Shown: positions 1 through 64,000 of the stretch, piece after piece
Numbering within the stretch: position 1 is the stretch's first letter
How the letters are laid out: every line of letters starts with the position of its first letter
From: Candidatus Poribacteria bacterium
GTDB lineage: Bacteria > Poribacteria > WGA-4E > WGA-3G
Length of the DNA: 64,000 nucleotides
Assembly: GCA_022825825.1 (NCBI GenBank)
Contig: JAJDWA010000037.1
Span: forward strand, 34-64,033
Reading direction: 5' to 3'
Position numbers and translations under genes: made by a program
Notes under the pieces: generated by a model
The model's input: the letters and a program-made list of their open reading frames with translations, nothing else
The model's database searches: none
What the model was told of the DNA's origin: nothing

Positions 1-159
1 CGTTAATCTACACCACCGGCACAGGCGCTTATACAAAACGCGCCTACCAGGGGGTCCTAAATCGGGCTTAGAAAGCGGATGGGATTTATCAAACTCACGT
101 TAGTATGCTATTTACATCTCCTTTTGACATGCTTGTAGAGTTACGCGTGTCGGTAAATC

Positions 160-195
160 GGGTCTGTGGATCTCTCCCGCAGACCCACTTTTTTG
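160..195 (+). terminator. Rho-independent terminator-like hairpin followed by a T-run
   Basis: GGGTCTGTGG (160-169) pairs with CCGCAGACCC (177-186), with one G-U pair and a 7-nt loop. ACTTTTTTG follows directly. The T-run is on the plus strand only, so it probably terminates a plus-strand transcript that starts left of the window. It may also act weakly on coaBC. Confidence 0.5.
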
Positions 196-237
196 TTTAT
201 AGTCAAATCCAAAAATAACAACGAGGGATCGCGTTGA

Positions 238-1437
238 TTATATTTCCATCAATTTTACGATGCGATCTAATATAGCATTTGCCACTTCTTGCTTGGAAAG
301 GAGTGGGAGTTGTTCACAGTTGCCCGCTTTGTCAAGCAGCGTTACAATATTTGTATCGCCCGCAAATCCAGCGCCTTCGGCAAGAATATCATTTGCAACA
401 ATGAGGTCACAGTTTTTTCGGATTAATTTCTCTTTAGCGTTTTCAAGGACATCGTTCGTTTCTGCAGCAAAACAGACGGTTAACTGATGCGTTTTATTTT
501 CACCAATCGTCTGTGCAGTATCTGGGTTTTTCTGTAAAGCGATGTTTAATGTGTCGGTCCGTTTTTTGATTTTGTGCGGTGCAAATTCTGCTGGACGATA
601 GTCAGCAGGGGCAGCCGCCATGATGGCAATGTCTGTTTCCGCAAACTTTTGTAGTACTGTCTCATGCATCTCTTGTGTCGTTTCTACGCTGCAGATTTCA
701 ATTCCTGTTGGAGGAGAAACTGTTGCATGTCCGCTAATCAACTGCACAGTTGCCCCTCGACGTGCTGCTGCTTCTGCAAGGGCATATCCCATCTTTCCGC
801 TTGATCTGTTTGTTATAAACCTAACTGGGTCAATGTATTCACGAGTCGCCCCTGCAGTAACGAGAATTCGTTTGCCATGTAAATCTTGATGGAGGTTTAG
901 AATTGCTTTCGTACGTTCGAGAATCACATCTACCTCATTTAAGCGACCAACCCCTTGGTAGCCGCACGCAAGATCACCGCTTGCAGGCTCTATGAATTCG
1001 ACACCGTGCTTACGCAGTGTGTCTATATTCTGTTGAACAAACGGGTTTTGATACATGTGTCCATTCATGGCAGGTGCCACGAGAATGGGACAATGGACAG
1101 AGACAGCCACAGTAGAAAGTGCATCATCAGCGATACCGTTTGCCATTTTTCCGAGGACGTTCGCGGTTGCAGGGACAATGGCAAGTAGGTCAGCACGGTC
1201 AGCTAGATCAATATGCGGGGGTTTCCAATCTTCACCTGTTTCAAACAGGTCGAGTAGCACGGGATTCCGTGATATAACTTGAAATTGTAGCGGGTTTATC
1301 AAGCGGGTAGCGTTTTTTGTCATTATGACGTGAACAGAAGCACCCCATTTGACCAATTGACTCGCATAATCAAGCGATTTATGGATGGCAATTCCACCTG
1401 TAACGCCTAAAAGGATAGTTCGGTCTTTGAGTTCCAT
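238..1437 (-). CDS. coaBC: Bifunctional phosphopantothenoylcysteine decarboxylase / phosphopantothenate-cysteine ligase
   Basis: 399-aa ORF. The N-terminal flavoprotein half has ILLGVTGGIAIHKS. The C-terminal CoaB half has LVTAGATREYIDPVRFITNRSSGKMG. Length and order match Dfp/CoaBC. Confidence 0.93.
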   Translation of the reverse strand: MELKDRTILLGVTGGIAIHKSLDYASQLVKWGASVHVIMTKNATRLINPLQFQVISRNPVLLDLFETGEDWKPPHIDLADRADLLAIVPATANVLGKMANGIADDALSTVAVSVHCPILVAPAMNGHMYQNPFVQQNIDTLRKHGVEFIEPASGDLACGYQGVGRLNEVDVILERTKAILNLHQDLHGKRILVTAGATREYIDPVRFITNRSSGKMGYALAEAAARRGATVQLISGHATVSPPTGIEICSVETTQEMHETVLQKFAETDIAIMAAAPADYRPAEFAPHKIKKRTDTLNIALQKNPDTAQTIGENKTHQLTVCFAAETNDVLENAKEKLIRKNCDLIVANDILAEGAGFAGDTNIVTLLDKAGNCEQLPLLSKQEVANAILDRIVKLMEI

Positions 1438-1449
1438 AAAAAATCGGGA

Positions 1450-2109
1450 TTACAAATCTCGCCTATTGGGAATACTAAAAGATTCCATAAGAGTTGCAGT
1501 CTGTTCAGGCGTAATACGGGACCGTTCGGCAGAGATAATCGCTTGAATTTGAGAGACCGCCTGTTCTACTGCATTTTCATGATTGATAACACAGTAATCG
1601 TAATGTGTAATCTGGCTAATTTCGGTTTTGGCAATTTCCAATCGGTTTGTGAGTTCTGTCTCCGATTCAGTTTTTCTGCCGCGTAGGCGTTTCTCCAAAA
1701 TAGCGAACGATGCTGGGATCAGAAAAATCAGAATGCTTCTTGTGGGGGTGAGGTCCTGTTTTTGGACCTGTAGCGCACCGTTCACCTCGATCTCTAAAAT
1801 TGTGTCTTTTCCTTCCTGCCGTGCTGTTTCTATTTCAGATTTTGGTGTTCCGTAATAGTGTTCACCGTATTTTGCCCACTCTAAGAACGCATTTTGTCCT
1901 ATCTGTTCTTCAAATTGTGTAGATGTCAAAAAATGGTAGTTAACCCCATCAACTTCACGCGGGCGTGCGGTGCGTGTTGTTGCAGAAATAGAGAGCCGTA
2001 ATGTGTCATCCGTTTCGCACAAGGCAGTAGCAACAGTGCTTTTACCACACCCAGAAGGACCAGAGATGACAACGACTAAATTATGGTTTTTAAACGGTGT
2101 GGTAACCAT
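1450..2109 (-). CDS. gmk: Guanylate kinase
   Basis: P-loop ISGPSGCGKST and ATTRTARPREVDGVNYHF match the guanylate kinase signature. The length is typical. Confidence 0.93.
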   Translation of the reverse strand: MVTTPFKNHNLVVVISGPSGCGKSTVATALCETDDTLRLSISATTRTARPREVDGVNYHFLTSTQFEEQIGQNAFLEWAKYGEHYYGTPKSEIETARQEGKDTILEIEVNGALQVQKQDLTPTRSILIFLIPASFAILEKRLRGRKTESETELTNRLEIAKTEISQITHYDYCVINHENAVEQAVSQIQAIISAERSRITPEQTATLMESFSIPNRRDL

Positions 2110-2127
2110 TTCAGAATTGAATGAGCG

Positions 2128-2586
2128 TTAATCTGCTGCTTCAGCAAGTTCTAATAGCACGGGTGATTCAACACGGATAGCATCCTTGATACATACCTCT
2201 TCGCACAACTTGCAGCCAACGCAGTCTTTCGGTTTGACTAATTCACAGATACCGAAGAAGCTTTCAGCATGTTCGCCAGTTTCGGGGTCTTTGAGTTCAA
2301 GACACTCCCACGGGCAGATATGCACACAGAAATCACACCCAGAGCAGAGTTCTTCATAGATAACAGCGATAGGTCTATGTGTTGGACGACGAATAAATTT
2401 GCACACTTCACCGAATTGGTCTCGGATTGCTTCTACCGGACACACCATACCGCACGCGCTACAATCAATACAGATACTTGGGTCAATGATGTGCAGCTTA
2501 TTTCGGTCACCAGTAATGGCATCCACAGGGCAATTGGTTAAGCATGCCATACATCCGATGCATTCGTCAGTTATATAATACGCCAT
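2128..2586 (-). CDS. Poly-ferredoxin with four 4Fe-4S binding motifs
   Basis: Four motifs of the CxxCxxCxxxC(P) type: CIGCMACLTNCP, CIDCSACGMVCP, CSGCDFCVHICP, CVGCKLCEEVC. Confidence 0.8.
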   Translation of the reverse strand: MAYYITDECIGCMACLTNCPVDAITGDRNKLHIIDPSICIDCSACGMVCPVEAIRDQFGEVCKFIRRPTHRPIAVIYEELCSGCDFCVHICPWECLELKDPETGEHAESFFGICELVKPKDCVGCKLCEEVCIKDAIRVESPVLLELAEAAD

Positions 2587-2612
2587 AGAAACGATACCTC
2601 CAGATTTCTTTT

Positions 2613-2641
2613 ATTTTAACATAACTTGGTGAAAATGTCAA
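2613..2641 (-). promoter_or_regulatory. Sigma-70-type promoter for the ferredoxin-gmk-coaBC operon
   Basis: The minus strand reads TTGACA, 17 nt, TAAAAT. A GGAGG ribosome-binding site follows before the ferredoxin ATG. Confidence 0.6.
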
Positions 2642-2984
2642 ATTGATATTTTGAGGGTATCAACTAAACAATGATATTTGTCGACATTCTCCGATATTTG
2701 ATGTATGGTATCAGCAAGAAGTCAAAATATGCCGATGCGTCCGTTCCCGAAGACATTCACATTCAAGGGACTTTTGTTTCATAACTTCTACTGAAAAATG
2801 GGAGAAAACTTCGTGTTTTCTTTTACATCTGTTCACAATAACATACGTAAAAAAATATAAATCAGATAATAGAGTTATAGTAAAAACCATAATTATGGAC
2901 ACACTACGAATCAACGCCAAATGCGCTTTTATGTTTATATGCTTCATATTTTACCATAAATATCTTGACAACTAAACCCATATC

Positions 2985-3012
2985 TTGACAAATCCTCCTG
3001 ATTCGGTAAAAT
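2985..3012 (+). promoter_or_regulatory. Sigma-70-type promoter upstream of ECF-propeller paralogue 1
   Basis: TTGACA (2985-2990), 16 nt, TAAAAT (3007-3012). A near-identical block (atcttgacaaaNcctcc...ggtaaaata) recurs at 12784-12811 upstream of paralogue 4. Confidence 0.55.
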
Positions 3013-3063
3013 ATTACCTCATAGTCTCGGATCACTCCTCTTAGAAATATTTTTTCAGTGTTA

Positions 3064-3091
3064 TGCACCCGTTTTGCACCTAACTCGCGTC
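3064..3091 (+). promoter_or_regulatory. ECF-type promoter, paralogue 1
   Basis: TGCACC (3064-3069), 18 nt, CGTC (3088-3091), then TTTATAAAG. The same motif with identical spacing lies upstream of all four paralogues. Confidence 0.6.
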
Positions 3092-3185
3092 TTTATAAAG
3101 TACAGGAACGATGTTAGAGATGTAATCTTTTTTCATCAATACAAGGAAATAATGCTTAAAGTTTGCGATTATCAGAAGGTGACCT

Positions 3186-6100
3186 ATGAAAAACAACGAT
3201 ATTGAATTGGTCCGTCGTACCCTTAACGGTGATGAAGCTGCTTTTTCTCTCCTCGTCGAAAAATATCAAAAGCAGGTTCATGCGCTCGCTTGGCGGAAAA
3301 TCGGTGATTTCCATATTGCTGAAGAAATTACGCAAGACACTTTCCTGAAAGCGTATCAAAAACTTGCAACGTTGAAAAAACCGCATCGTCTGGCGGGATG
3401 GCTTTATGTGATTGCGACACGCTGCTGTCAGGCTTGGTTACGAAAAAAGCAGATACAGACCGAATCATTAGAAGAAATAGATTATGAAAAGATAGAACCG
3501 GAGGCGTATTCCCAATATGTCGCGGAGGAGCAAGCGAAAGTAACCGCTGCGGCACAACGTCGAGTCGTCAAAAAGATTCTCGCTACATTGCCAGAGAGTG
3601 AGCGCACTGTCATTACGCTTCACTACTTCGGTGAAATGACGTGTGAAGAAATGAGCGAATTTTTGGGCGTATCCGCAAACACAATCAAGAGTAGACTCCG
3701 TCGCGCACGTAACCGCTTGAAAAAGGAGGAACTGATGATCCGAGAAGCAATTAGTAACTTCCAAATTTCACCTAATTTAACCGATAACATCATGAAAGAA
3801 GTCGCAAGACTTAAACCTGCTGCACCTTCTGCCAGTAAACCTTTGATCCCGTGGGTAATAGGCGCTGCAAGTGCTGTTTTGATCGTGCTAATGCTCGGCA
3901 TTGGTAGTCAATACTTAACGCGTTTTCAGCAACCCTATAGTTTGGATACGCAGACTGAGATGACAGTTGAGCTTGTTGACGCACCTATTATGCTAAATCT
4001 TGAAATGAAACCGGATGTTCGTCATCAACTTGGAAATTCAAATGCACTTGGTCCAAGTGATAGTAACGGTCAGAAACCTGATGAGGTCCTATTTGCTGCA
4101 GCACAATCGAACGGAGAAGATATTACTACCCCCAAGCAACAATGGATCCAGTCTGAACCTATCATTGGAAGTGCTGTAGAAAATTTATATGCAACCGATG
4201 ACGGACAACTCTACACTGTTCTTGATGCGCATATATACAAATGGCAAAATGATAGAACGGGGTGGGAACAGATTAGTGGTGACATAAGAGACTATCATGA
4301 TAGACTGAATGAAACTACTCTTATAACTAATGTTCCGATAGCAAAGTGGGACAATACCCTTTATATTGTTTTAGAAAATTTACTATTGGCTTCAAAAGAT
4401 GATGGCAAGACATGGAAAATAGTTCATTCATGGACACAGGATTATTTTGACCCGCGTGAATTGGTGTTTACTGAACAAGCAATTTGGGTAATTTTTTCCC
4501 AAGGTGCTTTCCGTTCTGAGGATAAAGGTAAGACATGGAAGGATGTGGACAACAATGAATTATTTAAAGGTTATATCTTCTTTAAAGCCATACAAAACAA
4601 GGTATTTGTCGGAACATACACCGGACTTTATTTTTGGAACATCGATAGCTGGGAACGGATAGAATTACCGGTTCCTAAGGCATTAATAGTCCACAAAGCC
4701 ACAGCCACTAAAGATCGATTGTATGTAATGACAGGATTAGGTTATGATTTTTATGATGATAAAGCAGTCAGGGAGGGACGACAACGGACTTGGTGGATAT
4801 TTCGCTCAACCGATTTGGGGAATTCGTGGGAGGATATTACACCGACAAATGCCTGGCCCCTAAAAGCTGAGTCACCAGATATCCGACTTGTTGCTGCTGG
4901 CGAAACAATCATGTTAATGGGACGGGGTATTGTGCGTTCTACCGATGGAGGAGATACTTGGTTGCCCTTACAAGCACCTCACACTCTCCCTACAGATATA
5001 AAGTCTCACGGGCCTTCTGTGGCATTAAACGAGCATGTATTTTACGCTATAGGAAGAGGTCTACACCGTACCACTGATGGTGGCAAATCATGGAGCAAGG
5101 TAAATATCACTCCGAATAGGAGATGGCTTGGAATACAAAACTTACTCGCGTATAAACGGAACGAAAGAATGGAAAGCATGCTGCCGACTCTCTATGGGAT
5201 CGCTGGGAGTGGGATAGTAAAAACTACTGACAAGGGTAAGTCTTGGAAGCCTGTTCAGGTAGAAATACCTATGACCGCTCTTGTAAGAGAAGACCAACCA
5301 TCAATTATTCAGATAGTCAAATCCGATGGTGTTCTCTATGCGAAAGGTAGCAGTGATTACCCAATCGGGGAATTGCGCTGCTATCGCGTATCTGAAGATG
5401 GCAACATGTTGGTCCCTATTCAAGGCATGCCTACATTCGACTCAAGAGAATTAAAAGACTATTTGCGTAAGCCTCAAAACCTCTCTATTGAGGCGTTACA
5501 GAAAGATTTTTCGGGAGCGACTCTTTTTTTTAAGTTGCTGCTCCAAGTACCTCCTCAAGTACAGGATATACTCATCCGAGAGGGGTTTCGGGGGCAGTTT
5601 GCAGTCAGTGATAATACGTTTTATATCGAATACAATTATAAACTCTTCCGATGGGAACCGGGTGGTACAGAATGGCAAAACATTGGACAAGAAGAAACTT
5701 CACGCGGAAAAGGGGGATATCTCCAATTTGCTGTTTCAGGAAACACAGTCTACGTCGGAAAACGGGATGGCCATCTCGTCGTATCGTTTGATAGGGGAGA
5801 TAATTGGATTGATCTCACGCCAGCACTACCATTCCCTGTTAGATTCTTCAAAAAGATTGTAACTGCTGGGTCAACCGTTTATGTAGCAACAGACGCAGGT
5901 GTCCTTACATCAGACAATGGGAGGAATTGGCGAGTTGTGCCTGATACAGAAGGAGCAAATCTAATCATGGAAGAATTGACTGTTGATGGCACAACGATTT
6001 ATGGAATTACTAAAGACACAGGTATCTATCGTTTAGAGAGTGATAGTGGTATTTGGGAACAGATTATCTCAGAGATACCTGAGATCGCAAAAGTTAATAT

Positions 6101-6194
6101 AGCGAGTAACGGAACTTCTCTCGCTGTTGCTGGAAGCACTATATACCTTGGCACCCAATTCAACGGTATGCTTCATTTTACTCTCAAAGAATAA
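3186..6194 (+). CDS. ECF sigma factor fused via one TM helix to a BNR/Asp-box beta-propeller ectodomain (paralogue 1)
   Basis: aa 1-185 form a complete ECF sigma: region 2 GWLYVIATRCCQAWLRKK, region 4 HTH MTCEEMSEFLGVSANTIKSRLRRARNRLKK. The TM segment is LIPWVIGAASAVLIVLMLGIG. Eight Asp-box motifs follow (SKDDGKTW, SEDKGKTW, STDLGNSW, STDGGDTW, TTDGGKSW, TTDKGKSW, SFDRGDNW, TSDNGRNW). Confidence 0.88.
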   Translation: MKNNDIELVRRTLNGDEAAFSLLVEKYQKQVHALAWRKIGDFHIAEEITQDTFLKAYQKLATLKKPHRLAGWLYVIATRCCQAWLRKKQIQTESLEEIDYEKIEPEAYSQYVAEEQAKVTAAAQRRVVKKILATLPESERTVITLHYFGEMTCEEMSEFLGVSANTIKSRLRRARNRLKKEELMIREAISNFQISPNLTDNIMKEVARLKPAAPSASKPLIPWVIGAASAVLIVLMLGIGSQYLTRFQQPYSLDTQTEMTVELVDAPIMLNLEMKPDVRHQLGNSNALGPSDSNGQKPDEVLFAAAQSNGEDITTPKQQWIQSEPIIGSAVENLYATDDGQLYTVLDAHIYKWQNDRTGWEQISGDIRDYHDRLNETTLITNVPIAKWDNTLYIVLENLLLASKDDGKTWKIVHSWTQDYFDPRELVFTEQAIWVIFSQGAFRSEDKGKTWKDVDNNELFKGYIFFKAIQNKVFVGTYTGLYFWNIDSWERIELPVPKALIVHKATATKDRLYVMTGLGYDFYDDKAVREGRQRTWWIFRSTDLGNSWEDITPTNAWPLKAESPDIRLVAAGETIMLMGRGIVRSTDGGDTWLPLQAPHTLPTDIKSHGPSVALNEHVFYAIGRGLHRTTDGGKSWSKVNITPNRRWLGIQNLLAYKRNERMESMLPTLYGIAGSGIVKTTDKGKSWKPVQVEIPMTALVREDQPSIIQIVKSDGVLYAKGSSDYPIGELRCYRVSEDGNMLVPIQGMPTFDSRELKDYLRKPQNLSIEALQKDFSGATLFFKLLLQVPPQVQDILIREGFRGQFAVSDNTFYIEYNYKLFRWEPGGTEWQNIGQEETSRGKGGYLQFAVSGNTVYVGKRDGHLVVSFDRGDNWIDLTPALPFPVRFFKKIVTAGSTVYVATDAGVLTSDNGRNWRVVPDTEGANLIMEELTVDGTTIYGITKDTGIYRLESDSGIWEQIISEIPEIAKVNIASNGTSLAVAGSTIYLGTQFNGMLHFTLKE

Positions 6195-6206
6195 TGTATC
6201 CTGCCA

Positions 6207-6227
6207 GGGCGGTGTTAAATGCCGCCC
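6207..6227 (+). terminator. Conserved 3-prime hairpin after paralogue 1 (no clear U-tract)
   Basis: GGGCGG-tgttaaatg-CCGCCC lies 13 nt after the stop codon. An identical copy follows paralogue 2, and decayed copies follow paralogues 3 and 4. Confidence 0.4.
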
Positions 6228-6433
6228 ATTCCTACCTTTCGCAATCTCAAATTCACCTCAAGTTTGCCTTAATCGCTATCTTTCAGATATTTTATGAAGC
6301 ATCTTCTGTGAACTAAAATGTCATCACCTCTGATACGTTAGCGTTTGTGCAGATATGAAAAAAGAGAGGAAAATGGTATAATATTGATACATTATCTATT
6401 TTTCCCTTATTTTTAAAATATTTTGCAGAATTA

Positions 6434-6461
6434 TGCACCAGTTTTCCTCTTAACATGCGTC
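6434..6461 (+). promoter_or_regulatory. ECF-type promoter, paralogue 2
   Basis: TGCACC, 18 nt, CGTC, then ACTATAGCG. The 21-nt block gcagaattatgcaccagtttt is identical to the one at paralogue 4. Confidence 0.6.
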
Positions 6462-6487
6462 ACTATAGCGCGATCGGAGGTAATTCC

Positions 6488-9400
6488 ATGAAAACTACTG
6501 ATGTTGAGCTCATTAATCGCATTCTAAATGGCGATGATACCGCCTTCACTGAACTTGTAAAAAAGTATCAAAAACCAGTTCACGCGCTTGTTTGGCGTAA
6601 AATTGGAGATTTCCACGTCGCCGAGGAAATTACACAGGATACATTCCTAAAGGCATATCAAGGATTAGCGACACTGAAGAAACCGCAGAGTTTTGCAAGT
6701 TGGCTTTACGTGATTGCCACTAACAATAGTAATACGTGGCTTCGTAAAAAGCGTTTGTGGACACAGTCGCTTGAAGAGACAAGTAACTCACAGTTTGGAA
6801 AATCGACATATTCACAATACGTCGTTGAAGAGAAGGAACGGACAGCAGTAGAAGCACAACGCGAAGTCGTCCAAAAGTTGCTTGCGAAACTTCCAGAGAG
6901 CGAACGCACGGTCATTACGTTACACTATTTCAGCGATATGTCCAGTGCAGAGATTGGCGCGTTTTTAGGTGTATCGGCAAATACGATTCGGAGTCGCCTC
7001 CGCAGAGCACAACAACGTTTACAAAAGGAGGAAACGATGATTAGAGAAGCGCTTGACCATTTTCAAATTTCACCGAACCTAACTGATAACATTATGCGAG
7101 AAATCGCACGACTTAAACCTGTTGCACCTTCAAGAAGCAAACCCTTAGTACCGTGGGCGATTGCAGCTTCAAGTACTGTTTTAATTGTGTTGATGCTTGG
7201 TATAAGTAGTCAATACTTAGCATTTTTTCAAAGACCTTATAGTTTAGACGCCCAAGCTGAGACGACCGTTGAACTTGTTGACACACCTATTGTGCTAAAT
7301 CTTGAAGTAGAACCAGATGTACTCCGTCAACTTGGGAATTCAAATGCGTTAGGTGTAAGTGAGAATGAAGGTCAGAAACCTGATGAGGTCCTATTGGCTG
7401 CTGCCCAGGCAGATGGAGAAGATGTGTCTGTGCCTAAACAGCAGTGGATTCAGGCTGAACCTATCAAAGGCAGCCCACTCACGAGTATGATGGGGACACC
7501 TGAAGGCGATATATATGTGCTCGGTGAGGAACTTAGTCTCTACAAATTACCTGCCGATGGAAAGCAGTGGCAATATATCTCTGACATGGGCTCACTGGAT
7601 ACCTGGTGGACACCGAGTCCGCCTATCGCAAAGTGGAAAAATACCCTTTACATGGTACCATCAAATAAACTCTTTGCTTCAATCGATGATGGGAAGACAT
7701 GGGATTTACTCTACACATGGCAGGAAGAAAAATATTGGACTCCGATTGAATTGGTGCTAACAGAGGATGCGTTTTATGTTGCTTTTACAAGCGGGATTTT
7801 GCGTTCTGAGGATAAGGGTAAAACATGGAGAGCAATGAATAAAGAATTAGGAAAAATTAGTTTCTTAGTCAATATTCAACATACACTTTTTGTTGCAGCA
7901 GACACTGGATTCTACCGCCTCGATCCTGATGTTGAGATTTGGGAACGCTTAAAGTTCCCAGCACCGACAATGGGACGCTTTCTTTCAGTTGCATCGACTG
8001 AAAAGAATCTTTATGTTGCAGCAGAATTTAGTTGGGACGCGGTAAATCCTGCTGACGTATCGCGAGGATTAGAGCGTGGTTGGTGGATATTCCGATCAAC
8101 TGACCTTGGGGATTCATGGGTGGATATAACACCGACAAACGCTTGGCCCGTAAAGGGATGGTCCCCCGAAATCACACTTATTGCTGCAGGTGAAGCACTT
8201 CTGGCGATGGAAAATGGTATGGTTCGGTCTACTGATGGAGGAAATACGTGGATGCCGCCGCAGACACCCGACACTTCTCCTTCAACGATTAGTGGATTTC
8301 CATCTGCGGTGTTAAACGAACGTGTTTTTTATGTTCATAGCTGGGACGGGCTCCATCGTTCTACTGATGGCGGAAAATCATGGGAGAAGATAAATATCCC
8401 TGGGGAGAAGGAAATAAGTCCAATAGACAATCTAATCGTGTATCAAGAGAACGATAAAGTACAAAGCACGCTCCCTACTCTCTACGCGAGATTTGGAGGT
8501 GAGTACTGGAGATTGAAAGGAGAGATAGCAAAAACTACCGACAATGGTAAATCTTGGAAAATTATTGAGATGGAAATACCACCAATCACGGAACGCGACA
8601 GAGAGGAACAACCAAGTATTACTCAGATAGTAAAATCGAAAGGTGTTATCTATGCAAAAAATGTAGATTCTTTAGGTAGAGGGAAACCATATATCTATCA
8701 AGTATCTGTAGATGACAAGACGCTTGTGCCATTTCAAGGAATGCCTTACATTGACTCAATGAATTTAGAGGAGCAGTTGTTCTTTCAAAAACTCCCAGTA
8801 AAAGATCCCTTGTATGTCCCGGTTGAAAATTGGGATGAAAATTTTTCTGGTGCTATGCAATTCTTTAGGCAGTTGGAAAATGGGAATCCTCGGCAACAAG
8901 AGGAACTTATTCAACAAGGACTAAGAGGGATTTTTTCGGTTAGTGATGATACATTCTATATGGAATACAACTTTAAACTCTTCCGATGGAAGCTGGGTGA
9001 GACAGAATGGTACGACACTGGACAGGAAGAAACAGTTGAATTGACTTTGGAAGTAGCAAGAAAAAACCTCAAGCTTGCTGTTTCAGGTGACACTGTCTAC
9101 GTCGGAAAACGGGATGGACACCTTGTTGTATCTTTTGATAGGGGAGATAATTGGATCGATCTTACCCCTGCTCTGCCGTTTCCTGTTAAAACTTTCAAAG
9201 AGATTGTGGTTGCTGGTTCCACCGTGTATGTAGCAACGGACGCAGGTATTATTACTTCAGATGATGGGAGAACTTGGCAAGTCGTCACTGATGCAGCAGG
9301 TACAAATCTTATCATGGAGCATTTGGCTGCTGACGGTGAAACCCTTTACGGTATTACTAAAAACACGGGTGCCTATCGCTTGGAAAGCGGTGTTTGGGAA

Positions 9401-9511
9401 CAGATTGTCTCAGAGGTGCCCGATAACGTGACGTCTCTTGCTGTTGATGGAGACACGTTATATGTAGGTACAGAATATAACGAAATGCTCCATTTCAATT
9501 TTGAAAAATAA
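6488..9511 (+). CDS. ECF sigma - TM - BNR/Asp-box propeller fusion (paralogue 2)
   Basis: Same architecture as paralogue 1, with eight Asp boxes. The start was moved from the track ATG at 6455, which sits inside the promoter -10 region. The new start is the ATG at 6488, preceded by GGAGG, and aligns with the MK..D N-termini of the paralogues. Confidence 0.88.
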   Translation: MKTTDVELINRILNGDDTAFTELVKKYQKPVHALVWRKIGDFHVAEEITQDTFLKAYQGLATLKKPQSFASWLYVIATNNSNTWLRKKRLWTQSLEETSNSQFGKSTYSQYVVEEKERTAVEAQREVVQKLLAKLPESERTVITLHYFSDMSSAEIGAFLGVSANTIRSRLRRAQQRLQKEETMIREALDHFQISPNLTDNIMREIARLKPVAPSRSKPLVPWAIAASSTVLIVLMLGISSQYLAFFQRPYSLDAQAETTVELVDTPIVLNLEVEPDVLRQLGNSNALGVSENEGQKPDEVLLAAAQADGEDVSVPKQQWIQAEPIKGSPLTSMMGTPEGDIYVLGEELSLYKLPADGKQWQYISDMGSLDTWWTPSPPIAKWKNTLYMVPSNKLFASIDDGKTWDLLYTWQEEKYWTPIELVLTEDAFYVAFTSGILRSEDKGKTWRAMNKELGKISFLVNIQHTLFVAADTGFYRLDPDVEIWERLKFPAPTMGRFLSVASTEKNLYVAAEFSWDAVNPADVSRGLERGWWIFRSTDLGDSWVDITPTNAWPVKGWSPEITLIAAGEALLAMENGMVRSTDGGNTWMPPQTPDTSPSTISGFPSAVLNERVFYVHSWDGLHRSTDGGKSWEKINIPGEKEISPIDNLIVYQENDKVQSTLPTLYARFGGEYWRLKGEIAKTTDNGKSWKIIEMEIPPITERDREEQPSITQIVKSKGVIYAKNVDSLGRGKPYIYQVSVDDKTLVPFQGMPYIDSMNLEEQLFFQKLPVKDPLYVPVENWDENFSGAMQFFRQLENGNPRQQEELIQQGLRGIFSVSDDTFYMEYNFKLFRWKLGETEWYDTGQEETVELTLEVARKNLKLAVSGDTVYVGKRDGHLVVSFDRGDNWIDLTPALPFPVKTFKEIVVAGSTVYVATDAGIITSDDGRTWQVVTDAAGTNLIMEHLAADGETLYGITKNTGAYRLESGVWEQIVSEVPDNVTSLAVDGDTLYVGTEYNEMLHFNFEK

Positions 9512-9523
9512 AATCCATTATCT

Positions 9524-9544
9524 GGGCGGTGTTAAATGCCGCCC
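9524..9544 (+). terminator. Conserved 3-prime hairpin after paralogue 2
   Basis: GGGCGG-tgttaaatg-CCGCCC, identical to 6207-6227. Confidence 0.4.
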
Positions 9545-9596
9545 TTACTCATCTCTATTCTCTTTTTTCTCCAAATACCTCTTTTTTGCACAATTA

Positions 9597-9624
9597 TGCA
9601 ACCGTTTTGCATCTAACTTGCGTC
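9597..9624 (+). promoter_or_regulatory. ECF-type promoter, paralogue 3
   Basis: TGCAAC, 18 nt, CGTC, then ACTATAGTT. Confidence 0.55.
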
Positions 9625-9675
9625 ACTATAGTTTGATATGTTATTAATCAAACTATCTATCTTTGGAGATACCTC

Positions 9676-12600
9676 ATGACAAACGACGATGTTGCACTTA
9701 TCAGACAAATTCTCGCTGGTAATGAAACCGCCTTCGCTGAACTTGTGAAAAAATATCAAAAACAGGTTCACGTGCTGGCGTGGCGAAAAATTGGAGATTT
9801 CCACATCGCTGAGGACATCGCCCAGGATGTCTTCCTGAAAGTGTATCAAAGGCTTCACACCCTGAAAAATTTGAACCAGTTTTCCGGATGGCTCTATGTA
9901 ATCACGACACGCCTTTGTGCCACGTGGCTACGCAAAAATCGGATTCAAACGCAACCGTTGGAGGACGTAGAGGAAACGATGGGACAGTGGGATGCTTATT
10001 CACAACATGTTGTAGAGGAGCGGGCAAACACGGCAGTTGAAACGCAACGCGAAGTTGTCAAGAAACTACTTGCGAAATTGAAAGAGAGCGAACGCACAGT
10101 GATGACGCTCCACTACCTCGGTGAGATGACGGTTGAAGAGATTAGCAAGTTTTTAGGGGTCTCTGTCGGAACGATTAAGAGTCGACTACAACGTGCACGG
10201 CACCGTTTACAAAAGGAGGAAACAATGATTAGAGAAGCACTCGACCATTTCCAAATTTCACCGAACCTAACTGAGAACATCATGCAAGAAATCAATCGTC
10301 TTAAACCCGCTGCACCTTCTGTCAGCAACCCTTTTGTGCCTTGGGCAATTGCTGCTTCAAGTGCCCTTTTGATTGTATTGATATTTGGTATAGGCAGCCA
10401 ATACCTACTACATTTCCAGAAACCTTATAGTTTGGATAAGCAGTCTGAAATGATGGTTAAACTTGTTGAAACACCTGTTGTGCTAAACCTTGAAGTAAAA
10501 CCGAATATCCGAAATCAACTTGTGAATGCAAATGCACTTGATAACGGCGATAATAACGGTCAAAAACCTGATGAAGTTTTACTGGCTGCCGTCCAAGAAG
10601 AAGGAGAAGACATTGCTGTTTCCAAACAGCAGTGGATTCAGTCTGGCCCCATCAAAGGAAGCGAGGTAATTAGTTTGCTTGCAACACCAGCGGGTGAACT
10701 TTACGCTTTTGCTGATAGGAATATTTATAAATTGGAAACTGATGGGAAAGAATGGCAACACATCTTTGATACTACCTTACTGGATACTTATTATGAGGAG
10801 GGTGAGGCAGTTATGAAAAAATGGGACAATACGCTCTATCTGATACTGTCTACAGACCTCTTCGCTTCAAAAGATGATGGTAAAACGTGGGATTTAGTTC
10901 ACTCATGGCCAGAAGGTCTTTGGTACCCTATGGAATTGGTCCTAACAAAACAAGCTTTTTATCTCCTTTTTTATCTGGGAAGAAATAATGTCTTTCAAGC
11001 TAACGATCTTTTTCGTTCTGAAGATTCTGGCAAGACATGGGAGGTCATAAATGGTCCTCCAATAGATAGAAACATTCAATCAATTGTTAATATACAGGAC
11101 ACGTTGTTTGCAAGGACAAATTATGCCCTCTACCGCTTTAGCGATGAAAACTGGCAACGTATAGAATTTCCAGTGTCTGTTGGATATATCCATTCAATTG
11201 CCACGGCAGAAGAGAAACTATATGTTACGGCAGAGGTAGGTGACGATGTGTTAGATACGGGTAAAGTATCACAAGGCCTTGAACGGGGTTGGTGGATATT
11301 TCGTTCAACTGACCTCGGCGAGTCTTGGGATGATATAACACCAATAAACGCATGGCGCGTAAAGGGGCGAGCTCCCCGTCTCAAACTAATTGCTGTTGGT
11401 GACACACTTCTGGCAGTGGAACATGGTATGGTCCGGTCTACCGATAGTGGAAACACCTGGCTACCCCCACAATTATTAGGCACTGTCCCTTCAATGAATG
11501 CCAATATAGCTAATAAAGACTTTGCGGCAGCAGTAAACGAACGCATTTTTTATGTTAGTGGGAGAAACGGATTGCATCGCTCCACTGATAGCGGTAAATC
11601 ATGGAATAAGATTAATATCGCTGCGGATAGGAGTAAAATAGATACTCTCATCGCGTATAAAGGGAACGGTGAAAGGGATAACATGCCCCCGACTCTCTAT
11701 GCAAAGTATGAAGCAAGGATCGTCCAAACTACTGATGAAGGTGAGTCTTGGAATGTCGTTCAAATAGAAATTCCGATGACGGATCCTGAGAGAGAAAAAC
11801 CACCAGATATTACGCATATAACCGAATCTGATGGTGTTCTCTACGCAAAGGGAGGCGGATCTTTTCACAGAAGCAAAACACATATATATCGCATATCTAC
11901 AGACGGTAATATGCTTGTACCGATTCAAGGCATGCCCATCTACGACTTACTCGAATCGTATGGTAAGTCGGGCGATATATTGAGAAACCAATTTAACGTC
12001 CCAGATAAATCTGTCCTTGAACAGATGCAAGAGGGGATTCCTGGCGCAACCCAGTTCTTTAAACAGTTGACACAAACAGACCGCGAAAATCAGTTTAAAC
12101 TTTTTAGGCTGGCCCAGTTTAGTCCGTTTGCTGTTAGTGGTGACACATTCTATATGGAATACAATTATAAACTTTTCCGATGGAAATTCGGTGATACAGA
12201 ATGGTCAGACACCGGTGTGGAAGAAACTGTTGAATTGACTTTAGACATAGCGGGGAAAGATCCTAAACTTGCTGTATCAGGAAATACTGTCTACTTTGGT
12301 AAACGGGATGGACACCTTGTTCAATCATTAGATGCAGGACATACTTGGAAAGATATCCCATTGGACTTTATGTTTTCTACGCCTATTCAAGCCTTCAAGG
12401 ATATCGTATTTGCGGGTTCTACGGTATATGTAGCAACGGACGCAGGTGTTGCTGTATCAGGTGGCGGAAAACATTGGCGAGCCGTCACTGACTCTGAGGG
12501 AACAAATCTTATCATGGAACACTTAGCAGTAGATGGCACAACGGTTTATGGTGTAACCAAAGACACGGGTATCTACCGTTTGGAAAGCGGTGTTTGGGAA

Positions 12601-12711
12601 CAAGTTGTTTCAGCGATTCCTGATAACGTAACGTCTCTCGCTATTGATGGAAACACGTTATACGTAGGCACACAAAGCAACGGTATGCTTCATTTTAATC
12701 TTGAAGAATAG
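9676..12711 (+). CDS. ECF sigma - TM - BNR/Asp-box propeller fusion (paralogue 3)
   Basis: Sigma regions 2 and 4, TM segment FVPWAIAASSALLIVLIFGIG, and seven clear Asp boxes plus one degenerate box. The RBS GGAGA lies upstream of the ATG. Confidence 0.88.
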   Translation: MTNDDVALIRQILAGNETAFAELVKKYQKQVHVLAWRKIGDFHIAEDIAQDVFLKVYQRLHTLKNLNQFSGWLYVITTRLCATWLRKNRIQTQPLEDVEETMGQWDAYSQHVVEERANTAVETQREVVKKLLAKLKESERTVMTLHYLGEMTVEEISKFLGVSVGTIKSRLQRARHRLQKEETMIREALDHFQISPNLTENIMQEINRLKPAAPSVSNPFVPWAIAASSALLIVLIFGIGSQYLLHFQKPYSLDKQSEMMVKLVETPVVLNLEVKPNIRNQLVNANALDNGDNNGQKPDEVLLAAVQEEGEDIAVSKQQWIQSGPIKGSEVISLLATPAGELYAFADRNIYKLETDGKEWQHIFDTTLLDTYYEEGEAVMKKWDNTLYLILSTDLFASKDDGKTWDLVHSWPEGLWYPMELVLTKQAFYLLFYLGRNNVFQANDLFRSEDSGKTWEVINGPPIDRNIQSIVNIQDTLFARTNYALYRFSDENWQRIEFPVSVGYIHSIATAEEKLYVTAEVGDDVLDTGKVSQGLERGWWIFRSTDLGESWDDITPINAWRVKGRAPRLKLIAVGDTLLAVEHGMVRSTDSGNTWLPPQLLGTVPSMNANIANKDFAAAVNERIFYVSGRNGLHRSTDSGKSWNKINIAADRSKIDTLIAYKGNGERDNMPPTLYAKYEARIVQTTDEGESWNVVQIEIPMTDPEREKPPDITHITESDGVLYAKGGGSFHRSKTHIYRISTDGNMLVPIQGMPIYDLLESYGKSGDILRNQFNVPDKSVLEQMQEGIPGATQFFKQLTQTDRENQFKLFRLAQFSPFAVSGDTFYMEYNYKLFRWKFGDTEWSDTGVEETVELTLDIAGKDPKLAVSGNTVYFGKRDGHLVQSLDAGHTWKDIPLDFMFSTPIQAFKDIVFAGSTVYVATDAGVAVSGGGKHWRAVTDSEGTNLIMEHLAVDGTTVYGVTKDTGIYRLESGVWEQVVSAIPDNVTSLAIDGNTLYVGTQSNGMLHFNLEE

Positions 12712-12783
12712 TATCCTTCCTTGGGCGGTACTGAACGCCACCCTTCCGACCTCTATCCTATCTCCCATTCAATTCCTAACATC

Positions 12784-12811
12784 TTGACAAACCCTCCCCA
12801 TTTGGTAAAAT
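12784..12811 (+). promoter_or_regulatory. Sigma-70-type promoter upstream of paralogue 4
   Basis: TTGACA, 16 nt, TAAAAT. This duplicates the 2985-3012 block. Confidence 0.55.
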
Positions 12812-12858
12812 AGTATTTCACTGTTTCCAACCATTCAATTTGTAAATATGCAGAATTA

Positions 12859-12886
12859 TGCACCAGTTTTACTCCTAAGTCGCGTC
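12859..12886 (+). promoter_or_regulatory. ECF-type promoter, paralogue 4
   Basis: TGCACC, 18 nt, CGTC, then ACTATAAAG. Confidence 0.6.
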
Positions 12887-12911
12887 ACTATAAAGCGATC
12901 GGAGGTGATCC

Positions 12912-15900
12912 ATGAAAAACGATGATGTTCAACTTATTCATCGCATTCTTGATGGTGATGATACCGCTTTCACCGAACTTGTGGAAAAATATCAAAAGTC
13001 TGTCCATGCGCTTGCGTGGCGAAAGATTGGAGATTTCCATATCGCAGAAGAGATTACGCAAGATACTTTCCTGAAAGCGTATCAAAAATTAGGCACATTA
13101 AAGAAGCCTCAGCGTTTTGCCAGCTGGCTTTATGTGATAGCCTCACGTCGCTGCGTTGCTTGGGCGCGTAAAAAGCGTGTGTGGACGCAGCCACTTGAAG
13201 AGACCAGCAGCCTGCAGGTAGAAAAATCGACTTACTCACAATATGTCATTGAAGAAAATGAACGGACAGCAGCAGAAGCACAACGCGAAGTCGTCAAGAA
13301 ATTGCTTGCCAAGCTCCCAGAGAGTGAACGCACGGTCATTACGTTACACTATTTCGGCGATATGTCCAGTGCAGAGATTGGCGCGTTTTTAGGTGTCTCG
13401 GCAAATACGATTCGGAGTCGTCTCCGCCGAGCACAGCACCGTTTACAAAAGGAGGAAACAATGATTAGAGAAGCACTCGACCATTTCCAAATTTCACCGA
13501 ACTTAACCGATAACATCATGCGAGAAGTTGCCCGCCTGAAACCTACTGCACCTTCTGGCAGCAAACCTTTGATGCCGTGGGTAGCTGCTGCATCAAGTGC
13601 TATTTTGATTATATTGATGCTTGGTATAGGCAGCCAACGCTTAGTGCGGTTTCAGAAACCGTATAGTTTGGATGCAAAGGCTGAGACAACAGTTGAACTC
13701 GTTGATGCGTCTGTTGTGCTAAATCTTGAGGCAAAACCAAATGTCCAAGATCGACTTGGGAATCCAAATATAGTTGGTAAAAGTAATAACGGTCAGAAAC
13801 CTGATGAGGTTTTATTGGCTGCATCGCAGACAGAAGGCGAAGACAAGGTATCCGTTCCTAAACAGCAGTGGACTCAAACTGGAGCCATCAAGGGAAGTTT
13901 TGTAGACAGTTTACTTGCAACATCTGAGAGTGAACTATACGTTTATGCAAATGGACACTTATACAAATTGCCAACCGATGGAACAGGATGGCAACACGTC
14001 AACGACTTCAGCTCACTAATTGATATTTGGCATGTTAATAGACCACTTATGGCGGAGTGGAACAATACCCTCTATATTGTGTTAATTAATAAACTATATG
14101 CTTCAAACGATGATGGCAAGACATGGAATGTAGTTCACTCATGGCGAGAAGATAAGTACTGGTCTCACCGAGAATTGTTCCTGACTGAAAAGACATTTTA
14201 TCTCACTTTTAATAATGGGATTATGGGTTCGGAGGATCAAGGCAAGACGTGGAAGGATATCAGCGATGAATTCCCCAATATTCCTTACTTTTTTGTAACA
14301 ATACAAGACACAGTATTTGCTGTAATAGGTTCTGGTCTCTATCGTAGAAACGGAGACAACTGGCAACGTTTAGAATTACCAGGGCCAGAAAAACTGAGCA
14401 TCGTTTCAGTTGCAGGCACTAAAGATCGTCTGTATGTGATAGGATTTCTTGCTCATGATGGGCTTATTCCTGATCTTGATATAATATCAAAGGCACAAAA
14501 ACGTACTTGGTGGATATTCCGTTCAACTGACCTTGGAAATTCGTGGAATGATATAACGCCAACAAACGCTTGGTCTCTAAAGGGATTCCCACCTGATAAG
14601 ATTGTTGCTGCTGGTGAAACACTCTTAGTGATGGAACGAGGTATGGTGCGCTCTACCGATGGTGGAGATACATGGATGCCATCACAATTACCTGGTACTT
14701 CCCCCTCAATACAATTTTCTGTTTCTGATAATGTGGCATTAAACGAACATATTTTTTATATAAATAGTTGGGAAGACGGTCTTACTCGCTCTATTGATGG
14801 TGGTAAAACGTGGGAAGGAGTGAACATCACTCCAGATCAGGAAAAGGATGCAGTATTTAATCTCATCGTTGATAAAGGAAGCAATGAAGGGCAAAACACA
14901 ACGCCTACTCTTTACGCGCGAGTCTACACAAGAGAAGCAACAGAAATTGTTAAAACGATGGACGCAGGAAAATCTTGGCAAGTTGTTCAAGTAGAAATAC
15001 CTCTCACGGACCCTTACAGAGTTCCACCATCTAAGATAGATCAAATTGTTAAGTCTGGTGATATTCTTTATGCAAAAGGTGGAGGCGATCATACCAACAG
15101 AAAGTTGCGTCTATATCGTATATCTGCAGATGGCAGTATGTTAGATCCTATTCAAGGTATGCCGACCTTTGACTCAACGCATCTATTTCACCTATTGCAT
15201 TTAGGAGCTGCTTCCAGAGGATCAGATAAGTCCTACACAGAAAAGCTGCAGAAAAGTTCTGCTGGGGCAACACAGTTCTTTAAGCAGTTAGCTCAAATGA
15301 AGCAGCAACAAGCAGAGATATTCTACAAATTCGGATTACAAGGTGCATTTGCTGTTAGTGATGACACATATTATATGGAATATAATTTTAAGCTTTTTCG
15401 ATGGGAACCCGGTGATACTGAATGGTACGATACAGGACTTGAAGAAACCTTCGAATTAACTTCGGACATAGCGAGGAGAAAACTCAAACTTGCGGCATCA
15501 GGCGACACCGTCTACGTTGGGAAACGGGATGGACATCTCGTTGTATCATTTGATAGAGGGAATAATTGGATTGATCTCACACCAGGGCTGCCATTTCCTA
15601 TCAAAACTTTCAGAGAGATTCTGGTAGCTGAGTCCACCGTTTATGTAGCAACGGACATAGGTATTATTACGTCAGATGATGGAAGAAGTTGGCATACTAT
15701 CGCCGATGCAGATGGAACTAATCTCATTATGGAGCATTTAGCTGCTGATGGCACAACGGTTTATGGTGTTACCAAAAACACAGGTATTTATCGCTTGGAA
15801 AATGATATTTGGGCACAAGTTGTTTCAGAGATTCCTGAAAGCGTAACTTCTCTTGCTGTTGATGGGAATACCCTATACGTAGGCACACAAAACCGTGGTA

Positions 15901-15926
15901 TGCTTTATTTCACTCTTGATGAATGA
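12912..15926 (+). CDS. ECF sigma - TM - BNR/Asp-box propeller fusion (paralogue 4)
   Basis: Same architecture, with eight Asp boxes. The RBS GGAGG lies 7 nt upstream of the ATG. Confidence 0.88.
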   Translation: MKNDDVQLIHRILDGDDTAFTELVEKYQKSVHALAWRKIGDFHIAEEITQDTFLKAYQKLGTLKKPQRFASWLYVIASRRCVAWARKKRVWTQPLEETSSLQVEKSTYSQYVIEENERTAAEAQREVVKKLLAKLPESERTVITLHYFGDMSSAEIGAFLGVSANTIRSRLRRAQHRLQKEETMIREALDHFQISPNLTDNIMREVARLKPTAPSGSKPLMPWVAAASSAILIILMLGIGSQRLVRFQKPYSLDAKAETTVELVDASVVLNLEAKPNVQDRLGNPNIVGKSNNGQKPDEVLLAASQTEGEDKVSVPKQQWTQTGAIKGSFVDSLLATSESELYVYANGHLYKLPTDGTGWQHVNDFSSLIDIWHVNRPLMAEWNNTLYIVLINKLYASNDDGKTWNVVHSWREDKYWSHRELFLTEKTFYLTFNNGIMGSEDQGKTWKDISDEFPNIPYFFVTIQDTVFAVIGSGLYRRNGDNWQRLELPGPEKLSIVSVAGTKDRLYVIGFLAHDGLIPDLDIISKAQKRTWWIFRSTDLGNSWNDITPTNAWSLKGFPPDKIVAAGETLLVMERGMVRSTDGGDTWMPSQLPGTSPSIQFSVSDNVALNEHIFYINSWEDGLTRSIDGGKTWEGVNITPDQEKDAVFNLIVDKGSNEGQNTTPTLYARVYTREATEIVKTMDAGKSWQVVQVEIPLTDPYRVPPSKIDQIVKSGDILYAKGGGDHTNRKLRLYRISADGSMLDPIQGMPTFDSTHLFHLLHLGAASRGSDKSYTEKLQKSSAGATQFFKQLAQMKQQQAEIFYKFGLQGAFAVSDDTYYMEYNFKLFRWEPGDTEWYDTGLEETFELTSDIARRKLKLAASGDTVYVGKRDGHLVVSFDRGNNWIDLTPGLPFPIKTFREILVAESTVYVATDIGIITSDDGRSWHTIADADGTNLIMEHLAADGTTVYGVTKNTGIYRLENDIWAQVVSEIPESVTSLAVDGNTLYVGTQNRGMLYFTLDE

Positions 15927-15972
15927 TGTATTATTTCTGGGCGGTGCTGGTGCCTATTCCTACCTCATCCAA

Positions 15973-18900
15973 TTAAAGTTCGGCACTGACCGTCATCTCT
16001 AAGCGATGTTCAGGTTTGCGTTGTTTAGTTGAAAGCAAACGGTAATTGAGTCTAAATAGTAAATCAGTGAATTTGCGCAATCTATAATCCGCTGTGGCGC
16101 GCACTTCATGACTGATGCCTTCATAAAAATAGTATTGTGCAAAAGGTACACCGCCATCGCTTTTGCCGTAGCCGAGTGTATGATTAACTTCAATGCGTCC
16201 CTTACCGAGAATACTATACGTGATACGATTTTCAAAAGAGAAGGTGCGCGTCTTTGCTGTAGACTCTTCATCAAGTTGTTCTATATCGGTTGTGCGTTTG
16301 TATCCACCGGTACCGCTCCATCGGACCGCGCGGCTCAGTTCATATTGGATTTTTAACTCTGTTATCTGTTCAAATTGGCGTAAGTCAGAGATTGGTGTTG
16401 GTGGAAAGTCGTTGGAATTAGGGTTCGGCATCCCTTCCACTTCCATTGAGTCAAGTTCAGGAAAGTAGAGTTGGCTATACTTTTCAGTTTCGCGGCGTTG
16501 CTCCCAGTTTGCACCAACTGAAAAACGTTGCGTTGGATTGACTGAAAAAGCGACATCCCACGTTCGGTAATTTCGCAGCCGTTCTTGTGTATTAATCCGT
16601 CGATTGAGTGTGCGTCCTGTCCGTAGATTAACTTCAAAACTAAAAAGAGGTGAAGGAGAAAATTCAACACGATGATGTTGGTTAACCCGACCAAAAAGTG
16701 TTTGTGAACCTTGTAGGATTTGGAGCAGATAGAGAGAGAGAGTATCTTCCGCTTCTTGTTCTTCTGTCAACCATAGGCGCGTCTGGATTCTGAGTGCATT
16801 TAAGAACCACGTGAATGGCTGTCGCTTTTTAGTTGTGGGTTTTTCGTTGTCAGCGGTAGCGGCTGAGGAAAGAGCACCTCGACTCACGAAATCTGTTCTG
16901 GATCGTTGGTTTCGGGCGCGGCGGGCAAAAAATTGGCGCGGTTGGAGTCGGAGTCGAAATGCGGCGTCTACTGCTGTTGTCGGTTTGTCCCCTACATTCT
17001 GGTAAATTTTGATATATGTTCCTTCCTCTGGGTCTTCTACATATCGCAAGTCATCTAATCTGACGTAATACCCTTCGCCGGGTTGGATTCTATGTCCTGT
17101 GAGCGGGTGAATGTCAGTGTATATCTCACGACGTTGGGTTGTCAGTTTTTTATCCAATTCATAAGTGACTTCAGCGTCAATTGCACGGTTGAAAGGCGTA
17201 AATTGGATTGTTGCATCTGCTAATTGTGTTGCCACATCTGTGCCGAGTTCTGAATGCGCTTTTACTGTCCGACGTGCAAGATTTGTTTTTATATTTATCC
17301 ACTGCCCTTGCTGCGAAAAAAGACCTACTTTCCATGTTCGCGCTGTGGTAGACCGCATCCAATCAGAAATTCCTAAAGTTTCGCCATCAAGCGTCAATAA
17401 CGGTTCTTTACCAAAAGCCCGTTCCAATTCGTAACTCGTGTTAATGGATACCCATTTGAAATCAACTAAGTTAACACGTCCAGAAGTTCGGTTACGTCTG
17501 CGGTTGCGTACAGCGGTGTAATCATCAATTGAAGCGAACCGATCATAAGTGCCGACAAATTCAAAAGGAGAAAGAAGATAGGATAGACTTCCCTCTTGCC
17601 TTGATTTTCGGAAATTTTCTTCTGTGCCTGTGGTCTCCTCATTTGATTCTATGAGGGATGTACTACGATAATCATTCCAGCGAAGGTTTGGGAATTTTGC
17701 CAAAATAGAAGTTTTGTCTGTCGGTTTACGCGAAAGATCACCTTCCACAGAACTCGGTCTCCGTCCATTGTCTCTTTGATATTGCGAAGGTGGTTGGAAT
17801 AAATTTTCCGGTTGCTGGGATATAGGTGAAAAAACATTGCTTCTACTTGAACGTGGTGTGAAATTTGCCCCCCAATTGAGATTATTACGACGTGTAGTTT
17901 GCCCTTCCACTGCTGCCTCAATCGTCCTACCGCCACCTAAATCAAACCGTAGCCATTGGTACGGCAGTAATTTGAAGTCAAGATTTAACGTTTGTTCATC
18001 AGATTCCTGCGAGATAGAACTTGGATCGAACAGAAAAGCGTCCTCAAATCCTTCAGTTGTATATTGTGTCCCGTAACGATCGCGAGTGCGATTACTAAGG
18101 GACGCACCAACAGGTAAAAAACCGGCATCCATGGATCGTAGATCAAAGTTGCCTATTACTTTCGGACGCAGCTTGTTAGACCATGTAGGAAAATCCCAAT
18201 TTGTGTAGCCGATTAATTTCCAAGCTTGGTTTATATCTTTCCTGTCTACCGTAGAATACGTGTTTCTATCAACTGCACTAAAAGCGAATTCTCCATCAAT
18301 CCATGTCTGTTCGGCAAAATTCAGTCGACTCTCTAATCCCCATACCGTATGTTTCTGTGGTGGTGTAAGGAGAATCCCATCCCCATCCGGATCCAGCGTA
18401 TTTTGGCGGAGTGCGTCCAGATCGTCATCATCAAAAAGGACTAAAGCCTGCTCAGGATCATCTAAATCTGCTTCCACAGCGTAAGAAGCACCAAGCGATA
18501 ACCATTCCCCTGGAAACACGAAAACGTTATTGATACCGTATAGATTTTGTTGATATGCCCGGTCTTCAGGAATATACTCAAAGTCAACACGAATTACATC
18601 GTTACTTGTTATGAGATGCTTGCTGTTGAACTCAATAATTGGATCACCGTATTCACGGATAATGTAATCGTTGTTTTCTCCGCGCCGCATCTTCTCTCCG
18701 TTCAGCCAAACAATTTCACTCCCCGCTTTGACAATAACGAACTGATTGCCCACATCAAGCCGATATTCACTGCGTCCCTCCTCACCACGAATCACTTTGC
18801 TTGTGGATTGCCCCTTTGGCAGCGCGCTCGGAATGAGATGGAATTTGGTTCTCTCAAAATTACCTTCAACTTTGACACCTTCAAGTGCACGCGGGAAAAA

Positions 18901-19671
18901 GACAAACTCGGACGGACCTAAGGACGCATTGAAATCACCTAATGTACCTGTCACGTTCGGATGCATGATCCGAAATAATTTCTGATTGATGTCCTGGATA
19001 TCTTCAGTCATTCCCTCCGGTTGAATAGGCAAATCTTGGTCGGAAAGCATGGCAAGTACTTCAATGTTATCTGCGACGTTGCCTCGGACATTGATACGAA
19101 ACTCCTGATTTTGCGACAACGCGCGACCGCTGCCAATAGATATACCAAACGTGCGACTACCAGAATATTCTAACTGTGAAGATGGAGCTGAAGCAGGTGT
19201 ACCGGGGACTGTGGGTTCGGTTTCTAAATCAGAAGAAACATCTGGACTTGGTGCTGATTCTAATTCTACATCAAGTGGTATTCCGTAGAGGTCCCGCTTA
19301 TATATCTTTTGGAAAGTGAAAGGGATTGAACGATAAGTGATTGACCATGTTACGTCTTTCTGTGCTACGACTGATTTATCAAAGGTAATCTTACCTGATG
19401 AATAATCTATCTGGTACTCTTTCTCGCGAACAAGTATTTGACCTTTATTATCTGTTATCTTTTCACTTTCAGGAAAGATAGGCGGATATTTAACTGTCCA
19501 CGCCGCGCTGTCTGTTTCTAACCGAAAATTTTCTATCTTCTCAATTATAGAGAATGTGGGAAGTTTTAGTGGAGGGTTCTGCTTTGGGGCTTGCGTTTGT
19601 GCATCTATAAAAAAAAGAAAGCAGAAAAAAAATGAAAGGATGGAAAGTAAGATTTGTATATGCTTTGCCAT
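15973..19671 (-). CDS. Large secreted envelope protein, possibly an outer-membrane beta-barrel; function unknown
   Basis: The long ORF is trimmed to the MAKHIQILLSILSFFFCFLFFIDAQ signal peptide. The C-terminal ~600 aa show alternating hydrophobic and aromatic beta-strand patterning rich in Y/R/N/T. I recognise no family. Confidence 0.6.
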   Translation of the reverse strand: MAKHIQILLSILSFFFCFLFFIDAQTQAPKQNPPLKLPTFSIIEKIENFRLETDSAAWTVKYPPIFPESEKITDNKGQILVREKEYQIDYSSGKITFDKSVVAQKDVTWSITYRSIPFTFQKIYKRDLYGIPLDVELESAPSPDVSSDLETEPTVPGTPASAPSSQLEYSGSRTFGISIGSGRALSQNQEFRINVRGNVADNIEVLAMLSDQDLPIQPEGMTEDIQDINQKLFRIMHPNVTGTLGDFNASLGPSEFVFFPRALEGVKVEGNFERTKFHLIPSALPKGQSTSKVIRGEEGRSEYRLDVGNQFVIVKAGSEIVWLNGEKMRRGENNDYIIREYGDPIIEFNSKHLITSNDVIRVDFEYIPEDRAYQQNLYGINNVFVFPGEWLSLGASYAVEADLDDPEQALVLFDDDDLDALRQNTLDPDGDGILLTPPQKHTVWGLESRLNFAEQTWIDGEFAFSAVDRNTYSTVDRKDINQAWKLIGYTNWDFPTWSNKLRPKVIGNFDLRSMDAGFLPVGASLSNRTRDRYGTQYTTEGFEDAFLFDPSSISQESDEQTLNLDFKLLPYQWLRFDLGGGRTIEAAVEGQTTRRNNLNWGANFTPRSSRSNVFSPISQQPENLFQPPSQYQRDNGRRPSSVEGDLSRKPTDKTSILAKFPNLRWNDYRSTSLIESNEETTGTEENFRKSRQEGSLSYLLSPFEFVGTYDRFASIDDYTAVRNRRRNRTSGRVNLVDFKWVSINTSYELERAFGKEPLLTLDGETLGISDWMRSTTARTWKVGLFSQQGQWINIKTNLARRTVKAHSELGTDVATQLADATIQFTPFNRAIDAEVTYELDKKLTTQRREIYTDIHPLTGHRIQPGEGYYVRLDDLRYVEDPEEGTYIKIYQNVGDKPTTAVDAAFRLRLQPRQFFARRARNQRSRTDFVSRGALSSAATADNEKPTTKKRQPFTWFLNALRIQTRLWLTEEQEAEDTLSLYLLQILQGSQTLFGRVNQHHRVEFSPSPLFSFEVNLRTGRTLNRRINTQERLRNYRTWDVAFSVNPTQRFSVGANWEQRRETEKYSQLYFPELDSMEVEGMPNPNSNDFPPTPISDLRQFEQITELKIQYELSRAVRWSGTGGYKRTTDIEQLDEESTAKTRTFSFENRITYSILGKGRIEVNHTLGYGKSDGGVPFAQYYFYEGISHEVRATADYRLRKFTDLLFRLNYRLLSTKQRKPEHRLEMTVSAEL

Positions 19672-19702
19672 CCTTCTACCTTTCCATTTTTGAGTCCTTC
19701 CA

Positions 19703-20878
19703 TTACCGTTGTTGCAATTCTGCTTTCTTGGCATCTGATGTTGAGGTTGTCTTGAATATCACCTGAAAGATTTTAATATCCCCTGCCTCAGTGTCGGTCA
19801 CAAATATCTGTCCTCTCTGTGAAACAGCGATTCCACAAGGATTCAATAGTGTCTTCACGGTGAATTCTATAACAGTGTGTCCTTCTGATGTAAAAACCTG
19901 AATGCGTCTATTTCCACTATCTGTAACATACAAATAGTTCCAAGCGTCTACGGCAAGTCTTTTCGGTTCTTGGAACTGCCCGAGCGCACTCCCCTTCTCA
20001 CCCCACGTCCGGATTGGATTTCCACTGAAATCGTAACTCATAATGCGATGGTTACCAGTATCCACCACATACACAGTGCCATGTGGATTCACAACAAGGT
20101 CAGTTGGATTCCAAAATTGCTCTCGACTATTCCCGAAACTACCCATCGTAAGAATAGGCGCGAGGTTTCGACTAAATTGGACCCAGCGATGATTAAGGGT
20201 GTCGACTACAAAAACTTCGCCGTTCCGACCAAGACTGATACCCTCAGGCCCATCAAACTCAAAGTCTTGGGAAGTAGTCGTAATTGGATAAAAAATGCGA
20301 TGCACCAGATTGCAATACTGTACTCGGTTATTTCCTGTATCTGCAACGTAGAGGGTGTCCAAACTGAGTGCTACGTCATTAGGGAAATCAAACTCACCGT
20401 CACGCCATCCGTAACTTCCGAATTCAGCAATGAAGTGACCATTACTATCAATAACTTGCACGCGATTGTTCCCCGCGTCCGCCACGTATAGCTGCCCATA
20501 GGCATCTATAATTAGTCCCATAGGCATCAGAAACTCACCAATACCTTGCCCTGTTCTGCCGATCGTCTTAACGTAGCGAACACCTAATATTGGAGGGGTT
20601 TCTCGCTCCCGAATTGAAGGAACAAAATCTACTTTTGAAGATATTAGAGGATGCTGCGCGCTTTTCCCATTAGGTTCAGGCACAGTGCAACTTGCATAGC
20701 ATAGGAGAGAAACACAGACGAGAATAAAGCCACTGCGGGCAAACTTTATTGAAGTATTGATAAGAAAAGAAAGAAAGGAATTTGAGGAACGATCCCCTGG
20801 ATCCGGTATTGGCAGGATTAATTTTACATCAACCTCGCTGTACCTTAAATTTGAAAACAAACGTTGTCTGCTGATCAT
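19703..20878 (-). CDS. NHL-repeat beta-propeller lipoprotein
   Basis: Six NHL-type blades: YVADAGNNRVQVID, YVADTGNNRVQYC, VVDTLNHRWVQF, YVVDTGNHRIMSYD, YVTDSGNRRIQVF, FVTDTEAGDIKIF. A lipobox-like LLCYASC is present. The true start is uncertain because the ATG at 20878 overlaps the upstream gene by 50 nt. Confidence 0.8.
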   Translation of the reverse strand: MISRQRLFSNLRYSEVDVKLILPIPDPGDRSSNSFLSFLINTSIKFARSGFILVCVSLLCYASCTVPEPNGKSAQHPLISSKVDFVPSIRERETPPILGVRYVKTIGRTGQGIGEFLMPMGLIIDAYGQLYVADAGNNRVQVIDSNGHFIAEFGSYGWRDGEFDFPNDVALSLDTLYVADTGNNRVQYCNLVHRIFYPITTTSQDFEFDGPEGISLGRNGEVFVVDTLNHRWVQFSRNLAPILTMGSFGNSREQFWNPTDLVVNPHGTVYVVDTGNHRIMSYDFSGNPIRTWGEKGSALGQFQEPKRLAVDAWNYLYVTDSGNRRIQVFTSEGHTVIEFTVKTLLNPCGIAVSQRGQIFVTDTEAGDIKIFQVIFKTTSTSDAKKAELQQR

Positions 20879-21506
20879 TGAATTCGCTCGTCACACCGGG
20901 AATAATAATACGCAGATTATTAGATTTGATACTGCGTTTTGGAAAATAGAGATAGAATAATGAACTGTTTTTCGGCATAATGTTCGTCTTCTTTAAATCA
21001 TCTGTTGGTAGAACAGCATACCCCCCTTGTACACGAATAGTCTTGTCATATCGGAAAACATCTGCTGCAAATTCAGGGGGCAGATTCGGTCTATCATTCT
21101 TTTTTAAATAGAATGATAGCTGCGATTTGTCAATCTGTTTTACAATGTTGCCTGCTTGATCCAACATCTGACAATCCTCTTTTTTTAAACTGATCCAGTG
21201 ATTTGTTCTGTTGTAAATAAGAACTCCAAACGCATCAACATTTTTCACATCATTGAGTGCCACCGTCATTACGACTATTCCGTTTTCTACATAAATAACG
21301 GTGCCTGTCTGTGGCGTAATTGTTGCATCCGGATCAAAAACTGGGACTATCCGCTCTGGTCGGAAGAAATCTACGAGTCCACTCCGCATCTTTGCACATC
21401 CAGTTATAGATACAGATAGTGCAAACATCGCTAAAATCTGACAAGTCCGTATCCAAATTAAAGATGAATACTGTGTGGTATTTGTCGAATCACCGAAAAA
21501 CCTCAT
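20829..21506 (-). CDS. Hypothetical lipoprotein
   Basis: Signal peptide with lipobox (ALSVSITGC). First gene of the three-gene envelope cluster. Confidence 0.6.
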   Translation of the reverse strand: MRFFGDSTNTTQYSSLIWIRTCQILAMFALSVSITGCAKMRSGLVDFFRPERIVPVFDPDATITPQTGTVIYVENGIVVMTVALNDVKNVDAFGVLIYNRTNHWISLKKEDCQMLDQAGNIVKQIDKSQLSFYLKKNDRPNLPPEFAADVFRYDKTIRVQGGYAVLPTDDLKKTNIMPKNSSLFYLYFPKRSIKSNNLRIIIPGVTSEFNDQQTTFVFKFKVQRG

Positions 21507-21530
21507 TTAAACGTGCTCCTTTTTCCTTTA

Positions 21531-22481
21531 TCAATTGTTATATACCAACATTGCTGCACCGACGAATCCTGCGTCATTTCCTAATTTTGCTGGAACAATT
21601 TCCATACCACCGGGAATGTCCATTGTTCGTTTAGTAAACTCTTCACGAATATGTTGAAAGAGTAGGTTTTCCCCTGCTGCAGCAATTCCTCCACCAATGA
21701 TCGCTATTTGCGGGTTAAGGATATGTGCTATAGATGTCAACGCAACAGCGATATATCTACCTGTTTCCGCCCAAATATTAAGTGCCAGTTCATCTCCCGC
21801 GGTTGCTGCTTCAGCGATTTGCTTCGGGGTCAGGACTCCCGAGTCCAAACAGGTTTTCTTCCCTTCTGCTATTTGCTGTTGTGTTCGCTCTACAATGTGT
21901 CTCGCGCCGGCGTAAGCCTCGAGACAACCGTGATTACCGCATCCACACTTACGACCATCCGGTTGCACCACCGTATGTCCTAGTTCGCCTGCTGTATTCC
22001 AACTTCCATGGTAGACCTTTCTGTTGATGACGACACCACCGCCAACACCTGTGCCGAGCGTGAGTCCTACGGCGTTTTCATAACCGACCCCCGCACCGTG
22101 ATGCAGTTCACCTAGGACCATCGCATTGACATCGTTGTCAATATAGAGTGGCAGGTCTAAGCCGCCAAGTTCTTCAGTAACATAATTCAATAGCGGGACA
22201 TCGCTCCATCCAGGAAAGTTCGGTGAAAAATGGATAACACCACTGTCAGCGATGATGAGTCCTGCCGCCCCCAAGCCGATACCGACAATTTCCTTTTTGT
22301 CTTCCTTTTCCGCTAATTCAATAATTTGGTAGATTGTCTGAGCAATACGGGTTGCTATTGCTCTTGCACCTTCATCCACACAAGTAGAAACGACCATGCG
22401 GCACGAAAGTTTACCATCTGCTGCCAACAAACCTGCTTTAATATAAGTTCCACCGAGATCAATTCCTATGCTATATTTCAT
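21531..22481 (-). CDS. ROK-family glucokinase
   Basis: N-terminal IGIDLGGTYIK ATPase motif and the ROK zinc motif CGCGNHGCLEAY. Confidence 0.88.
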   Translation of the reverse strand: MKYSIGIDLGGTYIKAGLLAADGKLSCRMVVSTCVDEGARAIATRIAQTIYQIIELAEKEDKKEIVGIGLGAAGLIIADSGVIHFSPNFPGWSDVPLLNYVTEELGGLDLPLYIDNDVNAMVLGELHHGAGVGYENAVGLTLGTGVGGGVVINRKVYHGSWNTAGELGHTVVQPDGRKCGCGNHGCLEAYAGARHIVERTQQQIAEGKKTCLDSGVLTPKQIAEAATAGDELALNIWAETGRYIAVALTSIAHILNPQIAIIGGGIAAAGENLLFQHIREEFTKRTMDIPGGMEIVPAKLGNDAGFVGAAMLVYNN

Positions 22482-22555
22482 TTTTTAAGTAGTTGTTGAT
22501 ATTAGAATTTCTGAATCACTTCTTCGTCCGTGGATTGCTGACTGCCAAAAGCCGC

Positions 22556-23806
22556 CTAACCGTAGGAATTCCATTTAATACGCGCGCCATCACCAACGTT
22601 ACATATATAAATGTCAGGTTCAATGCCTGTGCGACGCGGATATTCCTTCATTACCCGGTCCTGCAACTCCTCTACAGCGTCTTGGTAGACTAAATTCACT
22701 GTACATCCCCCAAAACCTGCTCCTGTCATTCTTGCGCCGATAACACCATCAATACTTTGTGCAATATCCGTCAATATATTTAACTCATCACAACTGACTT
22801 CATAAGCATCGCGTAGACCTGTGTGTGAAGCATTCATGAGTTTGCCAAAGGTGTTTATCTCTTTCGCTGCGAGGGCATCTATAGCACTTTGCACTCGCGT
22901 GTTTTCTTCTACAACATATCTACACCTTTTTTGTGTAATCTGAGGTAGTTCTGCTTCATATTTTTTGAAATCTGCTAACGTCACATCTCTAAGTGAGGTA
23001 ATAGTAGGCATCCACTGCTGCAAAATCTCAACCCCTTTTTCACATTCAGCACGCCGCTTATTATACTCTGAAGAAGCAAGTTCACGTTTGACATTGGTAT
23101 TACAGATGACAAGCAGAATATCGGTTAAGTTGAGTGGGATCTGCTTGTATTCAAGTGAACGGCAATCTAAAAACAGCGCGTGATCTGCTTTTCCTAATAA
23201 AGAGATAGATTGGTCCATGATGCCACAGTTGACACCAGCAAATTCATTTTCTGCACGTTGACATAGCGCTGCTAACTCCATCGGGGGCAGTTGGATCAAT
23301 TCAATCTCACTATTAGAATTTATACCTGTGTTTGCTATTTCTAAGCCACATACCCCTAAAAAAGCGAGCGCTGACGCTACTTCAAGCGCAGCAGAAGAGC
23401 TAAGTCCCGCACTAATTGGGACATTTCCAGCAATTACAGCAGATATGCCGTTCAACGTGTGGCCACTTTTTCGTAAGACCTGTTCTTGTAAGAAGTGCGC
23501 AACACCCCTCAGATAATTACCCCACGGAGGTGTCTTTGCGTCCTCAATTGTCCCCAAATTGAAGGTGCATGCCTCATTCATATCTAAAGCATGAAGGTGC
23601 ACTTGGTCGTCAGAACGTTTGCGCGCAGCAATGTGGAGATATTTATCAATAGCGACAGGAAACACAAAACCGTCATTGTAATCTGTATGCTCACCGATTA
23701 GGTTAACCCTTCCTGGTGCAGACACAATGAAATCCGGTGGATGACCGAAATGTTTGTGAAATTCCTGTGCTAATCTATCGATCAAAATAGACGGTTTCTG
23801 TTCCAT
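22556..23806 (-). CDS. galK: Galactokinase
   Basis: Galactokinase signature GRVNLIGEHTDYNDGFVFP, and GHMP kinase motifs PISAGLSSSAALE and GAGFGGC. Confidence 0.92.
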   Translation of the reverse strand: MEQKPSILIDRLAQEFHKHFGHPPDFIVSAPGRVNLIGEHTDYNDGFVFPVAIDKYLHIAARKRSDDQVHLHALDMNEACTFNLGTIEDAKTPPWGNYLRGVAHFLQEQVLRKSGHTLNGISAVIAGNVPISAGLSSSAALEVASALAFLGVCGLEIANTGINSNSEIELIQLPPMELAALCQRAENEFAGVNCGIMDQSISLLGKADHALFLDCRSLEYKQIPLNLTDILLVICNTNVKRELASSEYNKRRAECEKGVEILQQWMPTITSLRDVTLADFKKYEAELPQITQKRCRYVVEENTRVQSAIDALAAKEINTFGKLMNASHTGLRDAYEVSCDELNILTDIAQSIDGVIGARMTGAGFGGCTVNLVYQDAVEELQDRVMKEYPRRTGIEPDIYICNVGDGARIKWNSYG

Positions 23807-23895
23807 CCCATTTACCCTTTTGTCTTGCTATTAATTTGTCTAAATAGACACCTGATTTGAGTTTGTTGAATCTCTGTTCATTGTTTACTCAATCA

Positions 23896-26550
23896 TTAAA
23901 ACGCATTTGCCACAATAACTAAATCTTGGATATTTACAACACCATCACCATTGAGATCGGGTTCTGCTTCGCCAAAGGCATTCGCGACAGCAACTAAATC
24001 TAAGATATTCACAATGCCATCGTCATTGACATCCGCATCGGACCGAAATTCGGTGAGATTTAATCCAGCGAGTGGACTAAAATCGGTAGCTGGATTGTTC
24101 CTAATCCACAACCCTTCCAAATTTGTAAGTCCAGCAAGCGGGTTAAAGTCTTCAATCTGGTTATTTGAAAGACTTAACTCCCGAAGTGTCTTCAGTCCCG
24201 CAAGTGGACTAATATCCGAAACCTTACTATTTATCAGAGTGAGCTGCTCTAAGTTGATGAGATTCGCCAACGGAGTGATGTCAAGCGTTGGCGTTTCTGG
24301 AGAGAGATTTGAAAGATACAGATTTTCAAGAGTAGTCAAGTTAGTAAGCGGGCGCAGGTCTGTTATTGGATTCCCACTCAGGCGTAAAGCGGCGAGATTT
24401 GTTGCAAACTCTAAGCCTGTTATATTAACAATGCCTTTGTGGTCTGCTCTCAGATTACGCACAAGCCATAGCATCTTCTCTTTTGTCAAGTGTGCCGCTG
24501 CGGGCAGCCCGAGTGCCTCTCGAACTGCGGCGCGCAATGCCGCGTCAGGCATCCATTCTGATGCCAATTCTGGTGGGGTCTCTATCGCAAGGTCTAACAC
24601 TTTGACGGTACCATCAGCAGTTATACCGGGTTCCTGTTTCAGATACATCTCGCCATCTAAATCTGGGATGATGTGTGTTGTGCTTGTGATACCACTTTCT
24701 ACACCAATGGCTTGCGTTGAGAACTGAATTTTTTGTGCCTTCCCGCTGCGGTTGTAAACTGCCCAGCCGTTGGTGAACTCTCGAACAAAGAGTCCTTCAC
24801 AGTTGTCACAGAGTTGTCCCTTTTTTCCAATAGGTTGTCCAAGATCAGCATTCCAGAAATCATACCAGAAATTATGGGAGTCCATCCACTTGTTCCAACT
24901 ACCGGCTGGATAAGTTAAGCGAACGTAGCCATCAGAGTGCGTCAGCCCTCTTGTTGTAAACATACGCATTCGTCTTTGATTGTCCGGACTGTCCGGTGGT
25001 TGATCCGGCAAAAGGAATCCTTCGCCCCAGTTAACAGTTGGTTGTCGCAAGTGTTTTTCATTCCAGAGTAATGTCTCATCGAGCACTTGAAGCAGTTTAT
25101 ATGTGCCGCCAGCAGTTCCTTTATAGTCTTCACCCGGTTCCATCGCGGAACCATTGACGTATTCTGCATACTGAACAGGTTTATTTCGCCCCGCATTTAC
25201 AATGATTAGGAAGTCATCACGCACCTGCTCTCGGACTCCTCGTAAAATACGGTTGCGTGCTTCAATAATTAATTCATAAGCAAACCAGTCTCCGAATGAT
25301 GCATCACCACCAAACCCATCCAATAGAATACCATCAAAAATACCACATTCGGAAAACCCTACAATCCTTTCAATAAGCAAATCCTGTAAATCTGGATTTA
25401 AAAGGTTCATCATATACTCACCATTTGAATTTTGGACTATTCTACCTTCACTATCTCGAAGCCAAAAATCAGAATCAACTGGAAAAGCCCTGTTGTTTGG
25501 TGGTAGATGGTTATGAATACGTACTTCCCTAAAAAATAGCATATTGGGGTTACGTTGAAGTAGTTGTTGATGGATTGCTTTTGCCTCTTCAATATCGCCT
25601 GAAAGTTGAGTTCTTAAGCCAAATGGTTCTGTTTGTGATGTCTTCCAGGACAACCCCAAAGATGTACCATAATTAAAGTCATAGTTGGTAGATTCTTCGC
25701 CATCGGGATGTATTCCTACTATTGATGGAAAATTTCTATTTTTAATGCGTGATTCAACTGAATCACGCAGTGGAATGAGATCACACACCTCATCATAGTG
25801 GAACTCTATAAGATTTAAAGAGAGTAGTGGGCTTATATCTCTCGTCCAATTTTTCTGAATCCATAGCTTTTCGAGATTTGTCAATTCGGCAAGCAGACTA
25901 AAGTCCTCAATGTGATTATTTGCAATATGTAATTCCCGAAGTTTCTTGAGTCCCACCAGTGGTGTGATATCCGTAATCCCGTTCCCCGCCAGAGAGAGCA
26001 CCTCTAAGTTGATAAGATTCGTCAACGGACGCAGATCAAGATTTGTCGGATTGGCGGGAAAGTGCCAAAAATGTAGCTCCACGAGTTGTGTCAAATTTGC
26101 CAGAGGACGTAGGTCTGTTATAGGATTTCTACTCAGGTGCAATACTCTGAGCTTCGTCAGGCCCGCCAGCGGTGTGATATCGGAAATTCCATTCTCCACC
26201 AGAGAGAGTCTGTCTAAGTTTATTAGATTTGCCAATGGGCGCAGGTTTGTTATGGGATTCTTATCCAAATGTAATACTCTGAGTTTCGTCGCAAACTCTA
26301 ATCCAGCTATGTCGGTGATACCGCTATCCCGCACATTGAGATCCTTTAGCCGGGGCATCTTATCCTTCGTCAAGAGTTCGTCTGCCGGTAGTTTTAAAGC
26401 CTCGCGCACTGCTTGCCGCAAGTTTGGATCAGGCATCCATTCTTCAGCATCTTCTGCGTAGATAAGAGTGTTGTAGCCAAGTATGCCTATAACAGATACA
26501 AACAATATCCGAAACCATAACGATTTACAACATGTTTTTTTGATTTTCAT
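23896..26550 (-). CDS. Secreted LRR - central TIM-barrel-like (possible glycoside-hydrolase-like) - LRR - dockerin protein
   Basis: Signal peptide, then two homologous LRR blocks (LxLxxNxIxDIxPLxxLxxL). Each block is introduced by EWMPD..LR.AVREAL.LP. The C-terminus has tandem dockerin-type Ca-binding repeats DVNDDGIVNILDLVAVANAF and DLNGDGVVNIQDLVIVANAF. The central-domain assignment is weak. Confidence 0.75.
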   Translation of the reverse strand: MKIKKTCCKSLWFRILFVSVIGILGYNTLIYAEDAEEWMPDPNLRQAVREALKLPADELLTKDKMPRLKDLNVRDSGITDIAGLEFATKLRVLHLDKNPITNLRPLANLINLDRLSLVENGISDITPLAGLTKLRVLHLSRNPITDLRPLANLTQLVELHFWHFPANPTNLDLRPLTNLINLEVLSLAGNGITDITPLVGLKKLRELHIANNHIEDFSLLAELTNLEKLWIQKNWTRDISPLLSLNLIEFHYDEVCDLIPLRDSVESRIKNRNFPSIVGIHPDGEESTNYDFNYGTSLGLSWKTSQTEPFGLRTQLSGDIEEAKAIHQQLLQRNPNMLFFREVRIHNHLPPNNRAFPVDSDFWLRDSEGRIVQNSNGEYMMNLLNPDLQDLLIERIVGFSECGIFDGILLDGFGGDASFGDWFAYELIIEARNRILRGVREQVRDDFLIIVNAGRNKPVQYAEYVNGSAMEPGEDYKGTAGGTYKLLQVLDETLLWNEKHLRQPTVNWGEGFLLPDQPPDSPDNQRRMRMFTTRGLTHSDGYVRLTYPAGSWNKWMDSHNFWYDFWNADLGQPIGKKGQLCDNCEGLFVREFTNGWAVYNRSGKAQKIQFSTQAIGVESGITSTTHIIPDLDGEMYLKQEPGITADGTVKVLDLAIETPPELASEWMPDAALRAAVREALGLPAAAHLTKEKMLWLVRNLRADHKGIVNITGLEFATNLAALRLSGNPITDLRPLTNLTTLENLYLSNLSPETPTLDITPLANLINLEQLTLINSKVSDISPLAGLKTLRELSLSNNQIEDFNPLAGLTNLEGLWIRNNPATDFSPLAGLNLTEFRSDADVNDDGIVNILDLVAVANAFGEAEPDLNGDGVVNIQDLVIVANAF

Positions 26551-26627
26551 AGATAACTTGAGTTAGATCATGGATAAATTTTACTTTAGTGTTCTGTAGG
26601 TGTAGATACTATAATGTTTGACTATTC

Positions 26628-27392
26628 TCAATCAATTGTAGCGAAAAACTTCAATAACCGCGCTAACACCGTGGGCAACTCCAGGCGTGGAATATAGCAG
26701 TCTACACTAATGTCTGGAGTACGTGAGTTTAGTTCGCGATTCTTTTCAGGGAGAAGTTGTTCTTCAGGTGCATGTAAAGCTGGTTGTGGTTGAAATCGAG
26801 ATGCATTTTCTAATCGTGATGCACACTCTGCTATAACGATTTCACCAACAGGCAGATATGGTGCAAACTGTCCAATACTCGTTTCAGTCAAAATAGTTAA
26901 ATGTGGCAGTGATTTTTCCGCTAATTCCTCTAACTGTAGAAACAGTGGCACAATTTCAGAAAAGGAAATTTGCGATTCAACCGGACTCGCCGTGAAAATA
27001 GAAAGCAGAGGAATTGATTCTTTCAACGCACGCCCAATTGCTTCAGAAAATACCTGCAAATGTTGCTGTAGAAGGGGAGAATCTGGGTGCAAAATAAACA
27101 AACTGACCGTATAGCCGGCAATATCCTCTTCAGTAGCAAGAATATCAATTGTAGACTCTGTAGGCTCACCTGAAAATCCATCAGCGGTGTCAGGAGCATT
27201 CTCATCCATAAGAAGCTTTAGGCGATTTTCAATAGATAAAGGAAATAATTCTTTACACTTTGGGCAGATAAAACCGTTTCGTTCTAATTCTCCTCGGAAA
27301 GACACCTCATTACAATACGTGCATTTGTGCCATAAACCGATACTTTCCTCTGCTATTTCGGCGTTTCGCGTAGTTTCCATATTTTGATCCAT
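26628..27392 (-). CDS. AccD-like zinc-ribbon protein with degenerate carboxyltransferase motifs
   Basis: GLWHKCTYCNEVSFRGELERNGFICPKCKELFPLSIENRLKLLMDE aligns with E. coli AccD [46 protein letters not shown]. The remainder is colinear, but the glycine-rich motifs GGSMG, SGGARMQE and TMGGV are replaced by DSPLL, ASPVESQ and SIGQF. Confidence 0.7.
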   Translation of the reverse strand: MDQNMETTRNAEIAEESIGLWHKCTYCNEVSFRGELERNGFICPKCKELFPLSIENRLKLLMDENAPDTADGFSGEPTESTIDILATEEDIAGYTVSLFILHPDSPLLQQHLQVFSEAIGRALKESIPLLSIFTASPVESQISFSEIVPLFLQLEELAEKSLPHLTILTETSIGQFAPYLPVGEIVIAECASRLENASRFQPQPALHAPEEQLLPEKNRELNSRTPDISVDCYIPRLELPTVLARLLKFFATID

Positions 27393-27451
27393 TAGAGTTT
27401 GTAAACGGGTAATCTATGCGTGGTCGGTATAAATTTAGTGATAATTTAGCA

Positions 27452-27796
27452 TTAAAGAAAACTTGCAATTGCCTCTGCTTCTGTATCATATCGGTCAAAT
27501 ATCGTTACAAGTTTAGCCATAATAATAAGACTTCTAATGTTTCCACCGATGTTGAGGAGAACCACTCTGCCATTATTGCGTCTGATAGATGCATAGGCAG
27601 CAACAATTACACCCAATCCAGAACTATCCATCATTTGGACACGTTCCATATTTAAAATCATAAATACTGGTTCACCACTGGCCTCTTGAATTTGGTTATC
27701 AATGATGTTTTTCAGTGCAATTGTATTAGGGCCAACAAGGTTACCCTCAATATCTAAAATAGTAACACTCCCTTTATGTCGTAGGTTGATTTGCAT
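27452..27796 (-). CDS. STAS-domain anti-sigma-factor antagonist (SpoIIAA/RsbV-like)
   Basis: Starts at MQINL, with the RBS GAAGGAG upstream. The conserved phosphorylatable-serine motif MDSSGLG is present. Confidence 0.85.
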   Translation of the reverse strand: MQINLRHKGSVTILDIEGNLVGPNTIALKNIIDNQIQEASGEPVFMILNMERVQMMDSSGLGVIVAAYASIRRNNGRVVLLNIGGNIRSLIIMAKLVTIFDRYDTEAEAIASFL

Positions 27797-27938
27797 AAAT
27801 ACTCCTTCTTTTAAAATTTTGCCTTCCTGAAAGCACAGATAAGCCAACTTTGTTAGAATATAAACATTCGTTAATGTCAAGGTACTCCTTTTGGATTAGT
27901 ATCTGTTAACGTACGTGACATTCTCCAGCTATCTGGAG

Positions 27939-28367
27939 CTACAAATTCGGGCTTTGCTTAAATTTAACCATCTTGACAATGGTGCCTTCAGCCTCGTAGC
28001 TCACTTCGTCCATGCACGCTTCCATCAGGAAAAGGCCGCGTCCACTGCTTTTCAGTAGATTTTCTGGTTCAAGTGGATTCGCAACATTTTCGCGCTGAAA
28101 CCCAGGCCCTTCATCAGTTACAACAATCGTGAGTTTCTCATCTTCAATAAGAAACTCAAATGTCGCCGTCTTATTAATATCTTCTTTATTGCCGTGTTTG
28201 ATTGCGTTTGTCCCTGCTTCAATGACAGCTAGGTTCACATGCTCCTGCGCTTCTTCATCAAAATTCATCTCTCTCAGAATATCACTGCAAACAGTGTCGA
28301 GTAGATAAATCAACTGCATTGTGCTTGGGAGAGAAAGGAAAATTCTCCATTGGGTTTTCTCGCCCAC
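27939..28367 (-). CDS. RsbW/SpoIIAB-like anti-sigma serine kinase (HATPase_c)
   Basis: N-box AVIEAGTNAIKHG, G1 box VTDEGPGF, G2 box SGRGLFLM. GTG start with a GGAG RBS. Confidence 0.85.
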   Translation of the reverse strand: MGEKTQWRIFLSLPSTMQLIYLLDTVCSDILREMNFDEEAQEHVNLAVIEAGTNAIKHGNKEDINKTATFEFLIEDEKLTIVVTDEGPGFQRENVANPLEPENLLKSSGRGLFLMEACMDEVSYEAEGTIVKMVKFKQSPNL

Positions 28368-28439
28368 GTTTTAGGCTCCTTCTTTGTGAATGCAAATGTC
28401 CGTGTTGTATATCATTCAAATAAATTTCCTGCAATGCAA

Positions 28440-29720
28440 CTAAGTTGAAGTTGCCTTCGCATCAGTGCGTTTAATTACAACAACGGCGCGGTCATCCTTG
28501 AGTTGTGTCGTTCCGCTAAATTCTTTCAATTCCGTTTGAAGAACATCACAAAGTGCTTCAGCGGATAGTGTTAGATTTTTTGAGAAGCAGTCAATCAAAC
28601 GTTCTTCACCATAGAAGTTATTTGGTGTTTGCCCCTCAGTTTCGGTTACCCCATCGGTATAAAGTAAAAGGACATCTCCTGGAGATAATAGACAGGTTTC
28701 TGACGAAAAAGTTGCGATATCAAACGCGCCTATTAGCATTCCACCAGTTTCAAGTAACTCCACTTGATGTTTACTTTTTTCGGTTTGTTTAGGGCCTTCT
28801 AAGCCTTTAATAAAATGAATTGGTGGACAGTGTCCTCCATTAGAATAAGTAAACCTTCCCGTGTCTATTTCTAATATACCGTATACCATTGTGGCAAATT
28901 GTTCAAGGTCTGTGTTATGAAAAAGTAAAGTATTAATACGTTTTAAAACCGTTGCGGGCAAATGCGCGTTTGGCATTTGCCCTGAATCCGCTTCATTACT
29001 TAATAGACGTGAAGCTGTCTGGATCATTACCATTAAAAGTGCAGCTGGAATTCCATGTCCTTTTACATCGCCTAACACGATGCCGAGACGTGTGTCGCTA
29101 AGTGGGATAAAATCATAAAAGTCACCAGAAACAGAGGTTGAACTTCGGAACATGGTTGCGAAGTCGAAACCGGTAAAGGTAGGCGGCTTCTCTGGAAGTA
29201 ACTTGAGTTGAATTTCGGCAGCTGCTTGGAGATGCGAACCGAGTTCAGCTACACCTGCCTCGCTGAAACTTTCTCCCATCGCATTGATCAATGGATTGAT
29301 GTATTTTACAGGGCGTGTTCGCCCTAAAACTGCGTTAATCCGAGCAGTCACCTCACGCAAATCAAAAGGTTTTGTAATATAGTCATCCCCACCAACTTCT
29401 AATCCGCGTAATTTGTCCACAGTTTGTGATTTCGCTGTCAACCATAGGACGGGAATTGCATTTGTTTCACTATCTGCTTTTAGTTTCTCAATTACTTGTA
29501 AGCCATCCATCTGCGGCATCATAACGTCAAGCAGAATCAGGTCCGGTTGGTCCGCTTTAGCAAGTTGGATCCCATTTATACCGTTATTGGCGGTGATGAC
29601 ATGGAATCCATCAGAAGCCAAACTCATTTCGAGTAGAGCCAGGATATCAGTATCATCATCAATTACCAAAATGGTTTCAGCTGTTTGTGCCGTTGGAGAC
29701 ACAAAAATTGTTTCGGACAT
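28440..29720 (-). CDS. Response-regulator receiver fused to a PP2C/SpoIIE phosphatase (RsbU-like)
   Basis: Receiver motifs ILVIDDD, DLILLDVMMPQMDG and TAKS. PP2C motifs SGDFYDF, GDVKGHGIPAAL and LLLYTDGVTE. Confidence 0.9.
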   Translation of the reverse strand: MSETIFVSPTAQTAETILVIDDDTDILALLEMSLASDGFHVITANNGINGIQLAKADQPDLILLDVMMPQMDGLQVIEKLKADSETNAIPVLWLTAKSQTVDKLRGLEVGGDDYITKPFDLREVTARINAVLGRTRPVKYINPLINAMGESFSEAGVAELGSHLQAAAEIQLKLLPEKPPTFTGFDFATMFRSSTSVSGDFYDFIPLSDTRLGIVLGDVKGHGIPAALLMVMIQTASRLLSNEADSGQMPNAHLPATVLKRINTLLFHNTDLEQFATMVYGILEIDTGRFTYSNGGHCPPIHFIKGLEGPKQTEKSKHQVELLETGGMLIGAFDIATFSSETCLLSPGDVLLLYTDGVTETEGQTPNNFYGEERLIDCFSKNLTLSAEALCDVLQTELKEFSGTTQLKDDRAVVVIKRTDAKATST

Positions 29721-29764
29721 ATCTTTAGCCTTAAGTTTTCAATTCAGAAATTTGGTTAATGAAA

Positions 29765-30421
29765 TTACAGCACGCCATCGCTGTTTTCCTTTCGCCTGAT
29801 CTCTATTGTTGGAAGGACGCCTTCTCCCGTAACGTGCCAAACAGGATCCTGAAGAAACAGTTGTCTTATACGATCAATGAAGACTGTGTCTTTCGAGGCA
29901 ATAGCCATCTCGAAGGCAGCTCGTCTTATGTAAGGGTCCTTGTGTTGACAGAATTGGTCAGCGATTTCTTTGGCGTCATTTGGATAAAGACGGGCCAAGC
30001 TGAGGAGTGCTCGCCGCTTGCAGTAGTCGTCTGGGTCTTGAAGCCCTTTTTTTAAGAGATTTTCCGCCTTTCGACCTGCACAGCTAAGAACATCATACAC
30101 TTGCCATCGCGTACTTGCGTATGCCGACTTTGTCAGTAAAAGCAATACGTCCCAACATCGATCTATGTGGGTTCTTGCATAATCAGCAAGATGTTCTCCT
30201 TCTTTCGAAATGGCCCAGCATTTGTCAATATACTGGATATCCTCTCGTTTTGGGGATTGTCGGGTCATTTCGTAAATAGCGGCTTCCATCAAAAAACCCC
30301 ACTTGGGATAATCTTCCTGCCAACCCTCATCGTTTTGGTCTGCCGTGATCGCCCACTCTTTCCAATCTCTATATTTTCTTTTTAGATCGTTTGCCATCAT
30401 ATCCTCTACTGCTGTGTCCAC
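29765..30421 (-). CDS. Hypothetical protein with HEAT-like repeats
   Basis: Helical repeats such as LKKGLQDPDDYCKRRALLSLARL and CQHKDPYIRRAAFEMAI. Sits between the histidine kinase and the RR-PP2C gene. Confidence 0.5.
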   Translation of the reverse strand: MDTAVEDMMANDLKRKYRDWKEWAITADQNDEGWQEDYPKWGFLMEAAIYEMTRQSPKREDIQYIDKCWAISKEGEHLADYARTHIDRCWDVLLLLTKSAYASTRWQVYDVLSCAGRKAENLLKKGLQDPDDYCKRRALLSLARLYPNDAKEIADQFCQHKDPYIRRAAFEMAIASKDTVFIDRIRQLFLQDPVWHVTGEGVLPTIEIRRKENSDGVL

Positions 30422-30472
30422 CTAATTTACACCCTCAAATAATCATAATTCGTCGGTGTAAAAATAAAGTCT

Positions 30473-32962
30473 CTATGATAAAAACGGAATCCAAAATTGG
30501 AAGTTGCAACCTTTATCATTTTCGCCTACATCTACCCAGATTTTCCCTTTATGTGCTTCAACGAATCCGCGTGCGATTGGAAGACCTAAGCCGGTACCGC
30601 CCTGTTCCCGAGTTTGAATATTACTAAGTTGTCGGAATTTGTCAAAGACATCTTCACGGTCTTGAGCAGGGATACCAGGGCCAGTGTCTATCACCTCAAC
30701 ATGAATGCCATCGTTTTCATCCCTAACACTATCTTCTTTTATAGGACAATCCTTACGGGACATTTTCACGTTTACTTCGCCGTTTGACGGCGTGAATTTG
30801 ATGGCATTTCCTATCAGATTTGTTAAAATTTGACCGAGATATTCCGCATCCCCGTTTAGATCGGGTAAATCAGGTTGAACGCTTAAATCCAATTTGATTG
30901 TCTTTTCGTCGGCTTGTGGTTTGAGTTCCTCAATCCGTTGCTGCGCAATCTCAGCGAGGTCCACTGGCTCAAGTTTCATTACAATCCGTCCCGCTTCAAT
31001 ACGTGAAATATCAAGCAGATCATTAATCATTGTGGCGAGCCGTTCCGACTGGCGATGTGCGCGGGTCAAACTCTGTTGTTGGACTTCGTTAATCGGTCCA
31101 GCTTTTCCATCCAGTATCAGTGAGATAAATCCGATGATTGAAGTCAACGGAGTTCTCAATTCATGGGAGACAAGTGCTACAAAATCAGATTTCATCTTAT
31201 CAATTTCATGTTCACGCGTTATATCATCAAAAACATAGACCATTCCCGCCATCTCGGTATTTTCATTAGAAGAACTATCAGTATCTGCGGTTGTGCTAAC
31301 CGAAGAAAATTGGCTTGTCACAACACGAAGAATACGATTTTCACCTTCTTGGTCTAAGTTGATTTCAACTGTTGTTCGCGTATCCTGTCCGTGTGTATTT
31401 GCCAAAACAGTCAAATTCGTGATACGTAGCAATTCGGTAAATCGATCAGGAAACTGTGATGTCTCATTAAAGTTAAGCAGATGCTTAGCAGCGGGGTTAA
31501 AGTAAAGGATTCGGTCGCGAACATCAACCACAATGAGTCCTTCACCGAGGCAATCAACAATAGTCGTCATCTGTTGTTCGGCACTAATGAGTTTTTCAAC
31601 AGCAATTTTTAAATTACGGTGCATATCGTTGAATTCTTGTGCCAACATCCCGACTTCATTCTTACTGTGGATTGAGATAAGTTCAGCTTCTTCATTTTGG
31701 TACCACTGCATATTTGCTATCTGTTTGCGGACTTGATCAGACTCTTCTTGGACAACATCTTTTGCTTCTTGGCCGATACGTTTTGCTACTTGTGCGAGCT
31801 GCATAACCGGCTGAGAGATACGTTTTGCCACCGCATAAGCGATCGGTATAACTATTACACATGATAGAATGGTAACCCACAAGACATACTCGTTCAGTTT
31901 CACAACCCCTGCGTAAGCTTCGGAGCTTGGATATGAAACAAAAACAATCCAGTTACTGAAATTTGGCTCGGTTTTCCACGATTTCCATCTTGCTGGTCGT
32001 GTACTCGCCCATCCATAAACACGAGATTCACCGAAACGATCTACTTCACCTGAGGCTTCATAGCCGTAGTATTTTCCCTCCTCCGCTCCCCTTTTCGCTT
32101 TTTTCGCTTCTATTATTGCTCTCATTGTAGCATTTTCCGTTGATATCACATCACCTATCTTGTACTTACTTTGTGGTGAAGCGGCAATTACTTTTCCAGA
32201 TTGAGTTGTCAGAATGGTATGTGCCTTTTGCATGTCTGGTAGCAATTCAACAACATTGGAAAGTTCCGGCACTAAAAGAACAAGTCTGAGTACACCGACA
32301 GCTATGTATCCAGTGTCAGAAGACGATCGCGGACTTTTCCCGCGAATCGGAAATGCCATTGAAAGAGTATACGCACTGTGCTCCTGATCATAGGTGACAT
32401 CCTCAATGTATCGAGAACCTTCACTGTTGTTGAAAGCTCTATCCCACCAAACTTGGTCATCAACCCGATACGGTAGATCCCTTCTCGGATCGAAATCTAA
32501 TTTTGAATTGTTTGAGCGGAGAACATACCCATCAGCATTTGTAATTGTAACCTCACTTCCATTTCTACGGATGCGTCTTCTGTTCCTGCTACCAGTATAA
32601 GTTTCCAACAACCGAATACTACCCCCTAAATTGCTCCACACTTCAAAAAAAACATTATAATTTCCTTTAGCATTGTTAGATTTTATAACTGGATCTCGAA
32701 TCTCTTTTTGAATATTCGGTATCTCCGCAAGGATTTTTCGCATCCTCTCTGAAATAGAGCGATCCGCTTCGTTGAGTTTTGCTTGTGCTAATAAAGCCAT
32801 ACCTTCACCAACGCTGCTTCTCAAAGCGTTTTCACCCAACCTTTTGATTGTCAGTGAAACAATTAATAACGGCGTAAGCGAAACAAGCAGAAACAGAAGA
32901 ACTTGTTGGCTGCGCAATCCCATCTTAAACCGAGTACGCATTGCAGGTTTTTTCTCTTTCAT
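30473..32962 (-). CDS. Sensor histidine kinase (TM - Cache-like ectodomain - TM - HAMP - PAS - HisKA - HATPase)
   Basis: Two TM segments flank a ~330-aa ectodomain. H-box FVALVSHELRTPLTSIIGF, N-box LIGNAIKFT, G-boxes DTGPGI and GTGLGLPIARG. Confidence 0.9.
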   Translation of the reverse strand: MKEKKPAMRTRFKMGLRSQQVLLFLLVSLTPLLIVSLTIKRLGENALRSSVGEGMALLAQAKLNEADRSISERMRKILAEIPNIQKEIRDPVIKSNNAKGNYNVFFEVWSNLGGSIRLLETYTGSRNRRRIRRNGSEVTITNADGYVLRSNNSKLDFDPRRDLPYRVDDQVWWDRAFNNSEGSRYIEDVTYDQEHSAYTLSMAFPIRGKSPRSSSDTGYIAVGVLRLVLLVPELSNVVELLPDMQKAHTILTTQSGKVIAASPQSKYKIGDVISTENATMRAIIEAKKAKRGAEEGKYYGYEASGEVDRFGESRVYGWASTRPARWKSWKTEPNFSNWIVFVSYPSSEAYAGVVKLNEYVLWVTILSCVIVIPIAYAVAKRISQPVMQLAQVAKRIGQEAKDVVQEESDQVRKQIANMQWYQNEEAELISIHSKNEVGMLAQEFNDMHRNLKIAVEKLISAEQQMTTIVDCLGEGLIVVDVRDRILYFNPAAKHLLNFNETSQFPDRFTELLRITNLTVLANTHGQDTRTTVEINLDQEGENRILRVVTSQFSSVSTTADTDSSSNENTEMAGMVYVFDDITREHEIDKMKSDFVALVSHELRTPLTSIIGFISLILDGKAGPINEVQQQSLTRAHRQSERLATMINDLLDISRIEAGRIVMKLEPVDLAEIAQQRIEELKPQADEKTIKLDLSVQPDLPDLNGDAEYLGQILTNLIGNAIKFTPSNGEVNVKMSRKDCPIKEDSVRDENDGIHVEVIDTGPGIPAQDREDVFDKFRQLSNIQTREQGGTGLGLPIARGFVEAHKGKIWVDVGENDKGCNFQFWIPFLS

Positions 32963-33045
32963 CGCTGCTCTCCTTTAAGATTCAGATTCTCCGTACCCGA
33001 TGGGAACTAATATGACATCAATCATTACTCTGTTGAATCCTCAAC

Positions 33046-33381
33046 TTACGAAAAAGCGTTGAGCGCGGCTTCCTTAGTTTCGTACACCTCTAAAATTGAC
33101 GTAAGACGCGTAACTTCTAATATACTACTAACAGTTTTTTGTGGATTTAGCAGCACCAATTTTCCCCCCGATCTTTGCAAAATTTGCATGGTGACAATAA
33201 TGACGCCAAGTGCAGTACTGTCAAGGAGTGGGACGTTCTTCAGATCAATAATCAGTTTGTTATTCCCATTTTGCAGCTGCTGTTCTATTTCTTTGCGGAA
33301 TTCTGTTACTGTATTGCCAATAATTTTCCCTTGCACGTGGACAACTGCCGTGTTTACAGCGTCCGTTGTAATCTCAAACAT
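33046..33381 (-). CDS. Second STAS-domain anti-sigma-factor antagonist
   Basis: Starts at MFEIT, with the RBS GAAGGAG upstream. The conserved motif is LDSTALG, with Ser-Thr at the phosphosite. Confidence 0.8.
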   Translation of the reverse strand: MFEITTDAVNTAVVHVQGKIIGNTVTEFRKEIEQQLQNGNNKLIIDLKNVPLLDSTALGVIIVTMQILQRSGGKLVLLNPQKTVSSILEVTRLTSILEVYETKEAALNAFS

Positions 33382-33473
33382 TACATAAAACTCCTTCACC
33401 GGCGAATTGCTATTGCCGTACATACTAAATCATCTGCGTGAGCGTGATGATAAAAGAAAAATTACCCGGTGTA

Positions 33474-34148
33474 TTAGATTTCACCATCAACACAACGCAC
33501 AACAATGTAGCAACGATTGAGTTGTGAAATTGGACTATCGTACACTCCTTCAATTTCTCCACCAAGTTTCTGTAGTGCTTTAATGCTTTGGCGAATCTCT
33601 ACATCTTTCTCACTGGATTTATATGCTACCCATCTACCTGTAGCATTGAGCAACGGTAAACAGTATTCGGCTGAGTCTACCAGTGAGGCAACGTAACGTG
33701 TCAAAACCCAGTCATAAGTCCTCATAAACGTATCGTTTTTAGCACAAATTTCAGCGCGCTTCGCTAAGACCTGAATTGGCGAATCTAAACCCAATTGAGA
33801 AACCAGATATTTGAGAAACGCCACCTTCTTATGGGAGGCTTCAACAAGTGTTAGTCGGATATTGGGGATATAGATTTTAAGTACAACCCCAGGAAATCCG
33901 GCACCGGTTCCAATGTCAATAACTGTTTGACCATCTTTAATAGCAAAATGTTCAAGAACACTGACAGAATCGAGGAAATGTTTATAAATTACTTCAGTGT
34001 TGTCGTTAAGTGCCGTTAGATTTATATGTGAATTCCACCGTTGCAATTCAGAGCGGTACACAGTCAACTGTTCAATCTGAATCGGGGTCAGTGGAAATCC
34101 GTTACTTTTGAACACTTCTTCAAGTTGATGACGGAATTGCGTTTCCAT
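33474..34148 (-). CDS. rsmG: 16S rRNA (guanine527-N7)-methyltransferase
   Basis: SAM motif DIGTGAGFPG, typical length, and position directly downstream of mnmG. Confidence 0.9.
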   Translation of the reverse strand: METQFRHQLEEVFKSNGFPLTPIQIEQLTVYRSELQRWNSHINLTALNDNTEVIYKHFLDSVSVLEHFAIKDGQTVIDIGTGAGFPGVVLKIYIPNIRLTLVEASHKKVAFLKYLVSQLGLDSPIQVLAKRAEICAKNDTFMRTYDWVLTRYVASLVDSAEYCLPLLNATGRWVAYKSSEKDVEIRQSIKALQKLGGEIEGVYDSPISQLNRCYIVVRCVDGEI

Positions 34149-34202
34149 ATTTTCTTGGCAATTATTCTAATTCAGTGTCTCAAATACCTCCATCGTATCA
34201 AA

Positions 34203-36077
34203 CTACCGGTTTTGCTGATGCAGCATCACCATTAAAATAGAGATGTCTGCTGGCGAAACGCCAGGCAGACGCGAAGCTTGTCCTATAGAGGCAGGACGGA
34301 TTTTTTCAAGTTTCTCACGTGCTTCAGTTTTCAGTCCGCGCACATCCACATAGTTGAACGTATCCGGAATGCGAAGATTTTCTAATTTTTTGAATTGGTG
34401 AATCTGTCGTTGTTGCCGTTGGATATAGCCATCATATTTTATTTGGATTTCAACCTGTTCTTTGACCGCTGGTGGTAGTTCTTCGTCTGTCGGTGCCAAA
34501 CGTGCTATGTGTTCATAACTGAGTTCAGGACGTTTGAGCAGGTCTGCTAATAACGTGGGTTGTTTTAGTTCACCTGTTTGGACGATATCTGCCAATCGAT
34601 CAATAGTTGCTGCGTTTGGAATCAAACGTGTTTCGTCTAATCGCTTCAGTTCTGCTTTGATAAACGATGCTTTCTTTTGGAATCTGCTGTATGTGTTATC
34701 ATCAACAAGTCCAATCTGTCTACCGATTTCGGTGAGCCGTAGGTCTGCATTATCTTCCCGTAACGCCAACCTATATTCCGCACGTGATGTGAACATGCGA
34801 TAAGGTTCACGGATGTCCAACGTAACTAAATCGTCAATGAGAACAGCGATATATGCCTGGGATCTATCAAGGATAAGCGGTTCTTCGCCCTTCACTTTCA
34901 AAGCAGCGTTGATGCCTGCCATAAGTCCTTGTGCGGCGGCTTCCTCATAGCCGGTCGTGCCGTTGAGTTGTCCAGCAAAATAGAGTCCGGGAACCGTTTT
35001 TGTTTCAAGTGTCGGCTGGAGTTGCGTAGCAGGGGCAAAGTCGTATTCTACTGCGTATCCAAAGCGCATAATCTCAGCGTTCTCCAAGCCTTTGATACTA
35101 TGCACCATTTCTACCTGTACATCTTCAGGCAAACTCGCTGAGATGCCGTTAAGATAAATCTCATCGGTATCTAATCCTTCTGGCTCTACAAAGACCTGAT
35201 GTTCTGTTTTTTCAGCAAAACGGGTCACTTTATCTTCAATGGAGGGGCAATAGCGGGGACCGATACCAACAATACGCCCACTGTACATCGCGGAACGGTG
35301 AAGATTTTCTTTAATTACATCGTGTGTTTTTTCATTTGTATAGGTGAGGTAACACGGCACTTGTGGCTGTGTTATTTGCTCAGTGGAGAAGGAAAACGGT
35401 AGCGGGTCTTCATCACCTGGTTGAATCTCCATCCGGCTAATGTCAATGGAATGTGCATTGACGCGGGGTGGTGTGCCTGTTTTGAGTCTACCGATCTCAA
35501 AGCCAAGATTCAGAAAACTTTCAGAAAGTTTTTCAGCGGAGGATTCGCCTGCCCTGCCAGCACTGTAAGATACATCTCCGATATGGATGAGGCCTCTCAG
35601 AAAAGTGCCTGTGGTCAGAATGACAGTATCTCCATAATATGCTGTTTGTGTTTGGCTTTTAATTCCAATGCACCGCCCATTTTCGGTTAGCAATTCTTCT
35701 ACCAACACCTGTTTTATGTCGAGGTGTTCTTGTCCTTCCAGCACACGTTTCATTTCATCTTGATAAGCTTTTTTGTCTGCCTGGGCGCGACTGGATCGTA
35801 CCGCCGGTCCCTTTTTGGTGTTCAAGCGGCGGAATTGGATGCCGGTCTTGTCAATGTTTTTTGCCATCTCCCCGCCCAGCGCGTCTATCTCTTTGACGAG
35901 ATGTCCTTTGGCGAGACCGCCAATGGCGGGGTTACAAGACATCTTGGCAATCGTATCTAAATTGATAGTTACGATGAGCGTTTCGCAGCCCATGCGCGCA
36001 GCGGCGAGTGCGGCTTCACACCCTGCATGACCTGCTCCTACAACTATGACATCGTATTTTTTATGATATGTGTTCAT
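34203..36077 (-). CDS. mnmG: tRNA uridine 5-carboxymethylaminomethyl modification enzyme
   Basis: FAD motif YDVIVVGAGHAGCEAA and a full-length GidA match. The start was trimmed to MNTYHKKYDV at 36077. Confidence 0.93.
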   Translation of the reverse strand: MNTYHKKYDVIVVGAGHAGCEAALAAARMGCETLIVTINLDTIAKMSCNPAIGGLAKGHLVKEIDALGGEMAKNIDKTGIQFRRLNTKKGPAVRSSRAQADKKAYQDEMKRVLEGQEHLDIKQVLVEELLTENGRCIGIKSQTQTAYYGDTVILTTGTFLRGLIHIGDVSYSAGRAGESSAEKLSESFLNLGFEIGRLKTGTPPRVNAHSIDISRMEIQPGDEDPLPFSFSTEQITQPQVPCYLTYTNEKTHDVIKENLHRSAMYSGRIVGIGPRYCPSIEDKVTRFAEKTEHQVFVEPEGLDTDEIYLNGISASLPEDVQVEMVHSIKGLENAEIMRFGYAVEYDFAPATQLQPTLETKTVPGLYFAGQLNGTTGYEEAAAQGLMAGINAALKVKGEEPLILDRSQAYIAVLIDDLVTLDIREPYRMFTSRAEYRLALREDNADLRLTEIGRQIGLVDDNTYSRFQKKASFIKAELKRLDETRLIPNAATIDRLADIVQTGELKQPTLLADLLKRPELSYEHIARLAPTDEELPPAVKEQVEIQIKYDGYIQRQQRQIHQFKKLENLRIPDTFNYVDVRGLKTEAREKLEKIRPASIGQASRLPGVSPADISILMVMLHQQNR

Positions 36078-36105
36078 CTTATACTTCCCACTTCCATTGT
36101 AGGTT

Positions 36106-36345
36106 TTAGGGTGTCCATGCGTCCCATTCCTTATCGCCTTCAACATCCCACCAATCTGTTGATTCTATGCTTGTTGCAATAGATGCCAGTTTCTCTGTTT
36201 CAGTCAAAAGACCATTGTCAGGAGAACAATACGCACTCAACACACCTACAAGGACATTCTCTAATTTGACCCCTTGCGTTTTGGCAATTTGGTTAGCACG
36301 TCGGTACACGGCATCGGGAATATTGAGTGTGACTTGATGTTCCAT
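36106..36345 (-). CDS. Small hypothetical protein, possibly a ribbon-helix-helix fold
   Basis: 79-aa ORF with the RBS GAAAGG. The N-terminal VTLNIPDAVYRRANQIAK resembles an RHH beta-strand plus helix. No partner toxin gene is adjacent. Confidence 0.45.
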   Translation of the reverse strand: MEHQVTLNIPDAVYRRANQIAKTQGVKLENVLVGVLSAYCSPDNGLLTETEKLASIATSIESTDWWDVEGDKEWDAWTP

Positions 36346-36396
36346 TATTTTACCTTTCTGTTTTTGATAAAAATATAAAGTTTCCAGACCGAGAAT

Positions 36397-36427
36397 ATTA
36401 TATCATTTCCTAAAGAAAATACGTCAA
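36397..36427 (-). promoter_or_regulatory. Sigma-70-type promoter for the small ORF-mnmG-rsmG transcription unit
   Basis: The minus strand reads TTGACG, 19 nt, TATAAT. An alternative -10 is GATATA at 17 nt. Confidence 0.4.
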
Positions 36428-36457
36428 TCTTTCGGACCGCAATTGTATTCGGTTTAA

Positions 36458-38566
36458 TTATTTCCGTATCAGCATCTTGCGCGTAGCAGTAAAATTGCCC
36501 GCGGTGAGTGTATAAAAATAGACTCCACTGGCGACCGACTCGCCAAGATTGTTTTTACCATCCCAGTGTGCCGCCCGACTGCGGTTCTGATAGAGACCCG
36601 GTGATTGATGCCCCAATGCCAAAGTTCGTACCACTGTGCCATCTATTGCATAGATAGTCAACGTGACATCGGCAGATTCTGCTAACTGATAGGGTATCCA
36701 TGTCTCAGGATTGAATGGATTGGGATAGTTCGGCAAGAGTGCAGTCTTTTTCGGGGTAAACGCTGCAAGTAGCTGCTGAAGGAAAAGAATCCCGCGTTGC
36801 GACTGTGCATCTATTAAGTTTAAGTGTTGTGCCTGAGATAACCACAGTTTGACATCTGCTGCCGTGAAGAGTCTTCCCGTCTGTGCGTAGACGGAAGGTG
36901 CTGCCGCTTTATTGCCTAATGCACCTGCAACCAGTACAAGATCAACGATATCAACGTCACCATCCCCATTAACATCCCCACTAACAACTACCGTATCACG
37001 TAAGATAATTGTTTGTCTTGGTTTGCCAAAACCTGAGGCGACGAGTTGTAAATCTAAAATATCCACAACGCCATCAAGATTAACATCCTCTCGCAGTCGT
37101 GGTACACCAACAACAGATTTTCGATTTCCAAAATAGAAACCGAGACGATCACCAGTGCTATTAACGATAACGATCTCAGACAAAGTTAGTGTTGACTCTT
37201 TAATGGCAATCACTTCAAACGTTAAGATTGCGAGTGTACCGTCCCCGCTGCTATCATCAGCGACAGAGGTTGCACCGAGTGTCACCTGATTCCCTTCAAC
37301 GACTGGTGGCACAAAAAATGCATCGGCGGGCAGGAAGTTCCCGTTGGCACTCTCCACATAGCGGAGTGCTGTATCATCAAAAATAATCTTGGCTTGATAT
37401 CCTTTAATATTCTTTCCGCCGGTAATGTCAATTTTCAAAGTTAATTTCTCCCCGATAGCCGGATCATCCACTGGTAATGGAGTGATACTTATACGAGTAT
37501 CGGGTAACTCCCACAACTCCCACAAGCGAATGGTCCTGTCCGCACTCGAACTTGCCAGTCTACTCCCATCAGGACTGAAAACTACATTATTGACACTACC
37601 CGTGTGTCCTTCAAGCGTTGCTATAGGATCACCAGAGACACCATCCCATAAACGAATGGTTCTGTCCGCACTTGCACTCGCCAGTCTACTCCCATCGGGA
37701 CTGAAAACTACACTACTAACACTATAAACTACACCATTAACACTAGGCGTGTGTCCTTCAAGCGTTGCTATAGGATCACCAGAGACACCATCCCATAAGC
37801 GAATGGTAGCGTCCCAACTCCCACTCGCCAGTCTACTCCCATCAGGACTGAAAACTACATCAGAAACACCACGCGTGTGTCCTTCAAGCCTTGCCATAAG
37901 ATCACCAGAGACACCCTCCCATAAGCGAACGGTATTATCAGAACTCCCACTCGCCAGTCTACTCCCATCAGGACTGAAAACTACACTATTGACAGAACTC
38001 GTGTGTCCTCTAAGCGTTGCTATAGGATCACCAGAAACACCATCCCATAAGCGAACGGTATTATCATAACTCCCACTCGCCAGTCTACTCCCATCCGGAC
38101 TGAAAACTACACTATTGACAGAACTCGTGTGTCCTCTAAGCGTTGCTATAGGATCACCGGAGACACCATCCCATAAGCGAACGTCACCGTCCTGGCTCCC
38201 ACTCGCCAGTCTACTCCCATCCGGACTGAAAACTACACCAGTGACAGAACCCGTGTGTCTAAGTGTTGCTATATGTGCACCAGAAACACCATCCCATAAG
38301 CCGATAGTTTTGTCAGAACTCCCACTCGCCAGTCTACTCCCATCCGGATTGAAAACTACACCAGTGACAGAACCCGTGTGTCCTCTAAGTACTTTGGATG
38401 GAATATTTTGCGCGAACGTGGTCTGTGGTCCAAAAGTTAGTAACAATAAGATAGCTAAAGTTATGGTAGATTTTAGAAGGATTTGGACACTCTGTCCTGG
38501 CGAGGTTAGGAAACCTCGCCTACCGAGGATCATAAAATGTGTTTTTTTCATCAGTTTTCCTTTCAT
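36458..38566 (-). CDS. WD40 propeller - cohesin-like - double dockerin - T9SS C-terminal sorting domain protein
   Basis: About seven WD40 repeats (GHTxSVxxVVFSPDGSRLASGSxDxTxRLWD). A cohesin-like module follows (ISITP...LTLKIDITGGKNIKGYQAKIIFDDTALRY). Dockerin loops are DVNLDGVVDILDL and DVNGDGDVDIVDL. The C-terminal NYPNPFNPETWIPYQL...IYAIDG...WDGKN..GE.VASGVYFYTL matches the T9SS/FlgD-Ig type CTD. The start could instead be at 38551 or 38533, where MILGRRGFLTS resembles a Tat motif. Confidence 0.85.
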   Translation of the reverse strand: MKGKLMKKTHFMILGRRGFLTSPGQSVQILLKSTITLAILLLLTFGPQTTFAQNIPSKVLRGHTGSVTGVVFNPDGSRLASGSSDKTIGLWDGVSGAHIATLRHTGSVTGVVFSPDGSRLASGSQDGDVRLWDGVSGDPIATLRGHTSSVNSVVFSPDGSRLASGSYDNTVRLWDGVSGDPIATLRGHTSSVNSVVFSPDGSRLASGSSDNTVRLWEGVSGDLMARLEGHTRGVSDVVFSPDGSRLASGSWDATIRLWDGVSGDPIATLEGHTPSVNGVVYSVSSVVFSPDGSRLASASADRTIRLWDGVSGDPIATLEGHTGSVNNVVFSPDGSRLASSSADRTIRLWELWELPDTRISITPLPVDDPAIGEKLTLKIDITGGKNIKGYQAKIIFDDTALRYVESANGNFLPADAFFVPPVVEGNQVTLGATSVADDSSGDGTLAILTFEVIAIKESTLTLSEIVIVNSTGDRLGFYFGNRKSVVGVPRLREDVNLDGVVDILDLQLVASGFGKPRQTIILRDTVVVSGDVNGDGDVDIVDLVLVAGALGNKAAAPSVYAQTGRLFTAADVKLWLSQAQHLNLIDAQSQRGILFLQQLLAAFTPKKTALLPNYPNPFNPETWIPYQLAESADVTLTIYAIDGTVVRTLALGHQSPGLYQNRSRAAHWDGKNNLGESVASGVYFYTLTAGNFTATRKMLIRK
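37531..38395 (-). repeat. Intragenic tandem repeats (~126-nt period) encoding the WD40 blades
   Basis: The string ccagtctactcccatcNggaNtgaaaactaca recurs about eight times at ~126-nt spacing. Adjacent blades are nearly identical at nucleotide level. Confidence 0.85.
38499..38520. repeat. Hairpin repeat with conserved GGTTAGGAAACC core (copy inside the 5-prime end of the WD40 ORF)
   Basis: GGCGA-GGTTAGGAAACC-TCGCC. The same 12-nt core occurs at 52621-52646 and 52663-52688 with different but self-complementary flanks. Confidence 0.6.
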
Positions 38567-38578
38567 TTGGTTTTGGTA

Positions 38579-39460
38579 TTATTCGTTGTTTTCGTTCAAC
38601 GCTTGCGTGAACTCTTCCAGAGTTTCCACTTGCATTGCGATCCGAAACAGTTGCTTAAGGCGTTGGAGATCATCAATCGCCTCTAAATCGGGTTTCAAGT
38701 TTTGCGCGGCTTCGGTTTGCAATTGAAAGGCGAGTATCTCAAGGATATTTTCACGCGTGGATTCTTGTCTTCCTCTTTCGCGTGCTTGTGGTGCCACGTA
38801 TTCAACAATTGGTGGGTGTTGCATGGTTTCCTCCGAAATAATATCTAAAATCGTTTGTGAATCATAAACTAAATTTCCCAAAATAGCCAAACATCCGAGA
38901 TATTCAGGCTTGTTCGGAACATCAATGCTATCAGCTATTTGAACACACCGGCGAAGCCATTGCTCAGCATCTATGTCTGCCGGATGCTTCATGAGCGGTG
39001 CGAAAGGGACCAAACCTGCAAGCTTTAAATCGAGTATCGTTTGTCCATCTATTTCACTGAGCCGGAAAACTTGGTATTCAATAGAAATATTATGGTTTTC
39101 CAGATTTTGCGTGAACTTTCCTGGGTCGTTTTTCCCTGCATCAGGCCCCAAATAGAGGACATTAGAATACACTGGTAAACGGTAGACTTCAATCGCTCTA
39201 ATGATGTAACCTGCCATCCGCAGTGGCATCTCCGGGTCATAACTATCAGCGGTTTGAAACTCAAAATGCACAAGAACTTCTGTCCCTTCGTAAAGGGCTT
39301 TGATAAGAATGTCTGCTTGACGCATTTCAACGGTCGGTTGTTCAGGAGTAACGACCTCCAGTACGGTGATATTCTCCAATCCGAATTTGAAGCAGAGGTA
39401 GACAAAATCCAGCGGGTTTGTCTCTACCTGTTTTTTAGAGGCAGTATCAAAACTTGCCAT
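38579..39460 (-). CDS. Rpn/YhgA-like PD-(D/E)XK nuclease (putative transposase-like protein) with a DUF4351-type tail
   Basis: ADILIKALYEGTEVLVHFEFQT matches the D...hiEfQ core of the Rpn/Transposase_31 family as I recall it. The C-terminus is a helical tail. Confidence 0.6.
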   Translation of the reverse strand: MASFDTASKKQVETNPLDFVYLCFKFGLENITVLEVVTPEQPTVEMRQADILIKALYEGTEVLVHFEFQTADSYDPEMPLRMAGYIIRAIEVYRLPVYSNVLYLGPDAGKNDPGKFTQNLENHNISIEYQVFRLSEIDGQTILDLKLAGLVPFAPLMKHPADIDAEQWLRRCVQIADSIDVPNKPEYLGCLAILGNLVYDSQTILDIISEETMQHPPIVEYVAPQARERGRQESTRENILEILAFQLQTEAAQNLKPDLEAIDDLQRLKQLFRIAMQVETLEEFTQALNENNE

Positions 39461-39514
39461 CTGTTTCCTTTCACAGTTTTATAGTGAATTCTACAATTAA
39501 CTTTACATCTGATA

Positions 39515-39579
39515 TGTAGGAGGGAACTCCGATTCCCGACTATTAGTGGTTTGGTCGCGATTCGGAGATCGCTCCTACA
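39515..39579. repeat. Imperfect 26-bp inverted repeat with a 13-nt spacer
   Basis: tgtaggagggaactccgattcccgac ... gtcgcgattcggagatcgctcctaca, with 22 of 26 positions complementary. Each arm also contains its own GGAG-N4-CTCC mini-hairpin. Confidence 0.6.
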
Positions 39580-39655
39580 GAATATATGTCCACTTATTAC
39601 ATAATTTACTATAATATGTGTTTTTAACATCTGTTTTCTTTTGTTATTGGCAAAT

Positions 39656-40597
39656 CTAAAGCCCTTCATAAATTATGTTGACAACAAGTTTTCCGACAAT
39701 TTCTAAACTCTTTGGGCTACATTTGTCCACCGTATCTTCAAGCGTATGCCAATGCGGATAATCGAAGTCAATTATATTCACCATCGGTATGCCTGCTCTG
39801 ATTAACGGGACATGGTCATCCATCACTTTGTAACCTAATTTGCGTTGAAAAGGGGCTAAGCCGAGTTTCTCTGCACGTCGCCAGATAGCAAGTGCGAATT
39901 CTGGGTTTGCCTCCCAAGAGAATCGTTCTATCGGTATCTGCAAATCCTTGTCACCTATCATGTCCAAGAGAATGCCGTAGTCGGGTTTCCACTTTCCCAT
40001 ATTTTTTGCGAAATAACGGGAACCGAAGAACATTTGGTCAGTTGTTTTCCCATAATCTTCTCCATCAAACAGAATAATGATGATCCTACGCGGTGGCGGT
40101 GTTGCCTTTAGAATTCGTGCGATTTCAAGCAAAACTGCTACACCTGATGCCCCATCATTAGCCCCGAGAATAGGTTCGCGCTGCTTATCACGATTCGGGT
40201 CTCTATCAGCACAAGGGCGTGTATCCCAATGTGCTGCGAGCAGAAGTGTTTCACTGTGACTGCTACCGAATTCAGCGATGATGTTGTTCATGTGGAGCGT
40301 TTTGCGTTGGGGTGGATCGTCAATCGTGTCTACTTCTGATGTGTAGGGTTGAAGTGTAACAGAGTCTGTATATTTTTTAAGTTCCGTAAAAAGATAATCG
40401 CGTGTTTTCCGATGTGCTTCTGAACCTGGGGGACGCGGACCGAATTCGCACTGCTTTTTCAAAATTTCAAAGGCGCGGTGGCTGTCAAAAGGCAAAGGGG
40501 TCTTTTGAGCGGCTGGGTTCGGTGGTTCTGCACACGCCCACGTGAATATGCCACAACATAGGATCAAAACGAGAATAGTTAACTGTATGATTTTCAT
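39656..40597 (-). CDS. M28-family metallopeptidase / glutaminyl-cyclase-like protein
   Basis: Signal peptide, then metal-ligand motifs LLLAAHWDTR, GANDGASGVAVLLEIAR, ILFDGEDYG and a terminal HWHT. Confidence 0.85.
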   Translation of the reverse strand: MKIIQLTILVLILCCGIFTWACAEPPNPAAQKTPLPFDSHRAFEILKKQCEFGPRPPGSEAHRKTRDYLFTELKKYTDSVTLQPYTSEVDTIDDPPQRKTLHMNNIIAEFGSSHSETLLLAAHWDTRPCADRDPNRDKQREPILGANDGASGVAVLLEIARILKATPPPRRIIIILFDGEDYGKTTDQMFFGSRYFAKNMGKWKPDYGILLDMIGDKDLQIPIERFSWEANPEFALAIWRRAEKLGLAPFQRKLGYKVMDDHVPLIRAGIPMVNIIDFDYPHWHTLEDTVDKCSPKSLEIVGKLVVNIIYEGL

Positions 40598-40889
40598 CGA
40601 CTACGTCTCTTTCATTTTATAGTAAATTCCATAATTATTTGGACATTTTTGCACCTGTCTAATTTCCCCCCGCCATCACATGCGCCAAATCAACGGTATG
40701 AATACCATTTAGGCATTCCCGTGTGGCATGCGAATTGGGGGATAAAGGAGGGTAATCTTTCAGGTGTAACTTAATTGTGGATTCCACTATAAAAGTAAAT
40801 ATGGAAATCAGAGATGAAATTTCAAATTGAATACTTTCAATTTATCTCACCTGACTTCCTATTTTAACGAATTTCACTATAAAATACGT

Positions 40890-41489
40890 TTACACTGCGC
40901 GTCTGCCTTCCAAAGCCTTCGCAAGGGTTACTTCGTCAATGTACTCCAAGTCCCCTCCAACAGGAATACCGTAGGCGATTCGTGTAACACTTACCTGAAA
41001 CTGCTCAAGATGTTGCGTAAGATAAAGTGCCGTTGCTTGTCCTTCTGTGTCCCAGTTGGTCGCGAGGATAACCTCTTTGACGGTTCCATTGTGGACTCGA
41101 TTAAAAAGAGAATCTATTCGTAGAGAATCTGGGCCGACTCCATCTAATGGCGATAAAACGCCGCCGAGCACATGATACAACCCTTTGTGGCTTTCAGTCC
41201 GTTCTATTGCCCATAAATCATCCGGTTGTTCAACAACACAGATAATCTGTGGGTCACGTCTCGGATTTGAACAGATATGACACGGGTTTATGTCAGTAAT
41301 AGTACCACATATCTTGCAATCTGACAAGTTTTCTTTAACTTCTAAGATCGCTTCTGCGATTTGTTTGGTCTCAATGTCCGGGAGTGTTAGCATAAAAAAA
41401 GCTAAACGTTGCGCGGTTTTGGGACCAACCGTAGGAAGTTTCTGAAGCTGCATGATAAGCCGCTCCAACGGTTGTGGATAGCCTTGCAT
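40890..41489 (-). CDS. recR: Recombination protein RecR
   Basis: HhH N-terminus, C4 zinc finger CKICGTITDINPCHIC, Toprim domain. Conserved dnaX-ybaB-recR synteny. Confidence 0.93.
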   Translation of the reverse strand: MQGYPQPLERLIMQLQKLPTVGPKTAQRLAFFMLTLPDIETKQIAEAILEVKENLSDCKICGTITDINPCHICSNPRRDPQIICVVEQPDDLWAIERTESHKGLYHVLGGVLSPLDGVGPDSLRIDSLFNRVHNGTVKEVILATNWDTEGQATALYLTQHLEQFQVSVTRIAYGIPVGGDLEYIDEVTLAKALEGRRAV

Positions 41490-41506
41490 GTTTTTGCCTA
41501 TTGCTG

Positions 41507-41815
41507 TTACGGAAGTCCCGGAATCTTAAAACCACCTGTGAGTTTGCTCATCTCATCAGACATCAGTTCTTGTGATTGTTGCAATGCCTCATTCACAGCT
41601 GCCACAACTAAATCTTCAAGCATTTCAGTGTCATCAGGGTCAACAACTTCTGGTGTAATGCGGAGTGAAACGAGTTCTTGTTGCCCATTGACCACTGCGG
41701 TGACCATGCCGCCTCCGACGGTTGCTTCAATCGTCTGGTTCGCGAGTTCTTCACGGATTTCAAGCATGCGCTTTTGCATCTGCTGCGCTTGCTTCATTAA
41801 GTCATTCATTTTCAT
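41507..41815 (-). CDS. ybaB: Nucleoid-associated protein YbaB/EbfC
   Basis: 102 aa with MNDLMKQAQQMQ and VTAVVNGQQELVSLRI. Sits between dnaX and recR. Confidence 0.92.
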   Translation of the reverse strand: MKMNDLMKQAQQMQKRMLEIREELANQTIEATVGGGMVTAVVNGQQELVSLRITPEVVDPDDTEMLEDLVVAAVNEALQQSQELMSDEMSKLTGGFKIPGLP

Positions 41816-41860
41816 AATTGTAAATGATTCCGATTCTCAAAGAGAACTGGAAATATCTCC

Positions 41861-43627
41861 TTATTGAGTTTCTAAAATTCTTGCGTCAAATAGGTCAAGC
41901 ACGGGTCTGATCTGTTCATCTTCTTCGGCTTGCTGTCTACGCATCATAGGTGTTGTTTTCACTTTTTCCTCAACCGGTTCAAGGGTTTCTTCGGGTTGTG
42001 CTACTGCTTCACCCTTGATAAGTTCAATCTGAACCGGTTTTCCTAAAGCCTCTTTAAATGCCTTGGTAATATCTGCTATTGCCTCATTATAATTTAAAAA
42101 AAACGCTCCTTCAGGATAAATAATATTAATTTGATCTTCTCCTTCTACCTTTGGAGTCGCATCCCTGAGTGCGCCATGAACTAAAGAAGGCGAAATTTCC
42201 TTAAGCCGTGATTTGACCTCTTCCCAAATAGTGGGCAGCTCGTCCAAACTACGAACTGCTATTTGATCGGATTGATTCGTATTTGACACCGATTCACTAT
42301 TTTCTACTACGGGACTTGGAGGTGTTTGAGATGCAATTTCTGATTCTTGTATGGAACGGGTAGGACTATCTACTTCAAAAACCGGTTCCAGGGTTTCACC
42401 GCTGCGGAGGCTGCTGGGAAGTGGCGGATTTGGTGTAGGCTCTGATTCGCTACTATCAATTTTCTGTTCTAAGGCAACAAGTTTACGGATAATTTCATCA
42501 AGTTGAATGGTTTCATTTATTGTGTTGATCTGAATTAGCGCATTTTCAAGTTGTAATTGGGCATAACCGTATTCTTTGATTTCACGGTTGGCATGCATCA
42601 GAATTTTGATAATTCGCGATAGTCGGTCTACTGATATCTGTTGTGCTTTTTCCTTGAGTTCGGATAGTTCAGATTTTGGGTTTTGAATAAGTTCATCAAG
42701 TTGGCTATCAACAGCAAGGAGTCGTAGGTCGCGAAAGTATGTGATGAGTTGATGCAGGCATTGTGTCAAATCCATTCCTTGTTTAGATAGTTTGTTTAAT
42801 GTAGCGAGTCCCGAAGCAAGGTTGCGTTTTTCGATTGCCTCCGAAAGTTCGTGAAGTAGTAAATTTGAACCGTGTCCAAGTGTCTCTTGAACGTTTGTTA
42901 GTGTTAACTCTTTCCCCGCAGATGACACTAAGCGTTCAAGAAGGTTCTCGGCATCACGGAGACATCCTTCGGATTGACGTGCGATGAGGGCAAACACGCC
43001 ATCATCTGCCGAAATCTTTTCATCATCAGCTATAAGCTGTAAGCGAGAAACTATTTGCTCAGGGATGAGATGGCGAAAGTCAAAGTCTTGACAACGGGAG
43101 ATAATGGTTTTTGGGATTTGGCCGTGTTCGGTAGTTGCCATGATGAAGATAACATGCGGTGGTGGTTCCTCAAGTGTTTTCAGTAACGCATTGAAACCTT
43201 CCGTTGTTAGCATGTGAACTTCATCAATAATGTAGATTTTATATTTATAGGCTGCGGGAGAAAGTTTGACGTTCTCACGGAGGTCCCGGATTGTGTCAAT
43301 GCCACGATTGGAAGCAGCGTCCATCTCTATAACATCAAAAGATGATCCTTGGGTTATCTCTCTACAAGCATCACATTCATTACACGGTTCACCTGTAATT
43401 ACTTGCTCAAATTCAGTTTCTTGCGTGGGGTTCAGACAGTTGACCGCTTTGGCGAAGAGGCGTGCCACTGTCGTTTTACCTGTACCTCTTGGTCCCCAAA
43501 AAAGGTATGCATGACCAAGACGCTCGGACCGAATTTGGTTCTGTAACGTACTGGTTACGTGCGCCTGTCCAACAACATCGCTGAAGTACTGAGGGCGCCA
43601 TTTCTGTGCGAAAACTTCATAAGACAT
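41861..43627 (-). CDS. dnaX: DNA polymerase III subunits gamma/tau
   Basis: Walker A GPRGTGKTT, zinc module CNECDACREI, and IIDEVHMLT. Confidence 0.93.
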   Translation of the reverse strand: MSYEVFAQKWRPQYFSDVVGQAHVTSTLQNQIRSERLGHAYLFWGPRGTGKTTVARLFAKAVNCLNPTQETEFEQVITGEPCNECDACREITQGSSFDVIEMDAASNRGIDTIRDLRENVKLSPAAYKYKIYIIDEVHMLTTEGFNALLKTLEEPPPHVIFIMATTEHGQIPKTIISRCQDFDFRHLIPEQIVSRLQLIADDEKISADDGVFALIARQSEGCLRDAENLLERLVSSAGKELTLTNVQETLGHGSNLLLHELSEAIEKRNLASGLATLNKLSKQGMDLTQCLHQLITYFRDLRLLAVDSQLDELIQNPKSELSELKEKAQQISVDRLSRIIKILMHANREIKEYGYAQLQLENALIQINTINETIQLDEIIRKLVALEQKIDSSESEPTPNPPLPSSLRSGETLEPVFEVDSPTRSIQESEIASQTPPSPVVENSESVSNTNQSDQIAVRSLDELPTIWEEVKSRLKEISPSLVHGALRDATPKVEGEDQINIIYPEGAFFLNYNEAIADITKAFKEALGKPVQIELIKGEAVAQPEETLEPVEEKVKTTPMMRRQQAEEDEQIRPVLDLFDARILETQ

Positions 43628-43713
43628 GTTTTAACCTTAGACAGGCAGTATCAGCCTACCCTATTTAGCGTTTAAGCATACGCGTGTGTAAGTGTGCACA
43701 CTTCATATATAAT

Positions 43714-43983
43714 GGCTATGCACCCAGAGTTGACAAGCCTCTCCGGGCGTTGCCCATGTCGTTGGCTCAAGCCAGGCTACCTTGCGTCACACGAGAAGAC
43801 TCATCTGCCGCTGCTTCTTTCCAGACCTGACGGGGTTCAACAAGCTCTCGTTGCTCAAGACCCAACCATCAACGCTACGTGCATGGGACAGACCCCACAA
43901 AGACAGGCCGCATGCTGGGGATTCAGTTCTGCTTTAGCGGTTTGCAGATACAGGGCACCGCTACCTCCCCACCTAGCATAGCC
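43714..43983 (-). ncRNA. ffs: Signal recognition particle RNA, long (Alu-domain, Bacillus-type) form
   Basis: The minus strand contains the domain IV core GUCAGGUCUGGAAAGAAGCAGC (plus-strand coordinates 43810-43832). It also has a 5-prime Alu-domain segment GCUAGGUGGGGAGGUAGCGGUGCCCUGUAUCUGCAAACCGCUAAAGCAG, close to the B. subtilis scRNA as I recall it. The termini pair (GGCUAUGC with GCAUAGCC). It lies immediately upstream of dnaX, as in Bacillus. The ends are approximate. Confidence 0.85.
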
Positions 43984-44067
43984 AAGTCGTTAAAGTTATT
44001 CATCGGATATGGACACGTCGGGTCTGCAACGTTCAATTGAACTAAAACCGACGCATCTCCTCAAAAC

Positions 44068-44159
44068 TGGCGGAGAGAGTGGGATTCGAACCCACGGTAC
44101 TGCAAAACAGCACACATGATTTCCAGTCATGCCAGTTCAACCAACTCCTGCATCTCTCC
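44068..44159 (-). tRNA. tRNA-Ser (GGA)
   Basis: Acceptor stem GGAGAGA/TCTCTCC, anticodon stem-loop CATGA-CTGGAAA-TCATG, long variable arm, T-loop GGTTCGAATCC. CCA is encoded. Confidence 0.9.
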
Positions 44160-44175
44160 GAAAAGTATAAGTAAA

Positions 44176-44248
44176 TGGAGCAGACGGGATTCGAACCCGT
44201 GACCTCATCCGTGCGAGGGATACACTCTCCCAACTGAGCTACTGCCCC
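44176..44248 (-). tRNA. tRNA-Ala (CGC)
   Basis: 73 nt with a G3:U70 pair in the acceptor stem GGGGCAG/CTGCTCC and the anticodon loop CTCGCAC. Confidence 0.9.
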
Positions 44249-44382
44249 AAGTAAATCATAGAAGTTTAGTAGATACCCGTAACGTTACATTTTTCGCTTG
44301 TTCAAGAAGTCCATTGTAGCACAAACTTTTAGTTTGTGTCGTCCCTGCGCAAACTAAAAGTTTGCGGTACTATCAAAAGAAA

Positions 44383-44467
44383 CGGAGAGAGTGGGATTCG
44401 AACCCACGGTGACTTGCGCCACAACAGTTTTCGAGACTGTCCAGTTCAACCGCTCCTGCATCTCTCC
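44383..44467 (-). tRNA. tRNA-Ser (CGA)
   Basis: 85 nt with the anticodon stem-loop ACAGT-CTCGAAA-ACTGT, a long variable arm and a canonical T-arm. Confidence 0.9.
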
Positions 44468-44583
44468 CTATTATATTGGCTATCAGCATTAGTAGTTGTA
44501 TATCTGTGCGTTATTTGGTCTTGAAATGTTTTTGTGTATAAGTTGTAAAAGTTATGCTAAAAACTATTTGAAATTTTTAGGTA

Positions 44584-45063
44584 CTAACGGCGGTTCTTAA
44601 AAAATGATTTCAACAGTGCACTACTCTCTTCAGCACAGACACCGCGGACCAATTCCACTTGATGATTCAACCTTTCGTCTTGTAAAATATTATAGAGTGT
44701 GCCTGCTGCACCTGCTTTTGGATCAGCAGCAGCATAAACAACCTTTGGAATACGCGCCAGCACTATTGCCCCAGCACACATCGGGCAAGGTTCCAGCGTT
44801 ACATATAAGGTTGTCCCTGTTAAACGCCAGTTGCCGAGTTTTTGCGATGCTTCCTGGACCACCAGCATTTCAGCGTGTGCGATCGGATTGCCAGATTGTT
44901 CCCGCAAGTTATGAGCAGCAGCGATGCAGATATTGTCTTTAACAAGGACCGCACCGACAGGCACTTCTTCTTTTTCAGCTGCTTGCCGTGCTAATTCAAG
45001 AGCCTTCCCCATCCACCAGACATCGTTATCTAAAATTTTCTCAACAGGAGCGGCGTTTGACAC
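44584..45063 (-). CDS. tadA: tRNA-specific adenosine-34 deaminase
   Basis: CDA zinc motifs HAEM and PCPMCAGA. 159 aa. Confidence 0.92.
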   Translation of the reverse strand: MSNAAPVEKILDNDVWWMGKALELARQAAEKEEVPVGAVLVKDNICIAAAHNLREQSGNPIAHAEMLVVQEASQKLGNWRLTGTTLYVTLEPCPMCAGAIVLARIPKVVYAAADPKAGAAGTLYNILQDERLNHQVELVRGVCAEESSALLKSFFKNRR

Positions 45064-45104
45064 TGTTTTTAATCGTAGAGTTTTGTGTGTTCACAAGACT
45101 CGAA

Positions 45105-45178
45105 AGCGCCTGAGAGGATTCGAACCCCCGGCCTTCTGATCCGTAGTCAGATGCTCTAATCCGCTGAGCTACAGGCGC
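45105..45178 (-). tRNA. tRNA-Arg (ACG)
   Basis: 74 nt with acceptor stem GCGCCTG/CAGGCGC and anticodon stem-loop TCTGA-CTACGGA-TCAGA. Confidence 0.88.
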
Positions 45179-45260
45179 GTCCATAATAAAATATAAGTTA
45201 GTTGGTTTTCATTATGTTCAACTTAACCTATATACCGTATAAGTGCTTATAATTCAAAAA

Positions 45261-45345
45261 CGGAGAGGGTGGGATTCGAACCCACGATGGCTTTCGCCAT
45301 AACTGCTTAGCAGGCAGTCCAGTTCAACCACTCCTGCACCTCTCC
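45261..45345 (-). tRNA. tRNA-Ser (GCU)
   Basis: 85 nt with the anticodon stem-loop ACTGC-CTGCTAA-GCAGT and a long variable arm. Confidence 0.9.
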
Positions 45346-45352
45346 ATATTTT

Positions 45353-45440
45353 TGGCGGTGGGAGTAGGATTCGAACCCACGGTGACTTGCGCCACAACGG
45401 TTTTCAAGACCGCCGCTTTCGTCCACTCAGCCATCCCACC
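45353..45440 (-). tRNA. tRNA-Ser (UGA)
   Basis: 88 nt including the encoded CCA. Anticodon loop CTTGAAA. The variable arm GTTGTGGCGCAAGTCACC is identical to that of tRNA-Ser (CGA). Confidence 0.88.
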
Positions 45441-45462
45441 ATTTTAATATTAAGCAATTTTA

Positions 45463-45491
45463 ATTATAACATAAATTAAACCTTATGTCAA
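45463..45491 (-). promoter_or_regulatory. Consensus sigma-70 promoter for the tRNA-Ser/Ser/Arg-tadA cluster
   Basis: The minus strand reads TTGACA, 17 nt, TATAAT. The -10 element ends 22 nt upstream of the first tRNA. Confidence 0.75.
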
Positions 45492-45854
45492 GTGAATTAA
45501 ACAAGGTTGCAGGGTTATTTAGTTTTTGGTTTTTCTGGTGTCCTTTATCACAATATCTTCGCCAATTATCTTGGGTTTAATTCTGGTTACGTGTAGTGAA
45601 TAACACCGATTGATCCCAGATGTTCATTGATTTGCTGGATAACAATAGGTGCAGGTTTTTTCGGAAGTCCTTTTGACGATTTGCTCTATACCCATCGGAT
45701 AAGAACGCCGCTGCTTGATACTCACACGGGACACTGCTAAGAACGACAAGCTGGGGATCGCTTTTCCGTAATAAAAAACTTAAACCCTTATGGCCATTGA
45801 CTTTATAGAAAACAATCGCACTCAATCTTAACATGAGTCAATATAATTTGTCTA

Positions 45855-46730
45855 CTACGCGACCTGTGGCGGTCTCCGTGGTGCATTCGGTTGAATGATT
45901 TTCCGCTGATCAGGTGTCAAACGTGCTAACAACTCATCTGAATGTGGATAGTCAAAACGTTCGCGGACATACTTTGGAGAATAACGGTAGACAATTGACC
46001 GACGATAACCGGGATTTGTCCGCTCTGCTGAACCGTGTGTGATTGCATCAGTAAACATAACCACATCTCCCGCCTTCAGATGTACCTCTTGCGTTGCAAA
46101 GGCTGTCCCTGCAGGTTTACCGCTATAACCGTCGTAAACTATCCCTTTTCCATCGTGTTTCAATCGTGGGTGGATTTCAGTACATTTGTGGCTCCCCGGT
46201 ATCAATACGGGCGCCCCATCTCCCGGCCCGATGTCGTTGAGTGCCATTAGGACATTAATCTGCCCAACCAACCATTCACCGGTATTGATTTGACGGAACG
46301 TCAGATAACTCAGCGGCACATGTCCGCCGCAGTGAATATGGATAAAACCGCCGGGACCGCGAACGTTCAGAAAATTCTCATGGATAGATAGTCCATTTAC
46401 CTCATGGACGTATTTCCGAACCAGATTTATCCACGCTGGATGGTCAATTAACTTTTCAAATACCTCTCCGCCTTCAATAATATTCTGAAAATTGACACCA
46501 TTTTCGATATTATAAGTATGTGTTTCAATGTTGCCAATCCAACGTGGAATCCTTCTATCTCCGGAATTTGGTTCCCAAGGTTCCTCAACATAAGCCCAAT
46601 GCCCGTCAATCCATTCATTGATATGAGCAAGGTCTTCTTCGGAAATAGCATTCTCTAAAATCAGATATCCCTGCAGATCAAAAAGATAATCGAGTTGTTC
46701 CTGTTCCATGTTTGTCTCCTGTGATAACAC
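45855..46730 (-). CDS. Phytanoyl-CoA dioxygenase (PhyH) family Fe(II)/2-oxoglutarate oxygenase
   Basis: The N-terminal YLFDLQGYLILENAISEEDL matches the start of the PhyH family. Candidate metal ligands are HIHCGGH and a distal HGS. Confidence 0.8.
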   Translation of the reverse strand: MLSQETNMEQEQLDYLFDLQGYLILENAISEEDLAHINEWIDGHWAYVEEPWEPNSGDRRIPRWIGNIETHTYNIENGVNFQNIIEGGEVFEKLIDHPAWINLVRKYVHEVNGLSIHENFLNVRGPGGFIHIHCGGHVPLSYLTFRQINTGEWLVGQINVLMALNDIGPGDGAPVLIPGSHKCTEIHPRLKHDGKGIVYDGYSGKPAGTAFATQEVHLKAGDVVMFTDAITHGSAERTNPGYRRSIVYRYSPKYVRERFDYPHSDELLARLTPDQRKIIQPNAPRRPPQVA

Positions 46731-46988
46731 TTGCTAACTGCGATTCCAACCCTATCGTTCTTCTATGCGCACACAAGGGAATAATTATAATGAATTATAA
46801 GCAAGTATTGCGGGGGGTATGGCTATGGACTTCATCTCACAACCATTTTAGGCACACCCCTCAAATAGGTAGTGTGCAAGATATATTTGAGGTCCTATAA
46901 GTTATTGATATTGTTTTTGTAAGTATATCAGATGTTTAATAGAAATTCAATCGTTTTTCGAAATTGGATTAGGGTAGGGAAATTAGAA

Positions 46989-47011
46989 TGAGCAGGCACA
47001 GTGCCTGCTCA
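46989..47011 (-). terminator. Perfect palindromic hairpin just downstream of the sigma-FtsZ-PolIII ORF
   Basis: TGAGCAGGCAC-a-GTGCCTGCTCA, giving about 10-11 bp of stem. It starts 19 nt after the stop codon, and the following minus-strand sequence is U-rich (ATTCTAATTT). Confidence 0.55.
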
Positions 47012-47029
47012 TAAGGTAGGAAAGATGTG

Positions 47030-50000
47030 TTATGCTGTAAGAGCATTAAATGCACCTGAGGCGATAAGATTTTCAATGACTTCCTCATTCATCTCTGTTG
47101 AATCAAAACGATCACGGAAATCTTGAATCGATGTGAATAAACCGTCCTGATTTCTTTTCGCAAGAAGCAAATCTATTACTTCATCACTCACGCCTTTGAG
47201 AGCAACAAAGCCGAAACGAATATCGTTGCCATCTACGATGAAGTGCTTTTCACTCACGTTGATATCAAGCGGTAACAGATTAATTTCTACATCCAAAAAT
47301 TCAGCGAGTCTCACACATTCAAATTGGTAACGCTTGATCTTTTCCTTATCTGCTGACTCTCCAGTCATCAACGCCGCCATAAATTCATGCGGATAATGTG
47401 TTTTAAGATATGCCATCCTGTATGCCAACATAGAATAAGTAACCGAGTGTGATTTGTTAAAAGCATATCTGCCAAACTGTTGAAGCAGGTCAAATACCTC
47501 TTCTGCTTCTTTGGTGGCAATCCCCTTTTCAACCGCACCATTGATAAATTTTAGACGTTGTTCTTTGAGCACATCTACTTTCTTTTTTCCGATTGCAGCG
47601 CGGAGGATATCTGCTTCACCAACCGTGAACCCGGCAACATCGCACGCAATCTGCATCATCTGTTCCTGATAGATACAGACACCGTAAGTGTTTTTAAGGG
47701 CATCCTCAAACGACGCATGCAGATAAGTCACCGATTCTAATCCATTTTTTCGGTTGATAAACTGCTGCATCATACCGCTTTCTAACGGATATGGACGATA
47801 GAGCGCAGGAATTGCTGAAAAATCCTCAAAATTATCCGCTTTGAGCTGTGCAACAACCGTATACATTCCAGCAGAGGTTTCCAGTTGGAATAACCCAGCG
47901 ATCAACCCTCTACTGATGAGTGAATAAGTCTTTTTGTCCTCAAGTGGAATATCTTCAAGGGTAATCTCGCGACCACGGTTTTCCTGAATCATATTGAGAC
48001 AGTCAGCAACCTCTGAAAGACTTCGTACACCAAGCGTATCAAATTTAATGAGGCCGACATCTTCAACCGTTTTTGCTTCAAATTGCGTTGCGACTTGTCC
48101 ATGTCTATCCTTGAAAATTGGAGCGTAATTCGTAAGCGGTCCGTCCGAAATGATAATTGCAGATGCATGACAAGAAACATGCCGTTTCATACCTTCTACT
48201 GCTTTACTAATTTCAATTAACTCTCTATTTTCAGGAAGTTCAGCAAGTTTCTGAAATTCAGGCGCTTGTGCAAGAGCATCATCAAGCGTAATATCCGGCT
48301 GGCTTGGAATTAGTCTTGTCAAGGTATCTATCTTATCAAGAGGAATTTCAAGGGCGCGTCCAACATCTTTGATAGCAGTTTTTGCCCGCAACATAGTAAA
48401 GGTAGCAACTTTACCTACAGAATCATGACCGTATTTTCTCACAAGGTAATCAATCACATCGTCACGTGCATGATCGGCAAAATCGATATCAATATCTGGC
48501 GGATTCATGCTATCAAGATTTAAAAACCTTTCGAATAGGCATCCGTGATCCATCGGATTGAAATTGATCACACCGAGCGCATAAAGCACAAGGCTGCTTG
48601 CAGCAGAACCGCGAGCAGAAAGTAGATAGCCCTGTTGGTTTGCGTAGCCAACGTAATCCGCAACAATTAGGAAATAATTTGCGTATCCAGTTTGTTGGAT
48701 AACGTCCAGTTCATATTCCAATCGCTTATGGATTGGTTCGGAGAGATGTCCCCCATATTTTTCCTGCAAACTATTGTGACACTGTTCTCTTAGAAAACTG
48801 TCATGTGTATGTCCTTCGGGAATCTCAAAAATCGGCGTCACACTTTGGTCGTAGTCCAGTTTTAGATTACACCGATTGGCAATTTCAACTGTATTGATAA
48901 TCGCTTCGGGGGGATAATCCTTGAGTGCTTCACGCATTTCGTCAACATTTTTGAAATAGAATTGATTCTCAAATCGTATTCGTTTGGGGTCGTTGACGGT
49001 TTTCTTTGTCTGGATACAGAGAAGGATGTCGTGCATCCGATGATCGGATTTCCGTAGGTAGTGACAATCGTTTGTGCCGACAATAGGGAGATTGAATTCA
49101 TTTGCGAATTCCATCATCACCGGATATACCGCTAATTCCGCATCAGTGTAGTGGTTTTGAATTTCAACAAAGAGATTGTCTTCTCCCATGATGTCTCTCA
49201 ATTCTAACAAGTTTCGGACTGCTTCCTCTCTTTGGTTAGAACAAATTAGCTTCGGCACTATTCCATTAATGCACCCTGTCAGTGCTATTATGCCACCATG
49301 ATGTTCACGCAACATTTCCATGTTGATGCGTGGTTTTCTATGGAAACCTTGTGTGTATCCGAGTGATGTCAATTCTAAGAGATTATGATATCCTTCAGTG
49401 TTTTCCGCTAACAGTGTGAGATGAGAGGGTGAACATTGAGAATTACCGTCTGATTTTTCTTTTCCCGTTTCGACATATACCTCACATCCGACAATAGGGT
49501 TAACACCTGCTGCTTTAGCAGTATTGTAAAATTCCCATGCCCCGAACATGTTGCCGTGGTCTGTAAGCGCAACAGCAGGAGAACTGTTTTCAATTGCCCA
49601 TTGCACCATATCTGGAATTCGGCACGCACCATCCAGCAAACTGTACTCACTGTGATTGTGTAGATGAACAAATTCTGCACCGTTTGAAGTCGAAATAACA
49701 TTGCTTTGTACAGTAGGTATGTCACGCTCGGTGTCGGAAATAGTCCCACTCTGTCCACTCGATGAATCAATCCCGCTCGCAAGTAAAGTCACTAACACTT
49801 CATCGCTTAATTCCAACTCATCCTTGTAGACTAATCCGAAAATAGGCTGGGCATTCTTACATGTTTCGACAATTACTTTCATGGCTTGATCCAATTCGTG
49901 CATTGTGAAATTTGGTGGAGAAGCGATATTAACAATCATTATGGCGTCACCTGTAATACTGTTTTCTTCAAGTAAAGGCGAAGTAATTGCGTTTTCTGCA

Positions 50001-51322
50001 GCGATCTTTGCACGATTTTCACCTTTTGCTGTTCCTATACCCATTAGGACAGTACCTTGGCCACGCAGCACACTTTGAACATCATCGAAGTCAATATTAA
50101 TTTCCGCAGTTTGGACAAGCATTTCTGCAATGGCATTAACGCCCTGGATCAATATCTCATTGCTTTTTTGAAACGCTTCTTGCATCGGTAACTCTTGGTC
50201 AGCCAATTCCAATATACGCTGGTTCGGCACAACGATAACTGCATCCGACTGAGGTTGTAAACCGCCCTGCAGTTGCTGTAGCCCATATTCAGCTTGTTCA
50301 GTTCGGTGCTCTCCTTCAGAATCAAACGGACGCGATACAAAACATACTGTTAATGCTCCCTGTTCTCGTGCAAGAGATGCAAGTGCTGGAGCAACACCAG
50401 TGCCCGTTCCACCTCCCATACCAGCCATAACGATAACCATCTTGGCATCTGATACAATAGATCGGAGATCATCTATGCTCTCCGCAGCCGCTCTTTTTCC
50501 CAGTTCCAGATTCCCATCCGTACTTTGTCCTTGAACGGCGTTAATGCCTATTTGCACCTGTGTTGCACCGTTGCATGTGTTAAGTGTGTTCTTATCGGTA
50601 TCAACAGCACAGAATTCAAAGTTTGTCAAACCGCCTTCAATCATGCGTTTTATAGCATTGCAACCCGCTCCACCGACACCGATAACCTTCAATTTAGTTC
50701 TTACCGTATCTGATTTTTTCTGTTCAATTGACATAGTTTCCCCCTTTATAGTTTCTAACTCTACCTCAAACTCTTTGCGGAGAAGTTGTCGGACTTCGCT
50801 TAGCTTCGTCTTGACTGTACCGATCGCTAAGTCGAGTTCTTCTGCAATCTCTTTGATATTCCACAATTCGAGATAGTACAATATTGCGACAGACCGCACC
50901 CTTTGTGGCAGGTTATGCACAGCCTCCCTTGCCTCTGATCGAAGCCTTGCATCTTGAAAACGTTGTTCTGCTTCTCTATCAATCTGCAAAGCTAAATCTT
51001 CGTAGCTCAGTATAATTTCACCGTGCCGATGCAAGTTAGAGGCATAGTATCTGTTGCAAGCCGTCCGAGCAATTCGACGCAACCATCCGCCAAAACTTTC
51101 CGCTTTTCGTAACCCGATTATGTTTTCCCAAACAGCCATCCAGATGTCCATAAGAATCTCTTCCGCATCCCGTCTTTGTCTTGAATTTTCGACTACAATG
51201 TTCCAAATTCGAGGACTATAGCGGGACATCAATTCCGCGAATGCTGCTTCATCGCGGCTTTGCACAAGTCGGACTAATTCTACATCTGTTAAATTGTTTG
51301 GGGTGACAAAATTGTAGTGCAT
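47030..51322 (-). CDS. Single ORF fusing an ECF sigma factor, FtsZ, and DNA polymerase III alpha lacking the clamp-binding, OB and tau-binding C-terminus
   Basis: aa 1-190 carry sigma regions 2 and 4. aa 197-520 are FtsZ (VIGVGGAGCNAIKRM, GMGGGTGTGVAPALA, NIDFDDV, GTVLMGIGTAKGENRAKIAAENAITSPLLE). aa 550-1430 are PolIII alpha (HLHNHSEYSLLDG, PPDIDIDF, KFDTLGV, YQEQMMQIA, FNKSHS, HhH). There are no in-frame stops, and I hand-checked the sigma/FtsZ junction. Confidence 0.8.
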   Translation of the reverse strand: MHYNFVTPNNLTDVELVRLVQSRDEAAFAELMSRYSPRIWNIVVENSRQRRDAEEILMDIWMAVWENIIGLRKAESFGGWLRRIARTACNRYYASNLHRHGEIILSYEDLALQIDREAEQRFQDARLRSEAREAVHNLPQRVRSVAILYYLELWNIKEIAEELDLAIGTVKTKLSEVRQLLRKEFEVELETIKGETMSIEQKKSDTVRTKLKVIGVGGAGCNAIKRMIEGGLTNFEFCAVDTDKNTLNTCNGATQVQIGINAVQGQSTDGNLELGKRAAAESIDDLRSIVSDAKMVIVMAGMGGGTGTGVAPALASLAREQGALTVCFVSRPFDSEGEHRTEQAEYGLQQLQGGLQPQSDAVIVVPNQRILELADQELPMQEAFQKSNEILIQGVNAIAEMLVQTAEINIDFDDVQSVLRGQGTVLMGIGTAKGENRAKIAAENAITSPLLEENSITGDAIMIVNIASPPNFTMHELDQAMKVIVETCKNAQPIFGLVYKDELELSDEVLVTLLASGIDSSSGQSGTISDTERDIPTVQSNVISTSNGAEFVHLHNHSEYSLLDGACRIPDMVQWAIENSSPAVALTDHGNMFGAWEFYNTAKAAGVNPIVGCEVYVETGKEKSDGNSQCSPSHLTLLAENTEGYHNLLELTSLGYTQGFHRKPRINMEMLREHHGGIIALTGCINGIVPKLICSNQREEAVRNLLELRDIMGEDNLFVEIQNHYTDAELAVYPVMMEFANEFNLPIVGTNDCHYLRKSDHRMHDILLCIQTKKTVNDPKRIRFENQFYFKNVDEMREALKDYPPEAIINTVEIANRCNLKLDYDQSVTPIFEIPEGHTHDSFLREQCHNSLQEKYGGHLSEPIHKRLEYELDVIQQTGYANYFLIVADYVGYANQQGYLLSARGSAASSLVLYALGVINFNPMDHGCLFERFLNLDSMNPPDIDIDFADHARDDVIDYLVRKYGHDSVGKVATFTMLRAKTAIKDVGRALEIPLDKIDTLTRLIPSQPDITLDDALAQAPEFQKLAELPENRELIEISKAVEGMKRHVSCHASAIIISDGPLTNYAPIFKDRHGQVATQFEAKTVEDVGLIKFDTLGVRSLSEVADCLNMIQENRGREITLEDIPLEDKKTYSLISRGLIAGLFQLETSAGMYTVVAQLKADNFEDFSAIPALYRPYPLESGMMQQFINRKNGLESVTYLHASFEDALKNTYGVCIYQEQMMQIACDVAGFTVGEADILRAAIGKKKVDVLKEQRLKFINGAVEKGIATKEAEEVFDLLQQFGRYAFNKSHSVTYSMLAYRMAYLKTHYPHEFMAALMTGESADKEKIKRYQFECVRLAEFLDVEINLLPLDINVSEKHFIVDGNDIRFGFVALKGVSDEVIDLLLAKRNQDGLFTSIQDFRDRFDSTEMNEEVIENLIASGAFNALTA

Positions 51323-51456
51323 AAGTAGATTCCCAAATAGATTTGCTTATAAAGAGGGGAAATTTTTGGGAAACGGTTTAAAAAATATAGAAAAATTGTA
51401 GTTGAGGAATTTATTAAAGTGTTGGTGTCTGGAAAACTAATTGAAGGAAATAGAAA

Positions 51457-52566
51457 TTATTTTCTCGATGCCATGTCAAAACCAACGGCTGCAACAAGGA
51501 CAACCCCTTTGATAATATCTTGCCCCGCAGTGCCCATGTTTGCCAATTCCATTCCATTGCTAAGGCTTGCCATGACGAACGCGCCTAAGATAGCACCAAA
51601 AATGGTGCCGCGTCCGCCCATTAAGCTAGCACCGCCAATTACACATGCTGCAATCGCATCCAACTCAAGCAACTTCCCTGCCCCCGGTCGGGCACTACCG
51701 AGGCGAGCTGTCATGACAATTCCTGCGATCGCCATTAATGCACCCATTATTGCAAACACCCGTAATGTGATGCTCCGCACGTTAATCCCGGAGAGATAGG
51801 CTGCTTCAGCATTGCCGCCAACAGCATAAACATATCTACCAAAACGGGTGTGATTTGCTATGAAGTGGAACACGAATGCCAACCCGAACAAAATGCAGGC
51901 TGAAAATGGAATCCCTTTATAAGCATTCATCACAGCAACAAATGCAATAATACAACCCCACGTGCCAATTATCTTTAAAATTGTGGGTAAATATGCTCTT
52001 TCAGTGCGCGTCGACTGCGAAGTTGAGAGTTGTCGGAAAAATACATATCCACTTACCCCAAGTCCAATTAGCATTATAGTCCATCCAATAGAACGTGGAA
52101 GATAGGCGTTGCCAATAGCTTTTAGCCAATTATCATGTAAAAGAATAGTTTTGCCTTTTGTGAATGCTAACATCAAGCCACGATACGCCAAAAACCCACC
52201 GAGAGTCACAATAAATGCTGGAATACGTTGATACGCGACGAGATAGCCCTGTATTAATCCAATTAAAATCCCGATACAAATAACAATGAAGAGTGTTGAG
52301 ATAATTGGTAGTTTCCACCAGACGTGTAAAATCGCAGTGATTGCACCGAGCAAGCCAGCACCGAAACCAACAGATAGATCAATGTTAGCAGAGACGATAA
52401 CTAACGTCATACCGATGGCAAGAATCGCGGTTCCTACTGTTCTCCGGGAGAGGTTGGATAGGTTTCGTGTGCTGAGGAAGGTGCCACCTGTTAGCCAAGT
52501 GAAGATAAGCCAGATAAAGACGAGGGCAACTACCATCGCATACATGCGAAGATTCAGATGCTTCAT
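51457..52566 (-). CDS. Sugar ABC transporter permease (RbsC/XylH family)
   Basis: Motifs NIDLSVGFGAG and GGASLMGGRGTIFGAILGAF, with about 10 TM segments. Confidence 0.88.
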   Translation of the reverse strand: MKHLNLRMYAMVVALVFIWLIFTWLTGGTFLSTRNLSNLSRRTVGTAILAIGMTLVIVSANIDLSVGFGAGLLGAITAILHVWWKLPIISTLFIVICIGILIGLIQGYLVAYQRIPAFIVTLGGFLAYRGLMLAFTKGKTILLHDNWLKAIGNAYLPRSIGWTIMLIGLGVSGYVFFRQLSTSQSTRTERAYLPTILKIIGTWGCIIAFVAVMNAYKGIPFSACILFGLAFVFHFIANHTRFGRYVYAVGGNAEAAYLSGINVRSITLRVFAIMGALMAIAGIVMTARLGSARPGAGKLLELDAIAACVIGGASLMGGRGTIFGAILGAFVMASLSNGMELANMGTAGQDIIKGVVLVAAVGFDMASRK

Positions 52567-52620
52567 GCCTGATGTTTGTCCTTCTGTTATAGTAAACCAA
52601 TAATAATTGATATACTACGG

Positions 52621-52646
52621 TAGGTTCGGTTTCCTAACCGAACCTA
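52621..52646. repeat. Hairpin repeat, core GGTTTCCTAACC
   Basis: TAG-GTTC-GGTTTCCTAACC-GAAC-CTA, an 11-bp stem with a 4-nt loop. Confidence 0.7.
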
Positions 52647-52662
52647 TGCTTATTCGGTCTCA

Positions 52663-52688
52663 TAGATGCGGTTAGGAAACCGCATCTA
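52663..52688. repeat. Hairpin repeat, core GGTTAGGAAACC (inverted copy)
   Basis: TAG-ATGC-GGTTAGGAAACC-GCAT-CTA. It has the same design as 52621-52646, with the core inverted and the 4-nt flanks changed in a compensatory way. Confidence 0.7.
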
Positions 52689-52709
52689 CCAGGGAGTGCA
52701 CACATATTT

Positions 52710-53486
52710 TTAGGTTTTACTATAATTGATTCTGAACAGCGAATTGAAATTCTTTGTTGTGATTTCACCAATAATATTTACGGAAGTCTCACGAAGTTCA
52801 GCGATTTTTTCTGCAACTGCGCGGACATACGCTGGCTCATTCCGTTTACCGCGCCAAGATTGCGGTGCCAACCACGGACAATCGGTTTCTATCAATAACC
52901 GTTCCAACGGTACTTCCTTTGCCACAGCTTGGACATCTTTAGCATTGGGGTATGTAACGATTCCTCCAATTCCAATATGGAATCCGATTTCAATGCTTCT
53001 GTGCATGAGTTCAACATCTCCCGTAAAGCAGTGTAGGACACCTTGAATTTGTCCGCTTCGCGCCTCTAAAATGGGAAGTATGTCCACATAAGCGTCCCGA
53101 TTATGAACAATAATCGGTATTTCCATTTCTTTAGCAAGGTCTAATTGCTTCTCGAACGCTTCTTTTTGCACAGCAGGCGGTGAGAGGTTTCTATAGTAAT
53201 CCAATCCTATTTCACCAAGGGCAATTACCTTCGGATGGTGTAAGAGTTCACGAAAGGTTTTTAGCACATCGGGTGTCAAATCTTTTGCATCGTGGGGGTG
53301 CATGCCAACTGTTGCGTAGAGGTCTTTATGTTTATCAGCAAGTTCAACCGCACCGAGACTGGTTTCTAAATTAAATCCAATGATAAGGATAGTTGAAATT
53401 TCAGATTCGTGTGCACGTTTTAGTACAGCATCACGATCGCTATTGAATTGGGAAAGTTGAATATGTGCATGTGAATCAATAAACAT
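52710..53486 (-). CDS. TatD-family metal-dependent hydrolase/DNase
   Basis: Motifs FIDSHAHI, GEIGLDY and the rest of the HxH...E...H...H...D pattern. 258 aa. Confidence 0.9.
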   Translation of the reverse strand: MFIDSHAHIQLSQFNSDRDAVLKRAHESEISTILIIGFNLETSLGAVELADKHKDLYATVGMHPHDAKDLTPDVLKTFRELLHHPKVIALGEIGLDYYRNLSPPAVQKEAFEKQLDLAKEMEIPIIVHNRDAYVDILPILEARSGQIQGVLHCFTGDVELMHRSIEIGFHIGIGGIVTYPNAKDVQAVAKEVPLERLLIETDCPWLAPQSWRGKRNEPAYVRAVAEKIAELRETSVNIIGEITTKNFNSLFRINYSKT

Positions 53487-53506
53487 TTTCGTAAATGCCC
53501 AACAAG

Positions 53507-54217
53507 CTACATTAAAGGGGTTCTAATAACAGTCTCAAGTGTATGTGCGCGTGGTGATTGTGATACAAGGAATAGAATAAGATCCGCCACATCTTCCGGC
53601 AATGTTAGATGCTCAATTACATCGTCGGGGTGATTATCACGGCGCATCTTCGTATCAACCGGCCCTGGGCAAATGACCGAGGCTTTTACGCCGTGTGCTC
53701 TACCTTCATTGTTCGTTGTTTCGGTGAAACCGACAACAGCAAATTTAGAAGCGCAATACGCACCGCCGTTAACATGACCATATTTGCCTGATACCGAAGA
53801 AACGTTGACGATATGACCATATTTCTGTTCACACATGTGGCTAAAAACAGCTTGTGTACAGAGAAAAACACCTTTGAGGTTCACTGCCATTGTTAAATCC
53901 CAATCCTCTTCCCGTATCTTGGAAATCGGGTTATGGATCGCTACACCTGCGTTATTGACGAGAATGTCTACCTTGCCAAAGGTGTCAAGTGTTTGTGCAA
54001 CCATCGCATCCACTTCGGTTTTAAGTTGTATATCGGTTTTGATAGGGAGTGCATCTCTACCGAGTTGTTTTACCTCATCGGCAACGGCAGTGATCTCATT
54101 TTCAGTTCGTGCAGCCAGAACGATATCTGCTCCTTCTTTAGCAAACGCCAAAGCAGTAGCACGACCGATACCACGTCCGCCGCCTGTAATAATAGCGATG
54201 CGATTTTCAAGTTTCAT
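53507..54217 (-). CDS. Short-chain dehydrogenase/reductase (FabG-like)
   Basis: Motifs TGGGRGIGRA, NNAG and the catalytic YCASK. The start was trimmed to MKLENR at 54217, which has a GGAGG RBS. Confidence 0.88.
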   Translation of the reverse strand: MKLENRIAIITGGGRGIGRATALAFAKEGADIVLAARTENEITAVADEVKQLGRDALPIKTDIQLKTEVDAMVAQTLDTFGKVDILVNNAGVAIHNPISKIREEDWDLTMAVNLKGVFLCTQAVFSHMCEQKYGHIVNVSSVSGKYGHVNGGAYCASKFAVVGFTETTNNEGRAHGVKASVICPGPVDTKMRRDNHPDDVIEHLTLPEDVADLILFLVSQSPRAHTLETVIRTPLM

Positions 54218-54278
54218 GTGTTGTTCCTCCAAAGTCAATCGGGCGGACAAAGCCCTCCAACAAGAAGAGAAATCGGGG

Positions 54279-55364
54279 TTACAATATTTGATACTGTGTC
54301 AATTTCTGCTTATCAAATAGGATACCGTGTCCTGGACGATCAGGTGGAGAAAAATGCCCATCTTTAAGTGTTAAAGTATCACTCAGCACCGGATCAAGCG
54401 ATGGAATATACTCCACAAAAAGTGAATGCGGCACCGCAGCAGAGAGATGCACATGTAAATCCATCAGAAAGTGTGGTGAGACAGAAAGGCCGAAGCATTC
54501 AGCCGTATGTGCCACCTTCATCCATTCAGAAATACCACCGACACGCACAGCATCAGGTTGTAATATGTCAGCTGCACCTTGTGCAATGTATTCCTTAAAC
54601 ACAAATTTATTGTAGATCGTTTCACCTATAGCAATGGGGATAGTCGTTTTTTCTCGCAATGCTACATGACTATCAACATCATCTGCTTCAATCGGTTCTT
54701 CAAACCAGAAAAGGTCTGCTCCTTCCACACGGCAAGCGAGTTGAATGGCTTCGCGTGCGTTCCATTTCATATTCGCATCAATCATCAGGAAAGGGTCTTG
54801 TCCAATAGCTTTTCTAACAGCAAATATCCGTGCTACGTCTTCGTGTAGACTTTCGCGTCCTACCTTAATTTTTATCCCTTTAAAACCTTGCTCCACAAAT
54901 TCTACGGATTGTCTCACAAGTTCATCTTCCGATAGGTGTAGCCAACCCCCATCTGTGTTGTAAACAGGAACAGCAGCTCTTGCACCACCAAGCAGTTGAT
55001 AGAGGGGTAATTCGACCCGTTTTGCCATAAGGTCCCAAAGAGCGATATCCACTGCCGCCATTCCTAACCCTACTATACCACCCCTACCTACCCAGTGCGT
55101 CTCCATCCACATCCGATTCCAGATGCGGTCAATATTAGCAGCATCCTCTTCAAGAAGGATTGGCGTGAGATAGGCATCCATAATTTGTTTAATTGCTTCT
55201 CCACCTTTGCCGATAGTATAAGAAAAGCCGGTGCCTACCACACCATCTGCATCTTCAATTTCAATGAACGGAAATTCCATTGAGACAAAAGCTTGAATAG
55301 CATCGGTGCGTTGGACTTGTGGTGGAATGTCGTAAAGCGAGGTGCGAACCGCTTTAATTTTCAT
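54279..55364 (-). CDS. Enolase-superfamily enzyme (mandelate racemase / sugar-acid dehydratase-like)
   Basis: Metal-ligand context IDANMKWN, FEEPI and GETIYN. 361 aa. Confidence 0.85.
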   Translation of the reverse strand: MKIKAVRTSLYDIPPQVQRTDAIQAFVSMEFPFIEIEDADGVVGTGFSYTIGKGGEAIKQIMDAYLTPILLEEDAANIDRIWNRMWMETHWVGRGGIVGLGMAAVDIALWDLMAKRVELPLYQLLGGARAAVPVYNTDGGWLHLSEDELVRQSVEFVEQGFKGIKIKVGRESLHEDVARIFAVRKAIGQDPFLMIDANMKWNAREAIQLACRVEGADLFWFEEPIEADDVDSHVALREKTTIPIAIGETIYNKFVFKEYIAQGAADILQPDAVRVGGISEWMKVAHTAECFGLSVSPHFLMDLHVHLSAAVPHSLFVEYIPSLDPVLSDTLTLKDGHFSPPDRPGHGILFDKQKLTQYQIL

Positions 55365-56046
55365 ATTTTTGTTGTTCCTCTTTCAACCGCTCTATTTCAG
55401 CTCTGAGACGTGCCACTTCTGTTTTAGCTTGTCGTGCTATCTCAGCAGGTGTTTGAAGCCACTGCTCTGAAGTCGGATTGTAAAGCCCTACATCATCGCC
55501 TTGAATACTAAACTCTATTCCCAGTACAGCAGAGAGTATCCCATTATCTTGCGAAGATGGAATTTCATCATATTTTCCATCTTCATTTAGCCGAAAACCG
55601 ATCAATGAATTAGATAAATAAGATCGCTCCGGATCGTAAAGAAAATATTCCCGTACACCAATGTGAGCATATCGGGTTTTCTTTTTTCTCAGATCATTTT
55701 TATAGGTGCTTTTGCTGGTAACCTCCATTACGAAGTCCGGTGCTTTCCCTTCCTCCCAAATTTTATAGGTGCGCCGCATCTTTTTTTCAATGCCGAACAC
55801 AACCATCACATCAGGCGAAATAGAACGCCGAGTTTTACCGGGCACATCATAAATTAGCAGGTTTCCAGAAACATATACATCGTCTCTATCTTCATAGTAT
55901 GCCTCAAGTTTCTGATAGGTGTTGACAATTACGATGCGATGTAGGTCTGTTTCCGCAAGCGGTTTTCCATCAGATTCGGGATAGTAGATACCGTCGTCAT
56001 CTGTTGGGGCATATTGAATAGGTTTTTTAGTTTTATCGGATGCCAT
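55354..56046 (-). CDS. Uma2-family (DUF820) PD-(D/E)XK endonuclease
   Basis: Motifs PESDGKPLAETDLH, ISPDVMVVFG, PDFVMEVTSKST and YAHIGVREYFLYDP. The C-terminus is a coiled coil. Confidence 0.8.
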   Translation of the reverse strand: MASDKTKKPIQYAPTDDDGIYYPESDGKPLAETDLHRIVIVNTYQKLEAYYEDRDDVYVSGNLLIYDVPGKTRRSISPDVMVVFGIEKKMRRTYKIWEEGKAPDFVMEVTSKSTYKNDLRKKKTRYAHIGVREYFLYDPERSYLSNSLIGFRLNEDGKYDEIPSSQDNGILSAVLGIEFSIQGDDVGLYNPTSEQWLQTPAEIARQAKTEVARLRAEIERLKEEQQKYEN

Positions 56047-56086
56047 AGTCGTCTCCTATCGGGATCACGACACACAGAAAGTGCTA

Positions 56087-56956
56087 CTACTTTAGTTTTT
56101 CAATCATTGCCTGCAATTTCTCAATACAGATACGTGAGGCTTCTTCTCCTGCTTCGGAAAAGGCTTTTCCACCCGGTTTGTTGAGCAGATCATCGTCAAT
56201 TTTGAGTGAGGGACGCCAGTGCGTTTCAAGACAGAGGTGTCCTTCATATCCATCATCAACGAAGGCTTGTAGCTGCCCTTGCCAGTCAATAATTCCATCG
56301 CCAACCGGGACAGATTCCATTTCGCCAGTATCCGGATTTGGCGCGGCGTCTTTGAGATGTGCATGGACCATAGTCGGTTTCATCTGATTGTATGCATCGG
56401 GATATGGTGTCACGCCGCCCTTTGCGTGTGCTTCATTGGCAGGGTCCCAAATACCACGGATGCTTGGAGAGTCTATTTCTTCAATGAATTGTGCTGTAAG
56501 TTTAGCAGTGCTCAGAGAGGTAGTAGATTCGTTTTCCATACCGAGGATAATACCTTCACCATCAATTATTTTGCGAGGTTCATCGTAAGCAGCAATGATT
56601 TCGCCCCAACGTTCCTCTGTTTTGCCAGTATCCCAAAAAACAAAGGTGCGGATCAGATTTGTGTCAAATGCCTTGGCAGTACGGATACATCCTTTCAGAA
56701 TGTCAAGATGTTCGTCGCGTTCTTCAGCGTTGTCCATATCGCATTTAAAAAATGGAGATGCAACACCGATAATCTCTATATCCGTGCCATCAAGTAGACG
56801 TTTCATTTCGTCTATGTCGGTATCAGTGAGTTGATGTGGCAGCTTGTCCCATACCGAACGAATCTCTATGGAGTCCAAGTTGAATTCTTGGACAAAATTG
56901 ACTACGGTGGCGAAGTCCTGTGAGACCTCGTCTCCAATAACACCGATTTTAAACAT
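56087..56956 (-). CDS. Sugar-phosphate isomerase/epimerase (xylose-isomerase-like TIM barrel)
   Basis: 289 aa with the typical IEIRS, LGMENE, HAHLKD and CLETHW metal-site pattern. Confidence 0.8.
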   Translation of the reverse strand: MFKIGVIGDEVSQDFATVVNFVQEFNLDSIEIRSVWDKLPHQLTDTDIDEMKRLLDGTDIEIIGVASPFFKCDMDNAEERDEHLDILKGCIRTAKAFDTNLIRTFVFWDTGKTEERWGEIIAAYDEPRKIIDGEGIILGMENESTTSLSTAKLTAQFIEEIDSPSIRGIWDPANEAHAKGGVTPYPDAYNQMKPTMVHAHLKDAAPNPDTGEMESVPVGDGIIDWQGQLQAFVDDGYEGHLCLETHWRPSLKIDDDLLNKPGGKAFSEAGEEASRICIEKLQAMIEKLK

Positions 56957-57001
56957 ATTTTATGTCTCCTTTAGAACTTTTACGATATATTAGCACAGGA
57001 G

Positions 57002-57200
57002 GGAATAATTCGCAAGCGGGATTTTTGGGAGAATGTTTCGCGAAAAGGGTATCAGATTAGCAGCGAGGTGATTGAGAGTGCTTGCCCACATGTTGTTGGA
57101 AAGATGCCCACAAGCATCAATAAAATGGGAAAAACCAGGTATCAATAATGACGTTGTTTGTCCAAGAATAATGCTGGGGATGGTTATTGGAAGTGCAAGT
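57002..57200 (+). pseudogene. Relic of a transposase C-terminus (ISKra4-like motif), frameshifted and truncated
   Basis: One frame reads ...RKGYQISSEVIESACPHVVGK. A second frame continues RCPQASIKWEKPG. This recalls the GSGxVESxCKxVVGxRxKxxGMRW tail of ISKra4-type transposases, from memory only. No intact ORF or terminal repeats were found. Confidence 0.35.
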
Positions 57201-57393
57201 AAATCTATCTCTTGTGAGACTTGTTCGTCCGATTTTCTTGCACAGGATTCTACCTTTATCGTAAGGGAGCGTCGAATGCCATACGTATATTCGGTGTTGA
57301 TTCAACCTTGATACCATACTCGCCTATTTGCTTCTTACCAAGATACGGCAAGGTACAGGGTGATTTATGAAATACACGTTATTTTACTCTATC

Positions 57394-58794
57394 TTACTGT
57401 GTATCGTTTTCCACATTGCTACATTTCAAATTAATATTGCCGCCAACGCTGCGGAGTGTAAGGAGAGGACCATCCCCGTTAATAATCCCTTTCAATTGCC
57501 ATTCTTTGGAGGAATCTCCACCACTTCTAATGATCGGAAGTTCGGATGTAATATCACCGCCAATACTTCTGGCATCAAGTTTTGCTAAAATCTCCGCTAT
57601 TAACGAAACAGTGATGTCTCCACCAGCTGACTCTAAAACCCAATCATCTTGGGGTTGTCCCAATACATTGCCAACGATGGAACCACCAACGGTTTTAGCT
57701 GTAACAGGACCGTCGTTATCCAAACTTATACTTCCACCTGATGTTTCAACTGTGGCGCCTCCTTTGCATTGGATTAGCTTGACGGTGCCACCAGACGTTT
57801 CGGCAGAAATTGCTCCCACAACGTGGAAGCATTTCAAATCACCGCCAGAGGTTATAGTGACGATTTGACCAACGTGCTTGTTAATCTCAATTTTGCCGCC
57901 TGACGCTTCAACCCGAACATCGCTTTCACATCCTGTCATCTTTACATTTCCATAAGCGGTATGCCCAAAAACAGTACCTGTGATATTCTCAAAGTAAAAA
58001 TCACCCTTACTTGTTCTGCTCTGGACTATCCCGTTCACATTAACAACAGATATATCGCCACCTACGGTTTTCAAAAAAACATCATAACGAGTTTGCGGCA
58101 CTGTAATTTCAAAATGGATATCTAAACGATCAGCAATATTTTTCCAATGCCTATTCTGATCTTTGAACTTTGCATTGATACGGAGTTCTTTCCCTTTTTC
58201 GTCAAAGTTTACGTGGAAATCTTTAAGAATATCAGCAGCGTGTCTATCAGCTTTCAACTGAGCAGACCGACGGACGATGACGTTGACGACTTCGCTTTTT
58301 GCTGTCCGAACGTTAATTGTCCCGACATCTGTATTAAGGGTCAGTTTTCCATCAGGGCTTGCATTGAACGATTCATTGATATCGTCTAAAGTCTTTTGTG
58401 TCAAGAATTCAGGCATAGACTTACGAATTAAAACGCCTATTTTCCCCTCCTTCAATTCTTCACCAATATTCTCAATAAATTTTTTACCGAGAATGTTAGT
58501 CATCATATTTTTCAGATCAGATGATATACTTAATCCTTCACTGAGATAAGCCGCGAGATGCTGACAAGCGATACTAATTTCACTAAAAGCTGCATCGCCT
58601 TGTAATGGATCGAAGAGCCCCTGAGGTATTGCATCTATCTCTTTCAATCGTTCCAAGACCTTGTTAAATTGGGAGATACAGCGGTTTTCTCCGTGCTTAT
58701 GTGCTTCAGTCATTATTGAATCTTCAGCGATTTCTGCTGTCTGTTCTAATATCTGAAAGAGTCCGCGAATTTCGTTTTGTCGTTCCTGTTCCAT
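57394..58794 (-). CDS. DUF4097-type beta-helix protein with an N-terminal helical domain; candidate partner of the upstream ECF sigma
   Basis: Repeated GG-D/S-I/V strands: VGGDISV, SGGKIEI, SGGDLKC, SGGTVKL, SGGSISL, VGGSIVG, AGGDITV, IGGDITS, VGGNINL. I see no signal peptide and no TM helix. Confidence 0.7.
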   Translation of the reverse strand: MEQERQNEIRGLFQILEQTAEIAEDSIMTEAHKHGENRCISQFNKVLERLKEIDAIPQGLFDPLQGDAAFSEISIACQHLAAYLSEGLSISSDLKNMMTNILGKKFIENIGEELKEGKIGVLIRKSMPEFLTQKTLDDINESFNASPDGKLTLNTDVGTINVRTAKSEVVNVIVRRSAQLKADRHAADILKDFHVNFDEKGKELRINAKFKDQNRHWKNIADRLDIHFEITVPQTRYDVFLKTVGGDISVVNVNGIVQSRTSKGDFYFENITGTVFGHTAYGNVKMTGCESDVRVEASGGKIEINKHVGQIVTITSGGDLKCFHVVGAISAETSGGTVKLIQCKGGATVETSGGSISLDNDGPVTAKTVGGSIVGNVLGQPQDDWVLESAGGDITVSLIAEILAKLDARSIGGDITSELPIIRSGGDSSKEWQLKGIINGDGPLLTLRSVGGNINLKCSNVENDTQ

Positions 58795-58870
58795 GTCAGA
58801 TACCTCATAAAAGTTAAATTTGTGTTAGGACAGTCAATTTTTCAGATTAGGCACAACTATAGCAAATTTA

Positions 58871-59455
58871 CTATAATATTTCTCCATATCCCTGTTTTTC
58901 TAAAAGTGATTTTAACAATTCCTTTGCTTTGTGAAGTCGCCATTTCACTGTCGTTAATGGAAGCGATAGAAATTCTGCTATACGTTTTTGCGGCATATCT
59001 GCCCAATAATAGAGTTTGATAACTTCCTGAAATTCAGTGGGTAAGGAGTTAATTCCATCTCTGACTGCTTCATGTGTGGATTCCTGAACTAAAATCTGCG
59101 CGGGATCAGAAGATGCTGGCTCTGCTTCTACTTGCAATTCTGCGTCTATATCTTCATGAAATTGAAATCTGCTTGATCGTTTCATGAATCGCAACGCTCG
59201 GTTCCGAGTTATCGAATAGAGCCACGAACCAAACCGATTCAAATTATCCAGCTGGGGTAACGCTTCAAAAGCGAGTAGAAAAGCGTCTTGAACAATATCT
59301 TCTGCCTCTGTTGGATTACGGACGACGTTTTGTGCTACCGTCAACATCGCTCGCTGATACCGAAGCACCAATTCATCAAATGCTTTGAGATTGCCAGCAA
59401 GCACCGCAATTATCAGCTCCGCATCTTCAGCATCTTTCAATTCGTCTGCGCTCAT
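58871..59455 (-). CDS. ECF RNA polymerase sigma factor (stand-alone)
   Basis: Region 2 DIVQDAFLLAFEAL...SWLYSITRNRALRFMKR. Region 4 MPQKRIAEFLSLPLTTVKWRLHKAKELLK. Confidence 0.9.
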   Translation of the reverse strand: MSADELKDAEDAELIIAVLAGNLKAFDELVLRYQRAMLTVAQNVVRNPTEAEDIVQDAFLLAFEALPQLDNLNRFGSWLYSITRNRALRFMKRSSRFQFHEDIDAELQVEAEPASSDPAQILVQESTHEAVRDGINSLPTEFQEVIKLYYWADMPQKRIAEFLSLPLTTVKWRLHKAKELLKSLLEKQGYGEIL

Positions 59456-59661
59456 GAAACAATTTCTCCTTTCCTGTATATTAGAGACATTATTGTCCGA
59501 AAAGGATAGTATTTTGCTTTAAGATGCGGCACTAAAAAATAAAAAGACAAGATTTTAGGTGTGCCTCTAAGTCCTGCAATATCAATTCGACACTACTTTT
59601 TTCGACAAATGAATTGCGTTAACTAAAATCAGGGTTTCAGCGGTAAACTCTTTTATTTCTG

Positions 59662-60138
59662 CTAAGAACCGGGTCTAAAAAATGTTACGAGACACCCACC
59701 AGCCGCTGCGAGCAAAATTCCAAGCACAAATTGCCAACGGATAGCCCCCCAACCCCCTTCAGGCGGATGCGACAGTGTTGCGACAATAGCATTCACTATT
59801 GGTGCCCCCGCAAACACAATCGACATCACAACAGCCGGCCGGCCTTTTGCACCGAATGCAAGTAAAACACCAAATGCGCCAACAGCACCGACAACGCCTG
59901 CAAGGAAAGACCAAGATACGCCTTTCCCAGTAAATGACCATTCAGCACCGTTTACCATAAGCATTACGACAGAACCAATAACAGCCACCAAAAGATACGC
60001 AAGACCTACAAAAAGGAACGCTTTGTAACGCCCATCCACGGGATCCTCCATAGACAATTGGCCTTTATGAAGAAAAACGCCGTAGAGTCCCCATGATGTC
60101 ACAGTCATGACAACAAAAATAAGCCATGTTCTAACCAT
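59662..60138 (-). CDS. Small integral membrane protein (about 5 TM), unknown function
   Basis: 158 aa and strongly hydrophobic with glycine-rich helices. No family recognised. Confidence 0.6.
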   Translation of the reverse strand: MVRTWLIFVVMTVTSWGLYGVFLHKGQLSMEDPVDGRYKAFLFVGLAYLLVAVIGSVVMLMVNGAEWSFTGKGVSWSFLAGVVGAVGAFGVLLAFGAKGRPAVVMSIVFAGAPIVNAIVATLSHPPEGGWGAIRWQFVLGILLAAAGGCLVTFFRPGS

Positions 60139-60245
60139 AATTTATCTCCTTCACTTTATCAAAATATGTTTTTAATCTATTCAAAAATAGTACGGTTTTT
60201 TACAGATTTTAGGCACAAAACGGAAAGCGCAGTAACATAAAAATC

Positions 60246-61535
60246 CTAAAGATATTTTTCAAACACTTTCATCAGCTGCTGTGCAGTAATAGCATCGCTG
60301 AATTTTTGATGCACGTTTGACTTCCCTACTGTTCCTAATTGTTTCCGTTTTGAAGGGTCTCGGAATAGTTGAAATATACCTTCAGCAAGCGCTTCTGAAG
60401 ATTCAGGTTCTACCAAAATGCCACCTTCGGTTGCTTTTACCATTTCTGGAAATGATCCGTGTTGCGGTTGAACAACTGGCACTCCATTCGCAAGTGCTTC
60501 CAAGATAGATAGCCCTTTTGATTCACGGTAAACTGTGGGTACGGAAAAAACATGTAGACGATTCAGAAAATCTATCTTTTGTGAACGCGTGACTTCTCCG
60601 TAATGTACAAAACTATCTTCTAAACCCCACGCATGAATTTGATGGACTAACTCTTCAAAATAAGGTTCATCTTTTTTACCAAGATACCCCGCGACATGTA
60701 ATTCTATATTATCCGCCCCCAACTCCTTTGTCAGTGTATAGAACGCACTAACCAAGAGATGCAACCCTTTTTCGGGACAGATGCGCGCCAAATAACCAAT
60801 TTTGAACGGAGGAGGACCTGGTTTTTCATCCAAATTTCCGTGTCCCTCCAAGTTCAAACCGAGTGGCACAACATCAATTTTATCAACAGGGACTTTTAGA
60901 TACGCCTCTGCCATAAATTGGGCATAGTAGTTACAGGATGCGACAAACCCATCTGCATCAGCAGCACGCTCTGCCAGCAGACTTAAAGCCTCAGCTTTGT
61001 AAGGATCAATCAAATCACGAAGAAATATATCTTCACCTTGAAGTCCACACACAACCGGGACATCCAGAGCTTTTTTTATTTCTCTCGCAAAACCCACAAG
61101 CATGGAGTTTGTCAAGTAAACGATGTCCGGTTGGTTGTCGACCTGAAGCCATTTGACCAATTTCTCCAATTCTTTTTTCTGATACCCATGCTCAGCACTG
61201 AGCATCGACACCGTCAACATACCCAAATCGCGCGCGTCTGTTGAGGCACTAAAACGTGCTAACCCGTTTAATAATGATGGGTTATCCAAAAGTCTATCAA
61301 ATACCCAAGGTGTATGCCGAAACAAAGATAGTTTTTGTTGAAGATACACGTTAAGTCCCCCAAAAAAGATACGATTCAAACTCACATTCACTTCATCTGT
61401 TCGAGTAGGCGTATACGTTGGAATCAATTCAACGTTATGTCCCTGTTTCTGTAGCACTGTTGCAACAGTATTGTCATGAATGCAGGTGCCGCAATACATA
61501 CCTGCAGCACCTGCGGTGATATAAGCCACTTTCAT
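60246..61535 (-). CDS. Glycosyltransferase, GT4/GT-B fold
   Basis: The C-terminal ESKGLSILEALANGVPVVQPQHGSFPEMV matches the E-x7-E type motif. Confidence 0.85.
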   Translation of the reverse strand: MKVAYITAGAAGMYCGTCIHDNTVATVLQKQGHNVELIPTYTPTRTDEVNVSLNRIFFGGLNVYLQQKLSLFRHTPWVFDRLLDNPSLLNGLARFSASTDARDLGMLTVSMLSAEHGYQKKELEKLVKWLQVDNQPDIVYLTNSMLVGFAREIKKALDVPVVCGLQGEDIFLRDLIDPYKAEALSLLAERAADADGFVASCNYYAQFMAEAYLKVPVDKIDVVPLGLNLEGHGNLDEKPGPPPFKIGYLARICPEKGLHLLVSAFYTLTKELGADNIELHVAGYLGKKDEPYFEELVHQIHAWGLEDSFVHYGEVTRSQKIDFLNRLHVFSVPTVYRESKGLSILEALANGVPVVQPQHGSFPEMVKATEGGILVEPESSEALAEGIFQLFRDPSKRKQLGTVGKSNVHQKFSDAITAQQLMKVFEKYL

Positions 61536-61590
61536 CTTTTTACTTTTCGTTAAGATTAATAAATGTTAACTTGCAATCTCCTCTAAGTCA

Positions 61591-63051
61591 TCAATTGGTG
61601 AAAAACCTTTCAATAGTTTCTGATGATGGCGGTTTTGTGAGCAGAGAAACAGTTATCAAGGTTAATGAAGATACAAGGATAATTACTGCTACAGGCATAA
61701 TTCCTGTCCCACCAACAGTATATCCAGGGATTTTCCAATTGTTTAAAAAGAAATATAACCATAATAGTATAACACTTATGATGGATGCGAGAACACCATG
61801 CTTTGTGCTTCGTTTCCAAAACAGGGCAGCGACTACTATCGGAAATAGTCCAGCAAAACCTGTGAAAGACCAAATTGCGAGCTTAAAGATACTCGGTGCA
61901 GCAATAAGAGAAATAATATAGGTAATGCAGAGGATACAAATCACAAATAAGCGTCCAACCTGGACCTGTTGTTTTTCGGACATCTGGTCTTGTCCACGTT
62001 TTCTAAGGTAAGGACGAATGATGTCGTGCGTAAACATGCTCCCAAGAGATAGCGATTGTGAATCTAATGAAGACATGATTGCTGCAAACACACCTGCTGC
62101 TAAAAAACCTGATAAAATGCCAGGTGCATATTGACGAATCATCTCAATTAATACCGTGTTAACTTCTGGCCCCTTTAAACCCAGAAAATCCACATTGCCC
62201 AATATTCCAAGTAGTACACTTGGAATCCAAACAATTGCGATACAGATCGGATACAAAATTATTGGGTAGCGGAACGTGCTAACATCTTTCGCAGTCAGAC
62301 AGTGTGAGAAGATATGCGGAAACATGCCAACAGAAAGCGGAATGCAGGTGTATGTCAAAAGTTCTAACGGTTTGATGTGGTTAGACTGCATCAATAAACT
62401 TGTATCAACTTTTGAAAGCGCACCTGAAAATCCGCCCATACGCTTCATGATGATTACAAAGGCAATGCCTCCAAGTGTCATGAAAACAAGCGTTTGAAAC
62501 GTATTAACCCATGCTGTGCCGCGCATACCACTATAAGTTACATAGCAGAGAACAACGGCACAAATTAGTAATCCACCTAACCATTGTGGAATCGTGCCCT
62601 CTGTAATTGTAGACAATGTTCCACCACCACCCATTACGCCAATAAGCAGGTAGGGAATAAGCAGCAGTACGAGTACGATGAAAAGCAATAAACCTAACCT
62701 ATGCGATTCCCATCGATCGCGGAAGTATTGTACTTGTGTTATGTAGCCAAATCTTTTTCCGATCTGCCATAGGCGTGTGCCGATAAAGAGGAATACACAC
62801 GGCACAACAATTGCGGATGAAGATGCCATTAGAGCAAAAACACCGATACCTCTGTGGTAAGCCTCACGGGATGCGCCGAGGATAGAAAACGCTGTCATGT
62901 GTGTCCCAAAGAGTGACATTAGCAGCATAAACCAACTAATGTTACGGCTCGCCACAAAATAGTCTTCGCCAGTTTTTTGGAAAAACTTATGACTTAGAAT
63001 ACCTATGCTCAGCACTAAAGCCAAATAGATAATGATGACCGCCAAGATCAT
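61591..63051 (-). CDS. Sodium:solute symporter (SSS family)
   Basis: About 13 TM segments. Motifs GMRGTAWVNTFQ and DYFVASR. The start was trimmed to MILAVIII at 63051, which overlaps the upstream stop as ATGA. Confidence 0.85.
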   Translation of the reverse strand: MILAVIIIYLALVLSIGILSHKFFQKTGEDYFVASRNISWFMLLMSLFGTHMTAFSILGASREAYHRGIGVFALMASSSAIVVPCVFLFIGTRLWQIGKRFGYITQVQYFRDRWESHRLGLLLFIVLVLLLIPYLLIGVMGGGGTLSTITEGTIPQWLGGLLICAVVLCYVTYSGMRGTAWVNTFQTLVFMTLGGIAFVIIMKRMGGFSGALSKVDTSLLMQSNHIKPLELLTYTCIPLSVGMFPHIFSHCLTAKDVSTFRYPIILYPICIAIVWIPSVLLGILGNVDFLGLKGPEVNTVLIEMIRQYAPGILSGFLAAGVFAAIMSSLDSQSLSLGSMFTHDIIRPYLRKRGQDQMSEKQQVQVGRLFVICILCITYIISLIAAPSIFKLAIWSFTGFAGLFPIVVAALFWKRSTKHGVLASIISVILLWLYFFLNNWKIPGYTVGGTGIMPVAVIILVSSLTLITVSLLTKPPSSETIERFFTN

Positions 63052-63242
63052 TTTTCCCTCCAAACAAATTTGACTAAGGAGAACATGAGTAGAGATGCGG
63101 CGAGGCAAAACACGATGTGGTATAGCAATCCGATTGGTAGTCCAAAAATCAGTTCAGGTGTTCCCCAGAACCAAAAATCGTTGTGGAGAATGAACAGTAC
63201 CACCAGCAAACTATATAGCACCCACCTAAGTGTAGTTTTCAT
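63048..63242 (-). CDS. DUF3311-type small membrane protein paired with the SSS transporter
   Basis: 64 aa with two TM segments and an HNDFWFW motif. The ATGA overlap suggests translational coupling to the symporter. Confidence 0.7.
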   Translation of the reverse strand: MKTTLRWVLYSLLVVLFILHNDFWFWGTPELIFGLPIGLLYHIVFCLAASLLMFSLVKFVWREK

Positions 63243-64000
63243 GGTTTAACTTCCCTTTACGCCAATTATAGTAAAAGATAGAAACGCTCGCAAGCAGTGT
63301 TATCCCGTGTAGCCACATGAAGTTCATTTCAGTGGGTATAAAAAAGAGGATTGGTACTGCTATGAACATTAGACAACGTTCCCACAATAAAAGTTTTCTA
63401 AAAGCATACCCTGCTATGCTCGATGCAAAAATAACAGTGCCAGCCAATGTGGGTAAAAGGTTTATAAGAACAGTCCATATTTCTGGTGTGCCACCCTCTG
63501 CATTGAGCAACAGTAATTCTGGACGTAGTACAAACGCATAAGGCAACGCAAAACCTACAAGTGCGAACCGAAACGCGGCGAACGCGGTCTGCATAATGTT
63601 GGCATCTGCTATTGCTGCAGCAGTATACGCAGCAAGCGCAACAGGGGGTGTGACCATTGACATCATCCCAAAATAAAAAATAAAAAAGTGTGCCGCAAGT
63701 GGAACTACTCCTAAGTCAAGCAGCACTTGTCCAACCAAGATTGCCATCAATAGATAACAGACTGATGACGGGAGGCCCATCCCCAAAATAATTGTGGAAA
63801 TCATGAGCAGAAAAAGCGCAAAGATTAAATTAGTTTCTGCAAGGGGTAATAAAACACCGGGCAGTTTTGAGCCGACACCGGTCAGTGTAACAACTCCTAA
63901 GATAATTCCAACACAAGATGCAGCAGCTACCAGCGACACGCCACTATGTGCAGCGTTTTCCATAGATTTTAGAATGCCAGAAATTCCAACACGAGTTTGT
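63226..64000 (-). CDS. TRAP transporter fused permease (DctM-like, TAXI type), 5-prime end outside the window
   Basis: FFIFYFGMMSMVTPPVALAAYTAAAIA is typical of the TRAP large permease. The frame stays open to the window edge. Confidence 0.8.
   Translation of the reverse strand, partial: QTRVGISGILKSMENAAHSGVSLVAAASCVGIILGVVTLTGVGSKLPGVLLPLAETNLIFALFLLMISTIILGMGLPSSVCYLLMAILVGQVLLDLGVVPLAAHFFIFYFGMMSMVTPPVALAAYTAAAIADANIMQTAFAAFRFALVGFALPYAFVLRPELLLLNAEGGTPEIWTVLINLLPTLAGTVIFASSIAGYAFRKLLLWERCLMFIAVPILFFIPTEMNFMWLHGITLLASVSIFYYNWRKGKLNHENYT

Follow-up and report, generated by a model that had tools for sequence, protein, structure and literature searches.

A sigma factor, an FtsZ-type GTPase and a DNA polymerase III alpha core encoded in one reading frame of Candidatus Poribacteria

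Introduction

Surveys of ECF sigma factors indicate that a C-terminal extension typically accompanies an absent anti-sigma factor (PMC7826278). The protein described here, an ECF-type sigma extended by two enzymatic modules, each preceded by a flexible linker, has no anti-sigma gene among its neighbours at the loci examined. No description of a sigma-FtsZ-DNA polymerase III fusion was found in the literature. The gene lies in a window of 64,000 nucleotides (the whole stretch of DNA that was analysed) from contig JAJDWA010000037.1 of a Candidatus Poribacteria bacterium.

Results and Discussion

Gene and domain layout

The original prediction had placed an ECF sigma factor, an FtsZ and a Pol III alpha in one open reading frame at 47030..51322; its coordinates and length (1430 codons, a single ORF on translation) were exact, and only the strand was absent. 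It is the minus strand, with the ATG at 51322..51320 and the TAA at 47030-47032; plus-strand translation of the same stretch has stops throughout. All the motifs then quoted are found in the protein, and HMMER-type profiles back every module, Pfam and NCBIfam agreeing on the three assignments and all Pfam domains exceeding the gathering (curated) cut-offs. The features are as follows.

47030..51322, minus strand: complete ORF, sigma + FtsZ + Pol III alpha core (Pfam, NCBIfam; identical protein in three assemblies)
50753..51322, minus strand: ECF sigma module, residues 1-190 (Pfam, TIGR02937)
51038..51232, minus strand: sigma2 (Pfam Sigma70_r2, residues 31-95)
50774..50935, minus strand: sigma4 (Pfam Sigma70_r4_2, residues 130-180)
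50699..50752, minus strand: linker 1, residues 191-208 (pLDDT < 50)
49763..50698, minus strand: FtsZ-type GTPase module, residues 209-520 (Pfam Tubulin, residues 211-374, and FtsZ_C, residues 423-519)
49676..49762, minus strand: linker 2, residues 521-549 (pLDDT 26-28)
47033..49675, minus strand: Pol III alpha (DnaE1-type) core, residues 550-1430
49151..49666, minus strand: PHP (Pfam PHP, residues 553-724)
48029..48796, minus strand: palm/thumb (Pfam DNA_pol3_alpha, residues 843-1098)
47522..48016, minus strand: fingers (Pfam DNA_pol3_finger, residues 1103-1267)
47039..47284, minus strand: HhH (Pfam HHH_6, residues 1347-1428)
46988..47012, minus strand: terminator-like hairpin (11-bp stem, 3-nt loop, T-rich tail)

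The protein ends in ...IASGAFNALTA, and the terminator-like hairpin, which begins 18 nt past the stop, argues for a genuine gene end. Whether the modules are joined by flexible linkers had been left to structure prediction, and the AF2 model indeed has folded domains with disordered linkers between them.

Sigma module and upstream region

Sigma70_r2, r4_2 and r4 all exceed their Pfam cut-offs in the sigma module, as does TIGR02937 (sigma70-ECF; score 65.1, cut-off 42.9); its AF2 model is all-helical, its region 2 and region 4 residues are nearly invariant and its dN/dS is 0.11-0.18. It is the sole module common to all architectures among the genes of this sigma family. Upstream of the gene lies a promoter-like block (51347..51382), its two elements separated by a 17-nt spacer.

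51382..51375, minus strand: TTTAAACC, proposed -35
51357..51347, minus strand: CCTCTTTATAA, proposed -10

The block aligns in all 15 loci compared, and the sequence further upstream does not. Its core, T[TA]AAACC-N17-19-CTC[TA]TTA, has 22 matches in 1.9 Mb against 0.4 expected by chance, each 26-30 nt upstream of an ATG that always belongs to a gene of the fusion's sigma family, whatever its architecture or locus; no match in the 1.9 Mb searched precedes any other gene. A motif found before every gene of a sigma family and before no other gene sampled is the signature of ECF autoregulation. TTTAAACC-N17-CTCTTTA is thus strongly indicated as the putative ECF-type promoter of the fusion gene itself, which is probably autoregulated through its own sigma. 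Confined as they are to fusion genes, the matches are compatible with autoregulation and yield no target genes in the 1.9 Mb. Paralogous copies with the same promoter-like motif occur at other loci.

Conservation of the fusion

The same domain set recurs in more than 100 protein clusters (58-89% identity), some of them on contigs of 4-7 Mb; all the named clusters, like the 16 GTDB species representatives carrying the fusion, belong to Candidatus Poribacteria. The independent Logan assembly yields the same 1430-aa product, and the orthologous loci, where three separate genes might have been met, consistently hold one ORF. Linker lengths change by whole codons only (15 loci, 108 homologs), and the surrounding metabolic genes stay in place across 62-100% identity. 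With dN/dS at 0.07-0.25 in every module, purifying selection is evident in all three, and their predicted active sites are intact.

One has to keep in mind that the window was assembled from a metagenome and that for a few homologs only shorter pieces were called (P0110, P0112, P0118-P0121), so that a chimeric assembly, a lost stop codon or a frameshift through sequencing error, or a decaying pseudogene cluster had to be weighed. Gene-calling error is the best reading of the two sigma-less calls examined: upstream of P0112, on a 12x long-read contig, a frameshifted sigma ORF overlaps the called start, which accounts for the missing sigma, and the called start of P0110 falls inside the FtsZ fold. 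The clusters stem from many studies and technologies, complete long-read chromosomes included; both junctions fall exactly at domain boundaries, dN/dS is well under 1 in every module, and the promoter-like block and the hairpin flank the ORF. We therefore give artefact or decay a negligible probability and, for practical purposes, regard it as refuted.

Origin and accessory status

The neighbourhood of the gene is not a dcw cluster, as had been proposed from the window. On record ctg522441l the fusion is accompanied by canonical ftsA-ftsZ, which lie in a dcw cluster, while OZ244889.1 carries it together with a canonical 1176-aa DnaE that has the QMNLF motif, the OB fold and the C-terminal domain; in eight further genomes the fusion likewise stands beside a full-length DnaE. 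Since canonical ftsZ and full-length dnaE are retained, the fusion is accessory rather than the division or replication machinery proper, which bears out an accessory paralogue, until then conjectural.

The FtsZ module shares 65-67% identity with the canonical FtsZ of its own genome and 43-47% with those of other phyla; for the polymerase the corresponding values are 68-72% with its own genome's full-length DnaE and 36-39% with those of other phyla, and in a tree the fused DnaE modules are monophyletic and nested in the Poribacteria DnaE radiation. Judged by these relationships, ftsZ and dnaE of the lineage itself were duplicated and gave rise to the two enzymatic modules.

Genes for tubulins, sigma factors and DnaE-type polymerases are known from some large phages. 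The PHROG Pol III alpha, sigma and PhuZ tubulin families do match the modules, if generically, and the paralogous copies could be seen as traces of mobility. An origin in a mobile element, a phage or an anti-phage defence system is nonetheless very improbable in our view: chromosomal synteny among metabolic genes is stable, FtsZ and DnaE of the host itself are the nearest relatives of the enzymatic modules, with other phyla far behind, a PADLOC defence search gave no match for the fusion, and no relatives were found in 2.9 million viral contigs.

FtsZ module

The best matches of this module in a PDB search are FtsZ structures (E about 1e-75), its GGGTGTG and T7-loop N-x-D-x-x-D motifs are nearly invariant, dN/dS is 0.16-0.25 and pLDDT 82-93. 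The original prediction called it a bona fide FtsZ, and for the fold and the catalytic motifs this stands. It does not hold for the rest: the FtsZ equivalog score (289.9) is just under the 295.2 cut-off; the membrane-tether peptide DW[DE]IPAFLR, C-terminal in canonical Poribacteria FtsZ, is missing; and over the same genome pairs the module is 83-87% conserved against 97-99.7% for canonical FtsZ, so that it evolves much faster than the canonical copy.

The two junctions

The frame had been found uninterrupted across the sigma/FtsZ junction, and it is open in 108/108 full-length homologs; missed, however, was that the Met noticed at this junction (residue 197) follows a conserved internal ribosome-binding site.

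51330..51334, minus strand: weak Shine-Dalgarno GGGAA of the annotated start
50746..50740, minus strand: internal Shine-Dalgarno AAGGGGG, in linker 1
50734..50732, minus strand: in-frame ATG, Met197, in linker 1

Linker 1 is only 29% conserved, yet Met197 is invariant in all 108 homologs and follows a Shine-Dalgarno-like purine run in every locus. Anti-SD pairing there reaches -10.1 kcal/mol, a value attained by only 0.55% of in-ORF positions, compared with a mean of -4.9 kcal/mol at the annotated start (16 loci); no other in-frame start in the ORF is preceded by a stronger Shine-Dalgarno. One FtsZ-less form has GTG in place of the ATG and keeps the Shine-Dalgarno. Given this conserved start and its strong Shine-Dalgarno, FtsZ-polymerase is probably also made without sigma, from Met197. 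The predicted products are then a full-length sigma-FtsZ-PolIIIalpha' of ~160 kDa and an FtsZ-PolIIIalpha' of ~138 kDa, the latter probably the more abundant.

Linker 2 is S/T/G/Q-rich, 20% conserved and always in frame. Its end, ...SSE/FVHLH, resembles the canonical DnaE N-terminus MSSEFVHLH, and we read linker 2 as what was once the C-terminal linker of FtsZ, now fused to the polymerase paralogue at residue 2. No conserved start codon precedes PHP, in keeping with the earlier reading: the nearest in-frame ATG/GTG/TTG upstream of Phe551 are codons 503, 509 and 511, within the FtsZ fold and not kept across loci. With no start at the junction, the fusion of these two modules is obligatory.

The functional unit might be the FtsZ-PolIIIalpha' from the internal start, co-polymerising with canonical FtsZ to bring a gap-filling polymerase/exonuclease to the division ring or, alternatively, poisoning ring assembly because the tether peptide is missing; the sigma frame would serve mainly to control translation or transcription, and the complete fusion protein would be a minor by-product. 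The far stronger internal Shine-Dalgarno, an invariant Met197 whose start function is preserved even as GTG, the retained GTP-binding and T7 residues without an FtsA-binding tail, and the obligatory FtsZ-polymerase fusion all fit. A mere leader ORF would hardly stay open in every full-length homolog despite a variable linker and in-frame length changes, nor would it be present in every architecture of its family under purifying selection, and the examined sigma-less calls are probably no natural examples of the short form. We consider such a division or replication modulator improbable.

Polymerase core and sister architectures

The polymerase module scores 1044 against NCBIfam DnaE1 equivalog NF004226 (cut-off 1002) and covers only model positions 4-885 of 1146. 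It aligns with Mtb DnaE1, Taq alpha and residues 5-891 of E. coli alpha (2HNH, 2HQA), so that the predicted C-terminal truncation holds: ~260-290 residues are truly absent from the encoded protein, and with them the clamp-binding motif, the OB fold and the tau-binding domain. The PHP metal ligands, palm Asp943, 945, 947 and 1095 and the finger motifs are nearly invariant; dN/dS is 0.07-0.18, with PHP (0.07-0.11) lowest of all modules.

The single three-part fusion first noticed stands, and a wider set now surrounds it in the phylum, with sigma-FtsZ, sigma-polymerase, sigma-beta-clamp and beta-clamp-FtsZ fusions. This suggests that sigma, FtsZ, polymerase and clamp modules may form a single functional network, an idea drawn from co-fusion logic only, since the sigma in the sigma-clamp protein comes from a different ECF family (28-32% identical). 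A large clade has no HhH domain (forms of ~1345-1356 aa) and other lineages have lost the FtsZ core or the entire polymerase; no single extension module is thus indispensable.

Another reading starts from catalysis. The sigma would target an FtsZ-clustered, clamp-independent Pol III core to RNAP at specific promoters, where short transcripts or R-loops would be extended into DNA (replication, repair or gap filling primed by transcription); the accessory clamp fusions might take part. Near-invariant palm, finger and PHP residues and the lowest dN/dS in PHP place catalysis under selection; the phylum has sigma-clamp and clamp-FtsZ fusions beside a fused polymerase that lacks the clamp-binding motif, and sigma-polymerase fusions survive the loss of the FtsZ core. 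The module also corresponds to a catalytically competent fragment of E. coli alpha. One RNAP core, however, takes one sigma at a time, and with the sigma-clamp sigma in another ECF family, clamp and polymerase could not be co-recruited through sigma. The duplex-binding HhH is lost in a large clade, some lineages keep sigma-FtsZ without any polymerase, and, with the internal ribosome-binding site the stronger one, most of the polymerase made would lack sigma. We regard RNAP-tethered DNA synthesis as unlikely, if less so than the division modulator.

Proposed function and comparison with known systems

The reading that best explains the whole, to which we give slightly better than even confidence, is that of an accessory, autoregulated ECF sigma with an enzymatic extension tied to FtsZ polymers and DNA. 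The fusion would be a "one-component" ECF sigma, its C-terminal extension standing in place of an anti-sigma factor. The FtsZ module would polymerise in a GTP-dependent manner, either on its own or together with the sigma-less isoform or canonical FtsZ, and the polymerase core would bind and process DNA 3' ends; how much sigma is available, or where it sits, would depend on the state of the DNA and of FtsZ polymers, linking transcription to the cell cycle or to gaps in the DNA. Since the catalytic residues have been kept, GTP hydrolysis, nucleotidyl transfer and PHP exonuclease would be part of the function and not relics. A pure regulatory sensor would not need strictly conserved polymerase and PHP active sites; their conservation is a hint of an effector role, in DNA synthesis or as an exonuclease, which the sigma-regulation model leaves unexplained.

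The extent of the fused polymerase is that of the catalytically competent 1-910/917 fragment of E. coli alpha. For the coupling of a sigma to part of the replisome there is a precedent in the gp55/gp33/gp45 clamp system of phage T4 (PMC2988020; PMC7892883) and a second one in phage Mu (PMC12867686).

A single reading frame for an ECF sigma factor, FtsZ and a Pol III alpha core

According to the original prediction, one uninterrupted ORF fuses an ECF sigma factor, an FtsZ and a C-terminally truncated Pol III alpha, and that description is right in each detail we checked. Indeed, 47030..51322 on the minus strand is one ORF of 1430 codons, from ATG to TAA, with stops throughout its plus-strand translation, and eight Pfam domains follow one another in the claimed order, all above their cut-offs. 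We call its product the triple fusion (sigma-FtsZ-PolIIIalpha', PolIIIalpha' being the truncated polymerase); residues 1-190 form the sigma module, 209-520 the FtsZ module and 550-1430 the polymerase, with linkers at 191-208 and 521-549.

Pfam domains of the triple fusion
Residues 31-95: Sigma70_r2, 29 bits against a cut-off of 24
Residues 130-180: Sigma70_r4_2, 32.9 bits against a cut-off of 25.7
Residues 211-374: Tubulin, 124.8 bits, above the gathering cut-off
Residues 423-519: FtsZ_C, 61.3 bits, above the gathering cut-off
Residues 553-724: PHP, above the gathering cut-off
Residues 843-1098: DNA_pol3_alpha, above the gathering cut-off
Residues 1103-1267: DNA_pol3_finger, above the gathering cut-off
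Residues 1347-1428: HHH_6, above the gathering cut-off

With sigma2 and sigma4 present and neither sigma1.1 nor sigma3, the N-terminus belongs to the ECF (group 4) sigma factors, and the general ECF model of NCBIfam (TIGR02937, sigma70-ECF) scores 65.1 on it against a cut-off of 42.9; the extension C-terminal of sigma4 is about 1240 aa long. The FtsZ module scores just below the cut-off of the FtsZ equivalog TIGR00065 (289.9 against 295.2 bits), and its best matches in the PDB are FtsZ (E about 1e-75). It lies outside the dcw cluster and has no C-terminal FtsA/ZipA-binding peptide, the linker continuing directly into the polymerase. The latter is recognised by the DnaE1 equivalog NF004226 (1044 bits, cut-off 1002) over model positions 4-885 of 1146, and stays below the cut-off of the DnaE2/ImuC model NF004225 (588 bits, cut-off 939); no imuA/imuB-like genes are found among the neighbours.

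The claimed truncation of the polymerase is borne out by the end of the NF004226 match and by the alignment with solved structures, which runs end to end along E. coli alpha residues 5-891 (2HNH, 2HQA); the M. tuberculosis DnaE1 and Taq alpha structures align as well. Since the alignment ends at E. coli alpha residue ~891, the fused polymerase stops ~30 residues short of the internal clamp-binding motif and lacks this motif, the OB fold and the tau-binding domain. The truncation is read as a real gene end because a terminator-like hairpin (11-bp stem, T-rich tail) lies 3' of the TAA stop; near the fusion, no separately encoded DnaE C-terminal half was found, with only the terminator and a PhyH gene downstream. 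A start codon just before the PHP domain is lacking, as had been claimed: the last in-frame ones ahead of it are codons 503, 509 and 511, all within the FtsZ fold. An AlphaFold2 model of residues 1-560 gives the FtsZ fold at pLDDT 82-93 and an all-helical sigma at pLDDT 60-83, joined by linkers that are predicted to be disordered (pLDDT below 50 at residues 181-206 and 519-560, with values of 26-47).

The fusion is flanked by an ABC permease and a PhyH dioxygenase, and no anti-sigma domain or gene adjoins it among its neighbours. Other features of the window are as follows.

Features of the window beside the triple fusion
3186..6194, 6455..9511, 9676..12711 and 12912..15926, plus strand: four tandem sigma-TM-BNR paralogues
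15973..19734, minus strand: 1253-aa ORF with no Pfam match whatsoever
23896..26550, minus strand: eukaryote-like repeat protein (884-aa LRR protein with a dockerin domain)
33474..36146, minus strand: mnmG/gidA and rsmG/gidB
36458..38566, minus strand: eukaryote-like repeat protein (702-aa WD40 protein)
40890..43627, minus strand: dnaX (tau/gamma clamp-loader subunit) and recR
57394..59455, minus strand: stand-alone 194-aa ECF sigma, then a DUF4097 protein

The dnaX and recR genes are only ~3.4 kb downstream of the fusion, with mnmG/gidA and rsmG/gidB farther along; this proximity of dnaX is not kept in more distant genomes (L083 and L084). The stand-alone ECF sigma and its DUF4097 neighbour form a sigma/partner pair of the conventional kind, 7.5 kb upstream of the fusion, and this sigma is only 29% identical to the fused one.

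Conservation of the fusion in Poribacteria

The exact 1430-aa protein is recorded from an NCBI/ENA contig and from a further ENA scaffold, and an independent Logan assembly of run SRR14652024 contains a one-step variant of it. In a homology search, the full set of sigma, Tubulin, FtsZ_C, PHP and Pol III alpha was found in more than 100 clusters, which share 58-89% identity; many are located on contigs of 4-6.7 Mb, and the source-supplied names are all Candidatus Poribacteria. Likewise, our scan of the GTDB species representatives found the full fusion in Poribacteria MAGs only, several of them complete chromosomes. These sequences are already public, under generic names only: the products are labelled “DNA polymerase III subunit alpha” or “cell division protein FtsZ”, and pipelines for marker genes or metabolic reconstruction would be misled by such labels.

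Motif conservation was counted over 108 full-length homologs. The FtsZ GGGTGTG signature and the T7-loop aspartates are kept in 102-108 of them and the PHP metal ligands in 100-108; palm Asp943, 945, 947 and 1095 and the finger motifs are nearly invariant, to the same degree as the PHP ligands, and so are the residues of sigma regions 2 and 4.

Nei-Gojobori dN/dS between close pairs
Sigma module: 0.11-0.18
FtsZ module: 0.16-0.25
PHP: 0.07-0.11
Polymerase core: 0.15-0.18
Two linkers: 0.2-2

The linkers vary greatly in sequence (29% and 20% identity), and all their length changes are in frame. Many independent homologs, intact motifs, low dN/dS, in-frame linkers and the folds of the AlphaFold2 model therefore rule out, for practical purposes, a chimeric assembly, a sequencing error or pseudogene decay. 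A few gene calls lack the sigma and are best read as artefacts: in one (P0112, on a 12x long-read contig), an upstream sigma ORF overlaps the called start, and in the other (P0110) the start falls within the FtsZ fold. A defence system was rejected as well, the PADLOC protein models giving 0 families at E <= 0.01 on the fusion, and so was a phage or mobile-element origin, with PHROG matches that are generic only and no relatives among 2.9 million viral contigs. Even taken jointly, the artefact and the mobile-element or defence readings are very improbable.

Canonical copies and origin of the modules

That the fusion is an accessory paralogue, as first supposed, could be demonstrated for both enzymes because canonical (stand-alone, housekeeping) copies accompany it. 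On chromosome OZ244889.1, a full-length DnaE of 1176 aa lies 650 kb from the fusion; it has the N-terminus MSSEFVHLHNHSEYS and, beyond SGAFD, a QMNLF clamp motif, an OB fold and a C-terminal domain, and the pair of fusion and full-length DnaE occurs in 8 further genomes. Record ctg522441l (4,917,018 bp) carries both the triple fusion and an ftsZ beside ftsA in the dcw cluster, where the order is murD-ftsW-murG-murC-x-ftsA-ftsZ, and the canonical Poribacteria FtsZ family ends in a classical anchor peptide, DW[DE]IPAFLRVQKR. The fusion as the housekeeping copy was thus rejected, canonical ftsZ and dnaE being present on the same chromosomes.

Both modules look home-grown by identity. The fused polymerase shares 68-72% identity with the canonical DnaE encoded in the same genome versus only 36-39% with actinobacterial DnaE, and the fused FtsZ is 65-67% identical to the canonical one within a genome versus 43-47% to the FtsZ of other phyla. 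In a distance tree, the fused polymerase modules of all architectures form one clade inside the Poribacteria DnaE radiation, and at the junction ...SSE is followed by FVHLH, which is the canonical DnaE N-terminus without its Met. An exhaustive representative search gave as the closest unfused relative of the FtsZ module a stand-alone 449-aa FtsZ (P0123, 57% identity), whose family of 424-462 aa includes proteins named FtsZ of Poribacteria. Across the same genome pairs, the fused polymerase copies share 81-88% identity and the canonical DnaE copies 89-96% (excluding the rows involving genome CBDCOJ, which are invalid), while the canonical FtsZ core reaches 97-99.7% and the fused FtsZ module only 83-87%.

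Extra DnaE paralogues of 1090-1166 aa were also seen (L039, 9995..13267; L041; L051, 10037..13537), adjoining SRAP/YedK-like genes whose proteins start with MCGRYT; L039 and L041 are on ~66-kb long-read contigs that may be extrachromosomal elements, and genome CBDCOJ has four DnaE-type genes.

What these comparisons show is an accessory modular protein with its predicted catalytic residues intact and a putative promoter and terminator of its own.

An internal start and a promoter-like motif

Met197, at the sigma/FtsZ junction, is invariant in 108/108 homologs, in the midst of a linker that is only 29% conserved, and is always preceded, at 5-8 nt, by a strong Shine-Dalgarno sequence (AAGGGGG, AAGGAGG). 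Its predicted anti-SD pairing is -10.1 kcal/mol, where the annotated start has -4.9 and random positions within the ORF -2.0 +/- 2.5; among the SD-preceded in-frame starts of the ORF it is the strongest. In one FtsZ-less ortholog, GTG replaces ATG at this position and the SD is kept, which argues that it is the start function rather than the methionine that is conserved. Translation is therefore likely to yield both the full-length sigma-FtsZ-PolIIIalpha' and a sigma-less isoform, FtsZ-PolIIIalpha'. At the FtsZ-polymerase junction a comparable start signal is absent, and these two modules are, by all appearances of the sequence, an obligatory fusion. One could go further and take the FtsZ-PolIIIalpha' made from the internal start as the working unit, acting at or against the division ring, a reading that we hold to be quite improbable.

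The region upstream of the fusion cannot be aligned between loci, save for a ~75-nt block, ATTTTTTTAAACC-N17-CCTCTTTATAAC...GGGAAT...ATG. Its core, T[TA]AAACC-N17-19-CTC[TA]TTA, has 22 matches in 1.9 Mb of Poribacteria DNA where 0.4 are expected, and all 22 lie 26-30 nt 5' of the ATG of genes with the triple fusion's sigma family, namely the triple fusion itself, sigma-FtsZ genes (L068, L069), sigma-polymerase genes of a different locus (L086, L087) and a 409-aa sigma-tubulin paralogue (L088); the motif was confirmed for the genes of L068/L069, L085, L086/L087 and L088. In the sigma-tubulin paralogue both boxes are kept and the spacer has diverged, as expected of -35 and -10 elements, and we infer that the boxes are such elements, recognised by the encoded sigma in an ECF-type autoregulation. 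The putative promoter, TTTAAACC-N17-CTCTTTA, precedes all genes of this sigma family and has no other occurrence in the 1.9 Mb; scanning the same DNA with the refined motif for regulon targets gave fusion-gene matches only. Autoregulation of the triple fusion gene is strongly indicated.

Sister architectures and related fusions

The triple fusion has several sister forms, all of which retain its sigma family: a large clade without the HhH domain (1345-1356 aa); a form at the same syntenic locus with the FtsZ core deleted in frame and short FtsZ remnants left (P0111); a sigma-polymerase fusion elsewhere in the genome, in two assemblies (P0117); and a sigma-FtsZ of 594-595 aa with a degenerate PHP stub (L068-L070, P0124). 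A longer variant (P0052, 1743 aa, 25 member sequences; L035, 10001..15229) carries ~313 additional C-terminal residues, which could be a read-through into the downstream gene or a fourth module; that they are a DnaE C-terminus was rejected, as they are unrelated to it.

The FtsZ search also returned a complete beta sliding clamp (DnaN) fused to FtsZ (P0131), with relatives of 687-710 aa (P0413-P0424; L089, 10001..12082, record s99.ptg000103l); the latter record has the clamp-FtsZ and a canonical dcw ftsZ on the same chromosome. The FtsZ part of clamp-FtsZ has no tether peptide, and a sigma-54 activator gene adjoins. ECF-sigma-clamp fusions of ~572-576 aa make up dozens of clusters (P0425-P0509), some named Poribacteria DNA polymerase III subunit beta; L088 (8001..9719) holds an example, and DnaN's own Met is kept at the junction of these fusions. 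Their sigma was rejected as a member of the triple-fusion family (28-32% identity); it shares 62% identity with the sigma of the window's four tandem proteins. These paralogues, ~1000 aa long and 56-63% identical, consist of an ECF sigma (r2 and r4), one transmembrane helix at ~221-239 and ~760 aa with BNR/Sortilin-Vps10 beta-propeller matches, and the window's genome seems prone to attach giant C-terminal extensions to its ECF sigmas.

The genome record of L088 (ctg194533_75x_c) holds the triple fusion, the sigma-clamp fusion and the sigma-tubulin paralogue together. The last of these (13007..14236) shares its sigma family (61% identity), its junction and its promoter motif with the triple fusion; its FtsZ part is limited to the N-terminal GTPase half, and a polymerase is missing. 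The representative search also gave an 806-aa protein with a TIR domain, a Ser/Thr protein kinase and FtsZ (P0249).

Possible function

We propose that the sigma domain is the output, and that the FtsZ-polymerase extension would stand in for an anti-sigma factor. The availability or location of the sigma would be tied to GTP-dependent FtsZ assembly, be it with itself, with the sigma-less isoform or with canonical FtsZ, and also to the 3' ends of DNA that the polymerase core would bind, so that the sigma would be coupled to the cell cycle or to the state of the DNA. Taken together with the parts that are shown, we lean, by a little, towards this regulatory tether. Its weak point is that such a tether could do without intact active sites for polymerase and exonuclease, which are nevertheless constrained more strongly than the rest of the protein. 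The main rival is accordingly a sigma that would target DNA synthesis, either associated with RNAP or scaffolded by polymers; this reading accounts for these strongly constrained sites, and we nonetheless consider it rather unlikely.

A wider view, which we advance tentatively and regard as doubtful, is that of an unrecognised accessory machinery of Poribacteria, in which paralogues of replisome parts (Pol III alpha core, beta clamp) and of the divisome protein FtsZ would be covalently wired to ECF sigmas and to each other. Its members would be sigma-FtsZ-PolIIIalpha', sigma-PolIIIalpha', sigma-FtsZ, sigma-clamp and clamp-FtsZ. The triple fusion might then be a filament-forming, RNAP-dockable DNA polymerase for promoter-targeted or polymer-scaffolded synthesis, in which FtsZ-FtsZ assembly might replace the absent clamp and tau contacts. 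If true, transcription, DNA synthesis and the assembly of a cytoskeleton would be physically coupled in a bacterium in a new way.

Poribacteria are uncultured, largely sponge-associated bacteria. There, one polypeptide, kept under purifying selection across a candidate phylum and with active sites intact, unites a transcription initiation factor with a cytoskeletal GTPase and the core of a replicative-type polymerase, which is strong “Rosetta-stone” evidence for a physical cooperation of the three activities. The fusion, with its defined (putative) promoter motif, two likely isoforms and separable modules, offers a clonable handle on a possible coupling of gene expression to DNA synthesis and FtsZ assembly. 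Unexpectedly, replisome and divisome paralogues prove to be expanded in these bacteria, with up to four DnaE genes, extra clamps and extra FtsZs.

Comparison with known systems

The fused FtsZ has the Tubulin and FtsZ_C domains, the GGGTGTG signature and the catalytic T7 aspartates of canonical FtsZ; unlike it, a polymerase on a linker takes the place of the FtsA/ZipA-binding peptide, and the module evolves many times faster than canonical Poribacteria FtsZ. FtsZm of magnetotactic bacteria is another accessory FtsZ paralogue, CTP-less. The fused polymerase, in turn, has the PHP, palm, thumb, fingers, HhH and full catalytic set of a DnaE1 Pol III alpha and resembles the E. coli alpha 1-910/917 crystallisation constructs (2HNH, 2HQA), but is naturally truncated; unlike DnaE1, it has no start codon of its own, is joined to FtsZ and sigma, and is found alongside a full-length DnaE.

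ECF sigmas with C-terminal extensions are already known; what is new is an FtsZ and a Pol III alpha core as the extension. The ECF classification describes fused C-terminal regulatory extensions in groups such as ECF41, ECF42, ECF56 and ECF238, and a missing adjacent anti-sigma typically accompanies this mode of regulation (Casas-Pastor et al. 2021, PMC7826278). The triple fusion is like these sigmas in its N-terminal sigma2-sigma4, its long extension after sigma4, the lack of an adjacent anti-sigma, and a gene-specific putative promoter consistent with autoregulation. Known extensions, however, are small domains with a sensor or regulatory role (SnoaL-like, TPR, Cys-rich, transmembrane), whereas the ~1240 residues here comprise an FtsZ GTPase and a Pol III alpha core, both of them enzymes whose active sites are conserved, and a conserved internal start likely yields the extension without the sigma. 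The repertoire of ECF regulation, so far one of small sensor domains, would thereby come to include whole enzymes. The main text of the ECF surveys does not mention a tubulin/FtsZ or Pol III extension, and full-text searches together with that main text gave no description of a sigma-FtsZ-Pol III alpha architecture.

For the coupling of a sigma, the closest functional precedent is, by analogy, the late transcription of phage T4, which depends on replication and in which the sigma-like gp55 and the co-activator gp33 are coupled to the sliding clamp gp45 (PMC2988020; PMC7892883); a similar use of the beta clamp by MuC of phage Mu was recently reported (PMC12867686). The likeness, a promoter-specificity factor physically coupled to a replisome component, is one of function only, with no homology. 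The viral couplings are non-covalent, through clamp-binding peptides, whereas the Poribacteria partners are covalently fused cellular paralogues; the partner in the triple fusion is FtsZ plus a polymerase, whereas that in T4 and Mu is the clamp. It is the Poribacteria sigma-clamp fusions that resemble the T4 gp55-gp45 coupling, in covalent form.
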